Positions 1-64,000 of a stretch of DNA of 64,000 nt are shown here, one piece after another (positions within the stretch are counted from its first letter, which is position 1; every line of letters begins with the position of its first letter). Position numbers and translations under genes: made by a program. The stretch lies in NCBI RefSeq assembly GCF_004010195.1, contig NC_057756.1:2140020-2204019 (forward strand), written 5' to 3'. Below the pieces are notes generated by a model. It saw only the letters and a program-made list of their open reading frames with translations, did no database searches and was not told the DNA's origin. This DNA is from Chiloscyllium plagiosum. Lineage: Eukaryota.

Positions 1-660
1 ATATGGTGACAGGAACTGTACACAATATTCCAAGTGTGGCTGCACCAGCGGTTTGTACAGTTGCAGCATGATATTGAGGGTCCGGAACTCAATCCCTCTT
101 CAAATGAAACCTAACACACTGTATGCCTTCTTAACAGCACTATCTTCCTGGGTGGTAACTTTCTGGGATCTATGTACATAGACTCCAAGACACCTCTGCA
201 CACCCACACAATCAAGAATCTTTCCATTGACCAGTACTCTGCCTTCCTGTCATTCTTCTCAAAGTGCATCACCTCACATTTAGCTGCATTGAACTCAAAT
301 TGCCACCTCTTAGCCCAATTCTGCAGTTTATCCAAGTCCTGCTGCAACCTGTAACACTCTTCCATACTGTCCACTACTCCACCGACTTTAGTGTCATCTG
401 TAAATTTACTTAAATATCCACCTATGCCTCCATCTAAGTCATTTGTAAAAATGACAAACAGCAGTGGTCCCAAAACAGATCCTTGTGGCACACCACTAGT
501 AACCGTACTCCAGGCTGAATATTTTCCATCAACCACCACTCGCTGCCTTCTTTCACAAAGCCAGTTTCTTATCCAAACTGCTAAATCACCCTCAATTCCA
601 TGTCTCTGTACTTTCTCCAACAACCTACCATGTTGAACCATATCAAAGGCTTTACTGAGG
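1..660 (-). mobile_element. CR1 (HER1-like) LINE ORF2 reverse-transcriptase fragment, running off the window edge
   Basis: ORF 111..743(-) contains LSKAFDMVQHGRLL, SGVPQGSVLGPLLFVIF, SKFTDDTKVGG and WQFEFNAAKCEVMHF; bases 1-60 read LYKPLVQPHLEYCVQF on the minus strand. Confidence 0.93.
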
Positions 661-1130
661 TAAAAGCTGTACAGAATTCTGATGGGGCCACACTTGAAGT
701 ATTGCACATACTTCTGGTCCCCGCGGTATGAGAAGGATGTCAATGATTTGGAAAAGGTTCAGAGAAGATTTATTCGGATTTTGTCTGGTATGGAGGGTAC
801 GTCTTATGACGAAAGGCTGGGGAACTTGCAGCTGTTTTCCTCAAAGAAGAAGGTTGAGGGGTGACTTAATTGCCACATAAAAGATAATCAGAGTGCTAGT
901 TAGCGTGAGCAGGTAGAGTGTCTTTCCTCCAGTAGTGATGGCTAGCACGAGCTGGTAGAGCTTTAAATTGAGGGGTCATAGATACAAGACAGATGTCAGA
1001 GATGGTTTCTTTACTCAGAAAGTAGTGGGGACCTGTCTGCCTGCAACAGTAGTAGACTCACCATCTTTAAGTTTAAATAGTCATTAGATAAGTATGCTGA
1101 TAAAAATGGAATTATGTAGGTTAGATCGGA
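661..1130 (+). mobile_element. CR1 LINE 3' fragment (ORF2 C-terminus and 3' UTR), degenerate
   Basis: ORF 682..864 LMGPHLKYCTYFWSPRYEKDVNDLEKVQRRFIRILSGM matches the CR1 ORF2 C-terminal motif. Confidence 0.88.
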
Positions 1131-2204
1131 TTCACATTGCTTTCACACGTCGATATATAGTATTCCCCTTTTGGTTCCTGTTTTGTTTTTCCTCCCAAGT
1201 TTATAATAGGTAGCAGATACGTTTGAAATAATTACCACCATAATACATGGCTGGAAAATTACCTTTTCTACATTCCACTTCTGGGTGTAATTGGATGCTG
1301 AGATGTCTTAGATCCGCCAAAAACATGCAGTCACATTGAAATGCAGGGAAAGCTGGAAGATTTGAAATGGGGAATGGTAGGAACATAGCTCATCGATTAA
1401 CTGCATCACTGATTAACTATTTAGGAGAAAAATAATGTGGAACAGATTTGTTCATACATAGATGAGTTATACAAAATTACAGTTTTTCAATGCACTCATT
1501 TAACCACATGACTTGGGTATAAAATGTTGGAAATCTACCTTTAATGATGGTTGCATGCCTATATGTTGTGTTGCGATAACATAATTTAATATTTCTCATG
1601 AGTATTTAATTAATATGTATGTATTCAAACACCTTGGATAGTAAATAAAAATGATCATGAGGAGCCAGTATTCCAGTATTTATCAGAGTAAAATCTAAAA
1701 CGATAGGAAGACTATTTCCATTCATAACAGACGCAATCACTTTTGAAAAAAGTTAAGAAACGTTTCTGATTGCAATATCCTCTGTGGACATTCTCCAGAA
1801 CGCCCAATATTGTGCGTATGTTGGCAGAGTGACTGCACGAAATCAGAGGTTCTGCCTATCTGTAGATTGACGATATCACGGTACGCCAATTATCCAGTAG
1901 TGCATTCAAAAATAACATATTTCCAGATAACATGAAGTGGAAAGTTTGGAATGTTGTCAGCAGTTCACTTCGTTCTTTTAATCACTGGGGTCAAATAATT
2001 AATTTTTCTTGGTTCATCCAACTGCTGAGCGTTTGCATGTGTAAGACTGCAATATTTGTGGGAATCAATGCTGAATTCCGCCTTTTGAAACAACTCTCAG
2101 AGAGGAAAATGGAAGAAAATAATTTGAAACTTTAAAAGGAATCGTGAACGAACTACAACCACACAGTATGCACAGCTTTATAGAAAATGATTGTTTTTGC
2201 ATTC

Positions 2205-2655
2205 ACAAGGCGAAGCATTGCTGGCTATCTGGCCATTTACTTCTGTTTCTAATCGCAGAGATATCAGTTCAAAGTCAACCAAATTGCCGTCGGTCAGGAG
2301 TTACACCTACACCATAAAAGGTAAGGACATTAGTTCCTTCAATAAGGAAATTGGTTAATTAGATGACGATTTCCTGACAACTGATAATGTGATGATTCGG
2401 AGAAAGGAGCGTCGCTCGGAAAGCTAGTGTGCTTCCAATTAAACCTGTTGGACTATAACCTGGTGTTGTGTGATTTTTAACTTGATAATGGTGATGGTTT
2501 CATGGTCATCACTGGGGGCACACTTCCAGAAATTTATATGAAGCCAATTTCTACAGGGGTGGAAATTCATTACAGAATTTGAATCTGAGTCTTCAGAGCA
2601 TTACCAGGATTTCTTTATTAACTGTCTAGCGCTAAGACAGTGATAATATTCCTTC
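2205..2655 (-). mobile_element. Decayed tRNA-derived shark SINE, interrupted by a PLE-end fragment
   Basis: Resembles the reverse complement of a recurrent shark SINE (agtcaacca.attgc, ggtaaggac, gtttcatggtcatca, box-B-like atttgaatc); a head fragment of the same family lies at about 18418-18470 (ggaggcgatggcc.agt). Confidence 0.5.
2390..2482 (+). mobile_element. Short Penelope-type terminal fragment with 8-bp TSD (TGATAATG)
   Basis: aaggagcgtcgctcggaaagctagtgtgcttccaattaaacctgttggactataacctggtgttgtgtgatttttaact is flanked by tgataatg at 2382-2389 and 2483-2490; the ggagc/gctc stem followed by gaaa resembles a hammerhead remnant. Confidence 0.55.
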
Positions 2656-5515
2656 TCAATACTCAATAACTTCCTTGCTGAAGAGCTATTCCGTTCATAA
2701 TAACAGGTTATAGAAATGTTTCACCATTTCCATGTCGATGTAGTTGAATAATAAAATAGAATACAATATTTTTGAGCTAATTTCTTCCACGCGATATTTA
2801 GGTGAAATGTGAGAAGTCGAGATTGGGCTGAACTCACATGATGCCACAATGTGAAGATGTAATGACGATTAATGTGAAATTAAACTCGAAAAAACCCTGC
2901 GAAACACGTAAGAATAATTGCAAATATTTCTGGCATTCATTTTCTCTCTCTCATTTGACAAGGGAATAAATTGAAAGCCTATTCACGGGAAGTAAAAAAA
3001 AAATCAAGTTAATTCAAGACATGCATTTGACGAAGGAGAACTCGATAATTTTGTACTGAATATACTATCGGTAAATAATTGATTGTTAACGTTTGCAATG
3101 AAGTAACAGAGAAGTATGATCACAGGAATATAATCGTTTCTCACTCTCTGTATCAAGAATGCTGCCAGCAACCATGTAATAATTATTTTCGCTCTTCAGA
3201 TTTTTGTTCATTAAGTGAGTCTGGCAGTGGAAACTGGGACAATGTGTTAGAGAGTAGTCCAGCTGCGAGGAAACTAGTTTACATAGGAAGTCAAAACAAC
3301 AATTTTTATTTTATTTCAAACTTTGAAATGAGGCGCTGTATTCCAAGTATGTTTCAAATAATCCATGAATTAGCTTTATTTGAAGACACTTTATTCTTAC
3401 AATACAAATAAAACACAACAAAATAATGAATGGCTATGAATGTTTTTTATGTTTTTATGGACTAAATGGATCCACCGTCTCCCAAATTCACATTGCCCCA
3501 ATTATAATATAGAGATAATCTGGATCCTACCTTTTGTATTCTCATGAACACAAATTTTAAGCGTTGTGTTCAAAATATAATTCGATTGTTGCACCACGGG
3601 GCTTTAAACAAAACAGATTTTTTTTCTCACAACACAGTAAAAATGCAATGTAAAATGGAATAGTATCACTTTAAATCTATTTAAATATTTCACACGATAA
3701 TATATGATTTAATAACTAAACACGAACTACAGCAGCAACCCATTAGCATTACCTTTGACAAAAGTCAAATTCAACAAAATTGTTATGTATCTTATGTGCT
3801 GCCTCTTCCTATTCAAGAAGTAAAATGCTCCTTTTGATATAAAAGAGGAAGCGTCATTGTCTAAGACTTCATTCCAGCAACGGACTGAACCTTATAGCTC
3901 AACAGTCAGTAGAACTTCTCACCAAGTAACTGAAAGCCAGCTGAAACCGAGTATGGACCAGCTCACTCATGATTCTTTTCTGGCTTTTTTACCCCAAAAC
4001 ACCCAAGGAAATTTCCAAAGCCTTTTGCTAATTGTCGTTCTGAATGCTGTATGCCAGTACAACTGTAATGGCATGTGACTTCAAGAGAACAAGTCATCCT
4101 GAAAGGCAGAGTATTGTCACATCTGCCCCCTCAGAAAGTGAACCACTAAGACTAAAAGACGGCTTAATTCTCCAACCCTTTCGTTGCAGGTCATTTGACC
4201 ATTACATTATATATACATTAACAAATGGTAAACATGCAAACAATCAATAATGCAGTCAATTTTAATCCATTTCTTCCATCACTGAGCACATTCTTCTTCC
4301 TTCATCAATTCGGGATATTTCTCGTTCTGTCACGTGCATAACTGTCAAATTGAATATCTGTAACCATAAACTCCATTGAAATAGTTGGGACTTTTATTCT
4401 TTATTTTTCATTTATTCTTTATTTAGTGTTAACAGGGTATGATCAGTCTGAACAATGGCCTCAGATACATTACAGGCAACATAGTTTTGGAGTGTTGCAC
4501 GTCAACATCAAATTAAAGGTCAATTTCTCAGCAGTGTAATAATTCATTTGATGAACATTCAACGTTATGGAAGTAAAAATCTTGTATAATTTGTTTCTTC
4601 ATACTATTGTTATACTGTGCAAATGTAATTACGAAAACTCACATGACTCGCACCAAAAGCCACTTCCAATGGCTGTGTGCAATTACGCATTGCTAACACT
4701 GGGGCATTGGTTAAAACAGCTTTAGAGTATCAAATAGCTTCTAACACTTATCGGTCCTCAGAAGGTTTCCGCACACATTTCAGCTCACAATTCCGCACAG
4801 CAACCACGGTGCTAACATTTTGTATGCATTGCCCATATATATCTTTTAGGCCCAGAGAACACACAGCTTCTTCTTGATGATGAAAAGAAAACCTTAGTTT
4901 CAAATCCCTTGCCACGAGCTGTGCACCTTCAATGGAATGACCTAGAGAAATGACTTGGACTGTTGAAAACTCAAAAACAGCCAGGTGTATCCGAACTCCT
5001 TGATGTTCATTGAGGAGTTACAATGGGTTGTCGAAATGTTCCTTCCACGTTTAACTAAAAACCACCAGATTGTCTTTGTAGACTAATATGGGTTTATTGG
5101 TTAACCTTCGAAATGTAGTTCATGAATTCTTCATACCAAACTACATTTTAACTGGTAATATCTTTCCAGTGTCATGGAAGCCGAAATGTATTTTGTTGTT
5201 TCTGGTAACTGCTAGTAGTTTCTGATTAATTCCAGCTTGGAAATTTAAGTTACTTGTCCTACATTCTCGGTACAATCTTCCAATTGTGGAATAAAAAATG
5301 AATCAGATTTTGTAATCATATTTTCTTTTCGATAATCCACTCACAATCGTTGCCTCGAATCGTGCTTTGCACCATAACTGTTGGTAGACATCATTCGATG
5401 CAAATCACAATGATAATATCGTCTCTGAGCATAATTGCAAACTCTTTTGAACTTGCGCTAACTTTCCAGTGTTAGGCGTATTAGGACTTTGTTTAATTGA
5501 TATAGAATTTTCTAT

Positions 5516-5727
5516 GGAGGAGAAAGTGAGGTCTGCAGATGCTGGAGATCAAAGTTGAAACTTTATTGCTAGAACAGCACAGCAGGTCAGGCAGCATCCA
5601 GGGAACAGGAGATTCGACGTTTCGGGCACAGGCCTTCCTGAAGAAGGGCCTGTGCCCGAAACGTCGAATCTCCTGTTCGCTGGATGCTGCCTGACCTGCT
5701 GTGCTGTTCCAGCAATAAAGTTTCAAC
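5516..5727. mobile_element. Penelope-end (pLTR) fold-back insertion with 14-bp TSD
   Basis: 81-bp inverted arms at 5554-5634 and 5647-5727 with 2 mismatches; TSD ATAGAATTTTCTAT at 5502-5515 and 5728-5741; homologous to the 3' end of the PLE at about 39630-39745; contains CTGAAGAAGGGCCTGTGCCCGAAACGTC. Confidence 0.9.
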
Positions 5728-5769
5728 ATAGAATTTTCTATATCAACAGCATGTGTGATCATTTTATTA

Positions 5770-6650
5770 CTTCTTACGTTATTCCCACATATCCTTCAAT
5801 GTGACTTCAGTAACTTTTGCAGGTTATTCTAAATTTCCTCTGAAAGACAATTCTACCAGTTTCAGAGGACTTCTTTTTTGCAAATTTAAATTGACAAATA
5901 TCAAGTTCAGTACTGTCTGAATTTGTTGCTTTTTGTTACTGCAAGTGAGAACAAGTATCACATTCTACATTTGCATTCCATGTCTATAAAAATGCTTGTG
6001 TCATATTCAAATCGCAGATCCTGTGAGTTTTCCGACTCTCTGGCATGCTTCTCAAAGAATTCACCTCAGTCAATAAACTCTGGATTGATGCAGCGAAATA
6101 AAACTTATTTTTTGAAATTCACCCACCACTTGCATTAATACTGAGACTTTGTCCACAATATCACAGCACTGCAAGTTTTAGATCTCCAGTCTGCTTCCTT
6201 TCTGGTCATATGCCGTGCAATCCTTAACTTTTGTCGCGTCAACTCACTGGCTTTACCTAATCTCTTATTACAATCTGCCATGTAGTCCAATAATGTACTC
6301 TCTGAAAGCTAACTCAACTTTCTTTTATCATTTAAGTTTTGAAGTCCTCTCACTTCATGCCCAAAAACAAATTCATATGGACTGACTTACGTAGCTTGAT
6401 TCGATGCATCCTTATTTTCATAAGGTATGAATTTAATTTCATTTTTCCCAATCATCCTAATACTTTTGTCTATAGGAGCTCAGTACGGTTTTCAAAGTTG
6501 TGTTTCCCAGTTGTAATACTCCCTGAATTATTTTTTGGATGGTGCACAATTAGTTCAAATTCTTCTCTTCCACTTTATCTATTATGTCATGAATTACTAC
6601 GAAGGAAAACCTGATCCTTGATGTGATTATATCTCTGCAATAGTCCATAC
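5770..6650 (-). mobile_element. Highly decayed CR1-like LINE fragment
   Basis: Scattered nucleotide resemblance to the minus-strand CR1 copies in this window (aatctgccatg, acagcactgc, agatctc); no clean ORF. Confidence 0.35.
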
Positions 6651-6899
6651 TTTTTTTTAAATATTGAGAAAATCGTCAACAATCCTTTTAACTCTGATAT
6701 TGAAAACATGAATAGCATTTGAAAATCTACAAGGTGATTCCATTAATATTAATAAATATTGATACCCACTAATTGTTGCTTGGAGGTGTTGTGACAACCA
6801 TTCAAGATATGTCTGTAAGGTTACTCAAACACTGGAATGAAGACCAAGGGAGCTGGTTTTGTCACGTTCAAGTATTCATGTGTACATTAGCAGTAAAAA

Positions 6900-8050
6900 A
6901 GACAGTCAGATTTTAAGGCATACAGGTCAATTTTGGATGATGAGAGGTGAAGAGATATGTAATTCATAGCTAGTAATGCAAACGAAGTTAGTAATATGTG
7001 GAATTTATAGTGAACAGAATCGTGGTCCATTATATACGCTGAGGCTGGAGAGTTTGATGAAAAGTGGTCAAGTTTTAGGCGGAGCAACAGAGAAACTTAC
7101 TGCTCCGAAATGCAGTTTAATTTCCGTAAAGATATAGCTGAATCATAGGTAGGTGTGCTGTCTGTTATGATTGAAACGTTAGTAGAAAGTCAATAAATTG
7201 AAAATTTATAGGAAATCCATCTTCAGATTCGTCCTGATTCTGTGGCAACAAGGTCACAAAGCCTCAAGGTGAAAACACAGGGGAAGTCAAAGAGTAAAGT
7301 TAACGACCACCTTCAGTACAGAGAGTATCAATCAATCTGGGAAGAACTACGTACAGTAATAATCGAATGTAATATATAGCAGATCATAAATGTGGATTAG
7401 CGCAAATATTTCTATGGAACTGAAACACATAATTAACGAATAGTCAGATTGAAACACTAAATATCCGTAAAGAAACAACGGCATCAAAACAATCTAATAG
7501 GAAAAGTACGCTCAACATTTCATAAGCTCTGTGGAAATGCAGCTGAAACTTTCGATCGATGTCTGTCCTAATAACGGAACATCTCATAGCTCTCATGAAG
7601 GGTAGAAAGCTTTAACTTTAATATCACACGATAGAAGTTCGTTTTATGCTTTTCTTTAATGAAGAAATAAATTAGGATGCAGTAAGAACATGATGTTGTA
7701 AAATCTGACTGGAAATCAAATAATAGGCAACGAAGAAATGCATTCCTATTATGTATCAGTGTATGTGTAGACTTCATTCATGGATTAAATATATGATGCA
7801 TCATGGATGTAACATTTCCATTAAATTGTCCCCAAAAACTTAATCGCTCTTCACATTAGATGTTTATACCCAGACACAAAGATTCATCGTGGACAAGACG
7901 ATGCCGGTGGACGTTCCAAAAATGACAACACATTGATCAAAGTACCAAGTGAGAGACAGTTGATGAAGACATCGAATCTGTTGTCTCAGGCATATCGGAC
8001 AACAAATCATCGACAAAATACACTTCCAAATTTTCTGACATCCAATTAAC
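6900..8050 (+). mobile_element. Highly decayed Gypsy (Gmr1-like) protease-region remnant
   Basis: Translates in pieces to LRLESLMKSGQV and PDSVATRSQS, which resemble Gmr1-like protease-region motifs; the first parallels 24797-24860. Confidence 0.4.
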
Positions 8051-9535
8051 TTCCATATTATCATATTTAATTGACTTCTGATAGTATTCCAGCTTGAACA
8101 AATAGCTTTAAGCTAGAAACATGGCACTGGTGGCGATCCGGGTTCTCCTACAGAGGAGTGCTTAATCACTTCATCGAAATTAAATGCACAGACGGCCATT
8201 ATTTTTACCCTGTGGAATTTATCCCTTCCTTTTCTTTTTTTTAGTATTTTGGAAAGAGGTTCCGCATATCAACTTGAATTAATTGTAAATCTGAACTACT
8301 TTGCAAGGTTTTAGGCTTTTTTCACAACTAATTACCCGTCGTCAGTTGTATTTTATCTGTAATTACCAGATTATATTTTGCCCCTTTCAGAAATGTCAAC
8401 ATATCTAACACATCAAATATAAATATGTTATGTCTCTCAGGTGTTGATTAGAAACATCATGTAACTATCATCTAAAGTTTTCCTTTTCAAATTGTATTAT
8501 TTCTTACTTTCGAATTTAATCCTTAACAATTTGTTCGAGAATTAATTAAAAAGTAAAGGTAAAATACCAACAAAATGAAAAAAAGGAACGGCAAGAAATT
8601 GTCTTTTTGCAACTGCATCGAAATGCTTCGAAATAAATACACACACACATGCATACAGATACATATATCAATCTCAGTAAAATAAACTGAGATTCTATAA
8701 AAAGAGAACAGTACACTTTAGCTGCACGAGAGCGTGGAATAAAAGCTTCCAATTCCAGATACAACTATCGAAGTCCAATACTTAAAACACAGCATCTGTG
8801 GGAGTGTGAACGCATTCATTCATTCTTCTTCTATTGTTAAAACCTGAAAGAAAAAAAAGGTTCACAAGGTGTTTTTTTGCCTTTCAGCAAACGTCTACTC
8901 ACTTCTGTCCAAGCGATAATTCATGAAAAAATACTGGATAAAATACACTTCTCAAAGCGAGAGTATTGTCATGCCACTGGAAGTAGCTATAGCATCCGAC
9001 GAACATCTGACCATGAAGGGCCAAGTTCCCAGGATCGGCGGCCGCAGTGGCAGCGTCGTTCGTGAGTTCAGGTGAGTGGTGGAAGCTGCAGAAAAAATCG
9101 GACGTGAAGTGAATTCTGGGTGTCGGCGGCAGCAGAGTTCGGAGTGAGTCCAAAAGGTTGGTGTCGACTGTAAGTTATCAGTGACTCATGTCTTCGGCTT
9201 TTGAGTCACATTTAACTTATAGAGATGAGATTTTAAGACAATGAAGTTTCCTTTTCTTCCTGACTCTCTTCCTTGTATTTCGACTTTTCAAAACAAACTT
9301 AATTCTGCTTATCATATCGAAAAAAAATACTTTGGTTTTGTACTTTGCTTGTTTTTTTCTGTCCCATTTCTGTTGTATTTTCTGCACCTGAGATGGTGTC
9401 AGGAATTGGCATATTGAATTCTTTTCTTTGTAACACTAAGTTCCTGCATTTGAGTACACATGATAGTAAAGTCTCATTCTAATTCTATTCCAACAATTAA
9501 GGCAAGTGAATTGTATTATCATGATGATCCTTGTG

Positions 9536-9856
9536 ATTAGATTAGATTAGATTACTTACAGTGTGGAAACAGGCCCTTCGGCCCAACAAGTCCACACCGA
9601 CCCGCCGAAGCGCAACCCACCCATTCCCCTACATTTTACCCCTTGACCTAACACTACGGGCAATTTAGCATGGCCAATTCACCTGACCTGCACATCTTTG
9701 GACTGTGGGAGGAAACCGGAGCACCCGGAGGAAACCCACGCAGACACGGGGAGAATGTGCAAACTCCACACAGTTCGTCGCCTGAGTCGGGAATTGAACC
9801 CGGGTCTCTGGCGCTGTGAGGCAGCAGTGCTAACCACTGTGCCACCGTGCCGCCCA
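9536..9856 (-). mobile_element. HE1-type V-SINE (tRNA head, V domain, CR1/HER1-derived tail), full length and young
   Basis: Minus strand starts GGGCGGCACGGTGGCACAGTGGTTAGCACTGC (box A) then GGTTCAATTCCC (box B); V-domain GTGTGGAGTTTGCACATTCTCCCCGTGTCTGCGTGGGTTTCCTCCGGG; (TAATC)n tail; candidate TSD CTTGTG at 9530-9535 and 9857-9862. Confidence 0.93.
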
Positions 9857-12189
9857 CTTGTGCTTTTGTGAATGTACATCTGCTTTAATATGAAACCTCT
9901 GTTTCTGTCATGCAACTGAAGGATATAAACCATCACATTTTAAGCACCTTTGCATGATGTGTTGATATTGTATATTCTTTTCATCAATATTTGTTCACCA
10001 AACGTGGATATTAATAGCAAAGACAGCAATTCTTGCCTTTGTCAAATTATACAGAGAACAGTTAAGAATCAACGATATTGTTACAAGTCGAGAATCAAAT
10101 TTATGCGTGAACAGATTTCCAGACACCCTTCCAACATAAACATGAGTGAACCACAAACCGTCACTGCAAAAATAATCAAGTAATTTATGGTCGTCATCAT
10201 ACAATCTTTACCTTAAAAATTCTAACTTCACATTCGAATATGGTGGAATTCCTCTCCAAATTATACATCGACCACCTGGTGATATGCACCAATAATCCAC
10301 TATCTTTACATAATTATCTCCACTGCCCCTTCCCGATTTTACACATGTTGTGTTTTCATATTGATCATCGCTGTGTTGACACTGGAATGTGAACAACATA
10401 AAGGCCTTTAAAATAATGGGCAATATTGATTATATGTTCTGTTGAAGCACTCAACGGCAATGCAAGATAAAGGAATCATAGCCATCAAACAATATGTAAC
10501 AAAAACACACCGACCTGCAACATATGGAGACAACTTGCTGTATAATGTGTGCTCAATAGTATATTATCTCAGAATTTATATCATTTAACTTTGACGAAGG
10601 TAAACTCCAAACATACATTCAGCATCTAAGTGCTGAATTCCAGATTTCTGGCCATGCATGAATCAATTCATTCACTGACCCTCTATGACAGATTCAACAA
10701 TTAGTCAAACAAATGAAAACTTTTTTTGTTGCTGACTTTATTCAGCTTTTGGAACCAATATCTTTGAGTCATTACATTGGATTTCTCTTCGCTCAGTTAT
10801 TTTCTAATGTGAACTCAGTTTGCTACCATATATTTATTTTCTTTGAAAATATTTCTAAGTCTATGATATCACTTATAAAAATCATGTAACTTGAAATGAC
10901 GTATCTGACAATCTCGAGCAGTGTTTGTCGACAGCGTGACGAAAATAAACGATGTGCAATAACAGTTTAAAGTAAGTAGTGTCAAGTTAAAAATTGAATA
11001 ATAACTATCAGCCAAGGAAATTTATTATTAGTTTGAATTGATGTAAATGTTATTGAAAACATCTTGGTTTCTTTTTTTGACTTTGAAATTCAGTGGCGAG
11101 CTGGTCGGAACCATGATACTTCATGTTTTGGCTAAGCAAATGTTGAGACAGGACAGCCAAGCTGCCTTAAATTCGCTATAATGAGAAGTGGCAGATACAT
11201 TTTCAGTTGGAATACAACGTGAAACGAATTGCACCCACCAGAGTATAAAAATTGTAATGGCTGAACATGGCATAGGCATTTATTTGTTTCATTTTATATT
11301 TCATTTATATAAAAAAATTGTTTGCTCCAGCAACTATTTCTTATCCCTTCCAAGCTGTAAACAGTGTTTATAATCATTTTGATTTCTTCCGTACAAAACT
11401 ATATTTTTGACTGACCTGGCATACAAACACTGAAAAAAATATAATTATTAATTAAGACACAGCCTATGTCTACACGCCAGCTCACAGATATTTCGAATAA
11501 CCCAGATTTGCGATGGTCATGACCTTTCTCGCTCTATTTTTGGAGTGTTGAGATAGCTTAAATAAGTGAAACAAGTAACTGTTAGTCCGGATATCCCATT
11601 TCAAGATATGGGAAAACGTATTTTGCTGTTTATTGACACTGAAATTCTACAAGAATACAATTGAATATAGTCGCTGAATCTGTTTTATTTTTAAATTTGC
11701 TGCACGTGAACTGATATAATTGTTTCATTATGTTGCATTTTTTGTTGATTCCTGGCTCAAAAAAGTTGTTCTACATGCTTGAAAATTCAGTGTGCTCAGA
11801 AATGGGACAAGAGAAGTGAATTCACATTTACAAGAAAGAGGAGCTCACAAGTTTGAGGCAAGTTTGACTACTTGTTTTCTTCTGCAATTATTATTAAGAG
11901 ATAGAGTACAGCCTTTTTAGTATTAGTGAAGGATAATAGTTATTTGGATGTCAATTAATTAACAACAGTCAGTAGATCACAAGCAACTTCAATCATCCTT
12001 TATTTCCACTCAGAGGTTCAAGACAGAACTCCTCTTTTGGTATTTGTCCGTGCCGGTAAACGTTTGTATCTGCTACAGTAAAATAATACTAAAACGTAGA
12101 ATCTGATGCTTAAAAAGAAACTGAAATCGAAATTCTGGTATCGCATGTCCCAGTAATTTTAATGCATCAGAATGCATTTCATGCAACAG

Positions 12190-14830
12190 AAGACCATAAG
12201 ATATACGACATAAATTAGGCCATTCAACCCAATGACTCTGCTCCGTCATTCAAAAATGGAGGATAAGCTTCTAAAACGCATTGTCTCCCTTTATGCCCAT
12301 AACATTGCATCTCCTTGACAATCAAGAGCCTATCTACCTACTTATTTAATATATTCAATGAACTGACGTCCACAGCCTTCAGTGGCTGTGAATTCAATAA
12401 ATTTAACACACATTGGCTCGAGACGTTTTTCTTTATGTCCGTTCTAAAAAGTGTTCCCTTTGCTCCAAATGTGTGCCCGAGGAATCTAATCACTTAGCAA
12501 CTGAAATATCTTTCAAAATTTAATCTGTCCGATCCATTCAGTATTCCGTAAGATTATTTTAGATTTCCCGTCATCCTTCCAGATTTAACTGAACACAAAC
12601 CAAGATTCCTCAAACGTTCTTCATATATCAAGTTTTTCATTTCTAGAACCATTCTTATGAAACTGTTCAGAGTATGTTCCTGAGCGAGTAAATTCCTCTG
12701 GAGATATAGGTCTCCAAACTGTGAACACTACGCTCAATGTGGTCTGACCAGAGCCTTATTGAGCCTGAGAAATACCTTCTTGCTTTTATTTTCAATGTTC
12801 TCACAAGAAAAGACTATGGTGAGTTTGTGTTCCTCAATACGGACTCAACCTACAAGTTTACCTTAAGAGAATCCTGGACCTGCTTTCCCAGGTCTATTTG
12901 GACTTCAGACTCCTGAATGTTTTTCCCCATTTAAAAAATAGTCCCAGCCTCTGTTCTTCCTCTCAAAGTGCATAGCCTCACAATTTCCCATTGTACTTCA
13001 TCTGACATTTCTTTGCCCATGTTCGAATCATTCCAAATCGTTCTCTAGCCTCCCTTCCTTGTCAATACTACCTGTCCTTCTACCTTTTTTGTATTGTATG
13101 CATACTTAGCCAGAATTCCCTCTGTTCCATCATTACAATTATTAATCTTGCAAGTGAAAAGTTGTTTTCCCTACATGGAGCCTTGTAGAGCATCACATAT
13201 ACATGGTTCCCACTATGACTCTGCTTTCTGCCAAACGGCTGATATTCTAAACATGATTACATCTTGTCGCTAACAACATGGGCACTTATCTTAGTCACCA
13301 GCCTCCTGTGCATGTGAAAGGCCTTCTTGAAGTCTAGGAAGAAAAAAATCTTTCAGTCTTCTTTTACCATTCTCGCTACTTTCTATAAAGAATACTAACA
13401 ACTATTTTACGCTTGACCTCCCGTTGATTAAACCTCCTTGACGTTGTCGTACTTTATGATACATTTCCAAGTATTCAGAAAGTTCACCCTTCACAGTAGA
13501 TTTCCGGATTTTACCCAACCAACAAGTGGATCAACAACAAACTTCAGTGGATCACTCTCTAGTTTTCCAATTTTTTGCCTTACTCCTTTATTAAACAGCG
13601 GTGTCGCATTGGCGATTTTCCAGTCCTCTGGGATCTCCCTGCCCCTAGCTCTTCCTGAAAAGTCACCACTGACGCCTCCACAATTGCGTTTGCTGTCTCT
13701 CTTGGAACTCTGGTGTGTAGTCGATCTCTGCAGATGATTCACCCACGTTCAGATGATTCAGGTTTTCTTCCGGATTCCCCTTGGTGATGTTTAACATGCA
13801 CAGCTTTGCGTATTCCCTTTCTTGAGGTTTTTTTTTGGTGGGTGGGGGGTGATATTACTCCTTTGTTCCACTGCGAATACAGATACGATGTAATTTTTCA
13901 TTCCCTCAGCCATTTTCTTTTTCTTTCTGCAGTACTATCTTTCCAGCGTTACATTCTTTCAGTCCAATGTCCACGTTTGTCTGGCGCCTGCCTTTTTTCA
14001 CATATGAACAAACTCTTGTTATCTTCCTTAATATTAAGCGTCATACTTAGTCTTGGCCCTACCTTTTTTTATATTTCTTTACTCTCTCTGTTGATCTTTG
14101 TAAGCTTCCAAATACTATGCTCCCCCAAGTACGTGCTAACCACCATTATATGTTTTCCCTTTTGCTGCGATGCTATCCATGACTTTCCCATTCAGCCATG
14201 ATTGCTCCACCCTGTCTGTACAATGCTTCGTTTTCCTAAGGATGAATGTTTCTTGTATCTCCTGACTTATTCTCAGAAACTCCTGCGATTGCTGTCCCAC
14301 TGTGTCTCCTACAAACCTCTCCTCTATGATAATTCTGCCCAGCCTCTCCTTCACGCCTCAGTAATTGCTTTTATTCAACTCTGGTACCGTCACCCCGATT
14401 CTATCTTCCCCCTCTCAAATTGCAGAGTAAGTTCAATCATAGCATGATCACTGCCTCAAAAGATCCATTCACTTAAACTCCCCTTATCAAGTTTGCCTCA
14501 TTGAACAACACTAAATACAGTATTGCCTCTTCTGAAGTGGGCTCCATCATAAACCGCTCCAATAAGTCATCTCATAAAAATCCACAAATTCCTTCCCTTG
14601 TAAATCACTAGCAAACTGATTTTCCCAATTCAGTTGCAAATGGAAATCCCTCATGAGCACAGTAATTTTGACTTTCCTTCACATCTTTTCTATATGCTGT
14701 TGTATCTTGCGCCCAAGCTGCTGACTATTGTTTGGAGGTTGATACATAATTCCAACTATGCCTTTTTCTTACCTTTGCTTTGCCTCAACTCTAACCACAC
14801 CGATTCTTCACCATCTGACCTTACTTGGAT
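12190..14830 (-). mobile_element. CR1 LINE ORF2, long decayed copy with internal deletions
   Basis: ORF 13491..13742(-) PEDWKIANATPLFNKGVRQKIG; 3' tail at about 12190 (gaccataagata, attaggccattcaaccc); endonuclease-like sequence near 14400-14830. Confidence 0.85.
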
Positions 14831-17244
14831 GTATGTCATTTCTTAATAGTTAGGCAACCCCTCTCCATTCATATACAATTCATTGTTATAACGTGTGGCA
14901 ACAAAATGTGATATCAAAAGGTCTCAAATTAATTTTTAACTGCTTCCTCCATTTTCTCCATAATTTTGTTGGAAAACTCTATTTTCTGTCCTTATCCATG
15001 ATCAATTGTGGTCCATTTAAAGAGTAATCATTTATATATTTATTTCTAAAAGCCTCTAAACTTTCTATATAAATTTGTACGAATTTATTCTGAAAAGGTG
15101 TTGCTTACTAGCAAATGCACACATCAGCTTACACATGGAACAAGAGTTTTATGGAGACATTGTTTTTCAAACAGTCTTGCTTATTTATCCGCCATAAGCG
15201 CATATAATGCACGCGCCAGGTCAATTAGATGGTAATAGGTTCAGTACTCCCCCAATCATCATTCGTGTTGATATCTTGCACTGCTTCCCATCACCAGTGG
15301 AGGACTTGCGATCATCTCCATTCAGCAGCATGATGTTACGCAAACGATCAGTAGACTTTTAAATCGATCACAATACCTTGTGAACACGTTTAAGATTGGT
15401 AAATGGTTCATGTGAAATGGTAATCAGAAAACATCTATGAGATTGCATGGCACGAAGGTGAGTTGGAATTTCTGCATTGTCACTCATAGGGACAGAGAAA
15501 ATTTTTGGTGCACAGCGAAGGTGTCTGCTATCATATCGTAGATTTTAACACTATAAATTCGACTCCTGTAGTTACGAAATGACCAACAGGGAAAACAATG
15601 AAATAGGATGTCTTAAATGTTGATGGTTAGCTTTCCCTCATTGTAATCAAACATTGGAAATGTGTAAACCAATCTGATTTTGTGATTTTTAAAATTAATA
15701 TACGCATGGTGCCTTTGGAACACTACTTCCATTACAGAGGCCGGACGCACACATAGGCAACTGAAAAAGATGTTTCTTTTGCTCCAACTATTGAAACAAA
15801 AATAACGTTTAAAAGCAGGGAAACCTTTAATATCTGATTTTTTTTTGTTTTTATTCTTCAATTCAGAAACGTTTACCATATCCTGCAAAGTAAGCCTTCA
15901 TGTCTTTAAGTGTTGAGAAAATTTCGAAGACATGCGCTCCTTAAAAATAGCCATGTTATTTTAGACGTGAGCTGTTCTGGACCAGAGGGCATACCAATTC
16001 CCTCTTTGGTGCGCAAACCTTCAATTCCACCCGTTTTCATGAATAAATTCACTACCAATAGTCCAGATCATTTTTTACAATGAGTTTCTCCAAATCTGCA
16101 CAAAAATCTATCATTTTGACATATTCGTTTATTCTAAGGTGCCTTGACCATACGTTTGTTTGCAATATAATTCAAGTATTGTCACGAAATGGTATATAAG
16201 TAATATATAATGGTGGTCAGCTGTTTCAAGCAGTCAGTAGCAAATTATTTTGATTCATTTATTTTGTAATTTCATTAACATGTACTCAGCATTAATTTAA
16301 TCTATATTTACAATCTACGGGTCACATCAGCAACAAGGTAAAATGTAGGCTGCATGCGATGTCCAACTTTGAGAGTGCAGCTTGAATTATTACACATCTG
16401 AGATCATTAGAACTGAACGCATTTGTATTACAATAAACCTTACATCATCGAGACATATTATAAGGGGAAAGGTCTCCTGCAAATCAATTAGCACGTTACG
16501 ATGCTAACCACCAGGTGATCCGACATTTGAAAAATACATTTTCCCGAAAAAGAGGTGACATGACCGTCTGTCATATCTGCATAATTTCGACTAAAGGCAA
16601 TGGAAAGTTTGTCATTAATTGAAGGCATGGCATAGACAAGATTTCACTTTAACAATGTGTGCAGCTTGTCAGATAATTAATAATAAGTCTTGAAAAGTGA
16701 AAATAAAATGAGTGTGTTGATTTGCGAGATAAAACAGAATGAAAAATGAAGTTAACATTGTGTCACAATGTGAAATGCACTTGGTGATGTATATTGATCC
16801 TGGTCATATGCAGGGTTAAGTCAATGTAATGAAACTGAAACTCTCAGATGCATACTGCTGAGGTCGTCGGGATATTCTGATCAAAATACTCTTTTTGTTG
16901 AACTGATCACTTTTACATGCATGTTGGTTCTAAAATGTTTAATATGGTGAAATAATCAGGTAACGATCGGGCCACATTTTACGGGTTCGAGCAGATGGTG
17001 ATCATGGATTCGTTAGAAGATATTTTGAGACTTTGCCAGATAATCGTTTTTTTTAATGGATTATATTTGCTTTAATAACAACATTGAATGTCACTAATGA
17101 ATCAACATCACAGAAGGCTTTCTCAAAAGAAAATATAACAACTACTATACCAATTTAAACTGGAACTGTATGAAACTAAATACTACAACAGAGTTTTAAT
17201 ATCTGTATCCAGACTGTATTAACACTGAGCAACAAAACAGGCTA

Positions 17245-17420
17245 GTATAATTGCAGCATTTAACCGGCATTTGCATGGGTATATGAATAGGAAGGGTTTG
17301 GTGGGATATGGGCTGAGTGCAGGCAGTTGGGAATAGATTGGATTGAGATAACCGTTCGGCCTGAACGGTTTGGACCAAAGAGTCTGTTTCCATGCTGTTC
17401 GTCTCTATGACTTTATAACT
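17245..17420 (+). mobile_element. CR1 LINE 3' end fragment
   Basis: gggtatatgaataggaagggtttgg, ggaccaaagagtctgtttccatgctg and ctctatgact form a typical CR1 tail; homologous to 22800-22955. Confidence 0.8.
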
Positions 17421-19099
17421 CAATGGTCAGCTATTTATCAGAATTCTCATAGTAAAGAATTTTGTTTTATGGATTTTGTTTCTGCTGTTTCTGCTAGTTT
17501 CTAATATTCATCAGTAAATTCAATTCTTGGAGCCCTAAAGTTAGTTCAAAAGTTCACTATTACCAATCAAGATTGATGGTTCAATGTTTTACCTGCACAT
17601 ATCTTCTCAGACGAATACTACAAACTATGAGAACATTGCTTTTCTTTTCGGAAATCTGTGAAAAGTGCAAAAATCTTTTCAACGATCCACTTAATTTTAG
17701 TTTTTTTGACTAACCGAATTCGAAAACCCACGCCCGAATGAATGAACAACTCTGCCAGCCTATGATTGTCTTTGTGTTTGTAATGTCATAACATGAAGTC
17801 GCTAAAAATAACTTTCAATTCAGAGTTCTTTTATACATACCCAGTCCAAATCTTGTTTACATATGTTTGGAAGCGGATGATTCTTTGTATATTATACCTT
17901 TCGCTCAATGATTAAGATTACTGGCTGAAATCTGTAGAGCAAATAAAAAGTTCAGATCCCTGGAAAAAAAAAGTAACTGATACGACGGAATTTGAAGCAC
18001 GTCGAAAAGGGTAGGACAGGTTTCTGCATGACGAACATTCCAATACCAGTAGAGAGGAAAATACTGCAGACAATGCTGCAGGGCATCCTTAATATGCACA
18101 AGAAAAGCTATAGATTTGTTTCCAATAAAAATAATTTATTGTTTTGTTAAGGGGATGTCTAAAAAATGGAGATCATGTGTGTTGATAATGGTAATGGATT
18201 GGACGTGGTCTCGTTGGATGCCACACAAACTCTTTCCAAGCTGATGCACGACTGACTGATGGTGAAATAAAAAAATGCGTTGCATTCAGGGAAAAATAAT
18301 TGATCGATAACAGAAGTAGATTATCAAGTAGTGCAATTGTTGTTTTTTTGCACTGCAATTTAGTCTTCAGCTGTGTCACACATGGACCATTTTTTGTGCT
18401 GTTGCTGATTGTGATAGTGGAGGCGATGGCCGAGTAGGATTGATCACCTAAGTATTAAAGCATAGAGCGAAAGCGAGGATTACAGATGTTGGAGATCAGA
18501 GTCGGTACATGTTTGGGAAATGTAAATCGAATTGCATTAATTGGCAGAATAAAAAGAGGTAAATTTAAAATTTACACTTATTTCGAAGCCAAGTAAAACT
18601 AGAGGTCAGTAATGAAGAAAAGGATATCCAGCAATGCAAACGTCAAGATGGCGTGCAAGAAATGCAACTTCATAAGAAATGATACAACACACATAACCAA
18701 GCAATTTATTTGGTTATCTATAAACAACATGAATTTGTGTTTATAAGTTGACTATTTTATCCAATTCTGGTCTCTAACACCGACGTGGCATCCACTGGAA
18801 CTCGCTGAGGGTACCGGTTTAGATTTTACTTTGACTCATTATAGAATGCCACGCCTTCCTTCACAAAGCAGATTATATTGAGACTTGACATGATTAAATT
18901 AGAGAATGCAAATACGAAGTTAGCAGTTATTCTAACTGGAACGACAGACTTGCTTATTGGAAGCTTTTTAAGGTTGTGCGTTTCTGAGATTTTTAAAAAT
19001 AAAATCGATAGCATACTTGCCATTCACTAGTATGACAATAGAACATGATGTGGTGAATTTTACACATTTTTGCACTGCTCCAGGTTCTGTGTCTCCTGA

Positions 19100-21700
19100 T
19101 CCGCTCTCTTAATGTGGCAACACACAGCTAATACTTCCACAACACACGATCCGCTTTACTTCAGTACTCCCCGGAACATATAATGATGTGGCCAGTCCCC
19201 AAAGGGGATGAGATTACATAGAAGATCGTTTTCATATCTCAACTATCGTTGTCTAGTTTAATTTTCCAACTTCTGGATTGTCCTGCTGTTCACCTCACTG
19301 TGATTGGTCGTTATTGCCCTCTGCCTGTCTCGGTTGTTCCTTGTTTGGACTTGGTCAAATGTGGCTTTGGGACACTTGATCCAGTCGACATCACTGGCCT
19401 CAACTCCCTCATTTCGATATTCCCAAAGGCATCCCCCTGATGCTGAGGTCCAGCTGCTCCACGTTTCACGTCTTGCTCTACTCCTGACATGACAAATGTC
19501 CTGTATCAGCCACAACCAATGCTGGTCATAATTTCTCTCCAGACATAATTCAGGGCCATCGTGCTCTTTTGGAAATGCCTTGACATTTAGTCATCAGCTC
19601 ACCCACCACTCCTTACGATCTGTCCATTTTTGATTTCACAGTAATGTCCCAATGATCTCTTCCAGCCACTGCAAGTCAAACAGGGTTCTTATCTGGCAAT
19701 TGGTCATTGAGCCCACATGCACATTTAGTCGTCAGACGTCCTTCTCTTAAGAATGCTGAGGAACTTGTTGTATTGCTGTCCGAGTCATCGCTCCTGGTGT
19801 GAGGACTTTAAAGTTTGTAAATTGTCTCCACTCGACCTTATTTCTCAAGGAATTGCGGACCAGGACTCAAACGTCTGAGCCCATGATTTTCTATATTCTC
19901 CTCGAAATTTGTGGCAAAATTGATGGGCCATTGTCACTCACGAGATGTTTGTGATTTCTGAAATTGGTAAATACTTCAAACAATCGGGATAACGTTGTTT
20001 CTGCTGACACTATTGGGTGTCAAGATTATATTATAAAAAGGTAACCTAGATTTTTTAATTTTCTTATTTTAAAGTTTGATGGAAAGTGGGCATCCCAGGC
20101 AACTGTTTAAATGACTCAGTTTTAAGCAAAACATAACTTGTTGAAACAGTGCAGTAGAAAGACGAACCAAAGAAATCAGATTTTCGAATAACTTGCGTAT
20201 AAGAAAACTTAGATTGTATTCACAGTGTTAACTGATTAACTGTTCCAATGCGACAAAACTCCACAACCACACGAGAGGGGAGAAAGAAAATGACAGAGAT
20301 TTCAGACACCATCAAATAACCAACATTCACTCAATCTTGCAGACGTTCTCGCATTCACATGTATTGTGACTGCTGTGGCAAAAAAAAACGCAAAAGCACT
20401 GAACTGGGAGAACTGCTCACTTCCCTTTGATTCGTCAGCTTTTAAAAAGAAACAAGCTCCCTGGAGTCTTCTCCACTTTTGCATTTGCAACCTCTCCTCA
20501 ATAAAAAAGGACTAAATAAACCTTTGAAACTGACAGTATTGTCACAGTACCAACCTGATTATCAATATTTGGCGCCACTTGGATGTAGTATCCACAACCA
20601 TGCGTGTCATCTGTCCCTCCAAATGTTCGGCGAAATCGACATGAATCCGCTGCCATGGTGATTGGGTTTATTTCTATTGTTGAAGTGGTGACAACAGCAA
20701 TGCATGCGATAATAATGTTGAGAATTCACATGATCCCGTTTTCTCTTCAATATTACCTATATTTCTCTTCGGTGTTGAAAATTCCTTCCTGGCTATTGCT
20801 TCAGGCACAAAACATGGAAGTGACCTTGAAGCATCGCTTTCAAGATCAAACTCGAAAGGGGAGAAGAAAAACAACGCTCATTCCTCACAATAAAAAAACG
20901 TTTGATGTGGATAACTCCCACCTATTGAACAGTTACGGGCGTAATTTCGCACGGTTTCTATGACATATCCTTCCCCTGAGGGATAGTACCAATATTAAGC
21001 TCAACACCAGGTCAGTCTGGATAGCATTCATACTTGAGAAGCTGACACCAGTCTCTTGTTGTCCTGAGAAAAATGCATAATTTTCATCTTCGTGTTGAAA
21101 ACAACCACATTTCCTGATTGTGGTAACGTTGATATAGCATCTGCATTGCCGTACCTCTCGGACTGTCATAATTGATACTAATGAGTATGCTGACAGAGCC
21201 AATGTCCAACTCTGCAATGAGGGTGCATCCATTGGCACTATTACCCAATTCCAGTCAAAACATCCTGGGTAGTGGCCAATGGTGCATTTGGCAGCAGCAA
21301 ATGCCTGGTGAAACAAAAATTGATAAATTTCTTAACACTATAAACGATGCTGATTTATTCCATTCCTCATTTTTGCTCACTTATTTTCTGTTATCACTAG
21401 TAACCTCGATGAAAAAGAATGATTCTTCTCTCTCCGTCAGGCAAGACATGTGGCAGTAGAGCGCCAAGGTGTGTCAGCTCACATCAATTGCAGTGGCATG
21501 TTTGAATGGCAATACATCAGCACGTCTGGGAATTTCGCGTGCTTGCTTGAACTCTCGGTCAGCCTCCTCGAATTCCTGTGTCCATTTCCAAGTTCGTAAA
21601 TTCCCAGAGAACAATACATTTGCATTAGCACTGTTGCCAGATCAGACATGAACATTCCATAGCAATTTACAGTGCCGAACATGATTCACTTTGAACTATT
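19100..21700 (-). pseudogene. Decayed Gypsy LTR-retrotransposon pol (RT connection, RNase H, integrase)
   Basis: Minus-strand fragments in correct pol order: WKWTQEFEEA (about 21580), PSLQSWTLALSAY (about 21200; cf. ARLQRWALLLSAY), MLSRL, IEEKTGSCE, PWQRIHVDFA..VVDTTSKW (about 20570-20660), LVSDNGP (about 19930); many stops and frameshifts. Confidence 0.8.
20018..20545 (-). mobile_element. Probable solo LTR inserted into the Gypsy integrase
   Basis: About 530 bp of non-coding sequence beginning TGTGAC and ending TTGACA on the minus strand; it separates integrase motifs VVDTTSKW and LVSDNGP; no TSD recognised. Confidence 0.4.
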
Positions 21701-22499
21701 ATCTCTAGTGTATAGGCCTTCATAGTAGCCTGTGTATTTTGGGCACGTTTTTCAGTTCGTTCACTTTGATTAAATGACACATGTACTCTCTGCAGTTGGA
21801 AAAAAATACTTCAATTTCTCCGCGTTACCTCCTGCATTCTTTGTAAGTGTTTTCTTTTTTAATTATTTATTTGTTCTTCAAATAGCATTCACACAACACT
21901 GGACACCTGGCAATGCACTCATAGTTTGATCCATTGCCACCTGCAACAGAGCCAGCCCTAAAGTGATGTAAAAATGATGTCGCCTCTAGTGGAGCAGAGG
22001 TGACAGATACATTTTTGAGAATTGCGGTCACGAAGCTAGTCCAAATAGCAGATCCACAATGAGCAAAATAATAGTTTTACCTGAGCGTAGTCGAGTGTGT
22101 CTTCAAAGTCAGCAGGACAACATTTTTTTTCAAGTTGATGATTAGAGTCGCATATTAACTGGTAAATCCTGATGCCAATGTCCTTTTTAAATCAACCATT
22201 GAAACGTGACACCACCTTTGGCAGGATGGCTGACAAATGCTTTCCGACTCCTTGGTTGAGTTTTGTGGCCATAGTATATTCGTTTTACTCTTTTTGTGTT
22301 GTTGAAGAGATGTTGAAACAGATATATAGGGCATTTTTATCTCAGCGAAAGAAGCCAGTACAGTACATCAGCATGAATGTATGCTGTCAGTCCTACACAG
22401 AGACAAGGTTTTAACTTAGCATTTTGTTATTTGTTGATATTTTGGAAGGTGGTTGTGAAATCTATTGCATCTCACTCTCTACCTTCACTTCCACTCTCT

Positions 22500-22955
22500 A
22501 CCTCGATGAAGAAGGTTACCTGAGATTACAACGTGATCTTGAATAGATGGGCCAAATGGCTGAGAAGTGGCAGATGGAGTTTAACTTAGAAAAATGTGAC
22601 GTACTGCATTTTGCGAAAGCACATTTTTGCAGACCTTATACGCTTAATGTTAAGGTCCTTGGAGTGTTGCTGAACTAGAAGGCTAGGTTTTGGGTGAGAG
22701 TGGAGAGATATAGAAGAGACCTGAGGGGCAGCTTTTTCACGCAGAGAATTTTCCGTGTATGCCAGAGGAAGTGGTGGAGGCTAGTATGATTGCAATGTTC
22801 AAAACGCATCGGGATGGGTATATGAATAGCAGTGGTTTGGTGGGTATGTGCTGAGTACTGGCAGGTGGGATTAGATTATGTTGGCATATCTGGTCGGCAT
22901 GGACGAATTGGATCAGAAGATCTGTTTCTATGCTGCACGTCTCTCTGACTCTTTA
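22500..22955 (+). mobile_element. CR1 LINE 3' fragment, internally deleted
   Basis: LQRDLE.MGQMAEKWQMEFNLEKCDVLHF followed by a CR1 3' UTR. Confidence 0.85.
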
Positions 22956-23039
22956 ACTGTAAACTAGCATTTTCTCTATTTCCAGAAATGCTTGTGAGAC
23001 AACTTGCTTTGCTGAATTTACCTTTGGCAATGGAGTGTT

Positions 23040-25150
23040 TATGGAATATTACTGCATTTGAACAATGACTGTTATTTTGTTAAGTTTTCACATAGAGTTC
23101 GGTTATTACAATTACCCAATTATTAAATTGATGTTTTATTTCCAGGTTAAATTAATGGTTATATTCCTTAAAGTTGAGTGGTGCAAACTATCAGATTCCA
23201 ACACCGCGAAATAAGATAACAGTTAGTGTTTTGGTTCTCTCCTTGATATATCTTAAAGGCTGTGTTCTGTTCCATATCAAATTGTGGGCGGCTTCTCATG
23301 AACAAACTCTATTATGCTAGTTTGGATTTTGGACTATTGGACTCAAATTGATAGCTTATTTTCTGCAGATGTTGTCTTCAGCTGGTTTAAGCAGGGTGCA
23401 CCAGGTATTTCAATGGCTATTCCAGTCACTGGATTTTTCCTGGGTTTGGAGCAAGTAACTTTAGGAAGTTAACAAATAGTGAGCAAGCCAATGCTTTCGT
23501 ATTTGGCAATGAAGCTGTATTTGGAATTACCTGTAACGATGCAGAAATGAATAATATACAATTCTGATTCCCAGGAACGCAAACAGAATCGTTCGAAACT
23601 GTTAAAACTCACTTGCAAACGAATCGGTTTGAATATGAAAAGGAAATGATACTGTTAGAGTTAAGATTGAAATCAAAAGAAAATTTTTAAAAAACAGAGA
23701 GAAGAAAGGTAAATTGAGAAATCGTTTGGACTTTGGAAGATACAACTAAATACTGCAAATCGACACAAAATTGTGGAGGTCGAAGTGAATGGTGGAAGCA
23801 ATGACCACGACAGTGCGGGAGAGCAATCCCATTGCAGCCAATGGCCTGTTGACGTTAATTTTAATATGTACACGCGTATCTTATGTACGACGAGAAGAAT
23901 GGGTTAGCCTCACTTTTAAAAGGAATGTTTTGAATAAGGAGCTAAAGAAATGAAAGACCGTTCACAATATGATTATTGCTGTTTCATAAAAAAAGGTAGG
24001 TAGCATCCATCAAGTTTTGCCTCACTTCTTGGAAGTCTGACGTGGAGCAACACGCCATCTTCAGTGCATGCAAGATCGTTCTAGATTTCTGCATACAATG
24101 TTATTGGAATTTCAGGAAGTAACCTATTCAAATGCACAGAGAGTTTGAAAGGATGGAACAAAGTAATTTTGATCGGGTGTACAAATGCTTTGAAAATAAA
24201 CTATGTTTCGCTTTTTTACTATTGTTTTGCTGTAGTTCAAAATTTCACTTCCAAACGTACTGAGTACTCATTTGCAAGAGCGGAGAGTTAATATTGCCAG
24301 TTGGAAGTGGAAATGACTGCTGATTATGGCTTGTTTAATCAAACAATGTTTGGCAGACGAAATATATTTCAGTCTGTGAGTGGACAGAAAGTGGGGAAAA
24401 GCCCATGTGTTTTAATTTCAATAAATTAGGAAACGTAAAGAAGCAGGATGGATGCTTTAAGAAAAAAAAAATGGGAGCCTAATTTTTGACAAGATACACC
24501 AGTGAGTTTAGTTCATGTGGTAAAAAGAAAGCACAGTGGAAGATAAAAAAAGCTACAAAAGATGCAAAATCTATTTTGGGGGTGGTTATAAAGCAGCAGA
24601 TTTTTTTGAAGAATTCACTTGCGTTGGTAAGCTTTACTTATGTGAGCTAGGAATGGCAGTAAAGAAAATATATTTTTAAATAGATATAAAGGAGCAAGTC
24701 AATCATTGATGACAAACTGTGAAGAGAAAATGCAATTAAGAAGGTTTTTTGCCCCAAACGGCAGCAATAAATGAATTGCATGTTTAGAAGAGTAATGTGC
24801 CATTGCATACGGTGAGGCTGGAGATTCTGCTGAAATGCGATGATGTGGTGGGAAAACTGATAGAGAATTTCTCAGATCAGAAGATGCAGTTTATCCTCAG
24901 GAATGATTTCGCTGGATCACAGTGGGGAATATCGCACGTAGAAATTCTGGCAACTGAGGTATTACAGGTGCTGTATCCCTGTTTTCTCCCTCGTGGTATG
25001 GCATCAAGATCACGAAACACAGAATAAGAAATCAGACAATAAATATAATGAAGGTGAACGTCAATTATCAGGTACTGTGTTTGATTAATGCGTTGAAAAT
25101 AAAGGAGAAACGTTGGAAGATAAAGTACACATAATTTTGAGTTACTATCT
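23040..25150 (+). mobile_element. Decayed Gypsy (Gmr1-like) element: LTR-like segment, gag, protease
   Basis: ORF 24797..25027 PLHTVRLE..QFILRNDFAGSQ resembles the Gmr1-like protease (VPLH.V.L....ILGNDLAG); decayed gag-like sequence lies upstream; boundaries approximate. Confidence 0.6.
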
Positions 25151-26402
25151 TTAAATGAAGCTCTTTTTAAAATGGTTCCACAGAATCCGATATTCATTCA
25201 ACAAGTCACACTTTATTTGCGCTTGGATTGTCCTTGAGTTGACTCCAACTACCTCAGAACGAACTCTGAGAGTGAGCAGAATTTCTAACATTCCTGTGTT
25301 TACCTGACAGCCAAGTCTCCCTGATTGGAACAGAATAACAACCCCAATAAGGGTACATCATAAAAACGGTCCACCTGGCTGACCTTGTTGCAATAACTTC
25401 ATTCCCCTGCCTCTGAATCCGAAGATATCAGCTGGATCTTATTTTGCAGCTTCACGAGCACAGGCCAAGTTCCTCCTTCTTTGCATCTAAAACGAACGGC
25501 ATGTAACACGCATTTGCTTGTCTGTTGCGTCCAAAGCATACCAGACGAAAATCATTTCATTCTACATTGGCAAAGGCATCGAAGTCACAGTACCTGCTCT
25601 GTCCATCACGAATTGTGAGGTGCATTCAACGCTACCTTGACAGCATTAGACAAACCATTATTTGCAGAGCACATCGAATAGTTATCGAGAAGCTGGACGT
25701 ATTTTACTCTCACACCATTTGGGTGTCTACAGTTTTCAGTTAGCCCGCGTGCTTCTTCAGGAAGGTCACAACAAACACCTTTAAAAGTCACTAAATTTGA
25801 CTTTTCACTGACATACCCATGCCGATGCAGAGCCATTCCTGTACTTCCAATGCCAAAATTCTTTCAAGGAAACAAATTATTTTTGTCTCTTAGTGACATA
25901 TTCTGTTCAACATTGGCGCTGCTGTGGCAGTTTCCACCCACTCCCTCACTGTGTAAAAAAATTCACCCCGTCCGCTCTGGAGTCATGAAGGTCAGATTTG
26001 ACTTAGTGCAGAGTCTGTTCCCAGTCAGCACACTACTGGAGCTATCGCTATCACTGCATGTGGGATACTGATTTGATCAGATAGTAACCACAGCAGTTCG
26101 TTACCCAATGAAGTTGTAGTCCGTCTCATTAACTTTGTCATAAAACCTTGGGTTTCTCTTTATGCCACACTGCAGAATAATAGATGATATGTAGCCTTAC
26201 ATTCGACTTTAGGACATATTCATATTCACTGCTGATACAGGAAGGCCCATTACATATGAACAGAACTTCCAGAGTCTGCACATTGTAAATTCTGTGAGCA
26301 ATACTTCCAACGTCGTCTCTGCATTTGACGAATGAACTCTATGATCGTCCAAAAGTTTTAATGAGCGTCCATAATGACTAACCGAGTTCACAGTTTACAC
26401 AG

Positions 26403-27171
26403 TGTGGAAGAATTGAGTCCAATTGATCAGAGACCACAAACAAGGAGTGTTGTGAAATTGACAAGTGGTATATTAAACAAAGTGTTATGATGGAAAATAA
26501 AGTAACCACGCTGAAACAGAACTGATTTTCTGCACAGATGGCCAGATGCTCTGTTTCCACAACAAAATGTGCAGGCATATTTACAGTGGTACAACGCAGA
26601 GGTGATCATTGTAAAGCAGTAACAGTACAGTGGTGAAAATTGTAAAGAGATTAAAAGAAGAATAAACTGAGTGAAAGTTAACCAAACATCCAGCAGTAGC
26701 AAGTCAAATGTAATTGAGACTGTAGATTCCAGCCATCTCCGTAAGCGGATGAGAATGTTTTCTAGAGGACCCTTCATCATATTTCACTTCTGCGTGAATA
26801 TGTGGAAACACCCCTCCTCCTCGCATTTGGGTGCGTCCATTATGTACTTCCAACGATCGAGGACTTCTGTGGTCTCTCAGTCTGCTTTTTTCCTGTTTTT
26901 GCGCGATTGGTTTCAGTGGGATAGGAAACTGATGCAGGGTATTGAGACTACAGTGCTAATATGGGCTGGTAAATTATTGTCAATCTGGCCTAAGAATGGT
27001 TAGGCCATATCTGTTTTTTTTAATGCCAGCCTGTTTAGTCAAGACTGCGGCACTCTAGGTTGTTTTTATATGTGTTGTTAGGCTTGATTTCTGTGTTTTA
27101 CACACCAACTTCTGTGTTTTTTTATGTTGCCATACTGTGGGTGACCAGGATGGCAGGTTTTTTTTCCAGCA
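26403..27171 (-). repeat. ERV 3' LTR
   Basis: Direct repeat of 32727-33423 (28 mismatches in the first 125 aligned bases by hand count); ends tgtggaag and ttccagca; carries about 0.1 kb near 26530-26640 absent from the other LTR. Confidence 0.9.
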
Positions 27172-27185
27172 GTTTTCTCTTTTTT
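27172..27185 (-). promoter_or_regulatory. ERV polypurine tract
   Basis: Minus strand AAAAAAGAGAAAAC immediately precedes the TG of the 3' LTR. Confidence 0.7.
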
Positions 27186-27209
27186 GGTTATAGCAGGGTT
27201 GGAAATAGA

Positions 27210-28350
27210 TCAATATGTACAGATCCGGGGCATTGTCAGGTGATGGGGCTCTGTGCTGGAGAGGTTGTCGCCGCTGTTAGTATCTGACAGAGCGGAGGCT
27301 GTGTCAGGCGTGGGTATGTCACTCCAGTGGACTTGTACTAGCTCGGTGGTGAGTGAGATGAGGTTAAAAATGTTGTACATAATCGGGAGCAGCACATGTA
27401 GAGGCCATGACCAGGCCCAAAGTACCCACAAGAATGGTAATAAGGGATATAAGACCCTGCAGCAGTGCTGTGGTCCATGAGCCTATCCAGGAAGTTGCAC
27501 AGCTCCGTAAGTCACAGTGGGGTTCTCGTCCAAGGATGATAGAAGCAGACTGGCGAATGTGGTGCATCAGGTCAGTTATATTTTCGCTGGAGTCAGGACT
27601 GTAAGACCACAAGCTGGCGCCATTAAGGGCGTAAGTACCCCTTTCTCGGCCAGCAAGTAATCCATGGCCATTTGATTTTGTAGGGCGACATTGCAAATGG
27701 CCACAGCATCTGTATTCAGTTGGGCACTTGTTTCAACCGTGGCATTCATTATTTCCTCTAGCGGGGTGACCACCTGATGTGTCTCTATGTCCACATGCAG
27801 CTTTGTGTAAGTGGGCACAAATACGGAGACTAACTCGTTCAGAACAGTGAGGGCGCGTTTTCTACGGGTTGAAAGCGTCCAGAAGGGAGAAGACTGGGAA
27901 TGGGAAATGAGTTGTGCCGTGGATCCGATGAAACAGCTCGCAATGCACGACATCCTCAGACAGGTCTATGTCTCGTGGCAGCTGACAAAGTAAGTGCCGC
28001 TGTATGTATTCAGTTGGTGGGGTTTGGATTCCTGTTCAGATGGTAGTGAAATTGGAATTGTGTGCAAATAAATTTAGGATGCTGCGCTCTGCTGCAAACC
28101 AGTGCACTGCGGGTTCAAGAACAGTGAATTGGTGCATCTGCTCCAGCTAGTCTCCTTTTTAGACGGCTGTGTTCTTTTCAGGCAAATGGTTCCTAACGGG
28201 CTGTCACCATCGGGTATTGTCAGTGATAATCAAGGCTGTGAGTTCGTGCGAGAGGATATAGGGTGAGTAGAACCACCATATGAATTTTTCGGTATGGTAC
28301 CCTGCGGATTTCCAGCAATCTGAGCTCTTATTTACGTGATGATGCAGCAG
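27210..28350 (-). pseudogene. env: ERV envelope (SU C-terminal part and TM), frameshifted, N-terminus deleted
   Basis: ORF 27576..27953 has furin site RRKR, a heptad region and ISD ALQNQMAMDYLLAEKG; ORF 27364..27696 has decayed CX6CC (GTYALNGASLWSY), PDSSENITDL and TM helix ALLQGLISLITILVGTLGLVM. Confidence 0.92.
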
Positions 28351-28354
28351 CACT

Positions 28355-29450
28355 GTTCCTGCAGCTGCTGCCACCATGCGCAAACCTACTGGCATTCCCC
28401 TATCAACAGATGGGATAAATGTGCAAAATAAAAGGCAACCGGGTGAACGCGAGCACTCCTGACTTAGTCACATGAAGTAACAGGACTGTGGGTAATTTGG
28501 GAATCCCAGACGTGGAACGGAGATTAGTTGTAGTTGCAGTTCAGTGAATGCCTGGTTCATTTTGTGTGTCCACTTCACTTTGGCAGGCTGTTAAGGGGAA
28601 GTTGCCTTCCGCAGGCGTGCATCAATGGCACCATGATCAAGGATCCAGTAACTTCGACAGAATGGCTTCAGCTGCGTCTTTATGGCAGACGGGGTAATTT
28701 GGGCGATGGCAGCCATTCGTTCCTTTGACAGTGCTCTGAGGCCATGTGAAAGTCCGTACGCCAGTATTCGACTTTTTGCTGACAGAGCGGCATTTCTCTG
28801 TGCCAGACAGTGGAGCAAGGCCAGCGTATTCTGCATGCATGCAGCAGCAGAGGTGGAAACCAATAGCAAAGCATTTGCATTCTATTGAGGGTGCTTTGGA
28901 ATGGTCGTTGCAGGATGAGCAGGATGCGATGTACTGCAGCAGAAGAAACTGTCGGGCTCTCTGTATACCTTGGGAAAGCCGGGTCCATGTATATTGGAAG
29001 CCATCGTATGAAAAAGGAAAACGTATTAATGAAGAAGAAGGCTGAGTATATGTCACCTACCGAGAATGAGGTGGCGGAAGTGGGGATACTGTTCAGGATA
29101 GGATTTGTGTCCAGGACTACTGGGAAGCAGGCAACAACAATGGCATTTACAGCCCTGAGATATTGCACCAAACGTCATTTTCGTGGTCTTTTGGGCTCTG
29201 GAAGAGGGACGAAGTGCGTGTAGCATGGGGTCATTGTGGCACGAGGTTTTCCTGTTGAACAAGTGAGTCAATAACTGGTCAATAACCTCGACAGCTGCAG
29301 ATTATAATGGTAATTGTCGTATTTATGGTAGGATAGCTCCCTGTCTGCTTGAAACTGGATTTGGCGGGGTGAACAATAACTGGCCTGCGTGGTTAGAGTG
29401 CTGTGCCCACATTGTTCAGGCGAGATCAACTAATAAGAAGGGGCTCTCAT
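28355..29450 (-). pseudogene. pol: ERV reverse transcriptase and tether, frameshifted; RNase H and integrase missing
   Basis: RLVQYLRAVNAIV, PVVLDTNPILNSIP, FSVGDIYSAFF; YTWTRLSQG/YTESPT; YxDD position decayed to ANA before LLLVST; LSKERMAAI; WTHKMNQAF; GMPVGLRMVAAAA. Confidence 0.92.
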
Positions 29451-29574
29451 AGGAGGGGTTATGTTTAGTTATAGAAGATTGGAGTAAGGCAGGAATGCAG
29501 TGCATGCAGAACTCCTCCCATCCAGTCCGTGCAATCTATATTGAGGGGTATATGTCTAGCTCAAGGGGGGTGAA

Positions 29575-29870
29575 ATGTCATGGTGGCAGCACGAATCGCA
29601 CTATCATGGTTGCTAGACCTCTGGGGAGCCACGGGTTCTTAATAATAAGGGAAATGTGTGGGACCACCATTGGATCTTTGTAAGCCAGCACAGACTTCTC
29701 TGTGTTGAGTTGGACTTCTGTTGCAACACACTGCGGTCCAACAAATTTTGCGCCAGTGATCATTAGTGGGGAGGTAAGTTCGAGATCTGAGCCTGTGAGG
29801 GCAGCATATGTTACTGCTCGTTCCTACGGGCCAGAAGCTGCACAGTAAAGTTGACAAAAAAGTGACCAGT
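29575..29870 (-). pseudogene. 2H-phosphoesterase-like domain between ERV protease and RT
   Basis: ORF 29578..29763 FVGPQCVATEVQL..VPHISLIIKNPWLPRGLATM has an HxS motif at 29647-29661; position matches the 2H domain of piscine epsilon-type retroviral polyproteins; first HxT motif not recognisable. Confidence 0.6.
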
Positions 29871-29999
29871 CAGTATCACCAGCTGGAAAAAGGACAACGT
29901 TGTGTATTAAGGGAAGTTTGATAGCATGGAGAGGAGAGGTTCAAGAAGTGCACGGGTAGGTTCTGGCGTGCAGAACCGGGTGTAGCAAGTGATGCCTGG

Positions 30000-30370
30000 T
30001 CAGGGGACTCTGGGCTGTGGGGGATGGCTACCCACAGCACAGAAGTGTTTGCTTCCAGGATATCAAGTGTGAGTCATTGGGTGAAGCAGTGAACACTGGC
30101 ATTTAACTTGCACAGCGTCTAGCGACCCAGGAGGGCTAGTTGGCTGGAGGCAGAGATGTTCACAGCGCCTGCGACTGTGGCAGATCCCGCGCTGAAATTC
30201 ATGGGATGGGGAAGGTGATTCACCTTCTGAATTCCTGAAGCCTCCATGGTTCGGACTGTTTTGGAGTTCAAGGATAGTTCCATTGAGGAAGCTGCACACG
30301 AATGGGCAGCCTCAGGCTTCACCAGGAAAGAAATGAACTGCCCCCCCAACCTCGACATCCACCATAGGAT
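30000..30370 (-). pseudogene. pro: ERV aspartic protease, active site decayed
   Basis: PMVDVEVGGQFISFLVKPEAAHS (one frameshift; cf. FLVDTGA.HS) and SKTVRTMEASG flap region. Confidence 0.8.
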
Positions 30371-30581
30371 TTTCGGACGGAGAATCTGGGGTGGGGAGGT
30401 GGGGGTGCGGATTGAAACCGTCTGCGGAGCATCCCTCCTGCAGCAGCACGAATTCGGTTCTTGGTTATGGGAAAAGGGGCTTGTCGTTGTATGTGCAGCC
30501 TGACGAAGCTGCCACTTGGGGCTGTGCACTGTCTCGTAGGTCGGGAGGGTTTTAGAGTTTTGAGAGCGTCTGGGCGACCTG

Positions 30582-32015
30582 TCAAGCTCCTGACCTACAC
30601 TCCTTAGCCCAATGTCCCACTCTTACACAGTTCCAGCATTGCGCCCTCTGGACCATTGTGGTGGCCTGGTGTTGTGTGACTGGTGGCATGGTTTGGTAAT
30701 CGGAGGCAACATCGCTTTCTGGCTGAGAGTGGGAGACAGATGATTCCTGTCTGGGTTGTTCAATATCGTTAATGGTGTTCCCTCCATCCATTCCATTGTT
30801 TCCAAGGAAATGTTGGGAAAATTATGTATTTGGTCATAAGCAAGCAAAATGCAGTTTACCGGGGCTTTTACTGTATGTTATTGATTTTCGAACAACGGAA
30901 TGCATGCTGAACAATTCAAGACGTCATTAAAACGAGCTATAAAATTTGGTAAGGATTTGTGTTGTTTCTCAGACATCGAGTTATAGCACCAAAATTGGCA
31001 TGCTGCCTGGCACTGGCTTTTACGTCCTCTTTTCCAGTATTGTTCACCCAGTGCTCTCAGTCCTGACTGCGTCCTAGGATGAGGGAGGGAATTCTATGGC
31101 GGAACGAACAATTTCCCAGTGGGATCCGTTTGCTAGTTGCAGCAGGTTGTGTCAATCTTGGGGCGGGCAATTATGGATGACTGAAATTTACACTGTCTAA
31201 TTATGGAATGGCATTGGCCTTTTTAGGAGGTCTGGGTCGTCCAGCAGAATTGTTTGGACCTATGCAGGCCTCCAAAGATTTTCCATGAATGTGGAACAGA
31301 TCATGATGTGTGTGATTTGATGGTCTGTGCCCTGTTGGTTTTGGGCAGCAGCGTCAGCTACATTGCCGGTAATTATGATTTTTTTGTGCTGTCTAGCCGC
31401 GGTTTAGAATTGGGCCACGCTGTGGACCTTGTGTCCTGCTGCGACCCCTCCTGGGGCTGGTGGTACCCAAATCTGCAACATGCTGTAGCACAGTGTCTTA
31501 TTTTGGAGGGGCAAGTGGTGGTTTGGAGTACTGTGGGGCAGAGGGCGATGGAGACGCGACTAGGGTTTGTGGGGGCGGGGGGGTCCGTTCTAAGGGGCTC
31601 TAGCGACAAACCTTCCCATTAGGGGGCTGATGCCACTCTGCAACTTCCCTGAATTTTCCGAGAAACTGCAGCATGTAGGCACGGTCCCAGGAGAGGTTCA
31701 TATTCCCTCACGCACTGGCCATGGTCCAGTAGTCATATTTTTTTCAAAATTGATGGACCCCCATATGACCATTTGCCTTTGGACTGGTTGTGCAGGTCCC
31801 CAGTGACGGGGATACCATTTCAGCTGTCCCCTGTTTCTTTGAGCAATGTGTCTGCCGGGGACTGAGGTGTTTGTAAGGAGATCTCCAACATCTGTCTTGA
31901 AGATAACGTATTTACCGTGCCTTTTAAACATCTTCTTTCTCCATCGTTGGCAGCTGTGATCCGTTGTTCTCACGCAGCTGGGGCATCGATGTGCCCAAGG
32001 ATGGCAGTCCCCCAC
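30582..32015 (-). pseudogene. gag: ERV gag, fragmented
   Basis: CWNCVRVGHWAKEC zinc knuckle (CX2CX4HX4C) in ORF 30582..30791; MHR-like KQHKSLPNFIARF near 30930-30970; Pro-rich segment near 31550-31610; start position uncertain. Confidence 0.8.
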
Positions 32016-32726
32016 AGAGGGTGAATTACTGTGCTCGCATGTTGTAAAGTGGCTTTTGAGTTGAGCTTACAGGTATTTATCGTGACTTTCGTGGAATGCA
32101 GTGAATGCATCTGCCTCCAGACAGCCCAGCTCTCAGTCATCTTTCTATAAGTAAACAATAAAAACCAGGACAAGTTAATTACTGACTGCAACGTAAACAA
32201 CCTCTTGGCTGCTGGGTTAAGATAGTCTACAAGTCCAGGCAGAGGAATGCTCCTAAAACCATTCACGCACTCAACGATAAAGCACAGGAAACATTATCAA
32301 ACCACAAAACAAGCGCTTGAAAACCACAAGCATGCAAACCAGGAGACAAGCAAAAATACCTGTACCTATTGCCCTTTGTCAATTTCCCCATTCTTTCAAT
32401 TGATAACCAAGAACTTTATTCTGATCTCTCCCTTTGTCTCTCTGGGAACACCTGATGCTCAGTCATATGACAGGTCTGCTTAAATGGGTCCAATTTGGGT
32501 ATAATTTGTGAGCACATCGGCATGCTGCTCGAGCAAGCAAATCAGCTCAGTGCTCACATGATGCTGCAGTAGATTGAAATTGTGGCTACTTTCCCTAGAC
32601 TTTCAAGCTTTTGTACGTATGAAAAGTTGAGGCAAAGCTAGCCACTAGGTCCAAATTGTGCGAAATTTAAAATGTTACGTTTGCTTACCCTGTTGAGAGA
32701 AAAGGGGCTAACGATTAAAGCCAAAC

Positions 32727-33423
32727 TGTTGGAGTATTCAGGCCAATTGTTGAGAGACCACAAACGAGGGTTGTTGTGAAATTGACAAGTGGCTTATTGA
32801 ACAAAACAACACCGTGGAAGTGAAATTAACAATGCTGACACAGAACTGATTCTTTGAAGTGATGATTAAATGCTGTCGGAGTGCAAGTTAATCAAACACT
32901 TGACAGCAGCAATTCAAAAGGAATTTGCACAGGAAATTTCAGTAATCTCCGTGACTGTGTGAGAATGTCTTCTAGTGGATTCTTCATTGTATTTCCCTTC
33001 CACGCGTATATGTATAACTGTTCCTCCTCCTGGCATTCAGGTATGTCCATGGTGTTCTGCCTGTGATTGAACCTTTCGGTCATTGATTGAAGTCTTTGGA
33101 TTTCTCGGTCTGCCTCTTTGCTTATGTGATATCAGTTTCAATGTGAAAGGGCCCCAAAGTAGTTTGTTGGGAGTGCAGTGGTAATCTGGGCTGAGGACTA
33201 ATTGCGAAATCTGTTTTAACAATTGTAGTTTTTTTCTGGTCTGGGTGTGGCTTAGCCATACGTTTGATTTGTGTTACCTTATTTGGCCAAGAGTGGACCA
33301 TTCTTGGTAGTTTCTGTATGTGTTGGTCGGATTGATTTCTGAGTTTTACCTGCTAGCTTCTGTGTTTTTTTTTTAACGTGGCTATGCTTTGGATGAGCAG
33401 GGTGGCAGATCTTTTTTCCCACA
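32727..33423 (-). repeat. ERV 5' LTR
   Basis: Direct repeat of 26403-27171; ends tgttggag and ttcccaca; followed on the minus strand by GTT-TGGC, a degenerate PBS whose tRNA I cannot assign. Confidence 0.9.
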
Positions 33424-34694
33424 TATAGACATTCACAGGAATTTTAGAGAGCTGCTGGCAGTAAGTTTTGTCTGTGTTGATCCATTGGCTTTTGTCCCAC
33501 CAGATATGTCTGTATCCAATTCAGACCAAGGAGACAGCTTATCGCCAACACGTCTTCATTTTGAAAACTCTGGATGACTTTGGTGGATGTCAGTAGCTAT
33601 CTGGCAGGAACCTCTGTTCGGAACTGTCAGTCATCCTCACCATAACAATATATCATTCTCTGCTGTGAGCTAATTCTACCCGATCCAAAATATTTTGAAG
33701 TCCGATTGTCCTCGTGTTTTGTTTTGTAACCAACAGTTTTGCCAGGTCTTGTTACATTTAAAGTCGGATACTACCAGCTGTGAGTGGAAGTGTGCGCAGA
33801 TTTCTTTTTATATTATGGGCAATTCCAGTGGCGGTACAAATGCTGGTGATTACTTGCCATTGGAAGGCGGGTCAATGCATCCACATTTACTACTTGACCT
33901 CCAAGACGTTGTTCCTACTTGTAATTAAATGGACTTTGTATGAGCGGCCTCTGTTGAATTCGGGCTATATCTGTGCGCAGAACTTATCCTCTTTATGTAG
34001 ACATCGCAGGAGCTTGAGTTCTGTTGTTATTATAAATTGACATCTATAAATGTATTGGTGAAACATTGTGATTCAAAACATTACCAACATACTCTATCTG
34101 GACGTAATTACACTCTGTATTAGCTACAATCCTGGATGAATATGCCTCTTTTGTATCCTTTCCGATGGCCATCTATGAGGTAAACCCACTCCAAATATAT
34201 TTAGGAATGCAGCACATGTCATACCAGATATTCCTTGAGATCATCCTGTGTCCAAAACCTCAGAGTATGTTTCTAAACGTCCCTGCAGCCACTGGCGTTC
34301 CAAGGCGAACATTTCCAAGTGGGCCTTGTTTAAGAGTTTATTCAAATGTATTAAGATGGAGCCCAGCTAATGCATGAAATTTCCAGTATAAATTGCCAAC
34401 CAAAGGAATGGCTTAGATCACACAGATGTGCGAGCCGGAGCATCTTTGATAACTGTCACTTTAACGTCGAATGGGTGTTACAGATTGACTCAGTAGATCA
34501 GCTTGGTGAGATGAGGCGCTTGGAACTCACAGTTTTCATTTTAATGTGTATGACCACGTCAAAGGACTATGCCCAAATTACCTATGAGGTCTTAACTGTA
34601 ATACACTACTATTCCCACGTCATGTGGATAAATTGTGACTAGGAGTGGCACTGTAAAATGTTCTGAAAAATCAACAGGCCAATGATCCTCAAAA

Positions 34695-35184
34695 CTGAAA
34701 ATATGTTGCTGGAAAAGCGCACCAGGTCAGACAGCATCCAAGGAACAGGAGAATCGACGTTTCGGGCATAAGCCCTTCTTCAGGAAACATTATTAAACCA
34801 CAAAACAAGCGCTTGAAAACCACAAGCATGCAAACCAGGAGACAAGCAAAAATACCTGTACCTATTGCCCTTCGTCAATTTCCCCAATCTTTCAATTTAT
34901 AAGCAAGAACTTAATTCTGATCTCTCCCTTTGTCTCTCTGGGAACACCTGATGCTCAGTCATGTGAGAGGTCTGCCTAAATGGGTCCAATTTGGGTATAC
35001 TTTGTGAGCACATCAGCATGCTGCTTGAGCAAGCAAATCAGCTCAGTGCTTCCTAACCTGCAATCTTCTTCCTGGCCTGAAACGTCGATTCTCCTGTTCC
35101 TTGGATGCTGCCTGACCTGCTGCGCTTTTCCAGCAACACATTTTTAGCTCTGATCTCCAGCATCTGCAGTCCTCACTTTCTCCT
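34695..35184. mobile_element. Penelope-end inverted-repeat insertion enclosing a 270-bp copy of the ERV leader; 15-bp TSD
   Basis: TSD CAATGATCCTCAAAA at 34680-34694 and 35185-35199; inverted pLTR arms at about 34695-34786 and 35070-35184; 34781-35050 matches 32285-32554 with 12 mismatches. Confidence 0.92.
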
Positions 35185-36303
35185 CAATGATCCTCAAAAG
35201 GCAGTCTCTTATATTGGTATCAATCTTTATGAATATCAAATGCAGCATCCAGCTAGGGATGCTAATCTAACTGGACCTGCTAGTACAATTAGCTCATCTT
35301 AATCTTCATGAATGGCAGTTCAACTGCCACCTTCGTGTATAAATCCTTCTTGCAAGCAATTGCAGATTTATACAAATGAAGAAAGTGATTTCCCGTTTGT
35401 TTAATATACCCACAAGTGGGAAGCAAAGCATTGGACTTCTCAGTTGGTACGACTGATGCTGCAAATTCTGCAAACTGGTCTGGGTTGTAGATTCATTCAC
35501 TTGCCAAACTTTTAATTTTACCTCTATTTTTGACAGTGTGACAAGTGTCTAGACTTACTGAATTGTGGACTTGCTTCCTGGTCAACATACACCATGATCT
35601 TGGTTCCTTTGATAGTTCCTGGATCTTCTTCAATTTCTTTCAAGTATTTTATTCGGACTTTAATCAGGCAGTTGGTTTCTTCTCAAAAAAAGACCAATTC
35701 TCGGTGAAACTTTCTCAACCAATTTCACCTCCTTCAGATTGGTCCTAGCCTTTTCCTTCAAACGAGCTGCTTCTTAAAAGAACTAAACTTCTACCCATTA
35801 ATAGTGCAAGTTTGCCAGTATAGTTTCTCAGTTCAGATAAGTTTTTGTGCAAATTTCATCGTTAGAGTACAGAGCAAAATATGTAAAAACTGGGTCGTCT
35901 ATTAGCAAATCGAACACTATTAGAAGCTCGTCACTTTTCAACCAGATTTTCATTGATTCTGATTTGAAGGTTGCTAAGGAATTTAAATGCTTGAAAACCA
36001 AATTTACGTGAACGTTCCCGGGTGCATACTGTCCTGGGCCTGGAAGTATTGTTACTCGATTCAAGGTCGCATACTGGCAGCAACTGCAATGACTAACCCT
36101 CCTGGATCCTCAAGAATATTTTAACCAATTGGCTGAGGCTTAACTTTCTTTTGGGGTTTTGATGCAGGCTGACCTAAAATCACATTGGTCAACCCATGCC
36201 TCGTGCGAGGAAATGCTCTTGCCTTCATTCCAATGGTCCATTCTAATTAATAAAATGGCCGAATGGATCTTCGGAGGGTTGGTCTGCATTTCTTGGGCCG
36301 AAT

Positions 36304-36400
36304 GTTTAGATCAGAGTGTTGCTGGAAAAGCACAGTAGGTCAGGCAGCATCCGAGGAGCAGGAAAGTCTACGTTTCAGTCAAAAGCCTTAATCAGGAATG
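36304..36400 (-). mobile_element. Penelope-end fragment nested in a CR1/HE1-type tail
   Basis: gctggaaaagcacagtaggtcaggcagcatccgaggagcaggaaagtc..aatcaggaatg splits the tail sequence gggccgaatg / gcctgtttctacac. Confidence 0.75.
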
Positions 36401-36649
36401 TAGCGATATGGCCTGTTTCTACACAATAGGTTGGTATTTCATCAAGTCACGCTTTATTTGCAGGTGGAGAGTCTTTGACAATGAAGTATCTCGCTCATAT
36501 CCAGTTCTCAGTGGGAAGAAAAAGTATGAAACCCTTGTTCTTATCTGTCAGGAAGGGCTCCCTGATCGCACCAGATTGCTGGCCCCAATCAGCCAACCTG
36601 GCTGACCACGTTAGAAACACTACATAGACGAGGAAACGGAGACAGTTTC

Positions 36650-37820
36650 AGACGGATGAGAAACGGACAGAATTTCAACAAGATGAATTACAAATGGCTT
36701 ATAGAAAGGATATGTCGTGGGTAGTACATGGGTTGCCAGTAGGATTAAGAATAACTCAGGCTAAAAGAAACAAAAAATATTTTTTGGCCTGGAATCAACA
36801 CAGATATGTTTGAATTTTGGCCCGATATATCAGACATGTCACGTAATAGTAAAAGCTCACGAGATGAAAAATTCTACATTCTGAATACCTATTATTACAT
36901 TTGAAGACCCTTTTCAAACAATCTTAATTCATTGCGCAGAATTGTTCCTGAAAAAAAAAGGTGGAAATCAATATATATTCACTACAATCAATGTGCCTAA
37001 TAGATTTCAAGAAGTCTTTCCAGCATGCAGTATCATGGTGAAAAACCCACATTTGTAGAAAACTTTCTCCCTTTTTTATATTGGATACGGGCTACCCACA
37101 GAAACTCATTTGGATCAAGCTTCAAATGTTGCAGCAAAGTTATTCAAATGGCGTATGGAAAATTAGGAACAAATTAACTGCTATGTAATGCATATCAGTC
37201 AGGATCATAAAGACCATTAGGACTGTGTTGTATAAAATTTCAAGACAAAGCTGATGTCATTGAGTGACTCAAGATTGTGAAGATTTAATTCAATTTTCAT
37301 TTCTGCGAGGCTAGATCTGTATGAAACTTGTTGAATCAAATAAATTCAGTAAATTTGAATTCGTTTTGTAACATGTGGTGGTAAAATTGAAAAGAAAATG
37401 TAAGGTGATATTGCTCCGTCAGAGTTCAGACTCAACACACTTGGAGCATGTGTCAATTTTTACATAATACAAGGAGTGAACTGGTTAGGAAACACTTAAA
37501 ATAACGCAGCATGTGATGAAAGAGAAAGCAGGCAAGAGATTAACAATAACACATAATTTAGATTTTCGAAATACAATGTTCGTGTTGGTTTCAGTGAAAG
37601 ATGAATTTTTGAGGTCGAAATGTATTGGTTCTTATCGAAATGGACTGAGATTCAGTGAGATGTATGATTGGAACAAAAACACCTAGGTAAAAGAGAATTT
37701 CACAATGTATGTTACATGCAAATGCACGCAATATACATGAAAGGGACGGACAGCTAGGTAACAATCGGATTGAAGAGCCAATTTCAAATGATTCTGAATT
37801 GGACTTCCCTCAAATTATGG
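36650..37820 (+). pseudogene. Decayed Gypsy (Gmr1-like) integrase region
   Basis: GNQYIFTTINVPNRFQEVFP (cf. YLLTIMD..TRFPEAIP) at about 36960-37020 and YGLPTETHLDQASN (cf. GLP.EIQSDQGSNF) at about 37086-37130. Confidence 0.7.
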
Positions 37821-37968
37821 AGTCATAGAGTCATAGAGATGTACAGCACGGAAACAGACCCAGAGACCTTACCCTAACCTAATCTAGTCCTACTTGTCAG
37901 CAGTTGGTTACAACACCCTACCGAGTGATATACAGATCCAGATGCTTTTTAAATGCTACAATTGTACT
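37820..37968 (-). mobile_element. CR1 3' tail fragment
   Basis: gagtcatagagtcatagagatgtacagcacggaaacagacc is the reverse complement of the CR1 tail with (CTATGACT)n. Confidence 0.75.
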
Positions 37969-37969
37969 A

Positions 37970-40900
37970 GGTTATTGAACGTTGCACCATTATTCAAGAA
38001 CAGCTGCTTTGAGAAACCTGGGAACTATAGAGAAGTAATTCTGACATTTATGTTAAGTTTAATTATTTGAGGAGATTCTGAGTGAGAAAACATACATGCA
38101 TTTGTAAAGACATAAGCCCTCCGTTACTTCCTCTCCCGACGTCTCCAACAGTACCCTTCCACTGACACTCTCATTCGTTTGGCTGAGCTGGTCCTCACGC
38201 TTAACAATTTCTCCTTCGAATCCTCCCACTTCCTCAGACCAAAGGGGAAGCCATGGGCACCCGTATAGGCCACAGGTATGCCTGTCTCTTTGTTGGCTAC
38301 GTAAAACAGTGCATCTTCTGTAATTACACGGGTACCACTACCCACCTCTTCGCCCGCTACATTGACGATGGCATTGGCGCCACCTTGTGCTCCCGCGAGG
38401 AGGTTGAGCAATTCATGAGATTCACTAACACATTCCACCCTGAACTTAAATTTACCTGGACCATTTCTGACACCTCTCTCCCCTTCCGGGACTTCTCCAT
38501 CTCCATTAATGACGACCGACTTGACACTGACATTTTTTACAAACACACCGACGCCCACAGCTACCTGGATACACATCTTCCCACCATACCTCCTGCAAAA
38601 ATGCCATCCCGTATTCCCAATTCCTCCGCCTCCGCCGTATCTGCTCCCAGACGAACCAGTTTCAATACAGAACACTCCTGATGGCCTCCTTCTTTAGAGG
38701 TCGCAATTTCCCTTCCCACGTGGTTAAAGATGCCCTCAAACTCATGTCGTCCATATCCCGCACTCCGCCCTCAGACTCCACCCCTCCAACCGTAACAAGG
38801 ACAGAACGCCCCGGTGCTCATTTTCCATCCTACTAACCTTCGCATAAACCAAACCAACCGCCGACATTTCCGCAACCTCCAAACGGACCCCACTACCAGA
38901 CATATATTTCCCTCCCCAGACTTTTCCGCCTTCCACAAAGACCGTTCTGTCTGCAAAATACCTAATCAGGTCCATGCACCCCTACAACCCACCCTCCCGT
39001 CCTGGCACCTTCCCCTGCCACAGCAGGAATTGCAAAACCTGCGCCCACACCTCTTCTCTCACCTCCATCCAAGGCCCTAAAGGAGCCTTCCACATCCATC
39101 AAAGTTTTACCTACACATCCACCAATATCATTTATTGCATCCGTTGCTCCCTATATGGTCTCCTCTACATTGGGGAGACTGGACGCCTCTTGCAGAGCGC
39201 TTTAGGGAACATCTCAGGGTCACCCGCACCAATCAACCACACCGCCCTGTGGCCCAACATTTCAAGTCCCACACCCACTCAGCCGAGGACATGGAGGTCC
39301 TGGGCCTCCTTTACTGCTGCTCCCTCACCACCAAATGCCTGGAGGAAGAACGCCTCATCTTCCGCCTTGAACGCTTCAACCCCAGGGCATCAATGTGGAC
39401 TTCAACAGTTTCCTAATTTCCCCTTCCCCCACCTCACGCCAGTTCCAAACTTCCAGCTCAGCACTGTCCCCATGACTTGTCTTACCTGCCGATCTTCTTT
39501 TCCACCTATCCACTCCAACCCCCCCGACCTATCACCTGCATCCCCTCCTCAACTCACCTATTGTACTCTATGCTACTTTCTCCCTACCCCACCCTCCCCT
39601 CATTTATCTCCACCCTTCAGGCTCGCTGACTGTCTTCCGAATGAAGGGCTTTGCCTGAAACATCGATTTTACTGCTTCTCCGATGCTGTCTGAACTACTG
39701 TGCTTTTCCAGCACCATTCTAATCTAGAATCTGGTTTCCAGCATTTTGCTTTTTTTACCTTGGGAAGAAGCAGTCAGCAGGGCTTTGTGTATGGGAGACC
39801 ATGCCTCACAATTGTTTAGAGTTCTTTAGTGAAGTGACCAGGAAAGTGTGCAAAGGGAGGCCGGTAAACATAATCTGTGCAGATTTCTGTAACGTCATTG
39901 ATAATTTTCCTCATGGTAGGCTGCTCTGGACGATAAGATCACATGGAATCCGGGGAACCTGGAAAATTGATTTACACAATTAGTCTGATATTAGGAAGCA
40001 GATGTTAATAACGGAAGGTCTGTAGCTATTGGAGTGTGTTAGGGGTAAGTGCTTGACCAGTGCCTGTTTGTTATCTATATCAATGACTTCGATGAGAATG
40101 TGCAATACATGATCAGTGTGAGTGTAAGCGACTCTAATATAAGCGTGGGCAGGGAGGAAGGTAATCACCAAATGCAAACGTACATTTATTAGCTGGTGAG
40201 GTGGGCCGAGAAATGCCAAATTGAGTTTAACATAGACAAATATGAGGATAACATTTTGAAAAGTCGAATCAAAACAGCAGTGTTATCGTGAATTATAGAT
40301 CCTTAAGGAGTATAGTGGAACAGAGGGATCTCAGAGTTCAGATACAGGGCTCACTGAAATTGAGGTCACACGTTGACAGCGTAGTCAAGAAGCGTTTTTT
40401 CACACTGGCCTTCATCAGTCAGAGTAAAAATGTTTGGAACTTATGTTACAGTTGTACATGACACTGGTGAGGCTCCTCTTGTAGTATTGTGTTCAGGTTT
40501 GGTTACCATGCTAATGGAAGGATGTTATTTAACAGTAAACAGTTCAGAAGAAATTTACAAGAATGCTGGCAGGACTCGAGTGCCTGAGTTACCGGAAGAG
40601 GTTAGCCAAGCCAAAACCATTTTTCTTTTGGAGCGCAGTAAACTGATTTGGAATTTTGTTGAATTGTACAAAGTTAAGAGTGACATGGATAGTACGAATA
40701 CTCGGACTTGGCGAATCGATTTCAAGAGGGCATCACGTTGAAGTTAGATGGGGAAGAATAAAGAGGGTACTGCGGGGTTTTTTTAACACAGAGAGTGGTA
40801 CCCATATGGATTGAACTGTCAATGGAAGTGGTTGCGCTGGGCACATTAAGAAAATTTAAACGGCTTTTGGATAAGCCGATGAATGAAAAAGGTTTAGAAG

Positions 40901-40985
40901 GAATTGGGCCAAGTTCAGTGAATTGGCGCAATTTGGGCCGAAGGACCTGTCTTCGTATTATAGGACTCCATGACTCTACGATTAG
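37970..40985 (+). mobile_element. Decayed CR1 LINE ORF2 split by the Penelope insertion
   Basis: NVAPLFK..EKPGNYR lies before 38113; the frame resumes at about 39770 with SQQGFVYGRPCL and FPHGRLL, then a CR1 tail (ccatgactctacg) at about 40975. Confidence 0.85.
38115..39745 (+). mobile_element. Penelope-like element, 5'-truncated: RT, GIY-YIG endonuclease, pLTR; frameshifted
   Basis: ORF 38253..38681 MGTRIG..YACLFVGY..FARYIDDGIG..HPELKFT..DIFYK; ORF 38974 NIIYCIRC..LLYIGETGR; ORF 39135 LAERFREH..VAQHF; hammerhead-like gaatgaagggctttgcctgaaacatcg at about 39640. Confidence 0.95.
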
Positions 40986-41049
40986 ATGACAAACTCTGGC
41001 AGCTAATTGCACACAAGCAGGACAAACTGAGTCAAAATTCTGACTCTCA

Positions 41050-41430
41050 GTTCACTTTTAAATCTTCTTTCACTCATCTTAAACCTTTGTCCTCTGCTTT
41101 TGAACGTCACTACTCTGGCGAAAACACCTTGACAATTCACCTATACATGCCTCGCATGAATTCTTAAATCTCCACATGGTCACTCTTAAGCTTCTGATGT
41201 TACAGGGAAAATCGCCCGACTCTAGTCAGCCTCTCACTCTATCTCAAACCCTCCAAACCTGGGAAAATCCTTGCCAATCTTATATGAATCCTTTTAATTT
41301 TCACAACATATATTATGTAGCAGGGAGATATATGCAGTATTCCATCGGAAACTAACAAATGTCATTTACACCCGAATATGACTTCCCATCTTATATATTC
41401 AAAGCCGTGAACAGTAAAGGTATGCATATT
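41050..41430 (-). mobile_element. Decayed CR1 3' fragment
   Basis: cacctatacatgcctcgcatga and cagcctctcactctatctcaaaccctcca match reverse-complement CR1 ORF2 C-terminus. Confidence 0.65.
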
Positions 41431-42239
41431 AAATATCTTCTGCGCTCTCTGGTGTACCTGCGACTCCACTGTGTCTCTTGCACTAAGCTGATTCGTTATG
41501 GTAGAGTATCAGTGATCTGCATTACTGATGACACAAAATTAAAACAAATATGTGCCATGGCAGCAATATTGCACCATGGTATCTCAAATGTGACACGATA
41601 AGTTATTTGTTGTATATTTGTTGTATTAATCCATAGCATAACTCGACCAAAATTATTTGTCATTCCTTATTTGTCATCAAATAAGGTAAGAATAAAAATT
41701 ACCTGGAGGTATAGCAACTGCAATAAAGAATTGAATCTGTGCAATAGAGAGAAATGATCCATTTCATGGGACGACTTGAAGTCATTTTCTGTCAAAACTG
41801 GAAGATGTAGGGCAAGAAAGTATTGGTTGTTTTGGCAAAAACGCTTTAGCAGTACTTTCAATACACAATCAAATAAAGAAAAATATGTTTTAATTTCTTG
41901 TGGTAGAATGGAAAAAAAATAACAAAATGTGAACATTATCTGAAAATAAAAGTAGAGATGTGGAACAAATAAACTCATGGCAAGAACTTAAACACAGCTG
42001 ACAGAACGCTTTCACGAAAGTCTCAGAGATCAGCTTTTATGAAGTAACTAACAAAGCTGGTTAGTTCCAAAAATGTCATAAAATAAATTTCACAAGGCCT
42101 CTGGTTTTGGGGTATCACTGATATAACAAACAAGCAGCGCAGTTTCATCATTGTGTTGGTAGGTCTAATATGCAGCTTCAGTGCAGCGGCACATGTATCA
42201 AAACGTAGAAATTAAAACCAATACCTGAAACGACAGAAG

Positions 42240-44290
42240 ACCTTTGGCTGTTAAGCCTGATCAGCTATCTTTGATTTACAGACTTATGAAATGTCTAATT
42301 TTTTTTTCGTGAATCTGCTAACGTGAGTATTGAGGCCGTTAATTTTCTTTCTGATAATACTGTGACATTTCTTTTGAATGACTCTAGTATTAAAGGTTCG
42401 TACCAAGTTACCCTTGAGCAACGTTTATGTTCTGTAAGACTGGGCAATCAAGGCCTTTTTTTAGCAAAGTTTGTCATGATTCCTTTTCCACAATTTCTGA
42501 GTATGAAGATGTTTAAACTGGCAACTATTGACCCATTTTATGAAGTACTACTTGTAATCTTTAAAAAAACCTTCTTTATTCTCTACTATGTTCCGATATT
42601 TGCTGTCGACCGCAAACTTACAAACCATTCCTCCCATATTGTCATTCAAAATATTGATATAAATGACAAACAGTAGAGGACACAAAACTGATTCCTATGG
42701 AACATCAATTTCGGTCCAACTAGCGTTCCTCCACCACCTTTCCTTGTTGTTTGGCAATTAGCTACTTATGCAAACAATTAATTTGCAAGCTCACCCTGAA
42801 TTCCATGTGACCTAACCTCACTAATTTCTCAACTTTGTGCAAACTCTTCGAAGGCTTCGCCAATATCCAAGGTAACAACATCTGCTACTCTGCCGTCATC
42901 AATATTTTTGTCCCTTCCTCAATATAATCTGTTAGTGTGTGATTTAGATTTTCCTCAAACACCACCAGACTGGCCAACCTTAATCAACGTTTGCCTCTCT
43001 CAGTGTACATACATTCTAACTTTATTATCAACTCCAAGAACCTATCCAAAAACTGAAGTCAGACTTACAGGTCTATAAAACGCCAATTCCTCCTGACAAC
43101 ATCCATTAAACCAGATTTGTATGTTAGCCGTTCTCTAGTAATTAGACGCATAATATGTATTTATAATTTATGTGAACAATTCTGCACGAAATTTTGCAAT
43201 TTGCCCCATTAATTCCCACAACATTCTGGAAAATATTAGGTCAATCTTGGAGATGTATCAACCTTTATATTCCCTATGATAAACAGAAGGACCTTTTCTG
43301 TAATGCGAACTGTTCATAAAACTTCAAAATTTATTTGTCTTAATTTTCCAGACTCCATTTCTTTCTCCACAGTAAAAACTAACGCGAAATATTTATTTAG
43401 AATCTCTCCTATCTCGCGGGGTTCAACACAAATTAGACTTTATGATCTTTATATCTAACATAATTTTTGTCCACTTATTTTTATTTTTAGTCACCCATTG
43501 TTCCTTAATCATGACATTGTTAACCTTCACTGTATCAAGAATATAATGCATCCGAACTCTCATCACCCACGTGAAGGTTTCCTACTGTTACATCCTTTTG
43601 CCTGCGAGCAGTCTACTCTAATTGCATTTTGAATGTTCGTGTCTCGTACCATTAAAATTTGTTTCATTTCAATTTAAAACTTCAACATTTAAGTCTTATT
43701 CGTTTCCGTAACCATTTTGAAACTAATAGAATTCTGTTCCTTAGACCACAAGTTTTCTATCGCTTCTACTTCTATCACATACCCTGCTTTATTGCCCATA
43801 AAATGAACTAGTTTTGCTAATTCCCCATAAGAAACATTCAGGTGTTTATAAAGAAAATTTCCTTGAACACATTTGACAAATTCTTCAACATACTAAATTT
43901 TAACATCACTGTAGCCTCAGCCGACGTTTGGAAAATTAAATTCCCTATCATTGCCAACTTAGTATGCTTACATATATTTGAGATTTGCTGACTTATCAGA
44001 TCCTCAATTTCCCTTTTGGCATTGGGAGGCTGCAAATTCAATCTCATCGTGGTGACCTTCCTTTCCTTATTTCTAATTTCTTCCCTTTTTCACTGGATGA
44101 GTTTTCAGAAATCTGTTCACGCGTGGCAGTAGTAATGCATTCATTAATCGAAAATTCTGCACCCTGCACACCACGCCTTCTTTACTATCATTATAAAATC
44201 ACCTTAACCCGGAACAGTGTACTGCAAGTCTTGTCCTTCTCCCAACCAAGATCATGTAGAACTATACTGTTCCATTTCACGTTGTGACGC
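42240..44290 (-). mobile_element. Decayed CR1 ORF2 (endonuclease and RT)
   Basis: ORF 43838..44047(-) QPPNAKREIEDLISQQIS..MIGNLIF is APE-like; RT-region nucleotide similarity at about 42640-43100. Confidence 0.75.
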
Positions 44291-44439
44291 ATGCCCTGAT
44301 TTCAGCACCCTTAACTGTAAGTCTCATCAGCTTGGTATAAATAAATTTTCGCTCTTCAGGCTTATTGCATCTTCTGAATTTGTTATCGTGGTTTTCTAAT
44401 TAACGTGCTCTTTTCACATTCAGAACTTCCATAAATCTT

Positions 44440-47000
44440 TGATTTATGCTGCTACTTATAATTTATCCATTTTTCTTCTTTATCTTGAGTTTATAGGTTT
44501 CTACTCCAACGACAGAACAAGCAGCTTCTTCACTCCCCTCACGCCAAAACTGTTTCCAAGTCTTCCTCATTCTCAGCAAATGATATAAATGTGCCAGGAT
44601 GGATGTACATTTACGTAAGAACGTTTCGCAATCATTCAAACATTGGAAAGAAGTCACAAGCTGAACGAGAGATGTGGGATTTGATACACCTTTGATTGTT
44701 CTGCCTTCGTCTTTCAACCGGTTCATACTGTTCTCATCGACGCTATTGACCAATTACATCATATGGGGTGCCTCGAACATACAGTGTTCCTTTCAAAGGT
44801 ATATGCCCATCTTAGCTAAATGTTTAAAGACTATGTCCAAGTACTCTAACTGCTCTTTATCAGTCTTGCCTTTATTTAGCACGTCATACAAAAGAAATGG
44901 CGAAGAAGGGAACACCTTGTAACGTGTTGTCCATTGTCCACTGAAAATGGGCTGAGTCTGCTGATTCCCAAAGCATCTCACATATTGGTACAATGCATTA
45001 TGAGTACGAATTGGAGCATACTTCTCGGAGTTCTCATCTCACTACAAATGCAGATATGCATGGCTTATGTTCAGCTTCGAGAAGGTCAGCTCCTACCTCG
45101 TCACACTGTCAGCTTTGAGTATAAATCGTCTATTAAAGGAATGGGTGTGTAAACAGGTGCAAGAAGGAGTTGATCAATTGTTTACAATTCTAGTAAAGGC
45201 AAATAGACCAATTGAGCTGCACAAACGTTACAATCCGTGCTGCCTGCTCTGAAATGTGCACCATTTTGATGATATCTTTGCTTTCCAGCCTCCTGATGTG
45301 TGCTTCAAAGTTTGCATTGAAGGCAAATGGCAATGGGTGGACTTCTAGAACTTTCAAAATGCTTCTTGGTAAACATGTCAGGTGGACTTGTTTAGTTTGA
45401 TAGACCCTAGAAATTCTAGAAATAAAACTTTTCAGGTGTTTAATTAGAAGTTGACTCAGGGGTCCGTTTTCTAATCGAAAGCTGGTTAGCCAATCAAAGT
45501 GAAAACTTCTCAAACAATTTCACAGCATCAGGTTTGGAACCGAACCTTAAATTATAATAAGTGGTAACACTACTAGCTGCTTCTCATATGAGATGTGAGG
45601 CACATTTGTACTCTTCAGCTGGAAAGGTTCCCCAATATATAGTCTCAGTCTGCAGGAGGTGTTACAGAAAAGAAATTGTTGGAATCCGGAGCTTTTTTTG
45701 TCGATGGGCACACCGTTATTAATCTACACGAGAAGAAGGTAACCTTCTTAAATATTAATGATCAAGATGACGAACTGAGGGCAGTCTGGTTAAGTTTGCA
45801 TACAATACGAAGCTATGTAGAGGGACATGTAACAGTGAGGAGGTGGGAAGACACAGAAGGATTCAGACAGGTCAGGAGAGTTGATAAAGGAACGGCAAAT
45901 GGAGGACAATGTGGGAAAGTGTGAGGTCATGCACTTTTGTAGGAAGAATAGAGGATTGAAAAATTTCGAAATGGGAAGAAAATTCAGAAGTCTGAAGTGT
46001 AAAGAGACTTGGGAGTTCTCGTCCAGGATTCTCTAAGGTAAAAGTGCAGGGTGAGTCAGTAGTTAGAAGGCAAATGCAATGTTGGCAGTTATTATGTGAG
46101 GACTTGAAGATAATGCAGGCATGTACTTTTGAAGCTCCACACAAACCACACTTGGAGTATTGAGCGCAGTTTTAGGTCCCATATCTCAGGATGCAAGTAC
46201 TGGTCCAGGAGCGTGTGAAGAGAAGGTTCATGGGAGTGGTGCCAGGAATTAAAAGTTTAACGTCTGAGGAATGCTTGAGCACTCTGGGTACAATCTCCAC
46301 CAAGTTAAACGGAATGAAAGTGGAATCTAATTGAAACATACACAATACTGAATGGCCTAAACAGAATAGATGTTTAGAAGATGTTTCCATTAGTAGGAAA
46401 GACTCGGACCCAAGGGCCCAGCCTTATACTAAAGAGAAATACACAGTCTATATTTTCAGAACGGATATAAAGAGAAACCTCTTCAGACAGATACACGAAT
46501 CTTTGGAATTAAATGCTACTGAAGGCTGTGGACGCTAGATCATTGAATATATTGCAGACTGACACAGATAGTGTGCCAGGTGTCACGGAGAAATAGCGTG
46601 AGATGGGACTGAGAAAGATATACTGGGCCCGGTCTTCGATTCAAAACTTAATTAAGTCAAGCTTACCAATAAAGGCATGATGGCAGAACTGCTTAGCTCA
46701 ACTCCATGATGGCTTTTGCGGATATATTTGTCCAGAAACGTTTTCTTTATCCCTCTTCATCACTGCAGTAACAATACAGAGACTGGTATATCGTTAGTTA
46801 ACGATCTTTTATTTACAAACGCATAGTTGTGGACACATGGGAGGATTGTGAGGAGTCCTATCTCAAAGTGATCAGAGTATTTATACTGCATTTTATATTT
46901 GTCAGCCAGGAGTCCCTAATTTGATTGACTTAACATCCTCAATCTGAGAACCCCAATTCTATGAATTCCAACAGGCTGACGTTGTTGTAATCATACTTTA
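44440..47000 (-). mobile_element. Decayed Gypsy element (5' LTR at about 46763-47000, gag start, RT), split by a CR1
   Basis: ORF 45190 PFAFNANFEAHIRRLESKDII..SEQAARIV; ORF 44793 LYDVLNKGKTDKEQLEYLDIV; PBS-like GTGATGAAGAGG next to the LTR; LTR related to 25150-25401. Confidence 0.75.
45670..46620 (+). mobile_element. CR1 LINE 3' fragment nested in Gypsy
   Basis: tggcaaatgg-like WQM motif, gggaaagtgtgaggtcatgcactt (KCEVMHF) and ccacacttggagtattg (PHLEY). Confidence 0.8.
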
Positions 47001-47339
47001 GCCAACTGTGAGCCTATCCGTTTTCTGCACAGAAAGCCAACAGCATCTCCACTTCAGTAATTTTTGCATGTACGAGCAATGGCAACCCCTGGCGCATAAG
47101 TTACTCTTTCTAACTCAATCAATCTTCGCTTCATTCTTTTCCTTTACAGGTATAAATTCTGTGAACTATGTTGTCTACAGAGATGCTGATCAAAGAGATG
47201 CAGTGTTGTGGTATTGCATCAGCATGGCATCTGCCCATCCATCAGGTTAATTCTATGTATATGTACCCGTATTGTAGACCTGCAAAAAAGCTATGTCTTC
47301 AATTTCTTCTAAAACCAACCCGAATCCCTCTGCATTCCA

Positions 47340-47538
47340 GGTGAAAGTGAGAACTGCAGATTCTAGAGATTGGAATCGAGAGTGTGGTAATGAAAAAACA
47401 CAGCAGGCCAGGTAGCATCCGAGGAGCAGGGCAGCCTTCAATCTGGCAAAAAAAAACCTCGAATGAAAGTCGACTTTCCTGGTCCTCGGATGCTGCCTGA
47501 CCTGCCATGCCTCTCCAGCACCACTTTTTCTCAACTAT
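47340..47538. mobile_element. Older Penelope-end fold-back insertion with imperfect 12-bp TSD
   Basis: Inverted arms caggccaggtagcatccgaggagcagg and cctggtcctcggatgctgcctgacctg; flanks CTCTGCATTCCA (47328-47339) and CTCTGTATTCTA (47539-47550). Confidence 0.75.
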
Positions 47539-47559
47539 CTCTGTATTCTACGGGCATTC

Positions 47560-49725
47560 ACTACATTGCCGTGTTGAGGTGATTCAGAGTGTGGCGGTTT
47601 TGGTCGTTAGGAAACAATTTTGTAAAATATTCAAAATCCCAAGCAATGGCATCTACCCAAATTGCCCCCATCCTTCCTCGATGCATTTGACCTTGTTATA
47701 CTTTATTCGTAATATTTATTTCACTCCAGTGCACTGTCAAATACCGTATGGTTTCGACCCCTGTCCTCAAGTCTTAATGTTGACCCAGACCACAAGAAAA
47801 AATACCAACTTCTTTTTGGCCCAGTAATGTCATTGCCTGAAGGAAGAAATGAATCCTTAAAATTGGTAAAATGAGCCACATCTAATTTCATCACGCTATT
47901 GTTCCTGTGACAATTGTTTGAGGACTTAAGGTTTTGTGTTCACACGGAATTGGAGCCACTCCATTCCCTCCATACAGTCAGTCATTTTCCCATGGGTACA
48001 CCAATCGTAATTTCCAGGAAGTTGACAATGACCACCAATTCCCCCTGATTGTCTCTTCCTCTATTTTCTAACGTTGCATCAGCTTCCCGTGAAACTAGCA
48101 TAACTTATGCTCCTATTGACATCAGATTCTGTGACGTTCCTTAAGTTTGCCATGCCAATCTCCTCACATCCGACACACCCCCTCAGAACATTGAGGTCTG
48201 GTTTCTTCACTCCACCCTTTTCCCTCGGTCATTCAGATGGAGATTCGAAGTTGCATCCATTGTGTCTCCATTTCCTTTTCCTTTATGTTCATTTCCAATA
48301 CTGAGTCTGAGGAGTCCAGCTCAACTCTAAGGAATTTCGAAATAATATGCATCGGCTGTGTGTACATTTCGGTCATGTTTCTCTGGTCATACAATCCCCA
48401 AATTTTGGTTCTGAAAACAGTTCCACTCGAATCTCCCATAATCTGGGGGCATTCTTCTGACAAAGTGTGTAAAAGGTGATAATTATCCTATGCCCTCCAA
48501 ATATTTTTAGCTGGATAATATGATACCAGGCTCTCTTGTTAGGGGCTTTTAGCACCTTTATAAACTAATGGGCGTATCTAATCTAACATATGTTCCCGCA
48601 AATATCGTGGCCTGATGGATGCTTTTCGGTGCCCAGGCAACATCAAATGTTACAGCTTCCCCACCCCATGCCCCCCAACAGCTCTACTGTCTTCAAAATA
48701 GTATTACTTTGTTCTTTTCTATTTCTATATTATTTAAGGCCAGGTAATACACTTGTTTTACACAGTTAAGCATCTGCTATTTTCATTATTGCATCAACCT
48801 TTCTCTTGACCGTCCTAATACTACCTCCATGCCACGAATCTCTCGACCTGCAATCAAGCAACAACGGAATTCCTGTAGTGGAAGTTGCGGTGCTTTTTAC
48901 TGTAATCAGAATATAAGGAATTACCATCAATCAAATTGTACGTTGCTGATACACCATTTATTAAAATATATTTGTAATAAAAATGAAATAGCGTTCGCAA
49001 ACCACCCTCATGTCCAAATATATAAACATATGCAGAAAAATATAGAATTTTTAAAAAATGTCTATTTAACTAAATAAATAAAATATTAACATCAAACTAA
49101 TAAATAGTAATAACTCAGCGCAGCGAAACAAAACGCTCACATGATCGCAGCACCATTTAGGCCAAATTGTTTTTTTGTTTCAAAGTTCGATTTCCGTTTC
49201 ATCTTTCCACTGGATTTGGACCTATAGACTTTTTGGAACCTTTTTTCTATCCCTAGCCGTGTCATGACTTTTTGCATCACTTGTTCTGTAAAGTGTGTCC
49301 GTTGATCTGATTCATTACTCCTTGGTAAAGAGTAAAAGCTTTTTGCTAACTGGACATTCAGTGTTATTTTAACAGTGGCAGTTTCAGTGGGAAATGCATC
49401 TACCCATTTGCGAGGGTATACACTAACCACTTCTATCCTCTTGTCATTGGCATCTACCCAAATTACCCCCATCCTTCCTCGATGCATTTGACCTTGTTGT
49501 ATTTTATTCTTAATATTTTTTCCACTCCAGTAGAATCAAAATCTAATTCCCGATTTATTCAAGACCACTCTACCGGACTTATGTGTCTAAGCGCACATTG
49601 TTTTCACATTTTTAGGCTCTATTGTGGCAGCATATCAGAATTGTTTTCCACATAATGTTCCACGTACCTTTTCATTTGTGATTACTAACAAACATCCTTC
49701 AATAGTCAACCCCAGATCCTAACAG
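47560..49725 (-). pseudogene. Second retrovirus-like remnant: integrase followed by possible env-like sequence
   Basis: ORF 49137..49487 KWVDAFPT..LPRSNESDQRTHFTEQVMQ..LGI..YRSKSSG is a DDE core; ALRHISPVEWS.INRELDF lies upstream; KRAWYHIIQLK is C-terminal (ORF 48373); the downstream Cys/Trp-containing remnant (WYFSCGLG) is uncertain. Confidence 0.7.
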
Positions 49726-49729
49726 GACG

Positions 49730-50056
49730 ATTACATTACATTAAAGTTACATTACATTACAACGTGGAAACAGGCCCTTCGGCCCAACAAGTCCACACCG
49801 ACCGGCCGAAGCGCAACCCATCCATACCCCTACATTTACCCCATACCTAACACTACGGGCCGAGTATTAGCATTGCCAATTCACCTGACCTGCATATCTT
49901 TGGACTGTGGGAGGAAACCGGAGCACCCGGAGGAAACCCACGCAGACACAGGGAGAATGTGCAAACTCCACACAGTCAGTCGCCTGAGGCAGGAATTGAA
50001 CCCGGGTCTCTGGCGCTGTGAGGCAGCAGTGCTAACCACTGTGCCACCATGCCATC
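49730..50056 (-). mobile_element. HE1-type V-SINE, full length
   Basis: Near-identical to 9536-9856, with a (TAATG)n-type tail. Confidence 0.93.
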
Positions 50057-52131
50057 CACGTTAGCGAACTGAAGCTGGATGAACTTCAGATCTTTCACGT
50101 GTCTGAGGGGGTTATAAAGAGGAGCTATTTGGAGGTAGTTACACCTTTGATACAGTACAAATCTAGCTGGATGACCAACAGGAGAGGGAAAGGAAAAAGG
50201 CTGTCAATGCAGAGAACCCCTGTGGCCGTTCTCCTCCATAGTAAGTATACTGCTTCAGATATTGGTAATGAGGTCGACCTACTCGGAAGGAAACAACTGG
50301 TCAAGTTTCTGCTACTGAATGTAGCTCTGTTGCTCAGAAAGAAAGGCATGAGAAGAGAAAAGCGACAGTGATCGGAGATTGAGTTATTAAAGGAGCAAAC
50401 AGGAGACTGTGTGATCGCAGACAACACCCGAATTGTATGTTGCCTCAGGGGTGCCAGGTTCAGGGATGTGTCGTATCGAGCCAATAGGACTCTTAAGGAG
50501 GAAGTAAGCACCCAGAAGCTGTAGTGCACATTATTACCAATGTCACAGATAGGATAAAGTTTGAGGACTGGAATATTCAATACAGGGAGTTTGGATGGAA
50601 ACTAAAAGTACGACAGGCAGAGCAGCAATGTCAGGATTGCAACCGGTGCCACTGGCGAGTGAGACTAGGAATACACAGCGAGTGCAGCTCAAAACGTGGC
50701 TGCATAGTGGTGGAGGATGGAGGGCTTCAGATATGTTGATCATTAGTATACCCATCTAGAGAAGTTAGGAGATGTACAAGTGGACAGGTTGAACCTGAAC
50801 TGACGGGGTATCATATACGGGGTGAATGGTTTGGTAGACTTCTTCGGGAGGGTTTCGACTACTGTGGCAGGGGAATGGGTATGGGGGCTACGGATCAGCT
50901 GATGTGCAACCAGCATGAGAACCACCAGCAGACCTTCTGTGAGGAAGTAGAGAAAGTTGACAGGGCCGGGTTGCAAAATGTGTGAGGGATTGAAGTGTGT
51001 CTATTTTAATGCAAGACGTAAGAAACAAAGATGATGAACTTATCGCATGAATCATTACTTAAAGTTGTGGCTATTACAGAGACTTGTATACCAGAGGTGC
51101 AGAAATGTTTCCCGGATATTCCATGGTTTAGATTTTTAAAAACGAATAGGTAGAGAGCTAAAAGAGGTGGGTAGTGGGACTGTAAACACGTGATACCAAA
51201 TCGACTGCAGAAGGTGAGATCGTCGAGGTGTGTTTGTCTACAGAGCCAGATTTGGTGGAAGTCAGAAACAGGAAATGAGCATAACTTTGCTGCCAGTTTT
51301 AAATAGACCACCACATAGCAACAGAGACATGGAGAAACTGATTGTGAGGGAGATTTTGGAAAATGGCAGAAGTAATATGGTTGTTGTCAAGGATGACTTC
51401 AATTTCCATAGTAATAATTGAAACCTCTTTAGTCCAAATAGTTTGGAAAGAACAGACTATGACAGGTGCGTCCAAGAATTCCTCACTCAATATGTTCATT
51501 TGGCGGCAACAGGGAAGCCCGCCTTGGTTTTGCTGCTTTGTGATGGACCAGGGCATGTGTATGATCTCTTTTTGGGAGAGCCTTTCCAATATAGTGATCA
51601 CAACCCCCTGAGCATTAACATAATCACGGAGAGGGATTGGAGTAGAAGGTATAGGAATTGATTTAATTAGGAAAGGGGAAATTACAATACCATTTGGCAC
51701 AAACTGTGGAGCATAAAAAGGAAGCAGATATTCCCAGCGAAGTACACAACAGAATTGTGAATGTTGTTTAGTTAGGAATTGCTACGAGGAGACAGTGAGG
51801 TCTGCAGATGCTGGAGATCAAAGTTGAAACTTTATTGCTGGAACAGCACAGCAGGTCAGGCAGCATCCAGGGAACAGGAGATTCGACGTTTCGGGCACAG
51901 GCCCTTCTTCAGGAATGAGCAGAGAGTGTTCAGCAGGAGAAGATAAAAGGTAGGGAGGAGGGACTTGGAGGAGGGGAGTTGGAAATGTCTTCTTCTTGAC
52001 CTCTCCGCCTCCACCCTACTCCGACCTATCACCCTCACCTTGACCTCTTTCCACCTATCACATTTCCAACGCCCCTCCTCCAAGTCCCTCCTCCCTACCT
52101 TTTATCTTCTCCTGCTGAACACTCTCTGCTC

Positions 52132-52167
52132 ATTCCTGAAGAAGGGCCTGTGCCCGAAACGTCGAAT
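52132..52167 (+). ncRNA. Minimal type-I hammerhead ribozyme motif of the PLE pLTR (further copies: inverted at about 51881-51916, at about 5636-5669, inverted at about 34752-34786)
   Basis: ATTC-CTGAAGA-A-GGGC(CTGT)GCCC-GAAAC-GTC-GAAT gives stem I ATTC/GAAT, core CUGANGA plus one extra A, stem II, GAAA, loopless palindromic ACGT stem III and a GUC cleavage triplet. Confidence 0.65.
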
Positions 52168-53099
52168 CTCCTGTTCCCTGGATGCTGCCTGACCTGCTGT
52201 GCTGTTCCAGCAATAAAGTTTCAACTTTGATATCCAAATGAATCCAACAAGAACTGGACCAAGCATATGTGGTACTCATAATCTTCTTCATCCTAAGTAT
52301 ACGCATGATTTTACTACAACTGCTAAGTATTTCATCAGTAATATTTTCAGCAACATAACACAAAACATCGCAGATAAGAAAAACTGCAGCATATTAACAT
52401 GCCAAATTTCCCCTAAAGTAAATGCATTAAAATTCCATCAAATTTGACAATATTGTTATGTATTTGGCTTTAAGGGGTTAACACGTAGGGGGTTCCATAC
52501 AACAGCCAAGCAGGGTGAGATCAATAGTTGTGATGTTGAGAAGATATGCTCTTCTTCATTAGGGTAAATAAAACCACAGAAAGTAGACAAAATCAAACAC
52601 AAAATATTGCTGAGGAAAGGAGTGAACAAAGACAGAAATGGGAACTATTTAAATGTAAATCTATGATTCGCTCCAGTAATAATATCTAACAATATTCAAT
52701 ATCTAGGATCATACCAAAAGAGTACTTTGAAGTATTAAAGGGATTTTCTGCTATCTAGTGATCTCTGAGGCATGAAGTTTCCCTTTCTTGATATGTGCAA
52801 GATCAAGACAAACACTAGGCATACAGTAACAGTGATATCACCGCAGGGAGTTGGCAGCCAATTACACTGAAGTATTCTCAAACAGCAAATCAGAAAGTAA
52901 AATGCAGTAAAATCTTCTACTCAATTAAAATTTCCACAGAGTAAATACAAATCATCAGTGATACACATGGGATTAAAGTAGCTGAAATATCATAACTTTT
53001 TTTTAAATTTGAAAAAAACATTATTGCCATAATAATGGCAAAAAAGCATCCCAGTGATATAACATTAGATTTCTATGAGTAACTATTGAGTTATTAAAA

Positions 53100-53300
53100 T
53101 TAAATTGCATTTATATAGTAACTGTTATGGCCACAGAAAGATCCAAAATGCTTTACAGCCAATAAAGTACTTTGGAAGTACAGTCAGTGTTGACACATAG
53201 CAGGCAATTTACATGTAGCAAGCTCCCACAAAAAGAAATGCTGTACTAATTATTGAAAAAATATTGACTATGACACCTGGAACAACTTTCTCATCAGTGG
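53100..53300 (-). mobile_element. Old DeuSINE (SacSINE1-like) remnant inside the captured DNA
   Basis: ttgcatttatatag, gctttacagccaataaagtactttggaagt and agcaagctcccaca match the reverse complement of the Deu domain and tail. Confidence 0.7.
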
Positions 53301-53954
53301 TGAGGTTCTGGAACCCACGAGTTCAAAGGGTAATACAGGCAAAAACCATAATCACATTAAAACATGCGGTGGAACAGTCAATGGGTTTAGGAATGGGGTA
53401 GTCAGGTTTGTGGATTTTGGGCAGGAGGTAGAAACGGGCGGTGCGGGGTTGTGGGACTATGAGATTGGAGGCGGTGGATGGGAGGTCCCCTGAGGTGATG
53501 AGGTTATGGATGGAATTCCAGCAATTCCAGGAATTGCTACGAGTACTGCATGTTTTTGTCCCACTTAGACAAGGAATGAATTATAGGGCAAAGGGACTTT
53601 AGTTGACAAGAGATGTGGAAACTCTCGTCAAGAGGAAGGTGCAAGCTAACTTGAGGTCAAGGAAGCAAGGATCAGACAGGGCACCAAAGGGTTAAAAAGG
53701 AACCACGAAGGAAAGTATTTATCAGTAAGTTTCAAGTCGGGGTGGGCATTTTTTAAAAAAAGGATGCTGAGAGACGGGATTTATGTTTGTTTGGGAATGC
53801 ATAATTTGATTAGAGATAGTTTGCATGGCTTTGTGATGGGAAGGTCATACCTCATAAGGTTTTTTGAATAATTTGAGGATGTGACAAAATGCATTGATGA
53901 TAGTAGAATGGTATATGAGTTGTATATGGATTTTAAGAGGCACTTGTTACAGTT

Positions 53955-56900
53955 AGAACATAGAACATAGAACAGTACAGCACAGAACAGGCCTTTCAGC
54001 CCATGATGTTGTGCCGAACATTGATCCTCATGTGAGGTAAACCTAATGTACGAACCCTCAAATTTCTGTGACCATATGCATGTCCAGCAGTCTCTAAAAT
54101 ATCCCCACAACTGCTGCTGGCAACGCATTCCATGCTCTCACAAATCTCTGCGTGAAGAACCCGCCTCTGACATACCCTCTATACTTTCCGCCAAACAGCT
54201 TAAAACTATGACCTCTCGTGTGAACAATTTTTTTCCTGGGAAAAAGTTTCTGGCTATCAATTCCATATATGCCACTCATTATCTTGTACGCCCCAATTAT
54301 TTCCCCTCACTTCCTTCTTTTTTCTAATGAAAACAGTCCGAACTCAGTCAGCCTCTCTTCATAAGATAAGCCCTCCATTCCAGGCAGCATTCTGGTAAAC
54401 ATCCTCCGAAACTTCTCCAAAGCATCCACATCTTTCCTATAATGGGGCGACCAGAACTGGACACAGGATTCAAAGTGCCGTCCAACCAAAGTTTTTTTAG
54501 AGCTGCAACAAATCTCGCGGCTCTTAAACTCAATCCCCCTGTTAATGAAAGCCAAAACACCATATTCTTTCTTAACAACCTTGTCCACCTGGGCAGCAAT
54601 TTTAAGGGATCTATGTTCCACCACACTGCCAAGAATCCTGTATTTAACCGTGTACTCAACTTCACGTTTGACATTCCAAAATACATCACTTCGCAGTTAT
54701 CCAGGTTGAACTCCATCTGCTACCTCTCAGCCCATCTCTGCATCCTGTCAATATCACGCTGCAGCCTACAACAGTCCTCTACACTGTCAACGAGACCTCC
54801 AAACTTTGTGTCATCTGCAAACTTGTTAACCCATCCTTCAATCTCCTCATCCAAGTCATTAATAAATATTACAAAGAGTAGAGGCCAATGAACGGAGCCC
54901 TGTGGAACACCACTCACAACTGACTTTCAGGCAGAATATTTTCCTTCCACTACCACTCGCTGTCGACCAGCTAATTCTGTATCCAGACAGCTAAATTTCC
55001 CTGTATCCCATTCCTCCTGACCTTCTGAACGAGCCGACCATGGGGAACCTTATCAAATGCGTTGCTGAGGTCCATACACACCACATCTACCGCTCGACTC
55101 TCATTAACTTGTTTAGTACCATCCTCAAAGAACTCAATAAGATTTGTGAGGCATGAGCTGCCCCTCAAAAAGCAGTGCTGACTGCCTTTAATCAAGCCAT
55201 GCTCTTCCAGATGTTCATAAATCCTATCCCTCAGATTCCTTTCTAACACCTTGCAGACGACAGACGTGAGACTGACTGGTCTGTAATTTCCGGGAATTTC
55301 CCTCTTTCCTTTCTTGAAGAGAGGAATTACGTTTGCGTCCCTCCAGTCTTCAGGTACGACTTCGGTGGAGAGCGAGGATGCAAGGATCTTCCCAAGCGGC
55401 GAAGCAATCACATTTCTCGCTTCCTAAAGCAGCCGAGGACAAAGTTGATCTGCACTTGCGACTTGTTAATCTTAATGTTTGTCAAAAGTTTCAATGCATC
55501 AACTTCCTCAATCACTATCTGTTCCAGCATGCTTACCTGCCCCTCAATTCACTACAAGGTCATTTTCTTTAGTAAAGACACAAGCAAAAAAAACTCATTT
55601 AGGGTTTCCCCTATCTCCTCGACTCTATACACAAGTTCCATATGCTATCCCTGATCGGCCCTATTCTTTCTTTGATCATTATCTTATTCCTAACATACGT
55701 GTAAAATGCCTGTGAATTCTCCCTAATCCTTCCTGCCAAGCCTTTATTGTTCCCCCTCCTGGCTCCCTTCAGACCATTTTTGAGATCTTTCCTCGCCTGC
55801 CTGTCATCCTCTATAGCAGATCAAGACCCTTGCTTCCTCCAACTTACATAAGCTGCCTTCTTTCTTTTGACGAGAAGCTCCTCCGCTCTTGTCATCCAAG
55901 GTTCCTTTATATTACCCATTCTTGCCTGTCTCAGAAGAACACATTTGTGCATCACTCGCAACAACTGTTCCTTAAACAGTCTACACATGTCGAGAGTACC
56001 CTTTCCATGGAAGAATTGTTCCCAGTCCATGCTTCCCAACTCACGTCTGATAGTATCATATTTTCCTTTTCCCCAATTAAATATCCTCCCATTGTGCCTG
56101 CTTCTCTCCTTCTCCATATCTATGTAGAATGTGAGACAGTTATGGTCACTATCACCAAAATGCTCTCCCAGCGCAAGATCTGATAACTTCCCCAGCTCAT
56201 TGCCGAACACCAAATCCAAAATGACCTCTCCCCTCGTCGGCCTGTCAATGTATTCAGTTAGGAAACCCTCCTGAACACACCTTACAAAAACAGTTCCTTC
56301 CAAACCATCTGCTCGATGTAGGTTACAATCAATATTTGGAAATTTAAAGTCACCCATTACAACAACCCTACTACATTCACACTTTTCCAAACTCTGCCGA
56401 CCTATGCTTTCTTCAATCTCCCTGCAGCTATTGGGGGAGGGGGGGCGTTTTTAGTAAAGCCCTAATGAGGTGACTGCTCCCTTACTGTTCCTAATGTCCA
56501 CTCACACTGACTCAGTCGGCAGACCCTCCTCGACAATGGTAACTTCTGTAGCTGCGATACCCTCTCTGAATAGCAGTGCTACATCCCTCCTCTTTCCCCC
56601 CCTCCCTATTCTTTTTAAATGTTCTAAACCCTGGAACACCCAGCAACCATCCTGCCCCTGAGAAACCCACGTCTCTTTTATGGCCACAACATCATAGCAC
56701 CAAGTACTGATGTATGCTCTAAGCTCATCACTTTTATTCCAGATACTCCTTGCATTAAAGCAAACAAACTTTAACCGATCCCTTGGTTCTTTCCGAGGAA
56801 GTTCCTTCCCAGTGGTTGCGCTTCCTCTTGGTATTGCCACATCTCCATCAACTCTCACAACTGGTATAGAGCTCAGGTTCCCAACCCCCTGCCATACTAG

Positions 56901-57020
56901 GTTAAACACTCCTGAACAACTCAAGCAAGCCTTCCACCCAGGAAATTGGTCCCTTTCCAGTTCAGGTGCAACCCGTCCCTCATGTACAGGTCCCACCTTC
57001 CCCAGAAGGCATCCCAATTA
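53955..57020 (-). mobile_element. CR1 LINE, 5'-truncated in ORF1, moderately young, nested in the older CR1
   Basis: ORF1 DGLHLNWKGTN; ORF2 FNARSIWNK..DVVAIKETW, VVMGDF, PEDWRDANVIPLFKKG..GNYRPVSLTS, SGVPQGSV..KFADDTK; tail (TTCTATG)n at about 53955. Confidence 0.95.
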
Positions 57021-57728
57021 TCTACCATGGAATCGTCATTCAGAATGTAAGGAGACATGCGATACAGGGAAATTTGCCTGGATTGATACAGAATTCGTTG
57101 ACCCATAGAAGTCAGAGTTTGGGAATAGATGGAAAGTATTCGTCAAAGAGCTCATTTACCAGTGATGCTCCTTCGGGATCTGTCCTGGGACCTCTGCTCT
57201 TTGGGATCTTTATAAATGACTTGGATGAATATGTGAAACCGTGTGTAAGTAAACTTTCCGATGCCATTAATGTTGGTGGAGTTGTCGATAGTGTGGATGG
57301 ATGTTGTAGGTTGCAACGGGAGATTGGCAGAATGCAGAGCTGCGCTGAGAAGTGGCAGATGAAGTTCAAATTTTAAAATTGCATCGTGATACATTTCGGA
57401 AGATCGAATTTGAATATAGATTAGAGGAGTAAAGTTCGGATATTTGGCAGAATCGTGGAACAGACTGATCATGTGGTTGCTGTATCTAAATCCACGAATT
57501 TCCGTCCCAGCTTGATAGGACTGTTAAGAAGGAAAACCATTAGCTGGATTGTTGGATGCAAGGGCCAAGAATGTATGCTGCATCTCCATAAAGCCCAAGT
57601 CAGACCACACTTGGAATATTGTGTTCAGTTCTATCGTTTCATTTTTGGAAATATGTGGAAGCTTTCAAGAGAGTGTGGAGGAGATTTTCCAGGGTACTAA
57701 CTGGACTGGAGGGCATGTCATATGAAGA

Positions 57729-60700
57729 AATAGACAATAGACAAAAGGTGCAGGAGTAGGCCATTCTGCCCTTCAAGCCAGCACCACTATTCATTATGAT
57801 CATGGCTGATCATCCGCAATCTGTATCCTGTTCCTGCCTTACTCCCATATCCCTTGATTCCATTATCCTTAAGAGCTCTATCCACCTCTTTCTTGAAACT
57901 ATCCAGAAATGTGGCCTCCACATCCTTCTGGGGCAGAGCATTTCATGCACCCACCACTCTCTGGGTGAAGAAGTTCTTGCTCAACTCTGTTTAAGTGACC
58001 TATCCCTTATTTTTAAACTGTGTCCTTTGGTTGGTTTGGGTCTCACCCATCAGCGGAAACATGTTTCCAGCCTCCAGAGTAACCAATACTTTAATAATCT
58101 TATACGTCTCAATCATATCCCCTCTTAGCCTTCTGAACTCAAGCGTATTCAAGCCCAGTCGCTCCAATCTTTCAGTGTAAGATAGTCCCGCCAATCCAGG
58201 AATCGACCTCTTGAAACTACGCTGCACTCCCTCAAAATCCCGAATGTCTTTCCTCAAATTTGGTGACCAATTCTGCGCACAATATTCCAGGTGTGGTCTC
58301 ACAAGGGCACTGTACAGCTGCAGAAGGACCTCTTTGCTTCTATACTCAATTCCTCCTGTTATAAAGGCCAGCGTGCTATTAGCTTTCTTCACTGCCTGTT
58401 GTACCTGCATGCTTGCTTTCATTGACTGATGCAGAAGAATACCGAGATCTCGCTGTACTGCCCCTTTACCTAACTTGACTCCATTTAGGTAGTAATCTCC
58501 CCTGTTTTTGCCACCAAAGTGGATAACCACACATTTATCAATAGTAAACTGCATCTGCCATGCATCCGTCCACTCACCCAGCCTGTCCAGGTCACTCTGT
58601 ATACTCCTAATATCCTCCTTACATTTCACCCTGCCACCTAGCTTTGTGTCGTCAGCAAATTTGTTAATATTACTTTTAATATCTTCATCTATATCATTAA
58701 TGTACATTACAAAAAGCTGCGGTCCCAGCACTGATTCCAATGGCACACCACTGGTCACCGCCTGCCATTCCAAAAGGGAGCAGTTTATCACTACTCTTTG
58801 TTCCCTGTCAGCCAGCCAATGTCCACTCCATGTCAGAATTTTGCCCCTAATACCATGTACACTAATTTTGATCACTAACCTCCTATGTGGGACTTTATCA
58901 CAGGCTTTCTGAAAGTCCAGGTATGCTACATCCACTGTATCTCCTTTGTCTATCTTCAGAGTTACATCCTCAATAAATTCCAGAAGATTAGTAAAGCATA
59001 ATGTTCCCTTCATAAATCCCTGCTGACTCTGACCTATCCTGTTACTGCTATCCAGATGTGTCGTAATTTCGTCCTTTATAATTGACTCCAGCAGTTTTCC
59101 CATCACTGAGGTCAGACTAACTGGTTGATAATTCTCTGTTTTCTCTCTCCCTCCTTTCTTAAAAAGTGGGACAACATTAACCACCCTCCAATACGCAGGA
59201 ACTGATCCTGAATCTTTAGAACATTGGACAATGATCACGAATGCACCCACGATTTCTAGAGCTACCTCCTTCAGTACATTGGGATGCAGACCATCAGGTC
59301 CCGTGGACGAATCAGACTTCAGACCTAACAGTCTCTCCAACACCATTTCCTACCTAATATAAATTCTCTTCAGTTCATGTCCTTCAGCCACTATTGCATC
59401 TGGGAGATTGCTCGTGCCTTCCCCAGTGAAGACAGATCTAAAGTACCAATTCATCTCTTCTGCCATTTCTTTGTTCCCGTGATAAATTCACCCGTTTCTG
59501 TCTTCAAGGGGCCAATTTTAGTCTTAACTACTTTGTTTTTCTTTTCACATACCGAAAAAAGCCTTTACTATGCTTCTTTACATTTTTGGCCAGTTTACCT
59601 TCGTACCTTATTTTTTCTTTGCATATTTCATTTTTAGTAAGCGTCTGTTGTGCTTTAAAAGCTTCCCGGTCCTCCAATTTCTCACTCATCTTTGCTATGC
59701 TATACTTTTTCCCTTTTGTCTTTATATGGTCCTTAAATTCCCTCGTCAGCCACAGCCAATCCCTCCCTCCCCTGAGGTTCTTTCTTCATTTTGGAATGAA
59801 CTGATCCTGTGTCTTCTGCATTATACCCAGAAAGACCTGCCATTGTTTTTACCGCTGCCATCCCTGCTAGGCTATTGCACCATTGATCTTTTACCAGATC
59901 CTCCCTCATAGCTCCATATTTTCCCTTATTCAACTGAAATATTGTCACTTCCGATTCTACCCTTTCCATTTCAAACTGCAGATTAAAGCTTATTGTATTG
60001 CGGTCACTACCTTCTAATGGCTCCTTTACTTCGAGGTCCCTGATCAAATCCGTTTCGTTGCCCAACACCAGATCCATAATTGCTTTCACCCTGGTAGGCT
60101 ACAGCACAAGCTGTTCTAAGAATCCATCTCGGTGGCACTCCACCATCTCCCTTTCTTGCGGTCCAGTACCATCTTGATTCTCCCAGACTACCTGCATGTT
60201 GAAATCCCCAAAACAACTGTAGTAATATCTTTGCAACAGGCCAATTTCAGCTCCTTATTCAACTTACACACTACATCCAGGCTACTGTTTGGGGGCCGGT
60301 AGATAACTCCCAGTAGGGTCTTTCTACCTTTCTAATTTCTCAGCTCTATCCATACTGACTCTACATCCCCTGATTCTAGGTCCCCCTGCGCAAGCGACTG
60401 CATATCATTCCTTACCAACGGGGCCATCCCACTCCTCTGCCAGTCAGTCTGTCCTTACGATAGCACGCATAGCTTTGAATATTCATTAACCAGACCCTAT
60501 CCACTTGAAGCCACGTCTCTGTTATCCCCTCAACATCGTAACTGCCAATTGCAAAATGAGCCTCAAGCTCATCTATCTTATTTCTAATGCTTCGTGCATT
60601 CATATATCATATTTTTAATTTGTTACTCCCCTCACCCTTCCTATCAATCCCTATTTCACTTGAACTTACGGCATGATCCTTTTATGAGTTTTCTGCTTCA

Positions 60701-60768
60701 TTGATTCCGTTGTATTTCTTGACTTCTCTTGTTCTAACTTTCCCTTTAACTTCCTTCTTAAACCTCCA
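57729..60768 (-). mobile_element. CR1 LINE ORF2 (second subfamily), young, nested in the older CR1
   Basis: ORF 60412 NARSIRNKIDEL..GITETWL; ORF 59733 DLVLGNE..EPLEGSDRN; 448-aa RT ORF; tail (CTATTGT)n at about 57730. Confidence 0.95.
58000..59346 (-). CDS. CR1 ORF2 reverse-transcriptase domain, open 448-aa frame inside an otherwise disrupted element
   Basis: GPDGLHP, PLFKKG, PVSLTS, YLDFQKACDKVPH, SGVPLESVLGP, KFADDTKLGG, LVRPHLEYCA. Confidence 0.85.
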   Translation of the reverse strand: MVLERLLGLKSDSSTGPDGLHPNVLKEVALEIVGAFVIIVQCSKDSGSVPAYWRVVNVVPLFKKGGREKTENYQPVSLTSVMGKLLESIIKDEITTHLDSSNRIGQSQQGFMKGTLCFTNLLEFIEDVTLKIDKGDTVDVAYLDFQKACDKVPHRRLVIKISVHGIRGKILTWSGHWLADREQRVVINCSLLEWQAVTSGVPLESVLGPQLFVMYINDIDEDIKSNINKFADDTKLGGRVKCKEDIRSIQSDLDRLGEWTDAWQMQFTIDKCVVIHFGGKNRGDYYLNGVKLGKGAVQRDLGILLHQSMKASMQVQQAVKKANSTLAFITGGIEYRSKEVLLQLYSALVRPHLEYCAQNWSPNLRKDIRDFEGVQRSFKRSIPGLAGLSYTERLERLGLNTLEFRRLRGDMIETYKIIKVLVTLEAGNMFPLMGETQTNQRTQFKNKG

Positions 60769-61329
60769 GTTTGAGGGAGCTGGAGCCTTTCCCATTGGAG
60801 AGAGCAAGGATGAGGCGTGATTGTTGGAGGTGTGGAAGATGATGAGAGACATAGTTAGACTCATAGCGCTGAAATGGTTATCAAGAGTGGAAATAACTGT
60901 AAGATGTTTGGAAGTATATTTAAGGGACGTATCAGAGACGGATTATTTTTATTTTTTAGACAGGAAGTCGTGGATGCATGGAGGTCTTTTGCCAAAAACT
61001 TCGGTTTTCCTGCTTCTCAGATGCTGGCTGACCTACTGAGATTTTCCAGCAACACGCTATCCACTGATATACATTGGGGACAACTAAGCGACTCGCAGAT
61101 TGACACATAGATGCTAGTAATATGATGGGTGCGTTATTTAGAGTGATCGAAGAGTAGGATAAATGGTCAGGACAACAACATAGACCGAAGAGCTGCTAAT
61201 GTGTGGTACTGTTCTGTGTGCTAACATGTCCTAGGAGTTTTCCAACCCTTGGTTTTCAAAAATATCATCGTATCAATAGGTGATGTGATTCAGCTCTCTC
61301 TCTGCTCACGCAATTTTTCCTTCACAGTA

Positions 61330-63975
61330 TCACACTCTTTATGCATATGCATTTACTATTCCTTATTCTCCTTTCAACATTTCGATTCCAATGTGTTTTG
61401 TCACTCGTTATCCTTGCAGCGAGGCAGTATCGGTGGTGTGTAGGGATCAGAATGGTGACATCACGAAGTTGAGAGTGCTCTATACAGTTTTAAACAGTAC
61501 ACGGGAGACAGACGAGCAGATACCTCTTCAGATTCTGCAATGGCGTGAATAAAGCAGCTTAGTTCTGTTCGGTGACTTCAACTTCCTTCTTATTGATTGT
61601 GACTGTGTTAATGTCATATGGTAGACTGGGATGTAATTTGTTAGCTGCATCCAGAATTACTTATTTGGAGACAGTACGATGACAATCCAAACAAATAGGA
61701 GGCCATATTATATTTGGCGCATTGGGATTTGCCAGTTCAAGTGATTGATATTTCAGTAGCACTATTTGGACTTAGAGCCCATAAGTGGACAAGGGCAAGA
61801 GTGACATTTGGTGGAAGGTACTTAATTTGGCAAGGGCCAATAACATTAAAAAGTGTCAGTAAATAGCGAATGAGAATTGGAAGCCGTTATTTGAACACAG
61901 ATCTTGGTCTGGCATGTAGGAAGTCTTTTAAAGACAAGTTCGTTGAAGTGCAGGACGTGCATGTCCCTGTAATTCGGAAAGATAGGAGTGGCAGTACTCA
62001 GGAAGCATGAATGACAAGTGAAGTTGTGAACTTAGACAAAAGGAAAAACAAAACGTCATAGGATAGCTCTGGGCTACTACAAACTCACAAAACTTTTCAA
62101 GAGTATCGCGAAATTAGTAAGGAACATAAACGTGGAATTCGATAGTCTTAAGGGAGCATGGAATGTATTTTGCAAACACGATCAAGGAGAATCCTAGGGA
62201 TGCTGACATATATATTAGAAGAAAGACGATGGCAAAAAAAAGTAGACCCACTCAAGGACAAAAGACCGAGATTCTGAATGGTGCCGCAGGAAATAGGAGA
62301 GTTCCTTAATTAGTACTTTATATATATATTCATGAAGGACAAGGAGATAACGGATGTTGCAGTCAGGACTGTGTTTATGAATACTCGGGAGAAGGTCACT
62401 ATATTAAAAGAGGAATTTTGGGATCTCCTAAAATTCATTAAGTTTGACACGTCCCCAGAGCCACATGAAATCTATCCCAGGTTCTGTGGGAGGCAAGTGA
62501 GGAAATTCTTGCGGCATTGCCACGTATTTGCGAATTGTCTTTGACTAAAAGCGACGTTGCAGAGGATTGCGGGTTGGACAACATTCTTACCTTGCTGAAG
62601 AAAGAAGCAGGGATAATCCATTCATGCATAGGCTTTAAAACCTGATATATGTCGTTGAAAAGCTCCTGGGAAAAAAAAGAGGGATAATATCTATGCACAT
62701 CCGAAATAATATGGACGGCTTAATGACTGGCAGCATGCTTTTAAATGGGCAAGGTCATGTCTCACAAACCTGATTGAATTTTATAAACAGTCGACTAAAA
62801 TACATAATGAGCCAAGGTGAGTAGACATAGTTTCTATGGCCTTGATGGAGTCGCACATGTCAGATTGGCAAAATCACTAAAATCACCTGGAATCCGGAGA
62901 AGTCTGACTGGCTGGATACTAACCTGTCTGCGTTAAAGAAGACTGAGGGTACTGGATGAAGGTTTTTTTTAAATGGAGACCGCTAAATAGTGTTGTTCCA
63001 GAAGGCTTGGTCTTAAGACCTCTGCTGTTGTAGTATAGAAATAAATAATCTGGAGGAAATTGTGGTAGTTTCATTCGTACGTTTGCAGATTACACGAAGA
63101 TTGGTGGAGTTGCTGATAGTGCCAACGAATGCAAAAGGATACAACAGGATAGAAATAATTCGGCGACCAGTCCCAGAAATTTCAGATCGAGTTTAATCCT
63201 GGCAAATGCGAGCTGATGCGGTTTAGAGAATAACATAGAGGTGTAAATTGTATTGTAAACGGCATATTCCTTCGGAACATTAACATGCAGACAGGTTTGG
63301 GTTTGCTTGTCCGCAGTTCCATAAAGGTGGCAACGCAGGTAGCCAATGTGATTGGGAAGGCAGAAGGCATGCTTACTTTCATCATTCGGGCATGGAATGC
63401 AAGAGTTGAAAAAACATGTTGAAACTATACCAAAGCCATGTTACGCCGAATTTGACACTTTTATACAGTGTTTGTTGCCACATTACCAGAAGAATGTGGG
63501 AGCTGTGGACAGGATGAAGAGAAGATTCAACAGGATGTTGCCTGGTCTCCAGAGCACTGGTTCAGAGGAAATGTTAAAAAAGCCGAATTTAGTTTCACTA
63601 GAAAGACAGCGGCTGGGATGAGATCTGAGAGCAATCCACAATATTATGATAGGCATAGACAGGATGGATAATCAGAAGGCTTGCCTGAGCTTTAAAATTT
63701 CAGTTACAAGGGACGTAGATTTAAGGTAAGAAGGAGAATTTTATGGGAGATGTGCGAGGAACATTGCTCATGCAAAGAGTCGTAGCAACATGGATCGCAA
63801 TGCCAACAGAAGTGGTGAAAAGAACCACATGCACCGTATTTAAGAGGCATGTCGGTGGTTATATGAATATTGGGGGAATAGAGCTATAAAATCCGATTAC
63901 AGGCAGATGCTTAAATTTTAGTTTCGGTAGGACATGCAGCTCAGCACAAGCATGGAGGGCCGTTGTCCTATAAAT
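61330..63975 (+). mobile_element. Decayed CR1 ORF2 with 3' end
   Basis: GDFN at about 61570; SPEPHEIYPR; CLTNLIEF (about 62760); FADYTKIGG (about 63085); PHYQKNVGAVDRMKRRFNRMLPGL. Confidence 0.88.
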
Positions 63976-64000
63976 CTCTTGCATTCTTTTGTTCTTTGAT

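Follow-up and report, generated by a model that had tools for sequence, protein, structure and literature searches.

A composite Penelope insertion in a shark CR1, with about 1.16 kb of non-element DNA outside its inverted terminal repeats

Within the 64-kb stretch of DNA analysed here (the window), an old CR1-type LINE is interrupted by a Penelope element (PLE) that carries, outside its pair of inverted terminal repeats (pLTRs), about 1.16 kb of sequence foreign to the element (the cargo). On the forward strand the order is TSD, tail, tailed arm, inverted arm, cargo, RT fragment, filler, TSD, and the features are as follows.

nt 50735 – 53960, + strand: old CR1-type LINE, the target of the insertion, colinear across the empty site
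nt 51774 – 51788: left TSD copy, the last 3 bases of which (GAG) also match the 3' end of the element
nt 51789 – 51816, - strand: PLE terminal-repeat 'tail', 28 bp (31 bp including the overlap), on the tailed arm only
nt 51817 – 51988, - strand: tailed pLTR arm, 5'-truncated, with a hammerhead core motif (CTGAAGA-stem-GAAA) from 51912
nt 51989 – 52231, + strand: inverted tail-less pLTR arm, 243 bp, paired over 52060 – 52231, with a hammerhead core motif at 52136 and ending in ...AACTTTGAT
nt 52232 – 53394: cargo, about 1.16 kb, GC 0.34, CpG o/e 0.21, no TSD of its own
nt 53395 – 53511, - strand: PLE RT-region fragment (IHNLITSG...PKIHKPDYP), 117 bp, in the orientation of the tailed arm
nt 53512 – 53528: 17-bp filler, ending in 9 bases (AGCAATTCC) that repeat the adjacent TSD in inverted orientation
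nt 53529 – 53543: right TSD copy, 15 bp, exact

That the composite is one PLE-made insertion carrying non-element DNA is well supported. The two copies of the TSD, AGGAATTGCTACGAG (nt 51774 – 51788 and 53529 – 53543), are identical at 15 of 15 positions, as the initial annotation had claimed. Among 4974 random window pairs of the same sizes only one shared at least 15 bases and, as that pair had 40 bases in common, it probably represents a repeat copy and not a chance match. When the insertion is removed and one TSD copy kept, the host aligns without a gap to another CR1 of the window (753 of 1219 positions identical, 62%), which upholds the earlier statement that the CR1 is colinear across the insertion, the empty state being seen in this paralogous CR1 only. 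The hallmarks of an EN+ PLE are present, namely a pLTR, an adjacent inverted truncated copy, a one-sided tail, a TSD and PLE-type RT sequence. The element may be a Neptune-like Penelope; the feature of that clade (criterion of PMC3846280) is seen in an older relative at 38.1 – 39.7 kb and in loci L001 and L005, and falls outside this truncated insertion.

The tailed terminal repeat is 200 bp long including its tail, the end of which matches copies at 5.5, 35.1 and 47.3 kb. Pairing between the arms (51817 – 51988 with 52060 – 52231) covers 172 bp with 1 mismatch, exactly as previously described, but the extent given then was too short: the 71-bp 'loop' is itself PLE sequence, matching the 3' region of an older PLE (39.5 kb), so the full inverted repeat is 243 bp (51989 – 52231). 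The inversion joint between the arms reads GGAAATGT/CTTCTTCTTG. By a pattern scan, each arm contains a minimal hammerhead core whose stem II is 4 bp long, a putative ribozyme of the kind described for PLE repeats (minimal-hammerhead motifs, PMC4209133); Rfam returned no matches at the gathering score. Searches of metagenome and of viral contigs with the pLTR motifs gave 0 and 0 matches.

The RT fragment corresponds to residues about 253 – 291 of the Chiloscyllium protein P0008. Its identification as PLE sequence is borne out by 37 codons without a stop and by 76 – 92% identity to 23 matching proteins (of 27 candidates), six of which carry a species name, all sharks (Stegostoma, Chiloscyllium or Heterodontus), which identifies the DNA as that of a shark. 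Beyond the point where the fragment breaks off, the shark proteins read GRPIVSACSC or some variant thereof, and an RPI/RPV motif follows PKxHK at this same point in 75 of 80 related loci. The latter were retained, out of 129, from a PLE protein scan of metagenome contigs and are all distant (28 – 65% identity, best segment); they match neither the cargo nor the arms, and were used to set the RT boundary. Among the 23 proteins the alignment ends at 53395 in six, extends weakly to 53347 – 53362 in 13, and ends at 53386 in two, 53440 in one and 53224 in one, while DNA matches to the related loci reach 53394 at the furthest. The interval 53362 – 53394 is ambiguous, which explains why the cargo had formerly been ended at 53370. 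The left edge (52232) stands, and the firm boundary between RT and cargo is 53395; no convincing local template for the ambiguous interval was found in the window. The RT piece looks undecayed, having no stop and retaining its CpGs (4 CpG, o/e 0.77, counted on 119 bases only), in contrast to the CpG-poor cargo.

The cargo begins with ATCCAAATGAATCC directly after the repeat end. On this side it stands in place of the tail found in the copies at 51.8, 5.5, 35.1 and 47.3 kb; at its other end the RT frame is broken off after PKIHKPDYP. The break in the RT frame, together with the shark proteins and related loci, rules out that it is a normal internal part of the PLE. A separate later insertion with its own TSD is likewise ruled out, as the two cargo edges have no direct repeat of 5 or more bases in common; both were possibilities that the initial annotation had itself raised against its reading. 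What was found is thus a non-element sequence inside a TSD-bounded unit and without a TSD of its own, one of the features of PLE-mediated capture of host DNA. The longest stop-free frame in the cargo is 71 codons. The cargo has the lowest CpG o/e (0.21) among 315 overlapping windows of 1161 bases, and its GC content is within the lowest 3% of windows of equal length, a composition that differs from the neighbourhood and would be that of long-methylated host DNA. No second copy is present in the window, i.e. within 51 kb leftward and 10 kb rightward: against the rest of the window nhmmer found nothing, and blastn gave three weak, short matches (E 0.002 – 0.6) that are taken as chance. A piece at about 53130 – 53290 may resemble a shark SINE, and could be the decayed SacSINE1-like piece of the initial annotation; it also lacks a second copy in the window. 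The absence from the window and the composition both fit the earlier view of the cargo as foreign, and it seems to be ordinary non-coding DNA of the host, from elsewhere in the genome. 

CR1-type LINEs, PLEs and decayed LTR-type pieces are plentiful in the window as a whole. A Pfam scan of 300 of its 308 stop-free frames of at least 62 codons, in which short exons would be missed, found no host gene; the curated cut-off was passed by three frames for RVT_1 and one for zf-CCHC, and a further seven matches below it comprised RVT_1, rve and five taken as chance. There is one tandem repeat array, unrelated to the insertion.

The insertion is far younger than the CR1 that hosts it. It shows about 2 private changes in some 370 comparable bases, and these may instead be RT errors or variants of the source. 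At the rate reported for the epaulette shark (7e-10 per base per generation, PMC10587355), a borrowed value that may be that of another species, a single true post-insertion change would stand for very many generations, so that finding the insertion fixed would refute nothing. The event may be called recent, as it was in the initial annotation, only relative to the CR1.

Three other regions of the window bear on how the composite was made.

nt 34680 – 35199, + strand: second PLE insertion with cargo, comprising a 15-bp TSD (CAATGATCCTCAAAA), a tail-less inverted arm, a 270-bp filler (34781 – 35050) and a tailed arm
nt 32285 – 32554, + strand: probable nearby source of the 270-bp filler, identical to it at 258 of 270 positions without gaps
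nt 5502 – 5741, - strand: plain hairpin of the same young subfamily as the insertion at 51.8 kb, with a 14-bp TSD (ATAGAATTTTCTAT) and no cargo

The insertion at 34680 – 35199, absent from the initial annotation, belongs to an older subfamily than the one at 51.8 kb and is the better documented capture. Its likely donor lies 2.5 kb away on the same strand, has neither PLE nor TSD at its edges, and may itself be a repeat with other copies. The filler starts in an 8-base overlap with the arm and sits centrally between the two arms; for the 17-bp centre joint (35051 – 35068) no convincing local template was found in the window. In the young subfamily, arm pairs show 0 – 2 differences over 81 – 115 bases. 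In the two clean hairpins, those at 5.5 and 34.7 kb, nothing separates the TSD from the tail-less end.

Where the terminal repeats end was compared on a 118-base reference, using 10 repeat ends from this single window. The joint between repeat and cargo falls at position 87. Other tail-less ends lie at about 79 – 92 in five of six cases and at 96 in the remaining one, which is an old copy (positions in old copies are approximate, and one was placed by eye), and the other tailed ends at 117 – 118 in three of three. The joint thus coincides with the tail-less terminus of the family, which allows repeat and cargo to be one pre-existing block. The start of the cargo, ATCCA, resembles the start of the tail, CTCCA, as do the target flanks at 5.7 and 34.7 kb. 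The central position of the filler at 34.7 kb fits priming from both target ends, in which case the tail-less end would be a primed end. Work in vitro on an anole PLE showed cutting and extension of both strands, as well as two neighbouring start sites of the RT that define the tail (PMC11167929); taken with the central filler, this suggests the arm centre as the meeting point of cDNAs started at either end of the target. If the tail-less end is indeed a primed end, then the left edge of the cargo once served as the target flank of a PLE.

The explanation we favour, and to which we would give about an even chance, is that repeat and cargo formed one block before the event, being an earlier tail-less PLE stub and its flank. 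A Neptune-like PLE would have cut the old CR1 with a 15-base stagger and primed its cDNA at the tail site, of which the TSD, the tail and the colinear target are the observed traces. After 200 bases, synthesis would have switched to a template at some distant locus, where host DNA flanked a pre-existing tail-less member of the same subfamily, and the stub and about 1.16 kb of flank would have been copied together. The 117 bases of RT region would then have been picked up, most simply by return to the element's own RNA. The far end was presumably sealed by host end joining, the filler from the target site being observed and the enzyme conjectural. The tailed arm and the RT piece have the same polarity and the same order as on the element RNA which, with the undecayed state of the latter, leads us to read both as derived from that RNA with the cargo between them. 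Only 1 – 2 switches would be needed, rather than three or more into arbitrary DNA. The initial annotation had counted at least three template switches in one event: the three internal joints are confirmed, but not that all arose at once, since a joint at the tail-less terminus allows one block. For the same reason a donor with a PLE flank is to be expected, which reverses the test proposed earlier (a donor without PLE flanks).

The template for such a block could have been a host transcript carrying the stub in antisense, donor DNA invaded via the 172-base homology, or read-through RNA of a whole donor hairpin, i.e. a 5' transduction. SVA source elements perform 5' transduction. All three predict that, at the donor, tail-less repeat and cargo adjoin without a break; the 5' transduction version would further require a donor hairpin with the joint GGAAATGT/CTTCTTCTTG, and a 14 – 15-bp TSD starting ATCCAAATG repeated beyond its tail. 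This last version has several points against it. Its RNA would contain the paired arms, predicted to fold as a 172-bp hairpin of -375 kcal/mol. The arms carry no A-to-G editing signature, their sole mismatch being of another type, but this argument is weak because editing marked only 3 of 235 L1 retrocopies (PMC11702581). Also, the anole PLE protein needs RNA downstream of its start sites (PMC11167929), and read-through is disfavoured since truncated copies would lack it. Versions that start on real element RNA and cross to the donor through homology avoid these problems.

At the far joint, the filler matches the TSD over 9 bases in inverted orientation; matches of this length inverted across a point occur at 9 of 63940 window positions. 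The inverted TSD copy in the filler ties the far end to this particular target and argues against a chimera. A filler copied from the target also indicates that the far end was closed by repair, unlike the plain hairpins, in which the second arm meets the TSD. The filler shares 10 bases with the pLTR as well, so its origin may be mixed, although the same 10-mer is also found at an unrelated place.

It is possible, and this is the main alternative, that PLE-free host DNA was captured afresh in a single event, either by one cDNA that switched template three times or as a loose fragment patched in. In the latter form the PLE RT would have extended both 3' ends of a 1.16-kb genomic fragment, priming on the tail-less site for one and on a CCCC run of the RT region for the other, before the fragment was patched into the target. 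The three internal joints, with their short or imperfect homology, agree with this, as do the absence of editing marks in the arms and the insertion at 34.7 kb, which borrowed from a PLE-free local donor. Comparable products are known from L1, whose insertions can draw on several sources, include templated pieces of genomic DNA, or contain flap fragments that bear priming marks of their own (PMC11702581). Nor does a tail-less end demand an earlier stub: it would also arise from a fold-back arm trimmed by the endonuclease (the model in PMC3846280 and PMC8557442), or if, in the same event, priming by a second RT subunit took place at a distant DNA end. However, a random switch need not hit the tail-less terminus, a band of about 12 bases in an arm of at least 240, the locally borrowed filler elsewhere in the window lies between the arms and not outside them, and the cargo is absent within 51 kb to the left and 10 kb to the right.

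Should the insertion instead be a 5'-truncated member of an amplified non-autonomous composite, with PLE ends and fixed host cargo, its joints would have been made once, earlier and elsewhere. Although pLTRs suffice in cis for mobilisation in rotifers (PMC3846280), 0 further copies occur within 64 kb, a weak test, and we consider this improbable. Still lower is the likelihood that an existing PLE copy later received the cargo as a repair patch or nested insertion: the two cargo edges lack a common direct repeat of at least 5 bases, and taking the cargo out leaves not an intact element but a tail-less end joined to an RT piece of opposite orientation. Assemblies are known to have difficulty with inverted PLE structures (PMC8557442), so that a chimera at the hairpin repeat deserves mention, but the exact TSD, the gap-free CR1 at the empty site, the filler copied from the TSD and the absence of any N base from the 64-kb window make it just as unlikely.

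If an earlier stub and its flank were in fact copied as a block, the process could be a general one, in which the shark PLE RT leaves its own RNA, enters a repeat stub by homology, copies at least 1 kb of flank and returns to the RNA; as a general mechanism we regard this as rather unlikely. Were it true, stubs are so dense (7 loci in the 64-kb window) that nearly any intron or exon would lie near an entry point, and PLEs would provide a genome-wide copy-and-paste of host DNA, unlike L1 3' transduction or capture between two pLTRs. The insertion described here is a single dead non-coding copy without evident function. Its interest lies in the integration of PLEs, the later steps of which are described as unvalidated (PMC11167929), and in the origin of the inverted arm and tail; composite insertions record such steps. 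With cargo lying outside the arms, one may ask if flanking DNA can be moved by way of old stubs that act as entry points.

That PLEs can take up host DNA is already known. The initial annotation saw in this family a vehicle for host DNA, which is plausible, with a second case at 34.7 kb, but not new, as mobilisation of host DNA with Penelope terminal repeats was reported in Adineta vaga by Arkhipova, Yushenova and Rodriguez (2013, PMC3846280). What sets the present case apart is its geometry: the cargo lies beyond the inverted pair and is closed off by an RT piece. No description of cargo in shark PLEs, or of cargo outside the arms, was found in the literature searched, which did not cover subscription journals and Repbase; the available parts of PMC9977147 and bioRxiv 10.64898/2026.07.22.740005 hold nothing on cargo. 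In A. vaga, Pen1 has unique spacers of 0.9 – 1.5 kb that were ascribed to host capture, and non-coding stretches were taken up between solo pLTRs with TSDs (PMC3846280). Both systems place non-element DNA in one TSD-bounded unit with direct and inverted pLTRs, but in A. vaga the cargo lies between the pLTRs, whereas here it is outside the inverted pair and is followed by an internal RT fragment and a repair filler; in addition, the cargo here contains no gene.

A standard EN+ PLE consists of a 5'-truncated copy, an adjacent inverted copy and a one-sided tail of 30 – 40 bp (Craig et al. 2021, PMC8557442). The present insertion agrees with this pattern (PMC8557442; Frangieh et al. 2024, PMC11167929) in its truncated tailed arm, inverted tail-less arm, tail of 28 – 31 bp and hammerhead core in the repeat, and departs from it in that cargo, RT piece and filler, 1.3 kb in all, separate the tail-less end from the TSD. 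Non-canonical L1 insertions, which can be multi-source, include templated genomic DNA or show twin priming (PMC11702581), resemble it in joining several templates under one TSD, with microhomology joints and host end joining. Here, by contrast with L1, there is no poly(A), the machinery is of the GIY-YIG/telomerase-like kind with internal priming, and the inverted piece is a second terminal repeat. Polymerase-theta end joining leaves templated inverted insertions (PMC11292364), and the filler at the far joint is similarly a short inverted copy of the sequence flanking the break; the likeness covers the 17-bp filler only, and the enzyme responsible here was probably one of host end joining.

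The window contains several retroelement pieces besides the main insertion, the cargo-bearing Penelope-like element (PLE) at 51774–53543:

5502–5741, plain hairpin PLE insertion of the young subfamily, to which the main insertion also belongs
~26400–33400, minus strand, decayed LTR/retrovirus-like region
34680–35199, second PLE insertion, with a 15-bp target-site duplication (TSD) and a 270-bp filler flanked by inverted arms
36307–36400, 47339–47530 and 60978–61058, further old stubs of the PLE terminal repeat
38116–39750, older PLE, 5'-truncated and frameshifted
58003–59349, minus strand, stop-free CR1/L2-type RT frame of 449 codons (RVT_1, Pfam)

The filler of the second insertion is 96% identical to its likely donor at 32285–32554, which has the same strand orientation and lies 2.5 kb upstream. 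One joint of the filler is an 8-base overlap, CAGGAAAC, and the other comprises about 17 bases of unexplained origin. In the plain hairpin the arms join at the hammerhead, and the TSD, ATAGAATTTTCTAT, is a near-palindrome. The older PLE carries RT, a Cys-rich linker, a GIY-YIG-like motif and the 3' repeat, and the stub at 47.3–47.5 kb is a decayed hairpin, probably bounded by a 12-bp TSD with 2 mismatches.

The LTR/retrovirus-like region includes a zinc knuckle (30585–30821, Pfam) and two diverged copies (26.4–27.2 and 32.7–33.4 kb, 65–76%). On its minus strand lie what we take to be an RT-like frame (28683–29174) and an env-like stretch (27579–27965); Pfam gave no match for either. An 87-bp direct repeat occurs at 47644–47730 and 49445–49531 (92%, 1.8 kb apart), and one of its copies is overlapped by a weak match to integrase (rve), below the Pfam cut-off, at 49140–49535 (minus strand). 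A 325-bp repeat, probably a SINE, is present in two copies at 92% (9536–9857 and 49735–50059).

No open frame in the window is longer than the CR1/L2-type one. Alignment with the other CR1 copy shows that the host CR1, the old element targeted by the main insertion, is missing about 500 bp at 53690–53740, just to the right of that insertion, and this gap is probably an old, unrelated deletion.
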